The notes: a model not told the origin generated them from the sequence alone. Counted from the first letter of the stretch, positions 1 through 51,289 are shown. The stretch: 51,289 nt of DNA from Kiritimatiellia bacterium (GCA_017646325.1 JAGCMU010000026.1:1-51289), one strand, 5' to 3'. A program made the numbers and translations.

Positions 1-18
1 CCCGCGATATGATATGAC

Positions 19-720
19 CTATCCTCTGTTATCTCTTCCCCTTTTTGAAAGTTTTAGGCGAATCAAATCAATAAGCATTCGAGGGGCGTCTTTTAAAACG
101 TTTAATGACGATCTTTTTCCTCCATGCCAAGATACGTTTTGCTCTACAACCTCTCCGCCTTGTTCAATCACCGTAGTAATCAATTCTACATCGAACGCAA
201 AACGCTTAATCATGAGATTCTCAAAAATCGGACGCATTTTTTCGCGATGAAAAAGTTTAAATCCGCATTGAGTATCCATAAGACGATTACCCATAATTAA
301 AGAAGCAAAAAACGAAAAAATCTTTGAAAGTATTTTCCGCTTTATCGGCACCCCTGGACGCCCGCGACGAGATCCGCACACAATCCATACATTATCATCT
401 GCTCTCGAGGCCAAATATTGGAATTGGGATACCGGCACCGATTCATCAACATCGCTCATCAATACCCAATCGCCCTTCGCCTCAAGAAAAGCGTCCCTCA
501 CACTCATCCCTTTACCCATGTTTTTTTCGTGGCGCAATATCTTTACGCCATCTAAATCAACGAGTTTTGGATTTGAGCCGTCATCCACAAAAATACTTTC
601 TATCAATTCAAAGCCACATTCATATGCGACTTCTTTTAAATCTGGCAATCGCAACGACAATTTACGCGCCAAATCCTGCGCATTATAAACGGGAACTATG
701 AACGATAATGTCTTCATCAC
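19..720 (-). CDS. Family 2 glycosyltransferase (polyprenol-phosphate sugar transferase-like)
   Basis: 233-aa ORF. It carries the GT-A/GT2 hallmarks 'FIVPVYNAQD', 'VDDGSNP' and a DxD-type 'SDVDESV'. It overlaps the upstream NUDIX gene by 4 nt, indicating an operon. Confidence 0.75.
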   Translation of the reverse strand: MMKTLSFIVPVYNAQDLARKLSLRLPDLKEVAYECGFELIESIFVDDGSNPKLVDLDGVKILRHEKNMGKGMSVRDAFLEAKGDWVLMSDVDESVPVSQFQYLASRADDNVWIVCGSRRGRPGVPIKRKILSKIFSFFASLIMGNRLMDTQCGFKLFHREKMRPIFENLMIKRFAFDVELITTVIEQGGEVVEQNVSWHGGKRSSLNVLKDAPRMLIDLIRLKLSKRGRDNRG

Positions 721-1133
721 ACGGTAAAATTATAACCTGCATCACATCCAAGCACTTTAAATGATTTTGGCAATAAATTGATTTCTTCCAAGCGTTCAAG
801 TTCGCACCATACAAATTCGATCCACGATTCGGCACTTTCGACTTCTATATTCGCAGGAATTTCCATATCGTAAACGAGATTTATTTCAGAATGTTTTTCA
901 CCCTTTTGTTCAAACACGTTTTCCACGACACCTCTAAATCGAGTCACTTCAACATCTAAGGATGTTTCTTCCTTCATCTCGCGTTTTAATGCGTCTCTAC
1001 CTATTTCGCCTAACTCAATATGACCTCCAGGCAAATACGCATATGTCCCATTTTTAGGCCGGCATAAAAGTATCTTTCCGTCACGGACGCAAATTCCGCG
1101 AGCAATCGTTTCAACTTGATTTACTTCACTCAT
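717..1133 (-). CDS. NUDIX hydrolase
   Basis: 138-aa ORF with a Nudix box 'GGHIELGEIGRDALKREMKEETSL' (Gx5Ex7REUxEE pattern). An AGGA sequence lies about 8 nt upstream of the ATG. Confidence 0.8.
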   Translation of the reverse strand: MSEVNQVETIARGICVRDGKILLCRPKNGTYAYLPGGHIELGEIGRDALKREMKEETSLDVEVTRFRGVVENVFEQKGEKHSEINLVYDMEIPANIEVESAESWIEFVWCELERLEEINLLPKSFKVLGCDAGYNFTV

Positions 1134-1160
1134 TTTATATTCCTGTTTCCATTTCGTAAC

Positions 1161-1169
1161 ATTCTATCA
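1161..1169 (-). promoter_or_regulatory. Putative extended -10 element (TGaTAGAAT) for the NUDIX-GT2 operon
   Basis: The minus strand reads TTGATAGAAT about 28 nt upstream of the ATG at 1133. No good -35 is present, and an AT-rich tract lies upstream. By-eye prediction only. Confidence 0.3.
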
Positions 1170-1193
1170 AAAAATAAATAAAACTAACACCAC

Positions 1194-1277
1194 ATATTAC
1201 CTATTACCTGTTCCCTATTACCTATTACCTATTACCTATTACCTATTACCTATTCCCTGTTCCCTATTACCTATTAC
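1194..1277. repeat. Heptanucleotide tandem repeat, 12 units of CTATTAC (variants ATATTAC, CTGTTCC, CTATTCC)
   Basis: Read directly from the sequence: units at 1194, 1201, 1208 ... 1271, each 7 nt. Eight units are exact CTATTAC. The minus-strand reading is (GTAATAG)n. Confidence 0.95.
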
Positions 1278-1747
1278 CTCATAATCAAATATAGGCCCGG
1301 ATATGGATGATATTCGTATGCACCGATATCAATGCTTTTGCCCTCTAACCGGTATTTCTTTTTCTCACAATTTACGTCTAACGTTTCCTTAGCAACAACC
1401 CAGTCAAGAGCCATTCCCTTATCAACGAGCGAAGAACTCTTTTTCAATGAATAGTCATAATCAATCGTTGGATCAGTCTTTGCAAAACCTACAGCCTCTG
1501 GCGTTCCGTCTAAAAACATATTATTATCAGGGTTTCCTGTCGCACTTTTTATCGTAACACCTGCAGCATTAGTAAGCGTATCATCTAACTTATATTCACC
1601 CGTTGGAACAACGATTACGTCCCCTGAAACACCATTAGACGTTTGCTCTTTTAACCACGCAACGTCTCCTACCGGCAAATCAGCCATAAGATTCAAAACT
1701 GCAATAACACAAATCGATGTTAACAATCTCATTTCTGTCTTACGCAT
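1274..1747 (-). CDS. Small secreted hypothetical protein with beta-helix-cap-like termini
   Basis: The ORF track starts at a TTG (1756) that directly abuts GGAG. The ATG at 1747 sits 9 nt after AAAGGAG and is preferred. The signal-peptide-like N-terminus is 'MRKTEMRLLTSICVIAVLNLMA', and a C-terminal 'IDIGAYEY' motif is present. Confidence 0.5.
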   Translation of the reverse strand: MRKTEMRLLTSICVIAVLNLMADLPVGDVAWLKEQTSNGVSGDVIVVPTGEYKLDDTLTNAAGVTIKSATGNPDNNMFLDGTPEAVGFAKTDPTIDYDYSLKKSSSLVDKGMALDWVVAKETLDVNCEKKKYRLEGKSIDIGAYEYHPYPGLYLIMR

Positions 1748-1782
1748 ACAAATCAACTCCTTTATTTTATTTTCTAATCATT

Positions 1783-1810
1783 ATTATACATTTAAATTCA
1801 ATCATTTCAA
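1783..1810 (-). promoter_or_regulatory. Putative sigma70-type promoter (TTGAAA-16 nt-TATAAT) for the 1274-1747 gene
   Basis: Minus strand: TTGAAA (1805-1810), a 16-nt spacer, then TATAAT (1783-1788). It lies in an AT-rich divergent intergenic region. Confidence 0.35.
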
Positions 1811-1827
1811 TAAAAAAAAAACGATAC

Positions 1828-1857
1828 TTGCAAAGCATTCTTACCCTTTGATATAAT
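1828..1857 (+). promoter_or_regulatory. Putative sigma70-type promoter with extended -10 (TTGCAA-18 nt-TGaTATAAT) for the alpha-galactosidase gene
   Basis: TTGCAA at 1828-1833, TG at 1849-1850, TATAAT at 1852-1857. An AAGGAG RBS at 1871-1876 lies 6 nt before the ATG at 1883. Confidence 0.5.
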
Positions 1858-1882
1858 TTGGTCTAATTTAAAGGAGCTTTTT

Positions 1883-3640
1883 ATGTTTGCTATTTTGCTT
1901 TCCACCATCCTTTCAACTATTAATTTTGTTGAATGCGAAAAGTGCCCATATCGTATGCGAATTTCAGAAGACGGAAAAACCGCATACATAAACATGTCGC
2001 GAATTGATGCAAAGAATAAGGACGCGATGACATCAAGAGCGAAAACACTTCTTAAATGCTTCTCAAGGCCACAGGCCGACGGGGAAAAACAACCTCTTAT
2101 GGGATGGTCCAGCTGGAATACATTTGCCGTTGATATTTCAGAGGACATCATTGTTGATGTCGCCCAATCAATGGTTACAAACGGACTTAAAGAAGCAGGA
2201 TATGTTTATGTAAATATTGACGATGGCTTTTTCAATGGACATGGCGAAGATGGAAAACTGAAATTTCACCCTATCCGCTTCCCTTATGGGCTTAAAGGAA
2301 CAGTTGATCGTATTCACTCGCTCGGTATGAAAGCGGGCATATATTCTGAAGCTGGAGCTAACACTTGCGGCAGTATGTGGAACAACGATAAAGGTGGTGT
2401 TGGTGCAGGCCTTTATGGGCACGACGATGCCGATACGAAGCTTTTCTTCAACGATTTGCAATTCGATTTTATCAAGGTTGATTATTGCGGAGCCCAAAAA
2501 CAAAAATTAGATGAAGAAAAGCGTTATACAGAAATCTATAATGCGATAAAAGCCACTGGAGAAAAAGTACGTTTTAACATTTGCCGCTGGGCCTTTCCAG
2601 GTACATGGGTTAGAAATATCGCTGGATCATGGCGCACAACTCGCGACATCCGCGCCAATTGGAAATCGATTCGCGATATCATAAAAGAAAATCTGTACCT
2701 TAGCGCATATGCAAGTCCTGGACATTACAACGATCTTGACATGCTTGAAGTCGGGCAAATAACAGGCAATGTAGTTTCTGCATTTGGTAAGGATGGCGAT
2801 ATCGGTATTACACGCGAAGAAGAAATTACTCACTTTGGTATGTGGTGCATAATGTCGTCCCCTCTTCTTCTTGGTTGCGATGTGCGTAAAATCTCAAGTG
2901 AAACTTTAAAGCTCGTAACAAACCCCTGTCTCCTTGCCATGAATCAAAATGATCTTGGGCTTCAAGCATACGTTGCTCAGCGCCAAAAGGATGCGTACGT
3001 TTTAGTAAAGGATGCCGATAAGCTTTATGGCAAAGCGCGTTATGTTGCACTTTTCAACGCAGGAGAGAAAGAACATCGTTTCGAGTTGGAATTTCCCACG
3101 ATTGATCTTGACGGCACGGTAGATGTTTTTGACCTCGTTAAAATGGCAGATATAGGAGAATATGAAAATCGCCTGACAATAGACGTTCCTGCACACTCCT
3201 CTCGATTCTTTAGATTAGACGCACAAAAGAGATTGGAAAGAACGGTTTATGAAGCAGAATGTGCATTCCTTACATCGTATCAAGAATTGAAGGATTACAA
3301 AAAAGCAGGCACGGCTTCTCCGATTGAAGTTAACGGTGCTTCCGGCGGCATTGCAATTGCAAATCTCGGCAGCAGGGAAACAAATGATATTATTTGGGAA
3401 AACGTAACGGTTTTTTCAAACGCAAATCGTAAAATCTCAATCCGCCATTCTGCCGAAAAGGATTATTCTTTCTTTATGCAAATAGATAACGAAAAGCCAA
3501 TTCAAATCAACACTAAACAATCATCTAACAAATTTGAAACTTCAACTATAGAAATAAATTTAAATCGCGGCACACATTCCATCCGTCTTTTCAGCCCCGT
3601 ATCCCCCATGCCGATAATCGATTTCTTAAAGATAAAATGA
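1883..3640 (+). CDS. GH27 alpha-galactosidase / alpha-N-acetylgalactosaminidase-like enzyme with C-terminal CBM6/35-like module
   Basis: 585-aa ORF with the GH27 blocks 'PLMGWSSWNTF', 'YVNIDDGFF' and 'DFIKVDYCG'. The C-terminal ~130 aa start 'YEAECAFL' and have a carbohydrate-binding-module-like pattern. A ~70-aa N-terminal extension of unknown nature contains 'ECEKC'. Confidence 0.8.
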   Translation: MFAILLSTILSTINFVECEKCPYRMRISEDGKTAYINMSRIDAKNKDAMTSRAKTLLKCFSRPQADGEKQPLMGWSSWNTFAVDISEDIIVDVAQSMVTNGLKEAGYVYVNIDDGFFNGHGEDGKLKFHPIRFPYGLKGTVDRIHSLGMKAGIYSEAGANTCGSMWNNDKGGVGAGLYGHDDADTKLFFNDLQFDFIKVDYCGAQKQKLDEEKRYTEIYNAIKATGEKVRFNICRWAFPGTWVRNIAGSWRTTRDIRANWKSIRDIIKENLYLSAYASPGHYNDLDMLEVGQITGNVVSAFGKDGDIGITREEEITHFGMWCIMSSPLLLGCDVRKISSETLKLVTNPCLLAMNQNDLGLQAYVAQRQKDAYVLVKDADKLYGKARYVALFNAGEKEHRFELEFPTIDLDGTVDVFDLVKMADIGEYENRLTIDVPAHSSRFFRLDAQKRLERTVYEAECAFLTSYQELKDYKKAGTASPIEVNGASGGIAIANLGSRETNDIIWENVTVFSNANRKISIRHSAEKDYSFFMQIDNEKPIQINTKQSSNKFETSTIEINLNRGTHSIRLFSPVSPMPIIDFLKIK

Positions 3641-3665
3641 AGGGTGAATTTCGCCCAAATAAAAC

Positions 3666-4592
3666 TTACTTTTTAATCAATTTTGCTTTTTCACGCAAAG
3701 ACCCCTTTTCTATGTCTTTGCTTGATTTTTCATTTTCTTTTTCTTCGGCGTTTTTAGGTGTCTTTATCAATTTACCTTTTTTAAAGGGTTCTTCATCCGC
3801 CTTTGTTGTCGGTTGATGTTTTTTCAATTCGCCTTTTTTTATTTTTATTTCTTTTAGCGGCGGCTTGTTCGTAGAGACTTTTTTTGCATTAACCGATTTT
3901 GCAATAGACTTTGCCTTCCCCTTCACGGAATAATGCTTACGCATCGTGTCAACGCTTCCATAAAGAACTTTCGATAGATATTCGTCTCCCTGAACTAATC
4001 TCTTTGCCTTTATGTCTGGATCTAAGGCAGGACGAGTCGCAAGATCCAATTTGCTTCTCACGCTTGGCATTGCAAAGAGCATACCGCAACGCTTTCGCCC
4101 GCGATGTTTCTTCTTATGCCACTTATTGGGCGCGCCGTATGCGACGTGTGAATGGCATACGACTTGAGAGTCCTTGAGTTTATAAACATTTTGCAATTGA
4201 CTCACCAACTCTTTTATCGCATCTAATTGCGCAAGCGTGACGGGTTTATCGTGATGGCCGACGACTTCAATTCCAATCGTATATTCATCGCAATCTTCCC
4301 GACCGTTCCACATCGATCGTCCTGCGTGAAACGCTTCCTTATCCCGATCGATAATGCGATATACAGTTCCGTTTTCAACAACGCAATAATGAGCCTCTCC
4401 TCGTTCACTCAATTTATTGAGAGAACTCTTTGCGTGCGCTTCGGTCGTATGAAGAATAATGAGCGTCGTACGCTTTCTATTACGACGCTCAGGATTTCTC
4501 GGCGAGCGGTAATCATCTTTCAACACTAAGCCATTTGCGACAAATGTTAGTGCAATACAAAGAAAGAATAACAACGCCCGCCGAATCATCAA
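3666..4592 (-). CDS. N-acetylmuramoyl-L-alanine amidase (amidase_2/AmpD-PGRP fold) with long Lys/Glu-rich C-terminal tail
   Basis: 308-aa ORF with an N-terminal hydrophobic anchor. Amidase_2 blocks are 'LIILHTTEA', 'AFHAG', 'IGIEVVG' and 'CHSHV'. The last ~140 aa are strongly basic and low-complexity. Confidence 0.75.
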   Translation of the reverse strand: MMIRRALLFFLCIALTFVANGLVLKDDYRSPRNPERRNRKRTTLIILHTTEAHAKSSLNKLSERGEAHYCVVENGTVYRIIDRDKEAFHAGRSMWNGREDCDEYTIGIEVVGHHDKPVTLAQLDAIKELVSQLQNVYKLKDSQVVCHSHVAYGAPNKWHKKKHRGRKRCGMLFAMPSVRSKLDLATRPALDPDIKAKRLVQGDEYLSKVLYGSVDTMRKHYSVKGKAKSIAKSVNAKKVSTNKPPLKEIKIKKGELKKHQPTTKADEEPFKKGKLIKTPKNAEEKENEKSSKDIEKGSLREKAKLIKK

Positions 4593-4608
4593 TATTTTAC
4601 ATATTCAC

Positions 4609-6195
4609 TCACACGTTGAGTGAAGTAGCAGACCACGGAGTCTTTGCTGCGAGAAGCGAAGGAGTGGTCATTTCCGGTGGAACAGGCAAGCCCAACAATT
4701 GAAGAGTTGTTGGCGCGATAGCACTTAATTTTGCAAGTGGAGTAAGAGATACTCCAGGAGCATCCTTGGCTACATAGAAACAATCGACAAGATTGAGAGT
4801 GTGCGATGTTTTCGTCATTCCCGTCTTGTAATCGACCATCTGTTCCGCGTTGCCGTGGTCGGCAAAAATAAGAACATGCGCGTCAAGCTCCATAAGTCGA
4901 GGCATAATCTTGCCGATACATTCATCGACAACTTCAACAGCCTTCGTTGCAGCAGCTTCATCGCCCGTATGCCCGACCATATCGCAGTTTGCATAGTTGA
5001 CGACGATAAGACCGTATGGATTATTTTCAAGACGCTTGAGAAGTTCTTCCGTTACCGTATATGCGTCCATTTCCGGATGGCTTGCAAACGTTGCCGGATC
5101 GAAACGGCTCTTTACTTCAACTTGATCTTCCCCTTCTGAAGGAGTTGTGGACTTGCCGTTGAAGAAGCTCGTTACGTGGCGGAACTTTTGAGTTTCTGCA
5201 ATGCGAAGCTGTTTGATGCCCGCCTTTGAAACGACTTCCCCGAGAAGGTTGTCCATTCCGCCGCCTGCACCCATAGCGCCGAGAAGATAATCTTCAAATT
5301 CATCCCAATAACGCGTAAAGCCAAGGAATGTCACTTTTGGACGGGCCTTGAGATTGCCTTGATAATCGTCGCAAACAAACGCCTGCGTCAATTGAATTGC
5401 ACGGTCTTGACGGTAGTTTGTGTGCATAATCGAATCACCATCCTTGACGCCGTCATAATCCCCAACCACACAGCAAGGAATGTATTCGTCAGTCATTGGA
5501 GTACCGTCAGGAGTCTTGTCGTTTTCATACGACGCCTTGATTGCATCCTCGACATTGTCGATTCTCTTGCCTTCGCAAGAAACGATGCAGTTATAAGCCA
5601 AATCGGTAAGAGTCCAGTTTTTAACGCGGTCCATACCGTAATAGCGACCCATAATCGTACCGATCTTGCAATTGCCTACTGCCGCCATTTCAGTTTTAAG
5701 GCGGGCAATGTACTCAAGAGTTGAACGAGGTGGCGTATCACGACCATCGAGGAACGGATGAATTACAATTTGCCCCGCAGCAAATTCTGCGCGTGCACGC
5801 TTCATGAGTTTATAAAGGTGCTCTTGGTGGGCGTGGACGCCTTCATCCTGAAGAAGACCGAAGAAGTGAAGTTGTGAATTATTCTTTTTCCAGTTTTCGA
5901 TAAGATTTTTCCACTTCGCGCTTTCAAAAAGTTCGCCGGAAGAAAGACCGTCGTCAATACGCTTCAATTCTTGAACGACGATACGCCCTGCTCCCATATT
6001 CAAGTGTCCTACTTCACTGGAACCTTGATAGCCATCCGGCAAGCCCACGGCTTCACCGCAGCAATCAAGAAGACAGTGTGGATAACGCACGCGAATCTGA
6101 TCGATAACAGGCGTCTTTGCCGTAAAAACGGAATTTCCTTTATTTCTTTCATTCACGCCCCAACCGTCGCGAATTATCAATACTACTGGTCTCAT
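4609..6195 (-). CDS. gpmI: 2,3-bisphosphoglycerate-independent phosphoglycerate mutase
   Basis: 528-aa ORF with 'LIIRDGWG', the phospho-serine block 'SSEVGHLNMGAGR', and the C-terminal metal-site block 'ADHGNAE'. Confidence 0.9.
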   Translation of the reverse strand: MRPVVLIIRDGWGVNERNKGNSVFTAKTPVIDQIRVRYPHCLLDCCGEAVGLPDGYQGSSEVGHLNMGAGRIVVQELKRIDDGLSSGELFESAKWKNLIENWKKNNSQLHFFGLLQDEGVHAHQEHLYKLMKRARAEFAAGQIVIHPFLDGRDTPPRSTLEYIARLKTEMAAVGNCKIGTIMGRYYGMDRVKNWTLTDLAYNCIVSCEGKRIDNVEDAIKASYENDKTPDGTPMTDEYIPCCVVGDYDGVKDGDSIMHTNYRQDRAIQLTQAFVCDDYQGNLKARPKVTFLGFTRYWDEFEDYLLGAMGAGGGMDNLLGEVVSKAGIKQLRIAETQKFRHVTSFFNGKSTTPSEGEDQVEVKSRFDPATFASHPEMDAYTVTEELLKRLENNPYGLIVVNYANCDMVGHTGDEAAATKAVEVVDECIGKIMPRLMELDAHVLIFADHGNAEQMVDYKTGMTKTSHTLNLVDCFYVAKDAPGVSLTPLAKLSAIAPTTLQLLGLPVPPEMTTPSLLAAKTPWSATSLNV

Positions 6196-6237
6196 TATTA
6201 ATCTCTTTCTCGCTTTTTAGCGTATTTTATTTTAAAT

Positions 6238-9200
6238 TTACTCAGCTTTCTTTATTTTCATAGGGCGTACTTTTTCACGCATTCTCTGGAAGAGAGAATA
6301 CATTCCCGGCACGAAAATAATACCGAACAAGGTCGCGAAAAGCATGCCGAATAACGTTGTTATACCGATAGCTCTCATAGCGCCTGCACCTGCACCCGAG
6401 GCGATTGCAAGCGGGAACACGCCGAAAATGAAGCTCCATGCAGTCATCAAAACGGCACGGAAACGAAGAGACGCGCCGTTCATTGCGGCTGTTTTAATAT
6501 CAATTCCCGTTTCACGTTCCTGCTTTGAGAATTCCACCATCAAAATTGCATTCTTTGCCGCAAGTGCGATAAGCATCACGCATCCAAGCTGGGCGTATAC
6601 GGAAAGCGGAGTCTTTGTTATCCACAGACCAAAAATAGCGCCTGATAATGCAAATGAGACGGAAAGAATAACTGAAATCGGGATCGTCCACGATTCATAC
6701 TGCGCAACGAGGAACAAGTACGCAAACACCAAGGCAAGGACGAGAAGGATTTCAAGTTGCCCTTCGTTTTCGCGTTCTTGAAGCTGTTGTGGGCCCCACT
6801 CAATAACAAAGCCTTCTGGAATAGGAGTCGACTCAATGAGTTTCATAATTTCAGATGTCGTCACACCTTTTGCTGGAGTAATATCACACCATGCCGCCAA
6901 CATCTTGTTGTATGCCATCGTTTCACGGGCGGTCGCAATATACTCAAGCGTTCCAAGAGATGAAATCGGGACAGTTGTACCGTCTCCAGCAGGGATACTG
7001 ATATTGTAAATATCATTTATTCCCCCACGGAACTCGTTATCATTCTGAACGCGAACGTCATACACACTTCCCAAGATGTTAAAGTCGTTAACGTAATATG
7101 CGGCGAGCTTGTTCTGGAGAATCTGGAAGATAGTCTTTGGAGAAACACCAAAGCTTTCCGCTTTTCTTCTGTCTAGCTTAAACTCAAGCTGCGGAGCTAT
7201 AGACTGAAAGCCGTGGAAACAGCTCTTGACCATCTTGTTCGTTGACATCGTATAAATGAAGTCGGAAACAGCATTGTACAATTCGTATTCTGTTTGACCC
7301 TTCATCGTACAGAAGTTCAAGCCCACACCACTCGAGCCGCCTAAACCAGTAATAGCGGCAGGCTGAGTAAAGATAAACTGACCGGCATACAATTCACTTG
7401 TAATCGCCTTAATTTTATCCATGATGACGTCAATTTGGAGATGCGGCTCTTTGCGCTTATCCCAATGGATAAGGCGAATTGATGCGTTTGCCAAGTTTTC
7501 ACTCGTACCCCACACGCCAGACGATCCGCACGTATACGAGACGCTTTGAACGCCAGGCACTTTAATTGCGCGTTCATACAATGTATCCATTACGTCAATC
7601 GTCTGCTCAAGTGTTTGACCCTCGGGAAGACGGCAGTTGATGAAAATATACCCACGGTCTTCCTTAGGCAAAAACGCCATAGGGACCTGCTTTGACATAA
7701 AGTAGATCGCAGCGAGGATACCAAATAACACAAGAAGCGTCAAAGATGCCCAATTAACGAATATACGCGTAAAGAAAAGGTATATTTTACGGAAAAATTC
7801 AAGAGTCCAGTTGAAAGGAGCAAAAACAATAAATGGTTTTTCCCTCGGCTTCTTCAATATGTACGCGCAAAGGACGGGTGAGAGCGTCAATGCAACAACT
7901 GTTGAAAGGCACAACGAAATACACATCGTAACAGCAAACTGCACATACATCATACCGACCATGCCAGGATAAAATGCGAGTGGCACATAGCAGGCAAGCG
8001 TTACCAAAGTGGTTGCAATAATGGCGCCTGTAATCTGTTTCATCGATTTAGACGCCGCATCATACGCTCCCAACCCTTCTCGAAGCATCAAGGCCTGAGT
8101 ATTTTCAACGACGACAATAGCATCGTCCACCAAGGACCCGATAACGAGAATAAGCCCGAACATCGTCAAAACATTCAACGTATACCCCATCGGATATAAG
8201 AACACGAACGTTCCCAACAGAGACACGGGGATTGCAATCGTAGGAATAAATGTTGCGCGCCAATCCTGCAAAAAGATGTAGGTAATAAGAACGACGAGCC
8301 CAAGCGCAATAAGAAGAGTGTAAAATGTTTCTTTAAGAAACACGATTGTAAATGCAGTAGTATCGTCTGCCAAAACGCCTCTCACGCCGTTAGGCAAACG
8401 GGCAATCCACTTTTCAACTTCCTTCTTTACTCGTGCCGCCGTTTCTACAGCGTTAGCTTCAGGAGCCTTGTAAATACTTAATGATGATGCAGGCATATCA
8501 TTAAAACGCCAACGCGTTTTATATCCTGCACAACCAAGCTCTACACGCGCGACATCGCGAATCAAAACCTGAGCGCCCGTAGAAGGATCGCTGCGAACGA
8601 CGATCTTTTCAAACTCAGACTTCGTCTTTAAGCGTCCCTTTACGTTCAGTTTAAAAGAAAGGTATTTATTTGAATATTCAGCACCCACAGTACCGGCAGC
8701 TGCCTGGACGTTCTGGTCTTCAATAGCCTTCTTGACATCGTTAATGGAAATATTGAGAGCTGCAAGGCGGTTTGGATTAAGCCAAATACGCATTGAGTAT
8801 GCTCTGCCTCCAGACTCTACAAGAGAAACGCCCTCTACACGAGAGATGGCGTCGGCAATCTGTTTTTCCACGAAGTTTGACAATTCCATAATATCCATTT
8901 CACTACCATCGGTAGTAAATGCATACATGGCCATACGGTCTTCTGGACGCGTTTTTACATTGATACCCGAACGAAGCGTTTCTTCCGGCAGTTTGGATTC
9001 CGATCTTTTAACGGCATTTTGCGTATTGACTAAAGCGATATCAGGATTTGTGCCAGGACGAAAACACACATAACAATAATATGAACCGATACCAGTACAA
9101 CTCGATTTATAATACCAAACATCTTCTACACCATTAACCTGATCTTCAATAACAGATGCTACTGATTCACGAAGTACTTCTGAGCTTGCGCCTGAATAAG

Positions 9201-9351
9201 AAGTGGAAATCGTAACGGTAACAGGCGTAATATTTGGATATTCCGCCACCGGCATTCTCGTCAGACAAATAGATCCACAAAGAGCGATGACGATACTAAC
9301 CACCCAACCCATTCGAGGGTGGTCAATAAATATTTGAGAAAATGATTTCAT
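6238..9351 (-). CDS. RND (HAE1/AcrB-type) efflux transporter, inner-membrane subunit
   Basis: 1037-aa ORF with the 12-TM/two-large-loop layout and typical AcrB blocks such as '[10 protein letters not shown]'. It lies directly downstream of an adaptor gene. No outer-membrane factor or regulator gene is adjacent. Confidence 0.9.
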
Positions 9352-9371
9352 CGTTTTTCTTCTTTGAAGTT

Positions 9372-10478
9372 TCAGTTTTTCTTGGAAGGACTTACAACCT
9401 TCATGCCCTTACGTACCTTGTGGGGACCTTGGATAACGATTCTTTCGCCAGGCTTAAGCCCCTTTTCAACGATTAACCAATCGCCCAAAAGATTTCCGCG
9501 GGCAATCGTTCTGCGCGAAGCGATTCCTGCATCATCGATCACCCAAACGTATGGACCTTGAATATCTTGCAAAAGCGATGTGGGCGGAATTGCAGGCATC
9601 AATACGCCTGTGTTTGAAGAGAGAGTAACACTTACGGAAGAACCGATTTTAAGAAGACCTTTTGCGTTTTTGAACTTAACGTACACGCGAACGGTGTCGG
9701 ATCTTTCGTCCGCAACGTTTTCAACGTATTCAATCTGACCTTTTTCCGCATACGGTCTGCCGTCTGAAAGGTTCAATGTAACGAGGGCGTGCTTTTCAAG
9801 GTTTTCCAAGCTTGAATTGAACATCGTGAGGTAATCACGGTTGGAAATCGAAAAAGAAACACGAAGCGGAGAAGTTTGAACGAGAGAAACCAAGATTCCA
9901 GAATTTGGAGTAACGTAGTTTCCTTCCGTAAAAAGCGTCGTGCCGATCTGACCGCTGATAGGAGCCGTAATGCGGCAATGGCGCAAATTATCCTTGGCGA
10001 CAATCAAATCAGCCTCGGCCGCCAGCAATTTTGCCGATGCGCCATCGCGAGCGGAAAGAGCGTTATCTACCGCGTCCAAACTGACGGCACGCGTGGCAAC
10101 AAGCTTTTTGTGACGGGCATAGCTTGATTCTGCATAAGAAAGCTCAACCTTGCAGCTGGTAACTTTCGCTTCGGCATTTTTTACCGCCGCTTCATACTTT
10201 GTGTGGTCAAGAGCATAAAGAAGATCACCCTTCTTGACCGTTGCGCCGTTCTCAAATCCGACATCTATGATTTCGCCGCTAACTTGGGGAATGACATTAA
10301 CTTGGGCGACAGAAACTACGCGTCCAGGATATGTTCTAACTAAAAATTCAGGAACCTCCTGAACCTCTCCGATGGGAAGAGTCAACTGTTCTTGGGCAGC
10401 ATTCCCAACGTGCACGCTTGCCCCAACCAATAAAGCTAAAAGGGGCATGGAAAATTTATTTTTTATTTCGTTATACAT
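9372..10478 (-). CDS. RND efflux periplasmic adaptor (membrane fusion protein)
   Basis: Lipoyl/hairpin/beta-barrel MFP pattern, for example '[10 protein letters not shown]' and '[10 protein letters not shown]'. The track ORF extends to a TTG at 10601. The ATG at 10478 gives a proper signal peptide, '[21 protein letters not shown]'. Confidence 0.85.
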
Positions 10479-10485
10479 AAGTACC

Positions 10486-10494
10486 ATTATATCA
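10486..10494 (-). promoter_or_regulatory. Putative extended -10 (TGaTATAAT) 7 nt upstream of the adaptor ATG
   Basis: The minus strand reads TGATATAAT-GGTACTT-ATG. No Shine-Dalgarno sequence lies between them, which implies a leaderless or near-leaderless mRNA if the element is functional. Confidence 0.3.
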
Positions 10495-10548
10495 AAAAGA
10501 CGGGAAAATGCGAAAGAAAAACATTGTAAATAATTGCAAATAAAAAAA

Positions 10549-10577
10549 TAGACATCTCTCCCCTTTTTTGCTATCAT
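10549..10577 (+). promoter_or_regulatory. Putative sigma70-type promoter (TAGACA-17 nt-TGcTATCAT)
   Basis: TAGACA at 10549-10554 and TATCAT at 10572-10577, with TG at 10569-10570. An AAGGAG RBS at 10604-10609 lies 6 nt before the ATG at 10616. Confidence 0.4.
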
Positions 10578-10615
10578 TTCCACATTCGTGTAACTAACCA
10601 ATTAAGGAGAAAACA

Positions 10616-11509
10616 ATGCAATTAAATCGTCGTTCATTCTTAGGTACGATGGCTGCTGCAGGTGCTTCTTCCATGTTCTCGGGATGCTGCTGCTTCGGCT
10701 GCGCACCTAAGAAAGCGGAAGTAGGCGTTCAGCTTTATTCCATCCGCACATACATCAAAAAGGTCGGCCTTGAAAAAGCTCTCGCCGATGTGGCGAAGAT
10801 TGGCTATAAAGGCGTCCAATTCGCAGGCTACTACGGCTTCAAGGCTGCAGAACTCAAGAAAATGCTTGATGACAACGGCCTCAAGACCGCAGGTACTCAC
10901 GTCGGCCGTGGCGTTTTTGAAAAGGACAACATGGCTAAAACTTGCGAATTCAACCTCGGCTACGGCAACAACGTCATCATTTGCCCAGGCGGCGGCAACA
11001 ACGTTCCAAAGGATTGGTCCAAGCCAAGAGACGATTGGTGGAAATTCCTCGTTGAATTCTACAACGAAGCGGCAGAACGCGCAGCAAAGTACGGCTGCAA
11101 GATTGGTATCCACAACCACACTTGGGAATTTGACCAGAAGCTTTCTGACGGCACGACCGTTTGGGATTACTTCTTCTCCAATACGACAAAGAACGTTCTT
11201 ATGGAACAGGACGTTGGCTGGACGACTTGCGCCGGTTACGATCCATGCGAACAGTACAAGAAGTATCCTGGACGCGCAATCACTCTCCACGCCAAGGAAA
11301 ACGGCATGGGCAAGGGTGTCAAGCAATTTGACGCAATTCTCGGTCAGCCTGGAAAGCCTGGCGCCAAGGGCGTTGACTGGGACAAGCTCTTCCCTGTTTC
11401 TGATGCAGACGGCGTGAAGTGGTATGTCGTTGAATGCGAACGCCATTCCGACAAGCTCTTCGCTATCGAAGAATCCTTCAAGTTCCTCCGTTCGAAAGGA
11501 CGCTGCTAA
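10616..11509 (+). CDS. Xylose-isomerase-like TIM-barrel protein (sugar phosphate isomerase/epimerase family) with Tat signal and lipobox
   Basis: 297-aa ORF. The N-terminus 'MQLNRRSFLGTMAAAGASSMFSGCCCFGC' carries a twin-arginine motif plus an FSG|C lipobox. The body, 'VGVQLYSIR...' and 'IGIHNHTWEF', is typical of the AP-endonuclease-2/XI-like TIM-barrel family. Confidence 0.75.
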   Translation: MQLNRRSFLGTMAAAGASSMFSGCCCFGCAPKKAEVGVQLYSIRTYIKKVGLEKALADVAKIGYKGVQFAGYYGFKAAELKKMLDDNGLKTAGTHVGRGVFEKDNMAKTCEFNLGYGNNVIICPGGGNNVPKDWSKPRDDWWKFLVEFYNEAAERAAKYGCKIGIHNHTWEFDQKLSDGTTVWDYFFSNTTKNVLMEQDVGWTTCAGYDPCEQYKKYPGRAITLHAKENGMGKGVKQFDAILGQPGKPGAKGVDWDKLFPVSDADGVKWYVVECERHSDKLFAIEESFKFLRSKGRC

Positions 11510-11516
11510 AACACCA

Positions 11517-13214
11517 ATGCTCGCGCATCTTTCAGTTTTGAATTTGGCAGTTTTAGAATCTGTCAAAGTTGAATTCAGTGAAGGTTTAAATATCATCACT
11601 GGCGAGACGGGTGCGGGCAAGAGTGTTTTAATGAATGCACTTGCGCTCGTGCTTGGAGCTCGTTCAGATGCGGAGCAGGTTCGTGATGGCGCGCGTGAAG
11701 CGCGCATCGATGCCGTGTTTGATCTTTCAAAAAGGTCAGACACGGCTTCAAAAATTTCATTTTTATTGGAAGACTTAGGTCTTCCCCCTTGTGAAAACGG
11801 AGAGCTTGTTCTCCGCAGATCAATCCTCGCCACAGGCGGAGGACGCGTCTACATCAACGATTCCGCCTCAACCGTGCAAACCCTTAAAAACATAGGGAAA
11901 TTACTCGTAGACAAGCACGGGCCAAGCGATCATCAATCACTTCAAGAAGAATCATTCCAGCGCTCACTTTTAGATTCTTTCGCTGGATTTTCATCTGATT
12001 CTTCATCCATATATTCATCGTACAAGGATGCATGGAATAACCTACATTCTTTACGGATGGAAAAGCAATCCCTTATGGGCGATTCTGTTGATGTGGCAGC
12101 AGAGTGCGAGATGTTGAACGATGCCGTATCCGAATTGGAAAACGCTCACCTTTCAGAGGACGATGAAACAGATCTCGTTGAACGCCACGCAGCAGCTGCA
12201 CACGCTGCTGAAATTTTAGAGAATGCCAATTTTGTTACGTTGGCTCTTACCGGTGATGACGACACTTCAGCATCTACCGCTCTCATAATCGCTTCCAACA
12301 AGATTTCAGAAATGGCGAAGTACCATGCCCCTGCCGAAGATTGGAGCGAAGAAATAGAATCGCTTACCATTCGAGTTCAGGAACTTTCACGAAGCATCGC
12401 AGATTCCGTTTCCCGTATTGATGCCGACCCGGAAGTTCTTCAGGCTCTCGACGAAAGAATTTCTCTTATTCAAAGGCTTAAACGCAAATATGCCCGTCAT
12501 AACATTTGCGATTTGATAACGCTGCTTGAAGAAAAAAAATCACGTCTGCAAACTCTTCTCGATAGAGACATGCTTATTGAACAAATCGACATAAAGATTA
12601 AAGAAGCGGAAAAGGACGTCGAAAAAGCCGGCAAAAACTTATCGGATCTTCGTAGAAGAGCGGCGGAAAAGTTTTCGAAAGCCGTAACGAAAGAACTTCA
12701 CGGCTTAGGATTCCTTAAATCGGACTTCAAAGTCTCCGTCAGCGAAAAGACGCCTGATGCGACGGGATGCGATACAATTGAATTTTTATTTGCTCCAAAC
12801 CCCGGCGAAAGCGAACGTCCGCTAAAGGACATAGCCTCGACGGGCGAAACGGCGCGCGTAATGCTTGCCGTTAAAGCCGTTGCCGCGGAGCACGACTCTA
12901 TCCCTGTTCTCATATTCGATGAAATCGATTCGAACATCGGTGGCGAAGTAGGCAAAGCTGTCGGCGAAAGACTGAGAAGCGTTTCAAAACATCATCAGGT
13001 TATTTCAATTACGCACCTCCCGCAAAGCGCGGTTTACGGGGAAACTCATTTCGTGGTTTCAAAATCCGTTTCCAACGGAAGGACTCATTCAACAGTTGAA
13101 AATATTGAGAATGAAAACCGCATCGCCGAAATCGCGCGTATGCTTGGGGGATCGTCTTTGACGTCTGTTGTCATGCAGCACGCAAAAGAACTCATATCTA
13201 TTGCCCAGAAATAA
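11517..13214 (+). CDS. recN: DNA repair protein RecN
   Basis: The track ORF starts at 11424 inside the upstream gene. The ATG at 11517 gives the canonical N-terminus 'MLAHLSVLNLAVLESV...GETGAGKS' (Walker A). A long coiled-coil middle follows, then the C-terminal 'LIFDEIDSNIGG' (Walker B). Confidence 0.9.
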   Translation: MLAHLSVLNLAVLESVKVEFSEGLNIITGETGAGKSVLMNALALVLGARSDAEQVRDGAREARIDAVFDLSKRSDTASKISFLLEDLGLPPCENGELVLRRSILATGGGRVYINDSASTVQTLKNIGKLLVDKHGPSDHQSLQEESFQRSLLDSFAGFSSDSSSIYSSYKDAWNNLHSLRMEKQSLMGDSVDVAAECEMLNDAVSELENAHLSEDDETDLVERHAAAAHAAEILENANFVTLALTGDDDTSASTALIIASNKISEMAKYHAPAEDWSEEIESLTIRVQELSRSIADSVSRIDADPEVLQALDERISLIQRLKRKYARHNICDLITLLEEKKSRLQTLLDRDMLIEQIDIKIKEAEKDVEKAGKNLSDLRRRAAEKFSKAVTKELHGLGFLKSDFKVSVSEKTPDATGCDTIEFLFAPNPGESERPLKDIASTGETARVMLAVKAVAAEHDSIPVLIFDEIDSNIGGEVGKAVGERLRSVSKHHQVISITHLPQSAVYGETHFVVSKSVSNGRTHSTVENIENENRIAEIARMLGGSSLTSVVMQHAKELISIAQK

Positions 13215-13244
13215 TTTTTTCACATTAACATCAAGGAAATCAAC

Positions 13245-14321
13245 ATGAAAAAACTCATCGCTCTTATTGCACTTTCGCTTTCAGTCATAACAAATGGAGA
13301 AATAAACGTAGAAGAATGGGAAAATGTAAAACGCCCGCAAGTTCTCACGTGGTTCAGAGAACACGTCTACGGGATTGCCCCTATCTCGCGCCCTGGCGAT
13401 ATTGAATTTGGAGAGCGTCACGTTTCAATGGCGGGAGGCAAAATAAAAATCGAAATTTTCCTCGCGCTCCCCAAAGGAGCAAGTGCTGAAAATCCCGTTC
13501 CCGTTTTTATTTTCGGGGATCATAGCAACGTATCAAAAACATTTCCCATCCAAAAACGAATATACGATAACGTCCCGACAAATTCCATCACCGCACGCGG
13601 ATATGCTTATGTGTGCTTTAATTGCAACGATGTCGCGCCCAACACCCATGCCAAAACGCAAGAAATTCCGTGGAATGAAGGTGTCTTCAAGGTTTATGGC
13701 GGAGACGAGCCTAACGCAACAAGCTGGGGCACAATCTCCGCTTGGGCATGGGGCTATTCGCGAGTGATGGACTGGATTGAAACGCGCCCTGAACTCGATG
13801 CAAAACGCGTTGCCGTAGTGGGACATTCGCGCGGCGGGAAGACGGCTCTTTGGGCGGCGGCGCAAGATGAAAGATTTGCGCTCGGCATTTCAAACAACTC
13901 TGGTTGCGGCGGCGCGAAATTAAATAAAATGGATTTGCCGCGAAGTGAACACGCCAAACAAATTCTCACAAACTTCCCGTTTTGGTTCTGCTTGAATTTC
14001 AGAGAATACATCGGCAAGGACGACCAGGTAAAATACGACCAAGACGATTTGATTCGCCTTCTCGCACCGCGTCTTGCATACGTAGCAAGCGCATCGGAAG
14101 ACCCTTGGGCAGGACCGGAAGGCGAATTCGAAGCGGCGCGCCGCGCTTCCGACATTTGGAAAGCGTATGGCAAGAGAGGCCTTTCCCTCACATCTTATCC
14201 AAAACCGGAAACGCAAGATCATAGCGGCCATATCGGATTCCACCTCCGCAAAGGCAAACATAAATTATTGCCGAGCGATTGGAAGCGTTTTATGGACTTT
14301 GCAGACAAGTATATGAAGTAA
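13245..14321 (+). CDS. Secreted alpha/beta-hydrolase, CE15 glucuronoyl-esterase-like
   Basis: 358-aa ORF with a signal peptide. 'WAWGYSRVMDW' and 'VVGHSRGGKTALWAAAQDERF' resemble the bacterial CE15 nucleophile block G-x-S-R-x-G-K. A C-terminal 'KGKHKLLPSDW' block is also present. Confidence 0.6.
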   Translation: MKKLIALIALSLSVITNGEINVEEWENVKRPQVLTWFREHVYGIAPISRPGDIEFGERHVSMAGGKIKIEIFLALPKGASAENPVPVFIFGDHSNVSKTFPIQKRIYDNVPTNSITARGYAYVCFNCNDVAPNTHAKTQEIPWNEGVFKVYGGDEPNATSWGTISAWAWGYSRVMDWIETRPELDAKRVAVVGHSRGGKTALWAAAQDERFALGISNNSGCGGAKLNKMDLPRSEHAKQILTNFPFWFCLNFREYIGKDDQVKYDQDDLIRLLAPRLAYVASASEDPWAGPEGEFEAARRASDIWKAYGKRGLSLTSYPKPETQDHSGHIGFHLRKGKHKLLPSDWKRFMDFADKYMK

Positions 14322-14322
14322 T

Positions 14323-14883
14323 ATGAAACTTTTCGTAGCATCACACAACGCTCACAAATTACGTGAGATAGGCGAGATTCTGCCTGGATTTGAAATAATC
14401 GCAGAAGACTCTGGAGTAGAGGAAACAGGTACGACTTTTGCTGAAAACGCATTCATCAAAGTTGAAGCCATTTCCGAAAAACACAAGGGCGAATGGTGTA
14501 TGGCGGACGATTCAGGCCTTGAAGTTTCCGCCCTTAATGGCGAGCCGGGCGTTTATAGCGCCCGTTATGCGGGCGAACCTTGCAACACGCCGAGAAACAA
14601 TGCGCTTCTCTTAAAAAACATGGAAGGGATAAAAGACAGGTCTGCTCAATTCACCTGCGCAATCGCCTTGATTGACCCTGACGGCAAAAAGCACCTCGCC
14701 GTGGGGCACTCTAAAGGGCAAATCGCATTGTCTGAATCGGGAAGCGCAGGTTTTGGCTATGACCCCCTTTTCATTCCTGACGGATACGCTCTTTCATTTG
14801 CCGATCTTTCCGCAGATGAGAAAAACGCAATATCACACAGAGGCAGAGCACTTGCCGAAGTACGTAAAATTATGGTAAAATAA
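14323..14883 (+). CDS. rdgB: Non-canonical purine NTP pyrophosphatase (RdgB/HAM1 family)
   Basis: 186-aa ORF with 'FVASHNAHKLRE', 'FGYDPLFIP' and 'ISHRGRAL'. Confidence 0.85.
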   Translation: MKLFVASHNAHKLREIGEILPGFEIIAEDSGVEETGTTFAENAFIKVEAISEKHKGEWCMADDSGLEVSALNGEPGVYSARYAGEPCNTPRNNALLLKNMEGIKDRSAQFTCAIALIDPDGKKHLAVGHSKGQIALSESGSAGFGYDPLFIPDGYALSFADLSADEKNAISHRGRALAEVRKIMVK

Positions 14884-14888
14884 TAGAC

Positions 14889-15152
14889 ATGCAACGCGAA
14901 GAATTAGAACAAAAAATCAAGGAAATTGTCGTTTCCTCTCTTGATCTCGAAGACATCACGATTGAAGATATTGAAACCGATGTACCGCTTTTCGGAGAAG
15001 GCCTCGGTCTTGATTCCATTGATGCCCTTGAACTTGGAATGGCAATTAGAAAGAACTTTAACATAACCTTTTCATCCGACAAAGCTGAAAACAAGAAAAT
15101 TTTCTATTCAGTAAAAACGCTTGCGGATTATGTGGAGACTCAAACAGCATGA
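14889..15152 (+). CDS. Acyl carrier protein (dedicated, cluster-associated)
   Basis: 87-aa acidic ORF with the phosphopantetheine attachment motif 'GLDSIDALEL'. Confidence 0.8.
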   Translation: MQREELEQKIKEIVVSSLDLEDITIEDIETDVPLFGEGLGLDSIDALELGMAIRKNFNITFSSDKAENKKIFYSVKTLADYVETQTA

Positions 15153-15397
15153 CTAACGCAGAAATCGAAACATTAGTTAAGGAAATTTTAGTTGACCGTT
15201 TTGAATGCGACATAGACGCATTAAAGCCGGAAACGAATCTTTTTACCGAGCTTGACCTCGACTCCATCGACGCCGTCGATTTGGTCGTTTTGCTTCAGAA
15301 GAAAACCGGCAAAAAAATCAATCCGGAAGACTTCCGTACGATTCGTACTCTTAATGATGTAGTGAATGCCATTTCCAAACTGATCAACGAAGGTTGA
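15149..15397 (+). CDS. Acyl carrier protein (second, divergent copy)
   Basis: 82-aa acidic ORF with 'DLDSIDAVDL'. It overlaps the first ACP gene by 4 nt (ATGA). Confidence 0.8.
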   Translation: MTNAEIETLVKEILVDRFECDIDALKPETNLFTELDLDSIDAVDLVVLLQKKTGKKINPEDFRTIRTLNDVVNAISKLINEG

Positions 15398-15404
15398 AAC
15401 ACTC

Positions 15405-17093
15405 GTGTTTCAGAAGTATAGAAAATATTTTTCGTTAATAACTTTAGCGGCGTGCGTAAGCGCCGCTATTGTTTTCAAGCGTTTCGTTTTTGTCGCATAC
15501 TATCCCGTACTGATGAGTGCGGTCGTAGCATTCGCATTCGGCTCATCTCTTTTCCGAAAAGTATCCTTGTGCGAGTCGCTTGCCCTATCAACGCCTCCCT
15601 TTTTGCTGCCTGACAATGCCCGAGGATATTGCCGCAAATTAACTGCTATCTGGTGCGGCATCATGATTCTCAACGGATGTATCGCGACTGCCACCGTTTT
15701 TGCTCCGAAATGGGTTTGGATTCTTTGGAATTGCGCCCTTTCCTACTGCATGACCTTAACGGTTGTAGGGATTGAACTTTTGGTGCGCAGGAAGAAATTC
15801 TCCGTTGTTTTCACCACGTCCGGATCGACATCCACGCCTAAGCGAATAGTAAAACCGTTTTCAAAACTCGCAAAAGAAGTCTTGTACCATAAAAAGCAAT
15901 TGCGAGACATTCTCTCGTCAAAGCCTGTATTTCTCGCGACCATCGAGGAACACCACATGTACGGCACTCTTTGGTGCAAGTTGCTTCCAAAGGCGGCGGA
16001 ATGTGAAATTGACAAGGAAGTCATCTTCACACCCGAAGCGTTGATAGAAAAAATGAAATCGCACAGGGAAGTCATTCTCATTACGACGCCGACATTCCTC
16101 TCCCGCTTTACAGCCTACGCGAAACAATACGACATTCCTAAAAACGTCAAGGAAATCATCACGTCTGGAGCACTTCTCACATCTGAAGTTTCCAAAGCGA
16201 CAAAAGATGTTTTCGGCATTGCTCCACGCGAAATTTTTGGCAGCACGGAAACTGGTGGTGTTGCCTCCCGCAGACAACACTCCGGCGAAGGCGAAGACTG
16301 GAAGGTTTTCGACTCGGTAAAAATCTCTTCGTCTCCCGAAGGAAATCTCATCGTAAATTCGCCGTTTTCAATTGAAAAAAATTATACAATGGGAGACGGC
16401 GTAATCATCGCCCCCGACGGACGTTCTTTCAAATTATTGGGACGCACAGATCGTATGGTAAAAATTTCAGAAGAGAGAGTAAGCCTTCCTGAAATGGAAG
16501 AAAAGATGGTAAAAATTTCCGGCATCAAAGAAGTTGCCCTTTGCCCGCTGACGAATGAACACGGGCCTTATTTAGGTGCTGTTATCGTGGCGGAGGAAGA
16601 ACTCGCCTCTCAAGAAAAGCCTTCAATGTTCATACGCAACGAATGTCTAAAGATTTTCCCGAAAGGCACAGCTCCTAAAAAATATAGGTTCGTTCCTGAA
16701 TTGCCTCGCAACGCCCAAGGGAAAATCCAAGTAAGCGCCTTAAAGGAAGTTCTCAATTCTTCCTTTAGAATGCCTCTCGTTTTCGATAGCCAAATTACAG
16801 AAAACTCCTTTACCGCCAATATGGTATTCCCTTCTGACATGCCTTGCTTTAAAGGTCATTTCAACGGCTATCCAGTCCTTGCAGGTGTTGTTCAGGTGGG
16901 AGTTGCAAACAATATCGCCCAGCAGTTTTTCAAATGCTCCTCGCCTATGAAAACCCTGAAAAAGATAAAGTTTACGGGCGTCATCACACCTGGGAAAAAG
17001 ATTGCGTTTTCTTTGACGCAAAAATCGCAAGATTTCACTTTCTCATATTCTAAAGGAGAATCTCAATGTTCAAGCGGTATTTTATCTTATTGA
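15405..17093 (+). CDS. Fusion protein: polytopic membrane N-terminus + adenylate-forming (ANL) enzyme core + FabA/FabZ-like hotdog domain
   Basis: 562-aa ORF with a GTG start. Residues 1-130 contain about 4 hydrophobic helices. ANL motifs are 'TSGSTSTPK' (aa 138-146), 'FGSTETGG', 'GRTDRMVKISEERV' and 'PRNAQGKI'. The C-terminal ~110 aa carry 'CFKGHFNGYPVLAGV'. Confidence 0.7.
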   Translation: MFQKYRKYFSLITLAACVSAAIVFKRFVFVAYYPVLMSAVVAFAFGSSLFRKVSLCESLALSTPPFLLPDNARGYCRKLTAIWCGIMILNGCIATATVFAPKWVWILWNCALSYCMTLTVVGIELLVRRKKFSVVFTTSGSTSTPKRIVKPFSKLAKEVLYHKKQLRDILSSKPVFLATIEEHHMYGTLWCKLLPKAAECEIDKEVIFTPEALIEKMKSHREVILITTPTFLSRFTAYAKQYDIPKNVKEIITSGALLTSEVSKATKDVFGIAPREIFGSTETGGVASRRQHSGEGEDWKVFDSVKISSSPEGNLIVNSPFSIEKNYTMGDGVIIAPDGRSFKLLGRTDRMVKISEERVSLPEMEEKMVKISGIKEVALCPLTNEHGPYLGAVIVAEEELASQEKPSMFIRNECLKIFPKGTAPKKYRFVPELPRNAQGKIQVSALKEVLNSSFRMPLVFDSQITENSFTANMVFPSDMPCFKGHFNGYPVLAGVVQVGVANNIAQQFFKCSSPMKTLKKIKFTGVITPGKKIAFSLTQKSQDFTFSYSKGESQCSSGILSY

Positions 17094-17605
17094 TTTCTTC
17101 AGTTTCCATAAGTCTCAACGCCCTTACGATTGAGGAATTGGCTGACAGATTCAATAAGAGCGGAGATGATACGGGTACGTTCATCCAAATGAAAACCCTT
17201 TCAGATATTGGAGTAACTCTCACGTCTACCGGCACTTATGAGTTCAAAAAAAACAAATACGTGAAATGGACGACTCTCAAGCCCTTGCAAAGCGATTTTA
17301 TAGCCACGCAAAAAGACTATACTTCCGTGGTGAACGGCAAGAGCGTAAAGCGTAAACTCGCCGACTTGAAAATGTCAAAAAGCATGAAATCTCTCGTAGA
17401 GGGAGATCTTTCGTCTTTAAAAGACACTTTCTCTTTAAAGATCAAGAAAAATTCCATCATTGCCCATCCAAAGCAACGCGAGCTAAAAGAATTTATCGAT
17501 AACTTCGTTCTTGAGTTTAACGACGCCTATCAGCCCACCAGATTTATTATGACATTTTCAAACTCTGATGTATTGGACATCGTGTTAAAACGCTCCTCGA
17601 AATGA
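17066..17605 (+). CDS. LolA-like outer-membrane lipoprotein/lipid carrier protein (cluster-associated)
   Basis: 179-aa ORF with an AAAGGAG RBS and the signal peptide 'MFKRYFILLISSVSISLNA'. The size, a beta-rich pattern ('FIQMKTLS...STGTYEFKKNKYVKWTTLKP') and the position between adenylase and exporter match LolA-like proteins of aryl-polyene-type loci. Confidence 0.5.
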   Translation: MFKRYFILLISSVSISLNALTIEELADRFNKSGDDTGTFIQMKTLSDIGVTLTSTGTYEFKKNKYVKWTTLKPLQSDFIATQKDYTSVVNGKSVKRKLADLKMSKSMKSLVEGDLSSLKDTFSLKIKKNSIIAHPKQRELKEFIDNFVLEFNDAYQPTRFIMTFSNSDVLDIVLKRSSK

Positions 17606-20600
17606 AAAATCCGCTTACGTATTTAAGAATCGCCTTCTTATCGTTTTTCACAATATGCCTTATCGCCCTTTTATTCTCTATTTCAAAGGGTGTTGAAACC
17701 GATATATTTTCTATTCTCAATTCACACGACTCTTCGCTTTTGTCAACGTTAACCAAGAACTCGGCCTCCACCATGAACATCCTTTGCGAAGGGGTGGATA
17801 AAAACAAGGTCGTTGATTTTGCAAAAAAGTACAATTCAAAAAAAGGTTCACGCCCGACATTAAAAGACACTCTAAAGGTCATTTCCAACCACAAAGACGG
17901 CCTTCTTTCCTGTGAGGCAAGATCTCAAATAGAAAGAGGAGAAACGGCTCAAATAAAAGACGCTGCAATTTCTCAATTATTCGGTTTTTCGCCAAATCTT
18001 TTTTCTGTAAAAAAAGACCCTTACTTTCTTGCGACTTCATACGTTTTAAATCTCCAATCGAACAACACATCCGGATGGAACATTGAAGACGGGCTTTTAA
18101 TCAACACTGACGGAACAAACCATTTCGCCCTCGTCTCTCTCGACAAATCATCGCTGAATCCTTTAAAAATACTCCACGAAATACACGGCGACAACTCATC
18201 GCAAAGAGACGTAAAAATATGGGCGGGCGGAGCGCCGTTTCACGCAGCCGTTTCCGAATTTTCCGCAAAAAAAGAAATAAACGTTCTCTCATTTTTTTCC
18301 GTTGCGATATGCCTGATACTTGGCATAATATTGCTTCGCTCCTTAAAATTCATTCCCTTTCTCATCGTTGCGCTATGTATTTCATTCATTATTGCGACAT
18401 CGCTCGTTTTCATATTTTTTGAAAAGCCTCACATCTTGACTCTCGTTTTCGGAACGTCGTTAATTGGTCTATCGGTCGATTACACGTATCACGCCTTCTC
18501 CATGGCCCGAAATAAAAACATCTCCAGTGTCCAGCTTGCCTTGGCAAAACCTCTTACATGCGCATTGATTACGACATGCACTTGTTTCTCCCCTCTGCTT
18601 TTCGCTTCAATTGGAATATTGCAGCAAATGGCAGTATTTACCATTGCCGGTCTCGTATCCATGTATTCGTGCGTCATGTTATGCGGGCACATCATTTCCA
18701 TCAAGTCTGCAATTGAAGAAGAGTATACTCAAACTGATTTCCCTTTCTTCTTTAAAGCCGCATTAATACTCGTTTTCATCGTATCGTCATTCGGTATCTT
18801 AAAACTCAAAACAGGTAACGATCTTTCAAAAATTTACGTCCCCGTAAAATTTCTCGCAGAAAGCGAAAGACGCATTTTACAATGCGGACACTCTGAAAAC
18901 TCGCGCTTTACCGTCATAAAAGCTTCTTCTGTTCAAGAGGCTCTCGAAAAAGAAGAATCCTGCAACATTCAAGGACTCTCTTCCATCGTCCCGTCGTTGA
19001 AGAAGCAGAAAGAAAACGCAAAACTCATTGAAAAATTATACGAGAAAGAATCTGAAAACTTTTCAAAATCGACGAACATAAAAATACAAATTTCCGACAA
19101 AAACAACCTCTCTTTTTTGGAGCCAAAACACCTTGAAAACACTTTAGTTGCCGACTTGATTAAACGAGCCTTAATCAAAACAGATAAAGCGGTTTACTTG
19201 GTTTCCCCCTACTCTCCTTCAACACCTTTCTCTATCGACATCCAAATTGTTGAACCAAGAAAAATTCTTACAGATCTTTTTGACGCTTGTTCAAAAGAAA
19301 CATTCACCCTTTTATGTTTTTCATTTGCAATTCTCCTCTGCTTCCTTGCCATAAGTTTTAGAAAGAAGCTTTTTTCCTATCTCCTTCCATCACTCCTTGC
19401 GTCCATCGCGACAGCGGGATTGCTTGGATATTTAAATGAAACAATAAACTTTTTCCATGTCCTATGTTTCTTCATTTTCGTGGGTTTAGGTTTAGATTAT
19501 ACGATTTTCCATCTCTCTAACCCCTCACGGCAAATGAAGAAAACAGTCTTCTTTTCTTTCCTTACAAGTCTTACGGGGCTTGGAATGCTTGCGTTCACAT
19601 CCTTTAGCGTCACCCGTTCAATGGGAATAACGCTGTCTATCGGGCTTTTCTTCGCGTACTTGTTTTCAAGTATTCCGGCAATCAAGGGGAAAGAAAACTT
19701 TTCGTCATCTCCATGGTATAAGCAAAAAGAGCAGTCCGCCGGAAAAATAAGACTATTAACGATGTGGTACATCTATAAATTTCTCGGCAAAAACATAATG
19801 AAAGCAGTATGTGTTCCTGTGATGCTTTTTATTTACCCTTTTGCCCGCCCCGCAAAAGAAGCCATCAAAAAATACAGCAAAATATTAAACGATTTTTCAA
19901 AAGAAAAGAAATATCCGCAAACATTCTTTTCAATGTTTAAACACCTGTTGGGTTTTGCCCTGTCAATGGCTGACAAAACAGACGCTTGCACGCTTGCAAA
20001 AAACCTGCCTGAAATAAACATCCCTCAATCAGACGACTCTAAGGAATTTTTAGAATTGATCGATTCAGGCAAAGGCGTGATGGTGATTTCTTCACACATC
20101 GGAACGATTGAAGTTTTCCCTGCCGCGCGAGGCCTTACAAAGAGAGATCCTCACGTCCACGCGTTCAAACAATTAGGGCACAACGCGATTTATACGGATA
20201 TTCTGTCGTCGTATATGGACTCTTCAAAACTGACTGTCCATCCAGTTGAAGATATCGGCGTTGAAACGGCCTCGATAATGAAAGACAATATAACAAACGG
20301 CGATATCGTCATCATGGCGGGCGACAGAATATCCGCCACGAATCCTAACGCTGTTTTAAAGGAACGGTTTTTGAACTGCGATTGCCTATTCCCCAAAGGC
20401 GTTTTTGTTTTCGCCAAATTGATGGAAGCGCCTATCTTCTTTATAACATGCGTATCTACTTCATGGGACGCGTACGAAATTCACATATCAAAACATAAAG
20501 GCGAATTGAAGCCAAAAGAAATTCTCGCAAGCTACGTAAAATTCCTTCAGAAAGAAGCTCTCGCCCACCCGTTGCAGTGGTTCCACTTCCACGACTTTTT

Positions 20601-20625
20601 CAAATCTCAATTACAGGAAAAATGA
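17602..20625 (+). CDS. Fusion protein: MMPL/RND-superfamily 'predicted exporter' + C-terminal LpxL/HtrB-type lipid acyltransferase
   Basis: 1007-aa ORF. Two blocks of about 5-6 TM helices are each preceded by a soluble loop (aa 1-690). The C-terminal ~300 aa carry the acyltransferase HX4E motif 'SSHIGTIEVF' (H at aa 832, nt 20095) and 'IVIMAGDR'. Confidence 0.7.
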   Translation: MKNPLTYLRIAFLSFFTICLIALLFSISKGVETDIFSILNSHDSSLLSTLTKNSASTMNILCEGVDKNKVVDFAKKYNSKKGSRPTLKDTLKVISNHKDGLLSCEARSQIERGETAQIKDAAISQLFGFSPNLFSVKKDPYFLATSYVLNLQSNNTSGWNIEDGLLINTDGTNHFALVSLDKSSLNPLKILHEIHGDNSSQRDVKIWAGGAPFHAAVSEFSAKKEINVLSFFSVAICLILGIILLRSLKFIPFLIVALCISFIIATSLVFIFFEKPHILTLVFGTSLIGLSVDYTYHAFSMARNKNISSVQLALAKPLTCALITTCTCFSPLLFASIGILQQMAVFTIAGLVSMYSCVMLCGHIISIKSAIEEEYTQTDFPFFFKAALILVFIVSSFGILKLKTGNDLSKIYVPVKFLAESERRILQCGHSENSRFTVIKASSVQEALEKEESCNIQGLSSIVPSLKKQKENAKLIEKLYEKESENFSKSTNIKIQISDKNNLSFLEPKHLENTLVADLIKRALIKTDKAVYLVSPYSPSTPFSIDIQIVEPRKILTDLFDACSKETFTLLCFSFAILLCFLAISFRKKLFSYLLPSLLASIATAGLLGYLNETINFFHVLCFFIFVGLGLDYTIFHLSNPSRQMKKTVFFSFLTSLTGLGMLAFTSFSVTRSMGITLSIGLFFAYLFSSIPAIKGKENFSSSPWYKQKEQSAGKIRLLTMWYIYKFLGKNIMKAVCVPVMLFIYPFARPAKEAIKKYSKILNDFSKEKKYPQTFFSMFKHLLGFALSMADKTDACTLAKNLPEINIPQSDDSKEFLELIDSGKGVMVISSHIGTIEVFPAARGLTKRDPHVHAFKQLGHNAIYTDILSSYMDSSKLTVHPVEDIGVETASIMKDNITNGDIVIMAGDRISATNPNAVLKERFLNCDCLFPKGVFVFAKLMEAPIFFITCVSTSWDAYEIHISKHKGELKPKEILASYVKFLQKEALAHPLQWFHFHDFFKSQLQEK

Positions 20626-21216
20626 TGCGAGAGCGCCAAACAAAAGCCCCCACAACGGAGAAATATTTTTTGAAAAAGTAATTAGCGTACTTACGACGAG
20701 AATTACGATTGAAACGGCGTTAATATCGAAATTTTTGACTGCATAAATGCTTTCCGAGCCAAAACATTGCAATATCAAAAGTACCCCCGTCGCCGAAACA
20801 AATCCCGCCACTAAAGGACGCAAGACTTCAAACACGGATTTTACCCATGGATTGTTCTTGTTTTTCTCAAACCATCCGCCTGCGAAATGAACAGCGATAA
20901 CGCTTGGCAGCATTATCGCGACATTAGCGACAACGGCGACGAACAAACAACTCCAAATATCCATCCCTTGAAGCGACGGCACCCGATATCCGACAAAAGT
21001 TGCAGTATTCATCCCCATGGGACCGGGAGTCGCCTGTGCAATTCCGATAATATCCAAGAATTGCGTCGTTGTAAGCCAATTATGCTTCTCCATTTCCTGT
21101 TGTATGAGAGGCATGATCACAAGCCCGCCGCCAAGTGTAAACAATCCTATCTTAAAGAAGGAAGTAAAAATCGCAATTATAAGATTTAACACGATTCCTC
21201 CTTCCGCTTTTTCCAA
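20611..21216 (-). CDS. chrA: Chromate transporter (CHR) family, short-chain half
   Basis: 201-aa hydrophobic ORF with 'FKIGLFTLGGGLVIMPLIQQE'. It is paired with a second half-gene upstream. Confidence 0.8.
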   Translation of the reverse strand: MEKAEGGIVLNLIIAIFTSFFKIGLFTLGGGLVIMPLIQQEMEKHNWLTTTQFLDIIGIAQATPGPMGMNTATFVGYRVPSLQGMDIWSCLFVAVVANVAIMLPSVIAVHFAGGWFEKNKNNPWVKSVFEVLRPLVAGFVSATGVLLILQCFGSESIYAVKNFDINAVSIVILVVSTLITFSKNISPLWGLLFGALASFFL

Positions 21217-21788
21217 ATGTTAACCGAATTTAAAATAAGCCCCAAAAGCACAGTTGATAAAATCATCCAAACAATGGGAGGGTTCAAGAACAGCACTATC
21301 GCGCATACCGTCAAAGAAAACATACAAGCCCAACGCTTTTTAGATTCCTTTACAAGCATCTTCAAACCCATTGCAAAAATCATCCCTGCAGCCGCCGGGC
21401 GTACTCCATCAAGTATTTTCATAACGACTTCCACATTGTTCATCGTTGAATACGTTATGGCGTAAATGACTATCAAAATGAACGGGACGAAAACAAGCCC
21501 CAACGCTGCAATTAAATTACCTGCAAGCCCCCTCAGGCGATTCCCCACCAACATAGCGGTATTTACGGCAATCACACCTGGCAACAATTGCGCAAGCGCA
21601 TACAAGTCGGTCATTTCCTCCGACTTTGCCCACTTGTGTTTTACCGTTATTTCGTTTTCAAGCAACGGCAAAAGAGCATACCCACCGCCAATAAGCACTG
21701 CTCCCATTTTCAAAAAGGAAAGAAAAAGATCCCAGAGAGGAACCTTTTTCTCTTCTTCATTTTGCAAAGTGTTATCGTTTAACGCCAT
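21186..21788 (-). CDS. chrA: Chromate transporter (CHR) family, short-chain half
   Basis: 200-aa hydrophobic ORF with 'FLKMGAVLIGGGYALLPLLENE'. It overlaps its partner half by 31 nt. Confidence 0.8.
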   Translation of the reverse strand: MALNDNTLQNEEEKKVPLWDLFLSFLKMGAVLIGGGYALLPLLENEITVKHKWAKSEEMTDLYALAQLLPGVIAVNTAMLVGNRLRGLAGNLIAALGLVFVPFILIVIYAITYSTMNNVEVVMKILDGVRPAAAGMIFAMGLKMLVKESKKRWACMFSLTVCAIVLFLNPPIVWMILSTVLLGLILNSVNIWKKRKEESC

Positions 21789-21806
21789 TGCAATTCTCGA
21801 AAACCG

Positions 21807-22532
21807 TTACTTTGCCGCCTCGTTCATTTCAGCAATAGTGACACGACCGTCGTACAACGCCTTGCCGACAATCGCCGCGCGCAAATTAGGCTTACCGAGA
21901 GCTTTTAAATTGATAACATCCTTTACTGACGAAACGCCGCCTGATGCCGTAATATCACACGTTGGAGCGGCATCGCAAATCGCCGCCATTTGTACGAGAT
22001 TCGGCCCGCCAAGCATTCCGTCGGTCGCAGTATCAGTGTAGATAATGGATTTAACGCCCATTGATGCAACTTTTGCGGCAAGATCGGTCGCTTTCACATC
22101 AGTCGTCGTTACCCATCCGCGCGTTTGCACAAAGCCGTCGCGGGCATCGATTCCGACAGTTATTTTTTCTCCCCACTTTTCAATCGCGGCGGCGAGAAAA
22201 TCTGGATTTTCAAGTGCGGCAGAGCCGATGATGGCACGAGTTGCCCCGGCATTTATAACAGCTTCAATCGCTTCCATGGAGCGGAGCCCACCACCCACTT
22301 CAACAGGTCCGCCAAAACCCTCGATAATTTTTGCGATGATTTCCGCGTGTTTGGGAGTCCCTGCAAAAGCGCCGTCCAAATCTACGACATGAAGTTCCTC
22401 GCCGCCTTGTTCACGCCAATCGCGCGCTTGTGAATAAGGGTCGGGGTTGTACGTCGTAACATCATCTGCACGACCTTGCCTGAGGCGGACACATACGCCG
22501 CCTTTTAAATCAATTGCTGGAAGAATAACCAT
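21807..22532 (-). CDS. hisA: ProFAR isomerase (1-(5-phosphoribosyl)-5-[(5-phosphoribosylamino)methylideneamino]imidazole-4-carboxamide isomerase)
   Basis: 241-aa ORF with 'ILPAIDLKGGVCVRLRQG', 'HVVDLDGA' and 'ASGGVSS'. Confidence 0.9.
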   Translation of the reverse strand: MVILPAIDLKGGVCVRLRQGRADDVTTYNPDPYSQARDWREQGGEELHVVDLDGAFAGTPKHAEIIAKIIEGFGGPVEVGGGLRSMEAIEAVINAGATRAIIGSAALENPDFLAAAIEKWGEKITVGIDARDGFVQTRGWVTTTDVKATDLAAKVASMGVKSIIYTDTATDGMLGGPNLVQMAAICDAAPTCDITASGGVSSVKDVINLKALGKPNLRAAIVGKALYDGRVTIAEMNEAAK

Positions 22533-22546
22533 TTTCTTTTCCTCTC

Positions 22547-23737
22547 TTAAAAAAGATGTCCCATTTTCTCACGCTTTGTATCGAGATAATGTTTATCATG
22601 TTCAGTAGGTTCAATGACAATCGGCACACGCTCGACTATTTCAATGCCATAGCCTGCAAGACCTTTGATCTTGCAAGGATTGTTCGTAAGTAATTTAACT
22701 TTAGAAATCCCCAAATCGACGAGCATTTGCGCCCCTGCTCCGTAATCGCGCAAGTCCGGAGGGAAGCCTAACTTGATATTTGCCTCAACAGTGTCAAGCC
22801 CATTCTCCTGCAAATGATAGGCATGGAGCTTTTGTTCAAGACCGATGCCTCTACCTTCCTGACGCATATAAAGAATTGCTCCGCGCCCTTCCTTTTGAAT
22901 CATTCTCATTGCCGTATGAAGCTGGTGTCCGCAATCGCAACGACCGCTACCGAACACATCTCCCGTCAAGCATTCGGAATGAACGCGAACTAAAACCGGC
23001 TCATCGCCCTTTACATCGCCCTTGACGAGAGCGAGGTGGTCGAGGTTATCTGGAATAGACTTAAAAAGGAGCAAACGGAAGTGGCCGTAATCCGTAGGCA
23101 AATCAACATCTTCCACGCACTTTACAAGCTTTTCGTTTTTACGGCGATACTCAATCAAAGAAGCGATTGTGCAGAATTTCAACTTATGGGTTTCAACGAA
23201 CTTTTCAAGGTCGTCCATTCGCGCCATCGAACCGTCATCCTTCATGATTTCGCAACAAAGGCCGACTTCTTCAAGTCCCGCCAAACGACACATATCAACA
23301 GTTGCTTCCGTATGCCCTGCCCTCTGCAATACGCCGCCTGGGCGAGACTCGAGAGGAAACATATGTCCGGGCCTGCGGAAATCAGCGGCCTTCACACCTT
23401 CTTCTACACATTTACGCGCAGTTAATCCACGCTCCAAAGCGGAAATGCCCGTGGTCGTATCGACATGGTCGATTGAAACGGTAAACGCAGTTTGGTGATT
23501 ATCTGTATTTGTCGGCACCATTTGTGGCAAATCGAGCTTTCTGCAATACGCGCCGCTCATCGGCATGCAAATCAAGCCCTTTGCATATGTTGCCATAAAA
23601 TTGACGTTTTCCGTCGTGGCAAATTGCGCGGCGCAAATACAATCACCTTCATTTTCGCGATCTTCATCATCAGTCACGACAACGATTTCACCGCGACGCA
23701 ACGCTTCAAGACAATCTTCTACAGAATCAAATTTCAT
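22547..23737 (-). CDS. ribBA: Bifunctional 3,4-dihydroxy-2-butanone-4-phosphate synthase / GTP cyclohydrolase II
   Basis: 396-aa ORF. The DHBP synthase block is '[10 protein letters not shown]'. The GCHII zinc block is '[20 protein letters not shown]'. Confidence 0.92.
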
Positions 23738-23740
23738 ACA

Positions 23741-24598
23741 CTACCTTCTTCTAGCTTTCTTCTTTTGAGAATCATACCAGGCTTTTTCACCTTGTATTGC
23801 TTCGGGATCCTTTAATAATTTTGAAAAATCATCTTTATACCTATCCTTCTCCGACGGCCATGTTGTAACGAGCCAACGGATATCTCTAAGTAAAATACCT
23901 TTATCGGCACAATCTCCTGCCGCTTTTTCCTCTTCGATTTCTTCTTCAAGATTTTTCTTCGCTTTTTCTATTGCATCGATAATAGCTTGAGCCTCTGCGC
24001 GTTCAGCGGCCTTTTTACTTTTGAGCGCGGCTTTCACCGGCGAGAGCAATGCTCCTTCCACCTTCTTGCCCATTGCGATTTTATTTTTGAGAGAGCGGAA
24101 TTTTTTCAACGAAACGCCTGAAATCAAATCACCTGGGATAGGCATATCGGTAATCGCATTAACTACAGCCGTAATCGCCTCGTTCTTATCGTGACCTGAA
24201 TAAATCACTTTACCCGACGTATCGACAACGTACATGAACGGCACTTTTCCGCTTTGCGGAGCGGATGTATATTCAACTCCCTGGTAAACAGGACACGTCA
24301 ATGAATTGGCGGCAATTGACGCTTTAACCTTCGCATCATCCTTCACGCCTTTATGCGAAGCTATCAAAACGAACGGATGTGACGAGTACCCACGATAACA
24401 TTTTTCCACAAAACCCATCGTTTCCGAAGCGTCAACAGACGAATCCCACTCTTCAACCATAATGATTTTGCGGCGCAAATCTTTAAGAGACAATTTCTTC
24501 CCCGAATACCAATTTGCGTCGTCAAGCCCCTTCCATTCGCCGGCAAAGGAAATAGAGAGAGAGCAAATCGACAGAAAGGATAAAATGATTTTTCTCAC
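23741..24598 (-). CDS. Secreted hypothetical protein, thioredoxin-fold-like N-domain without CxxC plus charged helical C-domain
   Basis: 285-aa ORF with the signal peptide 'MRKIILSFLSICSLSISFA'. 'IIMVEEWDSSVDAS' sits where TlpA/ResA-type proteins carry WCxxC. The C-terminal half is Lys/Glu-rich and helical. It overlaps the upstream vWA gene by 4 nt. Confidence 0.45.
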   Translation of the reverse strand: MRKIILSFLSICSLSISFAGEWKGLDDANWYSGKKLSLKDLRRKIIMVEEWDSSVDASETMGFVEKCYRGYSSHPFVLIASHKGVKDDAKVKASIAANSLTCPVYQGVEYTSAPQSGKVPFMYVVDTSGKVIYSGHDKNEAITAVVNAITDMPIPGDLISGVSLKKFRSLKNKIAMGKKVEGALLSPVKAALKSKKAAERAEAQAIIDAIEKAKKNLEEEIEEEKAAGDCADKGILLRDIRWLVTTWPSEKDRYKDDFSKLLKDPEAIQGEKAWYDSQKKKARRR

Positions 24599-26562
24599 TT
24601 CACTATCTCCTTTTTGTACGGAACGTCTATTTCATATCGGCTTGAAAAAGAAATCAACTCGTCTCGCACTTTCTTTGTCGGTTTTAAAGTGTAATCCTCA
24701 ACCATCGCATGAGCCTTGCGCTGAGCCCACTCCTTCTTCAAACTTTCATTACCGACTTCAGCCTTGTCAAAAGAAATCTCAAAAAGGTGTTCATACGCTT
24801 TTGTCGCATTCAATCCGCGCATAGAGAATACGAGCTTCGTTTGATTTGCAGGACACGTCCCATAAATATCAATCGATTGTGAAGCATAAAGATTTGATAC
24901 GAGCTTTGGATACGCCTGAACTCCTGACGACTCGGTAAACATAATTGCAATATCCGTCAAAAGAGGCTTGTTGAATTTTTCAGTGAACGAAGGAAGCTTA
25001 TCTCCTGCACGCGAGTGCGAGTTGAAAACAGCGTCATTGACGACCCATTCGCCGCGATTGCCTCGAGCGATCATATCCATCAAATAACGGTTTGATTTAT
25101 CCTTGACTCCATACATGTAAACAGAAATCAATCCTCCGTTGAGCTTTGAAAACTTTGTGATGATTTCAGCAGGCTTGATTACACCGCTCGTCGCATCACC
25201 GTCCGTAATAACGTACGCAATCATGGGGCGAGCGGGATTGCGCGGCAGAGCCAAAATACTTTCAAGTGTACCAAACACATCGGTATTTCCACCAGCCTTC
25301 ACCGAAGAAAGCCACGATTGGGCTTTATTGATCGAGCCAGGAGAAACCTTCTGCCACGAGCGCTCAGGGAATGCGTAAGAAAAATGTTTTGCGAATTTTA
25401 CGATATTGAACCTGTCTTGAGGTCCAAGCATGTTTATAGACTTTGAAATCGCCTTACAACACGATCTGACGCGGTCTCTGCCTACAGACCCAGAAACGTC
25501 CATCAGATAAACGACGTCCTTTGGAATCGTCGGGAGCGCCTTATCATCACGAGATGCTACACGCAGCTTAAAATATTTAACATCGTTTTTCGCGGGATCG
25601 CTCCAATACGTCAAATCAACATTCACAAACGGAGAAAAGCTTTCAGCCTTGTCTTTTGACTCGTCACGCAAACGGCGAACAGATTCTTTTTCCTGCGCCA
25701 CGACTTTTTTATCAACTTGCGGCGTTGACGGCGGAGGTAAATCAGAATCAGGTAATTCAATTTGAGATGCGACATTACCTATTGCATCTCTGCGGTTTTT
25801 CTCCGCATCACTCAACACCGACTGTGAGACTGCCGCAAGAGCTGAAAAGCCTGCCTCGCTGCCGCTTCCTGAATTGCCGGTATCAGGCAATGCCATAAGC
25901 GTAACGTCAGGCAAAGGAGGAGGCGGCATTGAGACGAACCCTGGCTCGTCATCCTTGCCGAAAGGCTTTATAGGCAATCCTGCCGACCCCACGGCGTGAA
26001 CTGACGGCTTTTCAGTTGCGGTAATATCAAATACGCCCTTTGCATCGGCATAAGTTATTTTCGGCTTCAAATTTACGACAATCGTATTTTCCTTGGTGAC
26101 AAGTTTCTCATCCATCAAGTTCAACGAAAGACCTGCAATATCCAATTTCGGAACGAGATTTGCAGGAGACACCTCCAACTTTTTAGAATCGCTTTCAGGC
26201 AAGTCGAAATTGACGTCAATCCGTGACGGAGCATCTGGCGCAACACCTTGCCCCACCTCTCCGGTCAAGCGTTCAATGCGTTCTTCCTGTTTTTCTTTGT
26301 CAGGCGCTTTCAATGGACGGCCCTTGAATTCCTCATTAACCTTCAAAGGATCCTCGTTCATCCGCGAAACATTCATTTTACCCACTTCCGCGGACGAGCG
26401 TTGAGCGGAAGAAGGAAGCGCCACGCTGAAAAACACGCAATTTCTTGCCAAATACAAGAGAACGATATGCGCAATGACGGAAACGACAAGAAGCGCGACT
26501 ATCAAAAAACCATAATCGGAAGAAGACGTACGGTCATTGTCTTTACCAAAATCAATGTCCAT
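24595..26562 (-). CDS. Membrane-anchored von Willebrand factor type A (vWA) domain protein
   Basis: 655-aa ORF with a perfect SD (AAGGAGGTGA). It has an N-terminal TM helix, 'FLIVALLVVSVIAHIVLLYL', and a Pro-rich linker. The vWA MIDAS block is 'VVYLMDVSGSVGRD ... GGNTD ... ITDGD'. Confidence 0.7.
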   Translation of the reverse strand: MDIDFGKDNDRTSSSDYGFLIVALLVVSVIAHIVLLYLARNCVFFSVALPSSAQRSSAEVGKMNVSRMNEDPLKVNEEFKGRPLKAPDKEKQEERIERLTGEVGQGVAPDAPSRIDVNFDLPESDSKKLEVSPANLVPKLDIAGLSLNLMDEKLVTKENTIVVNLKPKITYADAKGVFDITATEKPSVHAVGSAGLPIKPFGKDDEPGFVSMPPPPLPDVTLMALPDTGNSGSGSEAGFSALAAVSQSVLSDAEKNRRDAIGNVASQIELPDSDLPPPSTPQVDKKVVAQEKESVRRLRDESKDKAESFSPFVNVDLTYWSDPAKNDVKYFKLRVASRDDKALPTIPKDVVYLMDVSGSVGRDRVRSCCKAISKSINMLGPQDRFNIVKFAKHFSYAFPERSWQKVSPGSINKAQSWLSSVKAGGNTDVFGTLESILALPRNPARPMIAYVITDGDATSGVIKPAEIITKFSKLNGGLISVYMYGVKDKSNRYLMDMIARGNRGEWVVNDAVFNSHSRAGDKLPSFTEKFNKPLLTDIAIMFTESSGVQAYPKLVSNLYASQSIDIYGTCPANQTKLVFSMRGLNATKAYEHLFEISFDKAEVGNESLKKEWAQRKAHAMVEDYTLKPTKKVRDELISFSSRYEIDVPYKKEIVK

Positions 26563-28853
26563 TATTTCACCTCCTTATCAACTGCATTAGGGTAGCGTTT
26601 TGCCATTTCATCCAACAACGCCTTAGACTCATCCCCCTTACCTTGCGCACGTAAAATCTGGGCGGCGGCCTTTAACGATTTCGGCACCAATACAGGTTCA
26701 TCGAACAGCGTTCCGACGACCATATGATATTTTAACGCTGCGTCCATATCACCGCGATTTTCTTCATTCTTTGCCAAAGACGCATACGCCCTTAAGCGAA
26801 TAGCAACCATTTCTGATGAACTTGCGCGATTGACTGCGTCGGAAAGATGCTCGTGAGCTTTTGAAAATTTCCCCGTTTCCATTTCAAAAACCCCTAATCG
26901 AAGTGCCGCCATAGCCCCGGCAGACGTTTGCGCCTTTGCCTCCAAAGCACGAGACCACGCGGCAGCGGCGGCATCTTTCCTCCCAAGGCAGAGTTGCGCC
27001 TCGCCCACCAAATGCGCGGAAATTTGATTCCATGTTGCGTCCGCATTGCGTTTTTCCAATATTTCAGCAGCCTTTAATGCAAGCGGGGCATTGGAAACCG
27101 TCAGCAACGCTTCCGCCGTCCACGCAAGACGGTTAGGTGTCAAACGGTCGACGATTTTCGTATCAAGCAGCTCCGCAAGCAAAATTGCCGACTCTTTTTC
27201 CTTGCCGCGTTCCTTTAGGATAAACGCCAACTCAAGTTTTATCTCTCTTGCAAATTCTGGATTCGGATCGTGTTTCAACGCTTCACGGAAATTTATTTCC
27301 GCTTCCGGAATGTCGGAAATCGCCTTTGACGCCATGCCGAGCCAATAATAAGATTCTGAAAGTTTTTTGTAATCGGGGAAACGTTTTATCAATTCACGAA
27401 GAGATGTAATGACCGCTCGGAACTCTTTTGCCTTAACTTCTTCCATTGCTCTGAAAAAGAGAGCGTCAGAGGCAAATGCCGAATTGGGATAACGTTCTAA
27501 AAGACGAGTCCAATTTGCCCGAGCCTGCTTTGAGCGTCCGACTTTGGTTTCATTGACACCTGCAAGGAAGAGCGCTTGATGAGCCATCTTGTCATTGGGC
27601 CATTTGTCTGCAAGAGCACGATACGTTTCTGCTGATTGATCCCACATCTTCATTTCATCATAGAGCCATGCCAAACGGTGCATTGCGCTTGGAGCCAATT
27701 CACTTTTATCTATTGACGTCACACGCTTTGCAAATTCAACTGCAAGCGGAAAGTTTGTAACGGCAATTGCCGCCTCGCATCCCAAACGCCACGCGCGATC
27801 TTTCGTTTCCTTCGGAGGGTTTGGCTTTTGGGCGAGTTCGTCCAATACGGCTTGAGATTTCTTGAGAGACGAAAGAATCGTCAAGCGTTCAAACCATTCA
27901 CGATCTGCATATTTTCCACGAGGATATTTTTCAAGAGCGTATTCGTAGGCAACGAGCGCATCATTTAGGCGCTCCAGCATACGAAGGGACGCGGCAACGA
28001 TGTATGCTCCGTCTTCATTTCCATCATCACGCAAAAATGCAGCCATTGTCAACGCTTCCGAATATTGACCTGAAAGATATTCTGCCCACGTTGAAAATTC
28101 CCGTGCGTCCTTAACGCGCGAAGAACGGGGGAAATCTTTTGCCAACCGGCGAAACAACATACTTGCTTCCCGCCAATTCCCTTCACGATAAGAAATCATT
28201 GCAGCAAAAAACAACGCTTCCTGCGCAAGGCGGCGATCGTTTGAATCTGCAAGCTGATAATACATAAACATTGCCTGGCGGCGGTCTTGCGGGGAAGACG
28301 ATTCACTTAACACAGTCCCCTTCTTAAACATCGCCAGATCCGCAACTTTTTCTTTTCCGCCAAGCTTGATAGACTCGTTAAAATATTCAAGAGCCTCTTT
28401 GTTGTTTTTCGCCTCTTGCGCAATCTCTCCAAGGTAATACAAAACGGTCGCGCGGATTTTATTTGAAACACCTTGACGGTTCAACGCTTTTAAATCTGAA
28501 ATTCGCGTTTCACCGCTCCCGAGCAATGCTCTATTTAAACGAGAATAATCCGCATATACAGATTGCGGATTAGATGAAAGCAAATCTGAATAACATTTAT
28601 ACGCCTGCGTCTTGCGCCCTAATGCCCTATACGCCTCGGCCATACGGAAAAGCAACTCATCTTGAGGTATTTCCTTAACACCCTTCACCAGCTCATATTC
28701 CAAAAGGGCTTCGGCGTAAAGATGGCGTTCGGCAAGTTGATTGGCAAATGCAAAACGGTCTAACGGCAACACGTTCGTTTTTACATCGGAAAAGACGACA
28801 AGTGATAAGGAAAAAGAAAATACCAATAGGGATACAGCTCGTGCAAAAAACAT
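26562..28853 (-). CDS. Secreted/anchored tetratricopeptide (TPR) repeat protein
   Basis: The track ORF runs to 28982, inside hemL. The ATG at 28853 is preceded by GGGGGGAG and gives the signal-like 'MFFARAVSLLVFSFSLSLVVFS'. The rest of the ~763-aa protein consists of repeated TPR-like A/Y/L-rich helical pairs. Confidence 0.75.
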   Translation of the reverse strand: MFFARAVSLLVFSFSLSLVVFSDVKTNVLPLDRFAFANQLAERHLYAEALLEYELVKGVKEIPQDELLFRMAEAYRALGRKTQAYKCYSDLLSSNPQSVYADYSRLNRALLGSGETRISDLKALNRQGVSNKIRATVLYYLGEIAQEAKNNKEALEYFNESIKLGGKEKVADLAMFKKGTVLSESSSPQDRRQAMFMYYQLADSNDRRLAQEALFFAAMISYREGNWREASMLFRRLAKDFPRSSRVKDAREFSTWAEYLSGQYSEALTMAAFLRDDGNEDGAYIVAASLRMLERLNDALVAYEYALEKYPRGKYADREWFERLTILSSLKKSQAVLDELAQKPNPPKETKDRAWRLGCEAAIAVTNFPLAVEFAKRVTSIDKSELAPSAMHRLAWLYDEMKMWDQSAETYRALADKWPNDKMAHQALFLAGVNETKVGRSKQARANWTRLLERYPNSAFASDALFFRAMEEVKAKEFRAVITSLRELIKRFPDYKKLSESYYWLGMASKAISDIPEAEINFREALKHDPNPEFAREIKLELAFILKERGKEKESAILLAELLDTKIVDRLTPNRLAWTAEALLTVSNAPLALKAAEILEKRNADATWNQISAHLVGEAQLCLGRKDAAAAAWSRALEAKAQTSAGAMAALRLGVFEMETGKFSKAHEHLSDAVNRASSSEMVAIRLRAYASLAKNEENRGDMDAALKYHMVVGTLFDEPVLVPKSLKAAAQILRAQGKGDESKALLDEMAKRYPNAVDKEVK

Positions 28854-28854
28854 T

Positions 28855-30156
28855 TTATCTCCCCCCTTCAGCTTCTTTTTTAATTTCCTCGCATACATCC
28901 TTAAAGGATGCTGTAAAATATTCAACATCTTCCATCGTATGCGAAGCGGAAACGAAATTACATTCAAATTGACTTGGTGCAATGTAAATGCCTTTATTTA
29001 AAAGGCCATGAAAAAGCTTTGCGTAAAGAGACGTATCACTCTTCTTTGCCGTTACTAAATCTGTAATCTCCTCTTTTGTACAGAAAATAGTAAAGACGCC
29101 CTTTTCATTTACACAGTGAATTGGCAACGAAAATTCTTGCGCAATATTATTTACTCCCGATGATATCTTCAAGCCGTATTCTTCAAGCTTAGAATATGGA
29201 GAATTTGATTCAAGTTCATCCAATACAGCAAGCCCTGCTGCAACGGCAAGAGGATTACCGCTCAACGTTCCCGCCTGATAAATGGGACCGTCTGGAGCAA
29301 GCTCTTTCATCCATTTCGCCTTACCTCCAACTGCAGCAAGAGGCAATCCGCCGCCAATAATTTTTCCAAGCGTGATAAGGTCTGGATCTACGCCTTCAAC
29401 AGTAGAAGAATAACTCGAAAAGGAAAATCTAAAACCGTTAATCACTTCATCGCAAATGAGAAGTGCCCCATTTTTTCTGGTGATTTCACGAAGTCCTTTC
29501 AGGAATCCCGGCAATGGTTTAACGAGCCCCATATTGCCTGCAATAGGCTCGACTATCACCGCCGCGATAGAATCCTTGTATTGCGAAAAGGCCTCTTCGA
29601 CAGCAGACAAGTTGTTGTATGGCACGACGATCGTATCTTTAGTCGCGCCATCCGTGACGCCCGCCGAGGAAGAAGAACCCATTGTCAAAATACCCGAACC
29701 GCTCTTTACAAGAACGGCATCGGAATGACCGTGGTAGCATCCGTCAAATTTTAAAATGATATTACGCTTAGTAACACCACGGGCAATACGCAACGCCGTC
29801 ATAACGGCTTCCGTTCCCGAGTTGACGGCTCTAACCATTTCCATTTCTGGAACTAAAGCTACCAATCTTTCTGCAAAGCGGACTTCTGCGGGAGTGGCGA
29901 TACCAAATGTCGTCCCTTTTCCCGAGGCCGATGTTACGGCATCTGTGATTACAGGATGAGCGTGACCTAAAATCATCGCCCCCCAACTGCAACAGTAATC
30001 GGTGAGGGTGCGTCCATCCGCTGTGTAAATTTTCGCACCCTTGCCCGACTCAACAAATACAGGAGTTCCGCCCACACCGTTAAATGCGCGGACTGGAGAA
30101 TTTACTCCGCCTGGGATTACCTTTTTCGCCTTATCGAACAATTCACCGTGTTGCAT
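28855..30156 (-). CDS. hemL: Glutamate-1-semialdehyde 2,1-aminomutase
   Basis: 433-aa ORF with 'GGVNSPVRAF', 'GHAHP' and the PLP-lysine block 'TLGKIIGGGLP'. Confidence 0.92.
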   Translation of the reverse strand: MQHGELFDKAKKVIPGGVNSPVRAFNGVGGTPVFVESGKGAKIYTADGRTLTDYCCSWGAMILGHAHPVITDAVTSASGKGTTFGIATPAEVRFAERLVALVPEMEMVRAVNSGTEAVMTALRIARGVTKRNIILKFDGCYHGHSDAVLVKSGSGILTMGSSSSAGVTDGATKDTIVVPYNNLSAVEEAFSQYKDSIAAVIVEPIAGNMGLVKPLPGFLKGLREITRKNGALLICDEVINGFRFSFSSYSSTVEGVDPDLITLGKIIGGGLPLAAVGGKAKWMKELAPDGPIYQAGTLSGNPLAVAAGLAVLDELESNSPYSKLEEYGLKISSGVNNIAQEFSLPIHCVNEKGVFTIFCTKEEITDLVTAKKSDTSLYAKLFHGLLNKGIYIAPSQFECNFVSASHTMEDVEYFTASFKDVCEEIKKEAEGGR

Positions 30157-30170
30157 TTTTTTCTCTCTTC

Positions 30171-31079
30171 TTAGCGGTATTCGATCGTTGCCTTCTCGCG
30201 AAGTTCCGCAACGAATGCGTCAAGTGCACGGCCGCGGGCTTCGTGACGCAATTGATCACGGAGTTGGGCGTGGACATCGGTCAATTCCAATTGGCCGCCG
30301 GCCTTTTCGTCGGTTTTGAGGATGATGTGATAACCGAATTGAGTTTCAATAACGTCAGACACTTCCCCGCACTTCATTGAGAAGGAAGCCTGGTCGAATT
30401 CAGGGACCATCATTCCACGACCAAACCATCCAAGACTACCGCCGTCACGGCCGCTAGGGCAATCGGAGTGGTCTGCTGCCGCCTTTGAGAACGCCTGGCC
30501 GATTTCTCCGGCATCACCTGCAGAGAGAATTTTCTTGCGGATGTCTTTGATTTTTTCAAGAGCCTCTGCCTTGTCAGCCGCGTCCAACCCTTCTGTCTTA
30601 ATGAGGATGTGCTGACAAAGAACCTGCTCGTCGCGAACAAACTTGTCACGATTTTGTTCGTAGTATTGATTGATTTCATCTTCCGTCGGTTCTGGAACTT
30701 CGCTGACAGCCTGCTGAACTATCATATCAACGCGGCATCCCGATTTCAAATTTTCGCGGAACTGTTCTTCAGATGTCTTTTGCTCTGCAAGAGCTTTTAC
30801 GAAATTATCACGTCCACCGAGCTGCTGAATAACCTGCAAAAGTTTTGCATCGACCATTTCTTCTGGAACGGCGATATCGAGTTCTTTCGCGCGATCAAAC
30901 ATAAGCTTTGTGCCGATAGCCTGTTCCTGCGCGTTTTTCGCAAAAGTATCGAGGTTTTTACGTACTTCTTCAGGCTTCATTCCATGAGAAACGTAGAATT
31001 GAACGAGTCTATCCAACTCAAATTGAACCGCTTCGCGAGCGATAGGCTCGCCATTGACAAATGCTTGTTTTAATTTCAC
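30171..31079 (-). CDS. Parvulin-type peptidyl-prolyl cis-trans isomerase with SurA/PrsA-like N-domain
   Basis: 302-aa ORF with the parvulin block 'GGSLGWFGRGMMVPEFDQASF ... FGYHIILK'. No obvious signal peptide is visible at the listed start. Confidence 0.8.
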   Translation of the reverse strand: MKLKQAFVNGEPIAREAVQFELDRLVQFYVSHGMKPEEVRKNLDTFAKNAQEQAIGTKLMFDRAKELDIAVPEEMVDAKLLQVIQQLGGRDNFVKALAEQKTSEEQFRENLKSGCRVDMIVQQAVSEVPEPTEDEINQYYEQNRDKFVRDEQVLCQHILIKTEGLDAADKAEALEKIKDIRKKILSAGDAGEIGQAFSKAAADHSDCPSGRDGGSLGWFGRGMMVPEFDQASFSMKCGEVSDVIETQFGYHIILKTDEKAGGQLELTDVHAQLRDQLRHEARGRALDAFVAELREKATIEYR

Positions 31080-31122
31080 TTTCTTCTCCTTTATAAATAT
31101 TACTTACTATCGGCATCATTTT

Positions 31123-33135
31123 TCAGCGCTTTGTAAATTTAATTACATAACCGCCGCCAGGAGCCGTCTTGAAAGAAATTTTTTCTCCGCTTTTTACGCT
31201 CTTTGTTTCGTGAATGTATTTAGCAGGATTGACATCACCGTCAAGCGTGTCACGGAAGATTTCCGCCTGCCAATCACCCTTTTCATGAAACTTGGATGTA
31301 TCGATTTCAATTTCACGAGCTTGTGAATTGGAAATTGCAGCAGCATACCATGCGCCATCTTTGCTCTTACGTGCAATCGCAACATAAGTATCGGGATGTC
31401 CACCAAGGGCTACTGATTCACTCCAAACGACTGGGATTGACGCCATAAAGCGGAAGCATTCCATATTCTTTTCGTATTTCGTCGGCGAATCGCAAAGCAT
31501 TTGCAATGGCGCTTCATATATTGCAAGCAATGCCATTTGGCGCGAGCGCGTACCTACAGAACCTGGATTAACTGTATGTCCTTTGTATTTGCCTATTGCG
31601 ACATTGTCCATTGCGCCTGGAGTATAATCCAGCGCTCCTGCCGTCATACGCAAATAATATGTCCCGATATCATTGTCCATGAAATCATAATTATTACGGA
31701 ACCATTTCATATTTTCAAGGCCATGATTAGCTTCAAAATTTACTACATTCGGATATGCACGGCACATACCTGTCGGGCGATGAACACCATGATAATCAAC
31801 CATCAGCTTTGCCTTGCGACATTCTTCTGCAAACTTCCAAAGGAATTGTTCGCATTGAGCATCACCACGATCCATAAAATCAACTTTGAAGCCTTTGATT
31901 TTGAGCTTTGCAAAATATTCAACGACACGAGCTTCATCATTGACAGCCTGTGCCCATGCAATCCACAATATAATGCCTACGCCCTTCTTGTTTGCATAAT
32001 CAACCAAGTATGGGACATCAACCTTTGGGCTATATTTCCACACATTGAGATGTTCGCTCCAGCCTTCGTCGAAGATAACGTATTCAACGCCGTTTTTAGC
32101 GGCAAAATCAATGAAGCGTTCATATGTTTTAGTCGTACATCCCTTGTACCCAAGGTTATCAAACGCATTCCACCAATCCCATGCAACCTTACCTGGCTTT
32201 ACCCACGAAAAATCGTGATCCTTTTGAGCAGGACGAGCGAGCGCCCAAACTATATCAGCAGTTGGAAGCGAGGACGCGTCCTTTTCATCTGTGAGTACAA
32301 AGGCGCGCCATGGGAAGGTACGCTTGCCTTCAGTTTCTACAAGATAATCGCTTTCTTGCACAATACGAACCCAACGGCCGCCACTTTCAATATCTTTATG
32401 TTTTCCCCATCCGTCTTCGTTCGTGACGTGGGTGGTTTTCTTGGGCCACTTTGAAAAATACGATTCAAATACGGCGCCTTCATCTTTTGAACGTTTGAAA
32501 TATAAAACTGGATAATCCTTTACATCTGAATCGGTAACCGCAACCATTTTACCGCCGACAGAATAGACAAAAGGAAGATAGATCATTTTCTTATTTGGAG
32601 TTGCGATATCCTTAGCTAAAAGTGTTTTATGTGGCACTTCTTCGCATCCGAATTTGTCGGTAATGCAAGTCCAACATTTTGCCGCGGGATCTGGCAATTT
32701 AAGAGTTACGTTTTCACCTGTCACTTTGATTGATGTTATTTTTTTTGTTTCAAATCGATACGCAACACCATCATTACGGGCAACGATTCGCACGCCCCAA
32801 TCGCCGAAATCGGCAAACGCCCACTTTGCAGAAAGATCAACCTTGTCTCTTTTATAAATGGGAGTTTCAACAATTCCAGAATATTCACCACACGAAACCT
32901 GAGCGTTCTTGCTAAGTGAAACACCCTCTCCTAATGTAGAGCCTACAATGCTTAATGAAATAGGACTCTTTTCAACGAGAGTAACTCCATCACGCTTTAC
33001 CTCATAGGCAAGAGGCTTTAAATATAACTTTATTTCATTGCGCCCATCTGGCGAACAAACCTGTGTTTCAAATCCCGTAGCGAATACGGCATTCAAAACC
33101 ATTACACTCAATAGAAATACTACATTTTTTTTCAT
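31123..33135 (-). CDS. GH97 glycoside hydrolase (alpha-glucosidase/alpha-galactosidase family)
   Basis: 670-aa ORF with a signal peptide. The GH97 blocks are 'GVEYVIFDEGW', 'IKGFKVDFMDRGD' and 'VNFEANHG'. Confidence 0.85.
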   Translation of the reverse strand: MKKNVVFLLSVMVLNAVFATGFETQVCSPDGRNEIKLYLKPLAYEVKRDGVTLVEKSPISLSIVGSTLGEGVSLSKNAQVSCGEYSGIVETPIYKRDKVDLSAKWAFADFGDWGVRIVARNDGVAYRFETKKITSIKVTGENVTLKLPDPAAKCWTCITDKFGCEEVPHKTLLAKDIATPNKKMIYLPFVYSVGGKMVAVTDSDVKDYPVLYFKRSKDEGAVFESYFSKWPKKTTHVTNEDGWGKHKDIESGGRWVRIVQESDYLVETEGKRTFPWRAFVLTDEKDASSLPTADIVWALARPAQKDHDFSWVKPGKVAWDWWNAFDNLGYKGCTTKTYERFIDFAAKNGVEYVIFDEGWSEHLNVWKYSPKVDVPYLVDYANKKGVGIILWIAWAQAVNDEARVVEYFAKLKIKGFKVDFMDRGDAQCEQFLWKFAEECRKAKLMVDYHGVHRPTGMCRAYPNVVNFEANHGLENMKWFRNNYDFMDNDIGTYYLRMTAGALDYTPGAMDNVAIGKYKGHTVNPGSVGTRSRQMALLAIYEAPLQMLCDSPTKYEKNMECFRFMASIPVVWSESVALGGHPDTYVAIARKSKDGAWYAAAISNSQAREIEIDTSKFHEKGDWQAEIFRDTLDGDVNPAKYIHETKSVKSGEKISFKTAPGGGYVIKFTKR

Positions 33136-33184
33136 TTTTTTATTTCCTTAATTTTACTATCAATAGCAAAAATTCTATCTAACA

Positions 33185-33193
33185 ATTATACCA
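33185..33193 (-). promoter_or_regulatory. Putative extended -10 (TGgTATAAT) for the GH97 gene
   Basis: The minus strand reads GGTATGGTATAAT about 50 nt upstream of the ATG at 33135. An AAGGA RBS lies about 11 nt upstream of the ATG. Confidence 0.4.
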
Positions 33194-33323
33194 TACCACC
33201 CCTAAAAACACTACTTATTTCATTGCTAGAGTTTACCCATTTTTTGAACTCTGACGAGAGCTTGAGAGAAAAAGTTGCCAGTTGATAATGTTGCCAATTC
33301 CAATTTCCAATTTTCAATGGTAG

Positions 33324-33344
33324 GGCGGTCGCCCCGCGACCGCC
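33324..33344. repeat. GC-rich perfect inverted repeat (9-bp stem, 3-nt loop)
   Basis: GGCGGTCGC-CCC-GCGACCGCC, read directly. It is embedded in AT-rich intergenic DNA. Confidence 0.85.
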
Positions 33345-33420
33345 GAAAATGTTGATATGGTGACAGACACGATGTTTTAAGATTGGAAACAACAAGGACA
33401 ACTGATAAAACAACTTTTTC

Positions 33421-33472
33421 GCCGTGCAACTGCACGGCTCTTAAATTGGCGGGCGGTTGCCCGCTAATTTAA
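33421..33472 (-). terminator. Tandem stem-loops downstream of the VIT-family gene (candidate intrinsic terminator region)
   Basis: The first hairpin, at 33441-33472, has a 14-bp stem (TTAAATTGGCGGGC/GCCCGCTAATTTAA) and a GGTT loop. The second, at 33421-33438, is GCCGTGCA/TGCACGGC. On the minus strand the second is followed by GAAAAAGTTGTTTTAT, which is only a weak U-tract. Confidence 0.35.
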
Positions 33473-33553
33473 GAAGTTGTTTCAAATAGTTGTTTTAAAA
33501 AAATCAGAAGATACGGCGGTGAATTATTCGAAATACCAACACCATACCAAATA

Positions 33554-34432
33554 TTATCGCAAGAAATATCCAAACGCGTATGAAATCAATGCAACGACGG
33601 TAGAAATTCCCGCCATTACGGAAAAGCCCTTGATGAAAGACGTTCCGCGGGCAACGCTCAGATAGAAGTTAAAGAAGGCGATAATTCCAAATGCACAAAG
33701 AAGCATCACTCCAAGAGCTACCGTTGCACTTGACAATACCACATACGGAGTTACGAGAATAAAAACGGTAAGAATATATGCTATACCAGTATAGGCAGCC
33801 GTCTTTATCGCACTCTTCCCATCCCCCTCTTCTTCTCCGTTACCGGCTTCACTGTCTGCACGCGCAGATAAAAATGCAGAAGCCGCCATTGACATTGCTG
33901 CGGCAAAACCTGTAATCAATCCAAGCTTTGCAATTTTAGATGTAATGCCGATTGCAAATGTAAAACCTGCAAGCGCACCCGTTAATTCAACAAGCGCATC
34001 GTTAAGCCCTAAAACTATTGCCCCCATATTGTTTAAGCGCTCATCGTTAAGCATCCCGATAAGTTCTTCTTCGTGGCGGTCCTCGTCATCGGCGATGGCG
34101 GCAAGCTCTGGATATTCCGGCACTATCTTGCGATAAGTTTTACTCGCGGCATTCTCGCCGTTTTCCATAGCCTTTAGAGTAAATGTGATGCCGAAAAGAC
34201 GAGCGAAAAAGACAATCCTTTTCACCTTGAACATCAATGGACGAGCGCTACATCCCAATATCCCTGCAATCACGCGGGCGTGAGCAGCCTCATCTAAACT
34301 GATTTGCTTGAGGATTTCTTTATTTTTTTCGTCCTTTTCCATCTCAGCAAGACGAGAATATACGGCAGCTTCCGTAAGCTCGTTAGTCAATTGATCAAGG
34401 AGTACCTTTTTCGTATCGTCTTTCATAATCAT
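33554..34432 (-). CDS. VIT1/CCC1-family iron/manganese transporter with N-terminal ferritin-like domain
   Basis: 292-aa ORF. The N-terminal rubrerythrin/ferritin-like helices are 'ELTEAAVYSRLA ... DEAAHARV'. The C-terminal membrane domain carries 'GLNDALVELTGALAG'. Confidence 0.8.
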   Translation of the reverse strand: MIMKDDTKKVLLDQLTNELTEAAVYSRLAEMEKDEKNKEILKQISLDEAAHARVIAGILGCSARPLMFKVKRIVFFARLFGITFTLKAMENGENAASKTYRKIVPEYPELAAIADDEDRHEEELIGMLNDERLNNMGAIVLGLNDALVELTGALAGFTFAIGITSKIAKLGLITGFAAAMSMAASAFLSARADSEAGNGEEEGDGKSAIKTAAYTGIAYILTVFILVTPYVVLSSATVALGVMLLCAFGIIAFFNFYLSVARGTSFIKGFSVMAGISTVVALISYAFGYFLR

Positions 34433-34439
34433 CTCCTCA

Positions 34440-36770
34440 TTAGAAGTTTACAAGATCAAAAGCGCCGGCAGAGCCAAATGCTCTCAAGTAGATATAAAAT
34501 GCGACGCTGAAATCATTGCTCTGCTTCGATCCGTCAATACGGACATAATCACTTTCATAAACAATTGACGTTCTAAAGCCGATACAGTCGGTTAATATAT
34601 CAAACCACACACCACATTCTTCGACATCGCTCAAGCGGCAATCGTAACGAAGGTATGGAGCCCAAATAAGGTTTTCAAGGATTTTATGTTCAAACCCTAC
34701 GTGTACGATACTCGTCTTTTCCCAATTCCAACGATCGTGCACGGTATAGGGCAAGTAATCCCAAATACGGTGATCGCGGCCGATGTAACCAATCGTGTAT
34801 GAGAATGATTCGAAAATATTGTGCTTCATTACAAAATCGGCGTATGCGACATTGTCGTTTTGCACATCGTATTCTACGCGGGACGCGAGCATCACATTAC
34901 GCCACGGACTTACGCGTGCGCGAATACCAGGATACACATCACCCGTTTCACCATAACGAAGGTCGTCATTATCCTTGGGATAACCATATATCGAGTAACC
35001 GTTAATATTTGCATTGCGCCCGTAATGCTTATACGATTCAAATGGAATTGCCGCGTAAACATCAAAATCGGCAACGGTTCTCACGACACCGTTTTCATCC
35101 TTTTCCTGGAAATAGTTACGGAAACCTGGACGGACTCCGTGCCAATTGTATGGAAGGGAGCGGCCCTCAAAACCAAATTGTTCAAGCCAATCCGTAACCC
35201 CGTCATACGAATCGAAAATGTACGCCCTCTTTCCGCGAGCGGAAGATGTTTCAACGTATTGATACGAATAATCAATGTAAGGCTCAAACGTATGCTTCCA
35301 GTTTTCGGTAATCCATGCGGACGCACGGGAAGACGCCGTTATGCCTACCTCTGCAATATTGCGGTAAAGGGCGTCTCCTGACGCGCAAGTAAGGCCGTCT
35401 GCAAGTTTTGACATATCGCCCGAATCACTCCAATACGTTCCGCGATAAGTTGCGCGTGGTACGAGTGAAAGGACATCTGCAACCTTGAATGGAGCGGCGA
35501 CACGATGACTTGAATCAAAGCGGAATGCCTGATAACTTGCACCTCTTCCATCAGGACCGATGAATGGAGTATATCTAAAGCCCCAATCGGCGTCCTTGGA
35601 AATTTGCGCATAGTCGCGATTCAAAAAGCCTGCACGTGTTTGCGATTCATACGTCAATGGCAAATCGAAAACAGGCATTGGATTTACGGCAATCCACCAT
35701 TCAGGCAAACGGGCTGTACCACCGTAAAACTCGTTTAAAGGCCCTGAAATAGAAACGCCGCTTGACCAATCGTCTTCGCGATGCTCGTATGAAATTTCAT
35801 TGTAAGGAACTGATTCGTATCTTTCATCCCCTCTGAAGAAATCATAAAGGAAATAAGAGTCGGAAAGATACGAACCGTGTACACGAAGCGTATCGCGCGG
35901 AGTTATATCACCGTAATGCTCGAGAAGGAGGCGATAACGTTCTCTATTTACCTCGCTACTCCAGTTATGGTAATTGAAGTTACGGTCAGAGTTGTCGCGC
36001 GTCCAATGTCTTTCATAACGATCGTAATCATCGTCCCAGGCGTGGTAGACTTTAAATTTACCATGCCCCCAATTACGCAAATGCCAACGGATGGTCTGCC
36101 CTACTGCAATACCGTTTTTAGTGCGCAAATCCAAATACGTAGATCCGCCAAAACCGACCTTGTCGTCAAGACCTTCATTCATGATGTTATAAACATAGCC
36201 GGTTTTGAGATAAGCACCCCAACGGCTCGTATATCCCGGCAATACACGATAGCCGTAATTAGTGTCCATCGGGTAATACCAATAAGGTATCCACATCACC
36301 GGGATATCGTATAAATAAACCCAGGCATCTTGAATGAGCATTGCTCTCTTGCCTTCATTGACGGGGCCGCCAGCCACTAAATGAAGGTAGGAGTTAGTCA
36401 TCATCTTGGAGCTGTCTTCGGCGTATGAAAAGGTACCTTTTAATTTCCAGTGCAAATGATCGAAATCGTTCGTACACGTTGTCGTCACGGCATCTTTTCC
36501 GAATCGGACAGTTCCAAACATATCACGTGTCAAAGAATCCGACTTGTAAAGAAAAGGAAGAGATGCTGCAGTAACACCACCGGTAGCCGTCAATTCACCG
36601 GTTCTTTTGTTGCCTGAAAAATAGCCGCCGGTAATTTGCATCTTATCCGACATCGGCGTTGGCTTTTCTTCGATCGGCGAGTTGATATTTGAAGACATAA
36701 CGTCTAAATATTGTGCCATCGAAACACCTGACACTACCGTTGCAATCAATGCAATATTTATTTTTCTCAT
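34440..36770 (-). CDS. lptD: LPS-assembly outer-membrane protein LptD-like
   Basis: 776-aa ORF with a signal peptide. It has an OstA-like N-domain, and the block 'LYDIPVMWIPYWYYPMDTNYGYRVLPGYTSRWG' resembles the LptD core motif. The remainder is aromatic-rich beta-barrel-like sequence ending in F. Confidence 0.65.
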   Translation of the reverse strand: MRKINIALIATVVSGVSMAQYLDVMSSNINSPIEEKPTPMSDKMQITGGYFSGNKRTGELTATGGVTAASLPFLYKSDSLTRDMFGTVRFGKDAVTTTCTNDFDHLHWKLKGTFSYAEDSSKMMTNSYLHLVAGGPVNEGKRAMLIQDAWVYLYDIPVMWIPYWYYPMDTNYGYRVLPGYTSRWGAYLKTGYVYNIMNEGLDDKVGFGGSTYLDLRTKNGIAVGQTIRWHLRNWGHGKFKVYHAWDDDYDRYERHWTRDNSDRNFNYHNWSSEVNRERYRLLLEHYGDITPRDTLRVHGSYLSDSYFLYDFFRGDERYESVPYNEISYEHREDDWSSGVSISGPLNEFYGGTARLPEWWIAVNPMPVFDLPLTYESQTRAGFLNRDYAQISKDADWGFRYTPFIGPDGRGASYQAFRFDSSHRVAAPFKVADVLSLVPRATYRGTYWSDSGDMSKLADGLTCASGDALYRNIAEVGITASSRASAWITENWKHTFEPYIDYSYQYVETSSARGKRAYIFDSYDGVTDWLEQFGFEGRSLPYNWHGVRPGFRNYFQEKDENGVVRTVADFDVYAAIPFESYKHYGRNANINGYSIYGYPKDNDDLRYGETGDVYPGIRARVSPWRNVMLASRVEYDVQNDNVAYADFVMKHNIFESFSYTIGYIGRDHRIWDYLPYTVHDRWNWEKTSIVHVGFEHKILENLIWAPYLRYDCRLSDVEECGVWFDILTDCIGFRTSIVYESDYVRIDGSKQSNDFSVAFYIYLRAFGSAGAFDLVNF

Positions 36771-36772
36771 TT

Positions 36773-38428
36773 TTAAGATACCTTTCCTTGGACGACACTT
36801 CTTCCGCCCGTAGTATAGTATATATGATTTGTTTCAGAATCCAAAATAGAAAATGATTCTGGATGACGATTTAATTCCGAAACGAATGTGAGGCGCGTAC
36901 CGTATTTATTTTGAATTTCTGATAAAATTCGCGAATCTTCCGTGCGCAAACGCTGCATTACAGCGGGAGAAACGATGATTTTAAGAAGGACTTTACGTTT
37001 ATCAAGAGCCGCCTTGCGGAGAATAGCATGGAGTTCTCTCTGCAATTCGATAGATACAGCTAACGGCGACTTTACAATGCCGCGGCCGTTGCAGCAAGGG
37101 CAATTCGATGAAAGCATTGAAAGGATGGATTCCTCTTGACGCTGACGAGACATTTCCAAAAGCCCCAACTCTGAAATTTTCAACACATTCGTACGCGCGT
37201 GATCGCGACGGAGTTTTGCCTTCAACGCATTGTAAACTTGATTCTGGTTTTTACGTGACTTCATATCGATCAAATCGAGAACGACAAGTCCGCCGATGTT
37301 ACGGAGACGGAGTTGGCGCGCAACTTCCTCGACCGCTTCAATATTTACATTCAAAATAGCTTCTTCCTGCGAGCCGTTACCCTTGTGATGACCCGTATTG
37401 ACGTCAACGGAAATAAGGGCTTCCGTCTCGTCAATCACCAAATAGCCGCCAGACTTGAGAGAGACTTTTCTTCTAAAAGCTTCATCCAACTGACGATCGA
37501 GACCAAAGTGCGAAAAGATATTTGCCCATCCGTCATATCTGCGGACTTTATTCTTTGCGCGACGCGAAATCTTTGCCGCGATATCACGCATTTCTTCATA
37601 CGATTTTTCATTGTCGATAAGAACGGTTTCAAAATCTTCCGTGAGCCAATCGCGGATAACGCGTTCGACAAGCCCTGGTTCCTGATACACGCAACAAGGA
37701 GTGCGGAGGTTCTTGACGTTGCCTTGAAGTTCCTTCCAGCTTTCAAGCAAATTACGGAGATCGCGCACGAACGCGCGTGGAGTTGCACCCATGCCCGCCG
37801 TACGGACGATTACTCCGACATCTTCAGGAAGAAGGAGCTTGTCGAGAATATTTTTCAAACGCTTGCGTTCATGGGAATCGCCGATTTTACGGGAGACCCC
37901 TCTTGTTTGCGTTCCCGGCATCATCACTAAATAACGCCCAGGAATGGAAAGGTTTGCGGTAACACGCGGGCCCTTCGTAGAAATAGGACCTTTCGTCACT
38001 TGGACGATAATCTCCGTACCTGGAGCAAATCTCTTATGGATTTCTTCATTCGTAAGCTTGAGCACATGGCGTTTCTTCTTTGGATTTTTTGAAGAATCAT
38101 CTTCGTCTTCATCGAGAAACGCATCGCAATCGGGAGTCATGTCCCAATAATGGAGAAACGCGTTTTTCTTAAGCCCGATATCGACGAATGCCGCCTGCAA
38201 ATCATCTTCCAGATTTTGGATGCGTCCTTTGAAGATACTTCCGACAAGGCGTTCTTCTTCTGGATGTTCCACCATATATTCCTCTAAGCGACCGTCTTCC
38301 ACAACAGCCACACGGGTTTCAAGGCGTTCCACATTTACGATGATTTCACGCTTTACTTTGTCTCTCTTGAACAATCCCATCACGACACTGATCGTGTGTT
38401 CTACTTTTTCTGCTAACTTCTTAAACAT
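36773..38428 (-). CDS. rng: Ribonuclease G/E family endoribonuclease
   Basis: 551-aa ORF with the S1 domain 'GSIFKGRIQNLEDDLQAAFVDIG', the DNase-I-like block 'ALISVDVNTG' and the Zn-link 'CPCCNGRG'. Confidence 0.85.
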   Translation of the reverse strand: MFKKLAEKVEHTISVVMGLFKRDKVKREIIVNVERLETRVAVVEDGRLEEYMVEHPEEERLVGSIFKGRIQNLEDDLQAAFVDIGLKKNAFLHYWDMTPDCDAFLDEDEDDSSKNPKKKRHVLKLTNEEIHKRFAPGTEIIVQVTKGPISTKGPRVTANLSIPGRYLVMMPGTQTRGVSRKIGDSHERKRLKNILDKLLLPEDVGVIVRTAGMGATPRAFVRDLRNLLESWKELQGNVKNLRTPCCVYQEPGLVERVIRDWLTEDFETVLIDNEKSYEEMRDIAAKISRRAKNKVRRYDGWANIFSHFGLDRQLDEAFRRKVSLKSGGYLVIDETEALISVDVNTGHHKGNGSQEEAILNVNIEAVEEVARQLRLRNIGGLVVLDLIDMKSRKNQNQVYNALKAKLRRDHARTNVLKISELGLLEMSRQRQEESILSMLSSNCPCCNGRGIVKSPLAVSIELQRELHAILRKAALDKRKVLLKIIVSPAVMQRLRTEDSRILSEIQNKYGTRLTFVSELNRHPESFSILDSETNHIYYTTGGRSVVQGKVS

Positions 38429-38437
38429 TGTTTTACC

Positions 38438-39664
38438 TCATTCAATTTCAGTTAAAGATTTTGTTTTTATTTTCCTTCCATGCACAGCGACACTTTGCAA
38501 CATTCCCAACGCCACTAAAACGACGATAAGAAATGTGCGTCCCGCGCTTATAAACGGTAACGGCAAGCCCGTAATGGGCATTAAGCCGATATTCATCGCC
38601 ACATTCACATAAACGTGGCAGAAAATCAACGTCACTATTCCAACTGCAAGCAGTCGTCCCTTAGGATCGTCGCATACAAATGCAGCCTTGAGACCTCTCA
38701 AAAGAAGGACTGCAAAAAGGAGCAACATCGCCAACGACCCCATAAAGCCGACTTCTTCAGCAAGAACAGCAAAAATAAAATCGTTCAAAGATACGGCAGG
38801 AGGCAAATAGCCGAGAGCCTTTTGCTCTCCCTTGCCGATTCCCTTTCCTTTCAACGAACCTGAACCAATTGAAATAATTGATTGGCGCAAATTATATCCA
38901 ACTCCGTGAATGTCCGCCTCCGGAGAAATAAATACGCGCAAACGCTTTATCTGATGATTCTTCAACGGAAGTTTTGCGTAAATCGCATCGCGCTTTTCAG
39001 GTGTTGAATTCTCTGCCGTCCACACAGTCCCTATGACAAGCCCCGCAGAAATAACACCTATAAGACACATTCCGATAATCCAATGCGTACACAATCGTGA
39101 CGCCAAAATCATCATTATCACCGCAGGAATCAATACGAGAGTCGTTCCTAAATCAGGCTCGCACAAAATCAAGAATGCAGGTATTCCCAAAAGAGCCATC
39201 CCTGCGGCAAAGGCTTTAAACCCTTCAAATTGAACTAACTTTGCATCATCAAATTTCATTCTGTTTTTCAATGGTGTTACAATCCTGCTGAAAATTTGAG
39301 CTACTACCATTATCACCGCAAGTTTAGCCACCTCGCTCGGCTGGAAAAACCATAGCCAACGCCGTCCACCAAACCTGTCGGTACCGACGATGAGAACTGC
39401 AACTAACATCACGAGAGAAATTATATAAAACGGTTTTGCCGTCCAAAACAAAAGTTTGCGATAATCTATCACTGAAAGGAACAGATAAAGAAATACCCCG
39501 AGAGTCGCCGCCATGGCGTGCCCTTGCCAAAGATTTTGCAACGCCAAGGATGCTCTCGCCGATCCCGCAGATTTCACGAACACAACGCCCATTACAATCA
39601 ATGCAATTACACAGGCAAACATTATGTAATCAAGCTTTTTCAATTTAGAAAGCAGATTTTTCAT
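38438..39664 (-). CDS. rodA: SEDS-family peptidoglycan glycosyltransferase RodA
   Basis: 408-aa polytopic ORF with 'QPSEVAKL', 'GSGSLKGKGIGKGEQ' and 'PLPFISAGRT'. It overlaps mrdA by 4 nt. Confidence 0.85.
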   Translation of the reverse strand: MKNLLSKLKKLDYIMFACVIALIVMGVVFVKSAGSARASLALQNLWQGHAMAATLGVFLYLFLSVIDYRKLLFWTAKPFYIISLVMLVAVLIVGTDRFGGRRWLWFFQPSEVAKLAVIMVVAQIFSRIVTPLKNRMKFDDAKLVQFEGFKAFAAGMALLGIPAFLILCEPDLGTTLVLIPAVIMMILASRLCTHWIIGMCLIGVISAGLVIGTVWTAENSTPEKRDAIYAKLPLKNHQIKRLRVFISPEADIHGVGYNLRQSIISIGSGSLKGKGIGKGEQKALGYLPPAVSLNDFIFAVLAEEVGFMGSLAMLLLFAVLLLRGLKAAFVCDDPKGRLLAVGIVTLIFCHVYVNVAMNIGLMPITGLPLPFISAGRTFLIVVLVALGMLQSVAVHGRKIKTKSLTEIE

Positions 39665-41559
39665 TCTTCTTCACCCGCTTTCTGAAGTTCGCCATTACGC
39701 ATAAGGCGATATTCATCTTCGCCAAATATGGAAGACAATATGTTGTGGACTTTTGGAGCAACAGTTTTGCCGCCAGAATCCCCTCTTTCAACGAGCATCG
39801 CAAGAGCAATCGTCGGATTGTCATACGGAGCAAATGCCACAACCCACGTGTTTTTACGCCGCGTTACTCCGCGTCCGATTTCAGCCGTACCCGTTTTTGC
39901 CGCGCAATTCACTTTAAGCAAGAACCTTTTTTTGCGATCTGCTCCCACAACAGACTGATCTGGATAACGCATCAAAACTCTGCGTCCCGTCCCCTCCTCA
40001 ACAACGGCGCGCATTCCGCTTCGCACAATCTCCAAATGCTCTTGGCTAAACGGCAGTGTAGAAACACACTCAATTTGCGAGGCGTCGGTTTTTTTATGTA
40101 AATACGGCTTGTAGATTTTTCCGCGGTTTGCCAACGCCGAAACCATCACCGCCATTTGCAGAGGCGTTATGAGAAGCATCCCCTGACCGATCGACATCTG
40201 ACACGTATCTCCAGGATACCACGGCTCGTCCCAATGATCCATTTTCCACGTACCGTCCGGGACAACTCCCGCAGCCTCTCCAGGCAAATCAATTCCCGTC
40301 TTTTTCCCGAGTCCGAACGATTTTGCAGCAGCTATCAAATCATTCGTACCCACAACTCTTCCAAGGTTGCAGAAAAACGAGTTGCATGAAGTTTTTATTG
40401 CATCATGCAAACCTACTTCTCCGTGACCATAACGGTCCCAACAGTGCAAACGGAGATTTCCCAATACAAAAATACCTTTGCAATCGTACGTTTTGTCGGC
40501 TGGATAGCCGTGCTTAAGACCGGCAAGAGCAGTTATAGGTTTAAAAATGGAGCCTGGCGCATAAGTACCTGTAATCGCACGGTTTAAAAGAGGTTTTGCC
40601 GGATCGTTTGAATAACGCTCAAATTTTTCCATTGAAAGGAATGGGACAAAATCATTGAGGTCGTAAGACGGAGCTGACACCATCGCCAAGATTTCACCAT
40701 TACGCGGATCCATCACAACAGCCGCACCCGTAAGACCATTAAGCTCGCGCTCTACAACTTTTTGCAAATTCAAATCAATTGTGAGAGACAAGTCGGGCCC
40801 GGCAGACGCTTCGCGATATTCAACGTCCCCGTTCATCAAATCGCGTTTTGCTTTTGACGGCTTAAAGCCTCTTGCGTCAACACGGATGTTGCGAACCCCC
40901 GTCACGCCGCTTAAATACCCATTGTAAAACAATTCTAAACCGCTGCGCCCTTTCAACTCTTTCTCGTAATAGTGAAAAAACTCATTACCTGAATCAGGAC
41001 GGTCGCGCCCCGTATAGCCTATAAGGTGAGAGGCAAGCGAACCGTACGGATAAACGCGCTCTGCTTTCACCGACTCTGAAAACGCGGGGAAATTATATGC
41101 GTTTTCCACAAATCGGGCAAAGATTTCATCGTCAACATTACGAAAGACGACTAAAGGAATTGCGCGCGATTGATGGTAGTGTCTGACGATTTGTTTACGG
41201 GTCAACGTCGATTCTTTTTTAAGGACCTTTTCTAAAGACTCAATTGATTTTTCGATTGCAGAAATTTTATTTGAGTCACTGCCGGAATGGAACTCCTCCA
41301 AATTGCAGACGATATCGTGGCTTGGACGCAAATCAGCGAGCGCTACACCATTACGGTCCAATATACGCCCTCTCAATCCAGGCACCTGCATAGAACGGAA
41401 AGTCTGCTTTACCTGGCTTTCGGTAAATTCGGCGACGTCTCTCACTTGGATTCTGAAAAGCGCGATTGCAAGGACTAAAAAGCCGACAACAAAAACACTT
41501 CCGACAAAAAGAACGAATAGCGGCGGAGCTTGCAAGGGTGTGAATTCTTTTTCTTTCAC
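39661..41559 (-). CDS. mrdA: Penicillin-binding protein 2 (elongasome transpeptidase)
   Basis: 632-aa ORF with an N-terminal anchor. The motifs are SxxK 'GSIFKP', SxN 'SCNSFF' and KTG 'KTGTAE'. It sits between mreD and rodA. Confidence 0.88.
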   Translation of the reverse strand: MKEKEFTPLQAPPLFVLFVGSVFVVGFLVLAIALFRIQVRDVAEFTESQVKQTFRSMQVPGLRGRILDRNGVALADLRPSHDIVCNLEEFHSGSDSNKISAIEKSIESLEKVLKKESTLTRKQIVRHYHQSRAIPLVVFRNVDDEIFARFVENAYNFPAFSESVKAERVYPYGSLASHLIGYTGRDRPDSGNEFFHYYEKELKGRSGLELFYNGYLSGVTGVRNIRVDARGFKPSKAKRDLMNGDVEYREASAGPDLSLTIDLNLQKVVERELNGLTGAAVVMDPRNGEILAMVSAPSYDLNDFVPFLSMEKFERYSNDPAKPLLNRAITGTYAPGSIFKPITALAGLKHGYPADKTYDCKGIFVLGNLRLHCWDRYGHGEVGLHDAIKTSCNSFFCNLGRVVGTNDLIAAAKSFGLGKKTGIDLPGEAAGVVPDGTWKMDHWDEPWYPGDTCQMSIGQGMLLITPLQMAVMVSALANRGKIYKPYLHKKTDASQIECVSTLPFSQEHLEIVRSGMRAVVEEGTGRRVLMRYPDQSVVGADRKKRFLLKVNCAAKTGTAEIGRGVTRRKNTWVVAFAPYDNPTIALAMLVERGDSGGKTVAPKVHNILSSIFGEDEYRLMRNGELQKAGEEE

Positions 41560-42098
41560 GATATCACCCCCTGTGATTTAATGTCTAAACCGACTGCTTT
41601 TTCAATCCACTGCATCAAAGGGAATACTACAAACCCGGTAAGCGCAGCGGGAACAATCGCAAGTAATGCTCGGAAAGGAGAATCGGAAACGTAAGTAGAA
41701 ACGCCCCATACATCGATCCATGTCATAAAAATAGGCGTCGCCACTACAAGCGCGAGCCATCCCGTGACGACACGAGAGACTTCTTCCAATACACGGCTCG
41801 TAATACGCACGGCAATACTTACAATCAAGAAAAATCCGACTGCACACCCCGACGGCAATGAGCCTATCGCGTCAGTCATCGCTCCTGCAATCAATGCGAA
41901 AAAGAGCCACTTGAAATTCACCATTCTAAAATTTACTTGCGAACGCTCATCTGCGACACTTTTTATAATCGTAAATAAAGTAACGGCAAGAATAACCGGA
42001 GGCTTTATTCCAAATATCGGCAAGGCCATATCCTGCAATGCCGCAGAAATGACGATACTCAACACAGAGAAGGCGATATGGACGAATTTATTTCTCAC
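41556..42098 (-). CDS. mreD: Rod shape-determining protein MreD
   Basis: 180-aa polytopic ORF located between mreC and mrdA, overlapping both neighbours. The assignment is mainly by context. Confidence 0.65.
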   Translation of the reverse strand: MRNKFVHIAFSVLSIVISAALQDMALPIFGIKPPVILAVTLFTIIKSVADERSQVNFRMVNFKWLFFALIAGAMTDAIGSLPSGCAVGFFLIVSIAVRITSRVLEEVSRVVTGWLALVVATPIFMTWIDVWGVSTYVSDSPFRALLAIVPAALTGFVVFPLMQWIEKAVGLDIKSQGVIS

Positions 42099-42930
42099 GG
42101 TGGATAAACACGTCCTCTAACGCTGCAAGGTCTGCCGAAGGAATAACCATTCCCTCTCGCTCCAACCCGGTTTCATCTTTTTTAACTTCATCCACCAAAT
42201 ATCCAATGAGATATCCTTTAGGATACACTCCACCTAGCCCGCTCGTCACAATTCGTGCACGTGACGGGATTGAAATATCACGGTTAAGATGCCTTACGAC
42301 AAGCGGATTTACACAGTATTGAACCGTTGCCGACTTGTCACCGAAAAGTTTTGTCATTGAGCCGCCATATACGACGCCTCTCACCTTTCCAAACTGAGGA
42401 TCGTTACTTTCAACCTCGCATGAAATCCTGAGAGAGTCACTCGTTATAAGGCGAACAACGGCCGTATGCGGAGTTACCTCAACAACTCTTCCAACTATTC
42501 CATCTGGAACTACTACAGCAGACCCCACAGAAACTCCATCGAGAGAGCCCTTCCCGACCCGCATCATTCCAGAAGCGCCAATCGCGCCACCATACCCCAA
42601 TACGGGAGAGGCAATCCAGCTCGTAAAATCTTTTGAAGGAGGATAATTCAAAGCCTTGCGCAAACGAACCATCTCGTTCAACAAATTATCTACAACTGTG
42701 CGATTGATTTTGTTTTTTTCAAGTTCAGCTTTAAGACGCCTGTTTTCAGCGTCAACTGCCATAGGATGAAAAACAGCTTTTACAGGGGAAACAACAGAAC
42801 GATAAAACCAATTGCGACCATTTTCAACAGGATATACCGTTTCAATCGCCGCCGATCTACCAAAAATAACCCACAAAGCCACAACCGTAACGGCTGTGAC
42901 TATCGTTATAAATAATCGTCCTTTAAGCAA
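42088..42930 (-). CDS. mreC: Rod shape-determining protein MreC
   Basis: 280-aa ORF with an N-terminal anchor and a coiled-coil ('ENRRLKAELEKNK'). Beta-barrel repeats follow, 'GIVGRVVEV' and 'GGVYPKGYLIG'. Confidence 0.8.
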   Translation of the reverse strand: MLKGRLFITIVTAVTVVALWVIFGRSAAIETVYPVENGRNWFYRSVVSPVKAVFHPMAVDAENRRLKAELEKNKINRTVVDNLLNEMVRLRKALNYPPSKDFTSWIASPVLGYGGAIGASGMMRVGKGSLDGVSVGSAVVVPDGIVGRVVEVTPHTAVVRLITSDSLRISCEVESNDPQFGKVRGVVYGGSMTKLFGDKSATVQYCVNPLVVRHLNRDISIPSRARIVTSGLGGVYPKGYLIGYLVDEVKKDETGLEREGMVIPSADLAALEDVFIHREK

Positions 42931-42971
42931 TTTCCTCTCCTGTTATTATGAGAGGAATGCCTTTAACCAAA

Positions 42972-44018
42972 TCAGATCGCTTTCTTGCTCTTCATTAAAA
43001 ACTCAATCGATCCAACCATCACACCCGTGCCTTCCGCAACGGCAGACAATGGGTCGTCCGCTACAGTTACGGGAAGCCCCGTTTCCTTCGATATAAGTTT
43101 ATCCAATCCTCGCAACTGCGAGCTGCCGCCGGAAAGAACAATGCCACGATCGACAAGGTCTGCGGCAAGTTCAGGTTCACACGCGGCAAGAGTACTGCGA
43201 ATAGCCTCAACAATATTGGACACTGGAGATTTCAAAGCATCCCGAATTTCTTCGGAAGTAATCGTCATGGTTTTTGGCAAACCTCTAACAATGTCGCGCC
43301 CACGCACATCCATCGTCATTTCCTTTTCCATCGGAAATGCGGAGCCGACTTCCATTTTAATTTCTTCAGCGGTACGTTCACCTATCAAAAGATTGTAAAC
43401 GCGTCTCATATATTCCATAATACACGCATCCATGGCATCACCTGCCGAACTGACGCTATGCTTATGAACTATGCCGGCAAGCGAAATAATTGCAACTTCG
43501 CACGTGCCGCCGCCGATATCAACTATCATACTGCCCGCTGGTTCCGATACAGGCAATCCTACACCAATAGCCGCCGCCATTGGTTCATCAACCAAAATCA
43601 CTTCTCCTGCACCTACAGCCTTTGCCGCTTCTTCAACTGCGCGCCGTTCCACTTCTGTGATATCGCCCGGAACTGCAATAACAACACGTGGTTTAAAATA
43701 CTTTTTCGCAAAAAAGTTTTTCGGACGCACTTTATTTATAAAGTAACGCAACATCGCTTCCGTAATATCAAAGTCAGCAATTACGCCTGCTTTCATAGGA
43801 CGAATTGCAACGATATTGCCAGGTGTTCTGCCAAGCATACGCTTAGCCTCGTCACCTACAGCAAGGACACGCTTTGAATTATCACCCGCAATGGCAACAA
43901 CCGAAGGCTCGCGGAGCACAATGCCACGATCCCTTATGAACACAAGCGAATTTGCCGTGCCAAGGTCAATACCGATATCTACGGAAAAAAGAGCTCTAAG
44001 TTTTGAAGAAAATAACAT
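42972..44018 (-). CDS. mreB: Rod shape-determining actin homologue MreB
   Basis: 348-aa ORF with 'DIGIDLGTANS', 'VIAVPGDITEVERRAV' and 'DIGGGTCEVA'. Confidence 0.95.
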   Translation of the reverse strand: MLFSSKLRALFSVDIGIDLGTANSLVFIRDRGIVLREPSVVAIAGDNSKRVLAVGDEAKRMLGRTPGNIVAIRPMKAGVIADFDITEAMLRYFINKVRPKNFFAKKYFKPRVVIAVPGDITEVERRAVEEAAKAVGAGEVILVDEPMAAAIGVGLPVSEPAGSMIVDIGGGTCEVAIISLAGIVHKHSVSSAGDAMDACIMEYMRRVYNLLIGERTAEEIKMEVGSAFPMEKEMTMDVRGRDIVRGLPKTMTITSEEIRDALKSPVSNIVEAIRSTLAACEPELAADLVDRGIVLSGGSSQLRGLDKLISKETGLPVTVADDPLSAVAEGTGVMVGSIEFLMKSKKAI

Positions 44019-44024
44019 ACAATA

Positions 44025-44053
44025 ATTTTATTGAATTTTTTAAAAATAAGCAA
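44025..44053 (-). promoter_or_regulatory. Putative sigma70-type promoter (TTGCTT-17 nt-TAAAAT) ending 6 nt before the mreB ATG
   Basis: Minus strand: TTGCTT (44048-44053), a 17-nt spacer, TAAAAT (44025-44030), then TATTGT-ATG. No SD is visible. Confidence 0.35.
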
Positions 44054-44100
44054 GTGGAAAATTAAAAAAATGGTATCCAGGGCGAACCTTTTGGACGGTG

Positions 44101-46032
44101 CTAATCAAGCCACGTCCAAAAGTAAATGTATGCCCAAACGACAAACGAAATGACTATTGTCGAACAAAGGACATCAATCCAGCACCAGGACTCTCTATTT
44201 TCCTTGCGATATTTCTCGTCTAAGCATTGGAAATTAAGTCCGTTTAATTTTTCCATAGAAGGAGCAGGAGCAGTAAACGAGGCGATTACAACGATCAAAA
44301 TGCTTATTCCGAGCAAAATCCCCGAAAAATAGTAATCTTGGATCAATGCAAATCCTTGCGCTCCACCCCAAATGGCGTTTGCCGTAAGTTTTGCCATTCC
44401 GAGCGTAAAGCCAAGCCCCAGCCCCCAACACGCGCCGCGGAGATTGACTCTTTTCCAGAAAATCCCCAATGCGAAAACTGCCACGATGGGAGGAGCGAGG
44501 AATGATTGTACGGCTTGAATATATTGATAAAGCCCGCCGCCTGAAATAGCTTTCATTATCGGAACCCAGACAATTCCAAGAATAGTCATCGCAATGGTCG
44601 TTGCTCTGCCCACCTTAACTAATTTTTGCGGAGTTGCTTCGGGTTTTAGCTTTTGATATACGTCAACCGTGAAGAGAGTGGAAACGGAATTAAACAACGA
44701 TGCCAAAGAGCTCATTAAAGCAGCAATCATCCCTGCAACCACAAGTCCACGGAAACCTTTAGGCAGAAGCGATTGTACGAGGGTAGGAAATACTTTATCT
44801 CCGTCGATATCCATGGAGAAATATTTGACGGTTCCATCCTCCCCCTTTTCAATATACGCCTTGAGAGCCTTTGCAGTCCCCTCTTTACAAGCGTCCTTTT
44901 CAACAATTTCATACCGTTTAAGTTTGTGGGCATTGTCAATTCCATAGACGACTTTTACGCTCTTGCCGTCAACAATTTCTTCAAACACCTTGCCGTCTTT
45001 TACATTGAGTTCTATCGTTTTTTTCTGAATTGCAAAAACTCCATCCCCCACTTTGACTTGATTATGATGCAAGGCAAAGCCTAACATACCAGGCACGAGA
45101 AAGAGGAATACGGGAGCGAGTTTTAAAAGGGCACCCCAAATAGCGCCGCGGCGTGCATGCGTCAAATTCTTTGCGGAAAGCGTGCGCTGGATGATAAACT
45201 GGTCTGTGCACCAATACCACACGCCGATAGTGACGGAAGCGACGGCGACTCCAAGCCAGGGGAATACCTTGTGGGTAAGAGAATGCCATAGAGCAAATTG
45301 TTCCGTATTGCCTGTAGACTTGATTGTTTCTTTTAACACCTGCCATCCGTCCGCGATACTTGCAGACGTAGATCCATCGGCAAGCGCGACACCACTATTT
45401 CCGAGATAATACAACGCAAAAGCCGTTACAGACAACGTCCCCACAAGGATAATGCCCGTTTGAACCAAATCCGTATAAACGACTGCCGTTAATCCACCAA
45501 ACGACGAATATATGCCAGCTAAAGTGACTGTCGCTATAGCACCTATCCAGAAACTGGAAATCACAGTATTGCCGATAGTCAACTGCACTTCCGGCATCAT
45601 TACTTCAAAGAACAACGCGCCTGCAAAAACAGTCACTGAAATTTTTGTAAGAACGTAAGCCGCCAAAGATACGAGCGAGAGAATCCATCGTGCCCTTTCA
45701 CCATATCTCCGTTCCAAGAATTCAGGCATAGTGGATACGCCGCTTTTGTAGTAAAACGGCAGGAACACCCAACTCATCATGATGATTATCCATGCGTGAA
45801 ATTCTAAGTGCGACAGCGATAGACCATTCAATGCCCCTGAACCTGCAAGGCCGATTAAATGCTCCGAACCGATATTCGCCGCAAAAATTGAAGCGCCAAT
45901 TGCAAGCCAGCCGACATTTCTGCCGCCAAGAAAGAAATCTTCTCCCGTTTCCTGTTTACGTTTTGTGGCAAACACAACGATTGCCAAAATGCAAAAATAT
46001 CCTAAAACAACGAGCCAGTCTATTATCGCCAT
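44101..46032 (-). CDS. Sodium:solute symporter (SSS/SGLT family) with enlarged hydrophilic loop
   Basis: 643-aa polytopic ORF with 'FFLGGRNVGW', 'TMPEFLERRYG' and 'GLVVAGMIAALMSSL'. It overlaps the xylulokinase gene by 1 nt. Confidence 0.85.
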   Translation of the reverse strand: MAIIDWLVVLGYFCILAIVVFATKRKQETGEDFFLGGRNVGWLAIGASIFAANIGSEHLIGLAGSGALNGLSLSHLEFHAWIIIMMSWVFLPFYYKSGVSTMPEFLERRYGERARWILSLVSLAAYVLTKISVTVFAGALFFEVMMPEVQLTIGNTVISSFWIGAIATVTLAGIYSSFGGLTAVVYTDLVQTGIILVGTLSVTAFALYYLGNSGVALADGSTSASIADGWQVLKETIKSTGNTEQFALWHSLTHKVFPWLGVAVASVTIGVWYWCTDQFIIQRTLSAKNLTHARRGAIWGALLKLAPVFLFLVPGMLGFALHHNQVKVGDGVFAIQKKTIELNVKDGKVFEEIVDGKSVKVVYGIDNAHKLKRYEIVEKDACKEGTAKALKAYIEKGEDGTVKYFSMDIDGDKVFPTLVQSLLPKGFRGLVVAGMIAALMSSLASLFNSVSTLFTVDVYQKLKPEATPQKLVKVGRATTIAMTILGIVWVPIMKAISGGGLYQYIQAVQSFLAPPIVAVFALGIFWKRVNLRGACWGLGLGFTLGMAKLTANAIWGGAQGFALIQDYYFSGILLGISILIVVIASFTAPAPSMEKLNGLNFQCLDEKYRKENRESWCWIDVLCSTIVISFVVWAYIYFWTWLD

Positions 46033-47396
46033 TATTGTACCCCTCTTTCTGCTAGCCTTGCGCCACCAACGGCGGCGGAATGAACAACATCAATTGCAGA
46101 CACTTTAGCCCCAAAGATATCAGCCACCACAGACTGAATACCTTTTGAAAGCGAAGCGCCTCCCGTTAATTTGATTTCTTCAAAATCACCAATCCAGCGT
46201 GTACGCTCTCGCAAATTAGAAATCTGACCTTCAACAATCGCGCGAATCTTCTCCTCCGATGAGGCTTTTTCCCAGTCGAAAGAAGCATCTATCCCGCATG
46301 CGCAATGTTTGGGAGTTATCTCTTCTTCAAAGAACGGAAACGCTCTTTTGCCATTATTGCCTGGAGGAGTGCGCTCAAAAGCCGTTTCATCAAAAAACTT
46401 CCAATCGACCCCTAACTCTTCCCTGATGCGATTGCGGGCAAGAGAACCGTTTTTCACGCATGAAAGAGACATAAAGCCGCCGGCAGGATTTCCAAACACG
46501 TGTCCATATCCGTCAGGATCTATTTTGTACGTGTCCATGGCGGCGAAAAACACATCGCTCGTACCAAGAGAAATCACCGCAACTCCTGGTTTTTCCGCAA
46601 AGCATCCCACTAAGGAAGCGGGATTGTCGCCAGTAAACGGGACTACCGGAATTCCAGAGCGCAAACCATACTTTTCAAAACGCTTCGCAAGTTTGCCGGC
46701 AGACGATGAAAAATCCTTCGCGATTCCCGGTAACTTTTCAATCAACCCGTCCGCAACTGCACTGCAAATCTCTTCATCCCACGAACACGTTTTCAAATTC
46801 AACAAATTCATTCCTGCGCCATCGCCAAGATCAACGGGCATTTCTTCACCGGCAAACCACGATGACAAAAATGAACTGAGCAAATGGATGCGTTTTGTCT
46901 TTTCGTAAGCGAGAGGAGATTCTTTAGCAAACTTTTTAACTTGAGCGGCGGCAAATCTCTCTATCGCAGGAGAGCCCGTGTCTTCTCGCAAACGCATACC
47001 GAACTTCGCGTCAAGACAGGCGCATTCTTCAGACGTTGACGAATCCATCCAAATGGGAGAAGTGGAGCGAGAAAAAACAAGAGGATCGAACGATTCCAAA
47101 TATACTGTCGCATGTTGCTGGGCATCGCCGCCGATTGCTGCGATTTTCCCCATGTCGCAGCCTTCATGTTGCAATTTTGCAAGGACCATTTCTATGGCAT
47201 CAATCCACATTTGAGGATTTGCGTGACGCACTAAAACGTCACCAGACGGCAAAAAGCCATCTGGTGATTTATATTGCGGCAGATCCCTGCCATAATTTAT
47301 TGCAGCCGACGCCACTACCTTTTGAGCAGAAGCGTCCCACACTATCGCTTTAACCCCTTGGGTCGAGCAATCTATTCCAAGCGTTAACATTTGCAC
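46032..47396 (-). CDS. xylB: FGGY-family carbohydrate kinase, xylulokinase-like
   Basis: 454-aa ORF with the N-terminal 'LGIDCSTQGVKAIV', which resembles eukaryote-type xylulokinases, and the C-terminal 'GGASLSKGIQSVVADIFG'. It is coupled to a xylose-isomerase-like gene. Confidence 0.75.
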   Translation of the reverse strand: MQMLTLGIDCSTQGVKAIVWDASAQKVVASAAINYGRDLPQYKSPDGFLPSGDVLVRHANPQMWIDAIEMVLAKLQHEGCDMGKIAAIGGDAQQHATVYLESFDPLVFSRSTSPIWMDSSTSEECACLDAKFGMRLREDTGSPAIERFAAAQVKKFAKESPLAYEKTKRIHLLSSFLSSWFAGEEMPVDLGDGAGMNLLNLKTCSWDEEICSAVADGLIEKLPGIAKDFSSSAGKLAKRFEKYGLRSGIPVVPFTGDNPASLVGCFAEKPGVAVISLGTSDVFFAAMDTYKIDPDGYGHVFGNPAGGFMSLSCVKNGSLARNRIREELGVDWKFFDETAFERTPPGNNGKRAFPFFEEEITPKHCACGIDASFDWEKASSEEKIRAIVEGQISNLRERTRWIGDFEEIKLTGGASLSKGIQSVVADIFGAKVSAIDVVHSAAVGGARLAERGVQ

Positions 47397-48481
47397 ATCT
47401 GACGAATTGCTGCAAGTTCCGCCTCTGTATGCGACATTCCTGGTTTTACAGGCTTAATGCGCTCTGCAAGTTTTATGCAAATATCAACGGCTTCACTGCA
47501 GTTTTTGATAAATCTCCAACGGGCGTCTTCGCTCTTTTCAGGCGACCCTTCCGCGCGCAACATGTGGCAGTCAAATTCAATAATGCCCTTCCAATTGCAA
47601 TCGTTGAGAGCCTTGAACATCCATACAGTCTCTTTAAGACCTTCAGGCCCGACGAGCGGCGGAAAATCGTCATCAAACTGACCCTTGATTTGCGAGCCGA
47701 AATGGAGGAATTTCAATTTCTTGCAAGCGCAAAGGTATGAAACAGTCATTACTGAATTGAGAAGCGCCATTCCTTCATGTTGGAGAAGTTCCGGATTAAC
47801 ACCCCAAAAATCAGGCTTTTTCAACCTTGTCATAATGAACCCGACTGAATGTCCGCTCGTAGGAAGGAACATCGCGCCGCGCGGTTCATTCGGTTTTGGT
47901 TCGACAGTGCCGCCGATGTAATTTTTCATTCTCTTCTTGGAGATGTAATCGGTGACGTGATTCAAACCTTCTGCAATCCAATCGTAGCACTTTGCAAAAT
48001 CTGTTTTTGCATAAACTTCAAATCCGTCGCGGGCAACCCAATAAACGTAATGCTTTGCGCCAAGGAGAGCTCCGATACGAAGAGTACGTTCTACCTTTTT
48101 GGCGGCAAGCGCACGGATTTTGGGATCGGGATTTGCCAAGCCTCCGTCACGAAACATTGCGTGACCGTGAAGAGAGCAAATTGAAGCATTGACTTTCAAT
48201 CCTGATTCATCAAAAATTTTCTTGATTTCGCGAAGACGCTTGTACGCTTCGCTCTTTGGATCAAGGTCATCTTCTGGATGTTCGGGATCCCATGGAACTA
48301 AGTCATCATCATGATAACTCGTCATTTCAATAAGACCTGCTTTATAAGCCTTTGCCAACATTTTTGCCGTATCAAGAGAATCCTGTTTTGGCTGAACCGG
48401 TCCACCAAATGGATCGCCAAGAGGATTTTGCACACACCAAAACGGCATTGATCTTGCCGTAACACAATACTTATTATACAT
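47384..48481 (-). CDS. xylA: Xylose isomerase, short class-I-like divergent form
   Basis: 365-aa ORF with an AAGGAG RBS. The blocks 'YHDDDLVPW', 'FRDGGLANPD', 'VEPKPNEPRGAMFLPTSGH', 'WGVNPELLQHEGMA' and 'FDDD' parallel actinobacterial class-I XylA signatures. Confidence 0.65.
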   Translation of the reverse strand: MYNKYCVTARSMPFWCVQNPLGDPFGGPVQPKQDSLDTAKMLAKAYKAGLIEMTSYHDDDLVPWDPEHPEDDLDPKSEAYKRLREIKKIFDESGLKVNASICSLHGHAMFRDGGLANPDPKIRALAAKKVERTLRIGALLGAKHYVYWVARDGFEVYAKTDFAKCYDWIAEGLNHVTDYISKKRMKNYIGGTVEPKPNEPRGAMFLPTSGHSVGFIMTRLKKPDFWGVNPELLQHEGMALLNSVMTVSYLCACKKLKFLHFGSQIKGQFDDDFPPLVGPEGLKETVWMFKALNDCNWKGIIEFDCHMLRAEGSPEKSEDARWRFIKNCSEAVDICIKLAERIKPVKPGMSHTEAELAAIRQMCKC

Positions 48482-48566
48482 GACTTAAGTTACTCCTTAT
48501 AGTTTATGATAAACTTACACTTAAAGAAAGTGTACCATTTTCTAAAGGAATAGTATACTTAAAAAT

Positions 48567-49478
48567 TCAAATAATTCCGCGGCACGTACCTCTATGGCCC
48601 AAAGGATTTTTTGCGGCACAAACTAAAGCCTTGAAATCATAATTGAAATCGCGAATATTTCCGCACGGCTTATCGATAAAACCGCATGTCTGCAAATTAC
48701 CTACATGAGAAAGGAAGGAAAATCCTCGCCCTCCCAAACACCCGGACGGTTTATGCTCGGAATTTGGACGCGTCTTTTTGCAATAAGCGGGCGCTGACGG
48801 ACAACACGTCTCCTTGATTTGCAATATCCCTTCGTCGGCCTTATCAAATGCCCAATCTAAAACGCGCTTCGTCTCATCATCGGAAAGAGCATATTGACTT
48901 ATCCCCTTTCCTCTTCCAACGGGAACTAAGAAAAACAAATCGAGTTTTGACGCACCAAAATCAATCGCCTTTTTATAAACATCTTCTAACTTATCCATAT
49001 TCAACTTTGATACGGTCGTGTTTACTTGAAATGGCATACCTACATTCTTCGCACATTTCATAGCATTAGTTATGCTTTCAAAAGCACCCTTTACGCCACG
49101 GAAAGAATCGTGGGAAATATCGTCCGCACCATCCATTGAAAAAGAACACGCCATTACGCCTGCGTCCTTGAGCTCTGAAAGCCTCTCCTCCGTAACAAGC
49201 ATTCCACAAGGCGCCATTACGCTTCTTACTCCGCGCGATGTGGCGGCACGGACCAATTGAACAATATCATTGCGAGACATCGGCTCACCGCCCGTCCAGA
49301 TTATCATCATCCGCGGAAGTGATTCTATAACCTTCAAACATTCGTCAGTTGCAAGCTCGTCCTTAAACGCAATATCACAAGCTCCCGCTCTGCAATGCTG
49401 ACATTTTAGCGGACACCTGCGCGTCACTTCCCACGCAAGGATTTTAGGCATTTCAAACATTGCATCTTTTTCGCACAT
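48567..49478 (-). CDS. Radical SAM / SPASM-domain enzyme (AhbD/NirJ-like architecture)
   Basis: CxxxCxxC 'RRCPLKCQHC' and 'IIWTGGEP', plus the C-terminal Cys-rich SPASM-like 'GCLGGRGFSFLSHVGNLQTCGF..PCGNI'. The track start (49502) lies inside folP. The ATG at 49478 follows AAGGGA and sits 1 nt after the folP stop. Confidence 0.8.
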   Translation of the reverse strand: MCEKDAMFEMPKILAWEVTRRCPLKCQHCRAGACDIAFKDELATDECLKVIESLPRMMIIWTGGEPMSRNDIVQLVRAATSRGVRSVMAPCGMLVTEERLSELKDAGVMACSFSMDGADDISHDSFRGVKGAFESITNAMKCAKNVGMPFQVNTTVSKLNMDKLEDVYKKAIDFGASKLDLFFLVPVGRGKGISQYALSDDETKRVLDWAFDKADEGILQIKETCCPSAPAYCKKTRPNSEHKPSGCLGGRGFSFLSHVGNLQTCGFIDKPCGNIRDFNYDFKALVCAAKNPLGHRGTCRGII

Positions 49479-49479
49479 T

Positions 49480-50310
49480 TTATTTTCCCTTCGAAATTTC
49501 AAAGAACATTCTGCTCACTAAAATCGCCTGTAAGGTATCCTTCACATCGTGAACTCTCAATATGCTTGCTCCGTTCATCGCACACCACGCCGCCGCCGCA
49601 ACAGAAGCTCCGATACGTTCGTCCGGTTTTGTTCCTGCTCCGTTATTTGAAGGATTTAAAACATAATCGAGAGTCCGCTTCCGTGAAAGCCCCACGAGCA
49701 ATGGAGCAAGTGAAGAAAATCGCGAAAGAGATGAAATCAACACCAAATCTTCCTCTCTCGTTTTTGAAAATCCAAATCCGACATCAATTACAAGTTGCTC
49801 TTTCAAACACCCTGCTCTAATAGCATAATCAATCTGCCTTTGCAAAAATTCAAATACGTCTTCGGGGGAATTTTTTCCGTCGTCCACATTGTGAGTAAGT
49901 ACAAGCCCCGCACCGGTTTGAGATGCGATTTTTGCCAACGGGTCGTTGAAATCCTTTAAAGGCACTACGCTGTTTATTATTAAAGCGCCTGCTTCTATTG
50001 CCTTTTCGGCCGTAGGAGCATGGTATGTGTCAATTGAAACAACAGCGTTTTTCAATCCCTTAATAACGGGCAAGACTCTTCTCTGTTCTTCATCTGTATC
50101 AACTTGGCTCGCTCCAGGGCGTGTCGATTCCCCTCCTATATCGATTATATCCGCACCCTGCAAAGCAATTTTATTTGCATACTCTATCGCCGATGATGAA
50201 TCTGAAAACACCCCACCGTCAGAAAAAGAATCGGGAGTAACATTTACGATCCCCATAATCTTGGGGATCGTAAGATCTATCTCAATTCCTCTGCATTTCC
50301 AAACATTCAT
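49480..50310 (-). CDS. folP: Dihydropteroate synthase
   Basis: 276-aa ORF with 'IMGIVNVTPDSFSDGG', 'DIGGESTRPG' and 'GFGFSKT'. It overlaps ftsH by 4 nt. Confidence 0.9.
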   Translation of the reverse strand: MNVWKCRGIEIDLTIPKIMGIVNVTPDSFSDGGVFSDSSSAIEYANKIALQGADIIDIGGESTRPGASQVDTDEEQRRVLPVIKGLKNAVVSIDTYHAPTAEKAIEAGALIINSVVPLKDFNDPLAKIASQTGAGLVLTHNVDDGKNSPEDVFEFLQRQIDYAIRAGCLKEQLVIDVGFGFSKTREEDLVLISSLSRFSSLAPLLVGLSRKRTLDYVLNPSNNGAGTKPDERIGASVAAAAWCAMNGASILRVHDVKDTLQAILVSRMFFEISKGK

Positions 50311-51289
50311 ACGTTTGCTTCCGATAGTGGAGGATTGCCTTCTTGCTCGTCTCTTTGCTCAACATCCTCTTCGTCTTCGGTTTTCTTTTCAATACCGAGA
50401 AGCTTCTCGACATCTCTACCGTCCATCGATTCTTTTTCGAAAAGGGTTTTTGCAAGCAATTCAAGTTTATCCTTGTTTTCCGTAAGGATTTCTTTTGCCT
50501 TGTTGTAAGAGGATGTCAAAAGTTCTTGAACTTCAGCATCGATCGCCTCGACCGTTTTCGATGAAAACGCCGGTGGAGCTTCTTCTGTCGTAAACACGTT
50601 CTTTTCCTGGAATGATTGGAAGCCGAATTTTTCCGACATAGCAAATCTGCAAACCATATTACGGGCGATTTCCGTCGCCATTGCAATATCCTGCGCCGCT
50701 CCCGTTGAAATATCGTTCGTAAACATTTCCTCTGCGATACGTCCTGCCGCGCAAAGCACAAGGTTGTCGAGGTAATAAGATTTTGTTCGATTCAATATGT
50801 CGCGGTTGGGAAGAGACATCGTTGCTCCGAGTGCACGACCGCGAGGAATGATCGTCACCTTGTGAAGAGGATCTGTGTTTTCAAGGAGAAGCTGCGCAAG
50901 AGCGTGTCCTGCTTCGTGCCACGCAGTCGTTTCGCGTTCCTTCTTTGAAAATCCCGCACTGCGGCGTTCGCGACCCCAGAGAACCTTGTCGCGTGCCTCT
51001 TCGAGAATCTCGTGAGTGACGCCATAAACCCCTTTACGCGCGGCAAGAAGAGCAGCCTCATTCAAGAGGTTTGCCAAATCTGCACCAGAAAAACCAGGAG
51101 TTCCGCGAGCGATGCGGAAAAGGTCGGCATCGGGTGCAAAAGTAATTTTTGCCCCATGCAATTTCAAAATATCTTCACGCCCCTTGAGACTCGGCAAGTC
51201 AACGTAGATTTGACGGTCAAATCGTCCTGGTCTCAAAAGAGCTGGGTCAAGCACATCCGGGCGGTTTGTCGCCGCAATGATGATAACAC
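50307..51289 (-). CDS. ftsH: ATP-dependent zinc metalloprotease FtsH (C-terminal part; gene continues beyond window edge)
   Basis: The frame stays open to nt 51289; upstream codons read VIIIAATNRPDVLDPALLRPGRFDR. The zinc motif 'HEAGHAL' is present, and the tail is acidic. The 'M' listed at 51254 is an internal GTG. Confidence 0.9.
   Translation of the reverse strand, partial: VIIIAATNRPDVLDPALLRPGRFDRQIYVDLPSLKGREDILKLHGAKITFAPDADLFRIARGTPGFSGADLANLLNEAALLAARKGVYGVTHEILEEARDKVLWGRERRSAGFSKKERETTAWHEAGHALAQLLLENTDPLHKVTIIPRGRALGATMSLPNRDILNRTKSYYLDNLVLCAAGRIAEEMFTNDISTGAAQDIAMATEIARNMVCRFAMSEKFGFQSFQEKNVFTTEEAPPAFSSKTVEAIDAEVQELLTSSYNKAKEILTENKDKLELLAKTLFEKESMDGRDVEKLLGIEKKTEDEEDVEQRDEQEGNPPLSEANV

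Follow-up and report, generated by a model that had tools for sequence, protein, structure and literature searches.

A five-gene operon of aryl-polyene (ape) type for acyl loading, lipid attachment and export in a Kiritimatiellia gut genome

Introduction

The closest described systems are the ape clusters (apeA-R) of E. coli CFT073 and Xenorhabdus doucetiae. ApeH loads 4-HBA selectively onto the carrier protein ApeE and also loads p-coumarate in vitro, and ApeF is the malonyl carrier (PMC12624758). ApeI and ApeP form a heterodimeric dehydratase with one active site, and fusions of ApeH to ApeI have been described (PMC8041823). ApeJ has been proposed to acylate a sugar hydroxyl using the ApeE-bound acyl (bioRxiv 10.1101/2020.12.19.423268).

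In the window, a 51,289-nt stretch of DNA from a Kiritimatiellia gut genome analysed here as a whole, we confirmed a five-gene loading, lipid-attachment and export operon of ape type at 14889-20625 on the plus strand. This cassette encodes homologs of ApeE, F, G, H, I, L, M and the acyltransferase half of ApeJ. It has in common with the E. coli cluster the relative gene order E-F-G-H-I...L-M and a logic in which an aryl starter is bound to an ACP, the acyl group passes to a lipid, and an RND pump and a LolA-like protein serve export. In contrast to that cluster, the cassette locus has no ApeO/ApeR, ApeC CLF, ApeQ ketoreductase (KR), ApeP, ApeD, ApeK, ApeB, ApeA, ApeN or GT2 half of ApeJ, fuses G-H-I and M-J(C), and its ApeH core is shorter by about 130 N-terminal aa. 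No published description of the cassette or its product was found in the literature searched.

Results

As shown in Table 1, all ORF coordinates and junctions of the original prediction were reproduced from the sequence, and the motifs it quoted (GLDSIDALEL, DLDSIDAVDL, TSGSTSTPK, FGSTETGG, GRTDRMVKISEERV, PRNAQGKI, CFKGHFNGYPVLAGV and HIGTIE) were all present in the translations. Neighbouring genes overlap by 4 nt at 15149 and 17602 and by 28 nt at 17066, the last of these overlaps being seen again in one relative, and a gap of 7 nt precedes 15405; the third ORF starts with GTG. The predicted flanking gene rdgB is present and is conserved upstream in relatives, lying directly 5' of the cassette in five loci, with a homolog (62-69% identity) 9-16 nt upstream in L005, L006, L007 and L010. 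In the window its stop codon ends at 14883 and the ATG of the first ACP lies at 14889, leaving a 5-nt intergenic gap. Because rdgB is such a close and conserved neighbour, it is uncertain where the operon starts, and rdgB and the cassette are possibly co-transcribed. A CE15 glucuronyl esterase gene is also found close upstream of the cassette, and LpxK is upstream of it in locus L001.

Table 1 Features of the operon and its upstream neighbour
Feature	Position	Strand	ORF	Basis
rdgB, Ham1-family NTP pyrophosphatase	14323..14883	+		conserved neighbour immediately upstream of cassette
ApeE-like starter ACP, 87 aa	14889..15152	+	14889-15152	PF00550 4e-9; NCBIfam PRK09184; E. coli ApeE match
ApeF-like extender (malonyl) ACP, 82 aa	15149..15397	+	15149-15397	PF00550 1e-13; NCBIfam PRK05350; E. 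coli ApeF match
N-terminal membrane domain, homolog of ApeG C-terminal part	15405..15797	+	15405-17093	aa 1-131, four TM helices
ApeH-type adenylate-forming (ANL) core	15801..16769	+	15405-17093	aa 133-455
ApeI-like hotdog domain	16776..17090	+	15405-17093	aa 458-562; PF22818 1e-3
ApeL/LolA-like periplasmic lipid chaperone, 179 aa, signal peptide	17066..17605	+	17066-17605	LolA-family and ApeL matches
ApeM-type RND/MMPL lipid exporter body	17602..19683	+	17602-20625	aa 1-694; PF03176, ApeM match
ApeJ-C-type (LpxL/LpxM-fold) acyl-ACP-dependent acyltransferase domain	19735..20622	+	17602-20625	aa 712-1007, on exporter's cytoplasmic C-terminus

Both carrier proteins scored above NCBIfam cutoffs (94 bits for the ApeE-like ACP, 109 bits for the ApeF-like ACP) and matched E. 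coli ApeE and ApeF with 46% identity (3e-28) and 56% identity (1e-28), respectively. The ApeE-like ACP has its Ser within GLDS, plus a Gly-rich GEG motif, both kept across groups, and the cassette ACPs are 70-80% identical between species. The constraint ratio of ApeF to the ApeH core was 1.26 in five-gene A1 loci, 1.14 in reduced A2 loci and 1.28-1.30 in full clusters, suggesting that the ApeF-like ACP is held under the same relative constraint as in full clusters; the ratio for ApeI was 0.85 in cassette loci versus 0.94-0.98 in full clusters. Both the ApeF-like ACP and the ApeI-like domain are under purifying selection, and they disappear together only in the E-H-only forms.

The third gene encodes a 562-aa fusion of ApeG-, ApeH- and ApeI-like parts. 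Its membrane domain matched residues 59-186 of E. coli ApeG by BLASTP (1e-15) and no Pfam family, with AlphaFold helices at residues 2-23, 27-48, 72-98 and 104-131. The ANL core begins at the P-loop, so that the usual N-terminal subdomain is absent; it exceeded the gathering score of AMP-binding (PF00501, 5e-14) and matched E. coli ApeH (7e-35). Its best ligase-family match was 4-coumarate ligase (TIGR02372, 106 bits, below cutoff), and weak NCBIfam matches to acyl-ACP synthetase/acyltransferase (Aas-type) models were seen as well. The P-loop, GSTETG, GRxDxxxK and the A10 lysine K440 are invariant among 19 homologs, and Foldseek retrieved MatB, benzoate-CoA ligase and 4-chlorobenzoyl-CoA ligase (E ~1e-20, ~350/500 residues aligned).

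The hotdog domain matched ApeI-like and FabA (5e-3) families of Pfam below threshold, E. coli ApeI at 1e-6 and, as a profile against PDB, 3ESI (5.5e-14) and the ApeI crystal structure 6QSR (1.5e-9). In an alignment of FabZ, ApeI and ApeP, ApeI has the His and no Glu, ApeP has the Glu and no His, and the cassette domain has GHF and no Glu at the catalytic position; H485 is invariant in homologs. This pattern suggests that the domain is the His-donating half of an ApeI/ApeP heterodimeric dehydratase, with the Glu coming from ApeP. The Acinetobacter baumannii fusion likewise joins the adenylase to an ApeI hotdog protomer (PMC8041823), but has no membrane domain, and its cluster, unlike the cassette, includes ApeP, ketosynthase (KS), CLF and KR.

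The LolA-like protein matched LolA (PF03548, 4e-4), LolA2_flexi (6e-9) and TIGR00547 (4e-7), all sub-threshold, and E. coli ApeL (2e-8); its N-terminus ...SLNALTIEELADRF parallels ...VSALTLDDLQQRF of ApeL. The exporter body exceeded the gathering score of MMPL (3e-7) and matched HpnN (TIGR03480, 2e-10; 5KHN profile, 5e-16) and E. coli ApeM (9e-26), and Foldseek retrieved HpnN, MmpL3, MmpL4 and MmpL5 (~1e-14). It has in common with HpnN and MmpL3-5 the 12-TM RND fold, two periplasmic domains and paired Asp-Tyr proton-relay motifs (D293-Y294 and D632-Y633, invariant in homologs), but belongs to the ape/xanthomonadin branch and carries a covalently fused acyltransferase behind a low-confidence AlphaFold linker (695-711). 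In MmpL4/5 structures an ACP (AcpM) is docked at the cytoplasmic face.

The original prediction had matched the operon to an ape/flexirubin/xanthomonadin parts list with ApeD as acyltransferase. The ApeE, F, G, H, I, L and M homologs stood, but the acyltransferase domain showed no similarity to ApeD, a PlsC-type PF01553 enzyme. It matched residues 246-557 of E. coli ApeJ (4e-23) and corresponds to the C-terminal LpxL/LpxM-like half of that protein. The Lip_A_acyltrans (PF03279) call was sub-threshold (0.027; 0.0016 for this domain), while 9 of 14 homologous domains matched PF03279 (best 1.2e-7), and the profile matched LpxM 5KN7 (1.6e-5) in an alignment that brought the catalytic HX4E motifs into register. 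Among homologs, H832 is invariant and E837 at least 90% conserved. Acyl-ACP-dependent chemistry is expected for the LpxL/LpxM family, and the domain has the fold family and catalytic HX4(D/E) dyad of LpxL/LpxM and PatA, differing from them in its fusion to an RND exporter and its ApeJ-C subfamily. Judging from APE lipids, its acceptor would probably be a sugar hydroxyl rather than lipid A.

Among the families expected for the five proteins, both PP-binding domains, AMP-binding and MMPL were recovered above cutoff, but ApeI-like/FabA, LolA and Lip_A_acyltrans stayed below it. The weak hotdog and acyltransferase calls were backed by the 6QSR and 5KN7 profile matches, and the AlphaFold models (pLDDT 81 and 83) gave clear domain boundaries.

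As predicted, the chain-building half is missing: KS, CLF, KR, thioesterase (TE), MT and GT were not found at the locus or in the window, a GT2 gene apart. When the 51-kb window was searched by tblastn, the full set of 18 E. coli Ape proteins gave no KS, CLF, KR, ApeP, ApeD or TE, and queries of Kiritimatiellia type (O, P, Q, R, C and D) gave none either; Pfam found no chain-building genes among 30 further ORFs. The only GT2 gene of the window lies at 19-720, 14 kb from the cassette. The recurrence of the cassette without KS genes was borne out in 35 loci, whose ~400 kb of flanks contained no chain-building genes even with Kiritimatiellia-type queries. Among the 80 best matches, which came from 80 different assemblies, no cassette-bearing genome showed a second ApeH-type locus.

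These 35 loci are distributed over 33 species genomes, and in the ApeH tree they fall into a single clade, which belongs to host-associated Kiritimatiellia and is nested among bona fide ape clusters. The cassette corresponds to the 5' block of the full Kiritimatiellia cluster, E-F-G-HI-L-MJ followed by O-P-Q-R-C-D. Full clusters (L056, L057, L061, L063, L065, L067, L069) and the one-KS loci L059 and L060 resemble it in that a short 4-TM ApeG directly adjoins a truncated ApeH-ApeI, ApeM is fused to ApeJ(C), and GT2 and TE are lacking. The full clusters continue with O-P-Q-R-C-D and the intermediate L059 and L060 end with -MJ-O, whereas nothing follows M-J in the cassette; moreover, G and HI are separate overlapping genes in all of these loci but fused in the window, and the ApeH core identity of the cassette to them is only 33-38%. 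Smaller forms, E-F-HI-L-M and E-H-only, are nested within the KS-less clade. The ApeH tree, neighbour-joining like the others here and without support values, places this clade beside group C, while in architecture, with its short G, truncated H, fused M-J and absence of GT2/TE, it is like group B. The cassette ORFs are intact, with 45-64% identity over more than 30 species and invariant catalytic motifs, and the family forms more than 120 clusters at 90% identity in metagenomes.

Closely related Kiritimatiellia genomes carry unlinked ApeO-ApeP pairs or a lone ApeO that have neither an ACP nor ApeH within 10 kb (L116, L123, L134, L145, L177-L180). These orphans retain the Cys-His-His triad and the Glu residue, and constitute a separate deep lineage next to groups B and C, a position that matches that of the KS-less clade in the ApeH tree. 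The genes flanking the orphans share 65-96% identity with flanks of the KS-less loci L032, L025, L035 and L016, and WaaA (Kdo transferase) adjoins the orphan KS-ApeP pairs. The orphan-pair contigs best match A2/A3-type relatives; to five-gene A1 loci they gave weak matches, at 40-52% to L054 and through the housekeeping gene rdgB. No cassette comes after rdgB in L179, and the E-H pair found upstream of HtpG in L032 is missing from that site in L177; therefore, those genomes may be without a cassette at the expected position. The link between cassette and orphans is drawn from the relatedness of their flanking genes and from their similar phylogenetic depth; no contig or assembly was found to carry both. 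An ape-type KS/KR set elsewhere, which the original prediction had considered as pointing to a split locus, was thus found in part: KS and dehydratase pairs, in related genomes only, with no KR, CLF or ApeR beside either the cassette or the orphan half.

Discussion

The reading we favour, with about an even chance of being right, is that the operon is the starter-loading, lipid-attachment and export part of a split, streamlined Kiritimatiellia ape pathway, probably with unlinked partners. The missing chain-building genes would then probably be encoded elsewhere in the genome rather than be dispensable. The self-contained module of the original prediction is doubtful, because the ApeF-like ACP and the Glu-less ApeI half-dehydratase are retained and only make sense with chain-building partners, and because orphan ApeO-ApeP pairs exist in relatives.

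Such autonomy is nevertheless a possibility, if the less probable one: the five genes could activate a ready-made carboxylic acid, load it onto the private ACP, join it by an ester bond to a membrane lipid and export the product independently of KS, with the ApeF-like ACP and ApeI-like domain repurposed. One candidate substrate would be a hydroxycinnamate or hydroxybenzoate of dietary origin, compounds that abound in rumen and gut, and p-coumaric acid, an already unsaturated aryl acid, can be loaded by ApeH in vitro (PMC12624758). The absence of KS, KR and ApeP from the window and the surveyed flanks and of a second ApeH-type locus agrees with this, the nested smaller forms suggest progressive loss of elongation functions, and the nearby CE15 esterase is no more than suggestive. 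The selection that keeps the extender ACP and half-dehydratase together, the missing catalytic Glu, and the functional-looking orphan pairs, which themselves need ACPs and a starter-loading enzyme, argue against it.

Aas-like salvage or lipid remodelling, in which ordinary or 3-hydroxy fatty acids pass via dedicated ACPs to lipid A or another glycolipid for export with no aromatic chemistry, seems unlikely. The lipid A acyltransferase LpxM is the nearest solved relative of the acyltransferase domain, the ligase has its weak Aas-type matches, and WaaA and LpxK occur near orphan pairs and in L001, respectively. Each component, however, is closest to its ape-cluster counterpart, the ACPs being specifically of ApeE and ApeF type; the ligase's best family is of 4-coumarate/aryl-acid type, with benzoate and 4-chlorobenzoate ligases among its structural neighbours, and the KS-less clade sits among bona fide ape clusters. 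That the operon is a non-functional remnant of a decaying cluster is very improbable. The shrinking series from E-F-GHI-L-MJ through E-F-HI-L-M to E-H and the truncated ANL domain could be read as decay, but complete Kiritimatiellia clusters have the same truncation, and the intact, conserved ORFs, the invariant motifs, the ACP identity between species and the metagenome abundance all speak against it.

In the split pathway that we favour, the membrane-anchored ApeG-ApeH-ApeI fusion would adenylate a carboxylic acid, most likely aromatic (4-hydroxybenzoate or p-coumarate), and place it straight onto the ApeE-like ACP with no CoA intermediate. Malonyl extender units would be carried by the ApeF-like ACP after loading by housekeeping FabD, and the ApeI-like domain would give the catalytic His of the two-subunit dehydratase. 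The acyltransferase domain on the cytoplasmic tail of the pump would convert the finished acyl-ACP to an ester with an inner-membrane (glyco)lipid hydroxyl, and the proton-driven ApeM-type pump and LolA-like chaperone would carry the product to the outer membrane. The most likely unlinked partners are an ApeP-like Glu-donating subunit, an ApeO-like KS and the FAS II enzymes FabD and FabG. Since neither half comes with KR, CLF or ApeR, a polyene would have to be made with FabG and a KS that works without CLF. On this reading, the Kiritimatiellia pathway would be pared down, dispensing with CLF, ApeR, ApeQ, ApeD, GT2, TE and MT, but not ketosynthase-free.

Gene layout and family assignment of the cassette

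The five-gene cassette is a real feature of the contig, and its predicted product type is an aryl-polyene-acylated outer-membrane lipid. The positions of the five plus-strand ORFs in the original prediction, with their 4-nt, 28-nt and 4-nt overlaps and a 7-nt gap, were all borne out by an ORF check. The window makes up one whole contig, 51,289 bp long, of an uncultured Kiritimatiellia MAG; its NCBI entries are the proteins MBO7166114-MBO7166121, with locus tag J6V88_01175. A promoter and terminator scan of 10400-22000 stayed at chance level and did not define the operon ends.

All 18 proteins of the E. coli CFT073 apeA-R locus were compared with the window. The results showed 46% identity between ACP1 and E. 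coli ApeE and 56% identity between ACP2 and E. coli ApeF, and both carriers scored above the NCBIfam cutoffs (PRK09184, 94 bits, and PRK05350, 109 bits, respectively). As listed in the table below, the 562-aa protein matched ApeG, ApeH and ApeI in the E. coli gene order, the 179-aa protein matched ApeL, and the 1007-aa protein matched ApeM followed by part of ApeJ. The PP-binding (ACP1 and ACP2), AMP-binding and MMPL families proposed for these proteins were recovered above cutoff; the hotdog, LolA and Lip_A_acyltrans assignments were sub-threshold or weak. For the 179-aa protein, all LolA family matches fell below threshold, its N-terminus is signal-peptide-like, and its gene is syntenic with E. 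coli ApeL. The domain boundaries of the two large proteins were resolved by AlphaFold models. Judged by these sequence comparisons, the cassette is an ape-type system by function and descent.

Coordinates of the cassette, its protein segments and the compared loci (coordinates of L-numbered loci are locus-internal, and those given for O-P pairs cover the whole unit from WaaA to ApeP; aa, residues of the protein)
Feature	Locus	Position	Remark
CE15-type glucuronyl esterase gene	window	13245-14321	cassette strand
rdgB (Ham1)	window	14323-14883	
Five-gene cassette	window	14889-20625	plus strand
ApeH-type ligase	window	15801-16769	
ApeG segment	562-aa protein	aa 2-130	1e-15
ApeH segment	562-aa protein	aa 138-453	7e-35
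ApeI segment	562-aa protein	aa 482-550	1e-6
ApeL match	179-aa protein		2e-8
ApeM segment	1007-aa protein	aa 96-691	9e-26
ApeJ segment	1007-aa protein	aa 701-1007	ApeJ 246-557 (C-terminal half), 4e-23
ChrA (chromate-transporter) gene, half-size	window	20611-21216	minus strand
ChrA gene, half-size	window	21186-21788	minus strand
285-aa ORF	window	23741-24598	minus strand
776-aa ORF	window	34440-36770	minus strand
rdgB	L005	8892-9446	A1 locus
rdgB	L006	3280-3837	A1 locus
rdgB	L007	8899-9456	A1 locus
rdgB	L010	8680-9231	A1 locus
SDR gene	L012	9756-10508	directly after cassette
H-I gene	L056	2983-4296	group B
E-F-G-HI-L-MJ-O	L059	9388-16250	
E-F-G-HI-L-MJ-O	L060	1149-7996	
Stand-alone ApeP-like gene	L091	10001-11274	among housekeeping genes
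Stand-alone ApeP-like gene	L093	10001-10444	among housekeeping genes
Stand-alone ApeP-like gene	L095	10001-10477	among housekeeping genes
O-P pair	L116	2897-7449	
O-P pair	L123		
O-P pair	L134	6982-11525	
O-P pair	L179	6961-11513	
O-P pair	L180	3068-7620	
rdgB homolog with UbiA-like domain	L179	1170-2522	450 aa
SDR gene	L179	16605-17390	
KS alone	L145	9884-10972	between APH-family kinase gene and gyrB
KS alone	L177	10001-11089	between APH-family kinase gene and gyrB
KS alone	L178	4637-5725	between APH-family kinase gene and gyrB

A ligase fused to ApeG and to half a dehydratase

The AlphaFold model of the 562-aa protein (pLDDT 83) comprised four TM helices (2-131), an ANL core (133-455) and a hotdog domain (458-561), with the helices leading straight into the P-loop strand of the ligase. 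The ANL core matched PF00501 with 52 bits (cutoff 29.9), and the motifs TSGSTSTPK, GSTETG and GRTDRMVK and the A10 lysine K440 were invariant in the homolog alignment. Foldseek matched the core to MatB, benzoate-CoA and 4-chlorobenzoyl-CoA ligases (E ~1e-20), with only ~350 of 500 residues aligned. The ligase starts at the P-loop and is without the ~130-aa N-terminal subdomain (E. coli ApeH residues 1-138), a truncation shared with complete Kiritimatiellia clusters such as that of L056. A short 4-TM ApeG-like segment occupies the place of the missing subdomain; it is fused here and is a separate overlapping gene in group B, the full clusters of other Kiritimatiellia. ApeH loads the starter ACP ApeE and also accepts p-coumarate in vitro, and ApeF is the malonyl carrier (PMC12624758). 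By its match to ApeH, its invariant ANL motifs and its fold, the cassette enzyme is an ApeH-type ligase, predicted to load aryl acids onto an ACP.

A hotdog-domain profile from 19 homologs matched 3ESI (5.5e-14) and, in 6QSR, the chain of X. doucetiae ApeI (1.5e-9). The catalytic His (GHF; H485) was invariant, and alignment with E. coli FabZ showed no acidic residue at the Glu position of the FabZ motif (L)ILEAMAQ; a complete FabZ/FabA-type active site (His plus Glu/Asp) is absent from the cassette domain. In the FabZ alignment, ApeI-type domains, that of the window included, kept the His and had no Glu. ApeP-type proteins showed the reverse, with no His and with a Glu that lies in an (L)E(L/Y)MAQ motif. 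ApeI and ApeP are known to pair as a dehydratase heterodimer that has only one active site, and an ApeH-ApeI fusion has been described before (PMC8041823).

An exporter fused to the acyltransferase half of ApeJ

The AlphaFold model of the 1007-aa protein (pLDDT 81) placed the RND body at 1-694 and an alpha/beta domain at 712-1002, joined by a disordered linker (695-711). The body matched PF03176 with 30 bits (cutoff 20.5) and resembled HpnN and MmpL3/4/5 in profile and Foldseek searches; several such structures have been solved with the ACP AcpM bound. A single-sequence PDB search with this protein was nearly empty, and profiles gave matches. The Asp-Tyr pairs D293-Y294 and D632-Y633 were invariant in the homolog alignment. 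As modelled, the body has the 12-TM fold, two periplasmic domains and TM4/TM10 proton relay of the RND/MMPL family.

The profile of the acyltransferase (AT) domain matched A. baumannii LpxM (5KN7, 1.6e-5), with "SSHIGTIE" in register with the catalytic "PHFGTWE". In the HX4(D/E) dyad of this LPLAT-superfamily domain, H832 was invariant and E837 at least 90% conserved. PF03279 was matched by 9 of 14 homologous AT domains, with the window protein below the gathering score (18.2 vs 22.3 bits). This domain had been taken for ApeD, an assignment that has to be revised: it showed no similarity to ApeD, which is PlsC-type (PF01553), and corresponds to the C-terminal half of ApeJ. Neither ApeD nor the GT2 half of ApeJ was detected in the window by E. 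coli Ape protein comparison and Pfam, and ApeN was not found there. According to the structure paper on APE lipids, ApeJ is proposed to attach GalNAc to the lipid before acylating it with the chromophore carried by ApeE, and ApeD places a second, ApeF-derived acyl chain (bioRxiv 10.1101/2020.12.19.423268).

Chain-building genes are absent from the window and from related loci

The absence of chain-building genes from the window was upheld by Pfam searches of the ORFs and by E. coli and Kiritimatiellia-type queries. The 30 further window ORFs were housekeeping or carbohydrate-active, with no KS, KR, CLF or thioesterase among them. ApeO/ApeR, ApeC and ApeQ were not found within the window or within 10 kb of 35 related cassettes, and no KS, KR or ApeP was found in ~400 kb of flanking DNA summed over the 35 KS-less loci. 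The ApeP/KS screen was run with distant E. coli queries and then with Kiritimatiellia-type queries, and both gave the same negative. ApeP was also absent from the window, and the ApeI/ApeP pair is incomplete at this locus.

Compared with the ape cluster, the cassette has the ApeE/ApeF ACPs, an ApeH-type ligase and ApeM plus ApeL for export, but the PKS core, ApeP, ApeD and the GT2 portion of ApeJ are missing from it. For that reason the locus is not filed as a complete ape BGC; it is the loading, attachment and export module of a streamlined and probably split ape variant.

Distribution and origin of the KS-less cassette

One genome per GTDB species was scanned, and the 80 best loci, from 80 assemblies, were annotated against Ape references, which gave four architectures, groups A-D (letters denote ape genes). 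Group A, the KS-less group of host-associated Kiritimatiellia, includes A1, the type of the window, with the order E-F-[GHI]-L-[MJ] and about 10 complete loci, as well as A2 (E-F-HI(-L-M)) and A3 (E-H only). Group B, from other Kiritimatiellia, is E-F-G-HI-(L)-[MJ]-O-P-Q-R-C-D. Group C, from rumen Alphaproteobacteria and one Kiritimatiellia, has R-Q-P-O divergent from C-D-E-F-G-HI-J(GT)-K-L-M-J(AT), and group D contains the classical clusters of other phyla. KS-less loci numbered 35, of which 33 were among the 80 best scan matches.

In a neighbour-joining tree of the ApeH core (no support values), all KS-less loci formed one clade with A2 and A3 nested inside; group C was sister to this clade, and group B came next. 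The cassette architecture is the 5' block of group B. L059 and L060 are intermediates in which this block is followed by ApeO, while P, Q, R, C and D are all missing from the next 5.3 kb. Within Kiritimatiellia, the ape cluster seems to have been broken down or scattered more than once. Reduced B-type loci include L058, L062 and L066, which have either E-F-G-HI alone or HI together with a J-like gene.

The rdgB gene lies 5-16 nt upstream of the cassette in five loci, the window and four other A1 loci. In L179, an rdgB homolog carries a fused UbiA-like prenyltransferase domain and lies 7.5 kb upstream of an orphan KS-ApeP unit. The CE15-type esterase gene of the window encodes a signal peptide and stops 1 nt short of the rdgB start codon; related loci do not share this neighbour. 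On the other side, the first of two tandem ChrA genes is convergent with the 1007-aa gene and overlaps its 3' end by 15 nt. GC content was 0.40-0.42 over the cassette (16001-21000), lower than in the flanks (0.45-0.47), and 0.45 over the whole window, far below most related KS-less loci (0.60-0.71). The 776-aa and 285-aa ORFs had no Pfam match at E <= 0.001.

Orphan ketosynthase and ApeP loci in relatives

An ApeP profile search with context look-ups retrieved complete group-C clusters and stand-alone ApeP genes on Kiritimatiellia contigs, with an ApeD-like PlsC acyltransferase gene after one of them. Stand-alone ApeP genes (P0339, P0370 and P0376) were considered as the missing partners of the cassette and set aside, as their branches in the ApeP tree fall within group B; they probably serve reduced B-type loci.

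When metagenomes were scanned with a group-B ApeO profile, most matches were classical clusters of other phyla, and a distinct set of orphans also emerged. Some are O-P pairs in tightly overlapping units on Kiritimatiellia contigs, made up of WaaA-TPR (Kdo transferase, an LPS core gene), a 229-aa lipoprotein, an ApeO-like KS and an ApeP-like gene. Others are a KS alone; the 90% cluster of this stand-alone KS counts 104 members, whose contigs reach 271 kb, and it is common in gut metagenomes. The orphan KS retain the Cys-His-His triad and the orphan ApeP proteins retain the Glu. No ACP, ApeH, exporter, KR or CLF was found within 10 kb of either kind of locus. The 229-aa protein was considered as a CLF or ApeN, and it showed no similarity beyond the lipoprotein signal peptide. 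The start of the L145 contig was considered as the end of an ApeM gene, which would have united cassette and KS in a single contig; the sequence there proved to code for the C-terminus of a phosphoribosyltransferase.

Neighbouring genes tie the orphans to KS-less genomes: orphan-locus HtpG shares 86-96% identity with the gene directly after E-H in L032, WaaA shares 65-89% with L025, and another neighbour shares 71% with the gene that comes next to the cassette end in L035 and L016. The ApeO and ApeP trees (no support values) placed the orphans in a separate deep lineage next to groups B and C, a position that mirrors the place of the KS-less clade in the ApeH tree. Since the R-Q-P-O operon of group C is divergent and lies beside C-D-E-F, a single breakpoint could have split the two halves. 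In L179 there is no cassette after rdgB, and in L177 no E-H pair upstream of HtpG. The SDR directly after the cassette in L012 shares 75% identity with an SDR that lies in L179 at a distance of ~5 kb from the orphan pair of KS and ApeP; it may be a candidate ketoreductase, or this may be coincidence.

A self-contained module or a split pathway

The original prediction read the cassette as self-contained, which is doubtful because the cassette retains an extender ACP and half a dehydratase active site, neither decaying. The ApeF/ApeH-core conservation ratio was 1.26 in A1 and 1.14 in reduced A2, vs 1.28-1.30 in full clusters, and the ApeI ratio to the ApeH core was slightly relaxed (0.81-0.85 vs 0.94-0.98) with the motif kept; by this measure neither domain is decaying in the cassette. 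ApeF and ApeI were lost together, only in E-H forms. The gaps are complementary, as cassettes are without KS and the KS-dehydratase pairs are without ACPs or a starter ligase. Together with the related genomes and the matching phylogenetic depth, this makes a split pathway, of cassette plus unlinked KS and dehydratase, the most economical reading.

That the five genes suffice without chain-building partners is unlikely, and this autonomous model is kept alive by these observations: a KS-less cassette and an orphan KS/ApeP were not found together on any one contig or assembly compared, orphan contigs resemble A2/A3 relatives more than A1 relatives, L179 and L177 are without a cassette or E-H pair at the sites named above, and neither cassettes nor orphan KS loci come with a KR or CLF. 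In an attractive variant of it, diet-derived phenolic acids would be attached directly. Scavenged p-coumarate or ferulate would be loaded on a private ACP and esterified to an outer-membrane glycolipid by the exporter-fused AT, and the orphan KS-ApeP pairs would belong to a different, LPS-associated process. We consider this KS-independent pathway quite improbable; if true, an 'aryl-ene' antioxidant lipid would be made without polyketide synthesis.

Implications for the ape pathway

The G-H-I triple fusion, the M-J(AT) fusion and the KS-less arrangement were not found in the searchable literature. The attachment and export half of the ape pathway (ApeG, ApeJ, ApeL, ApeM) has so far been understood by inference only, and the cassette fusions act as natural "Rosetta-stone" evidence on the partners of these proteins. 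The fusion of ApeG to the starter ligase and a half-dehydratase argues that ApeG may be a membrane partner of loading and elongation and not a protein that energises transport, and the fusion of the final acyltransferase to an RND pump argues that acylation and export may be physically coupled. The compact five-gene unit is also a convenient construct for studying the loading and export half alone.

Such systems are hosted by abundant uncultured gut and rumen bacteria, and rule-based BGC detectors keyed on ape ketosynthases probably miss or mis-bound them. Kiritimatiellia offer a series that begins with the full cluster, passes through a one-KS form and ends at the KS-less cassette plus orphan KS-DH pairs. 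The fusions and this reduction series illuminate that half of a very common pathway which is understood least.
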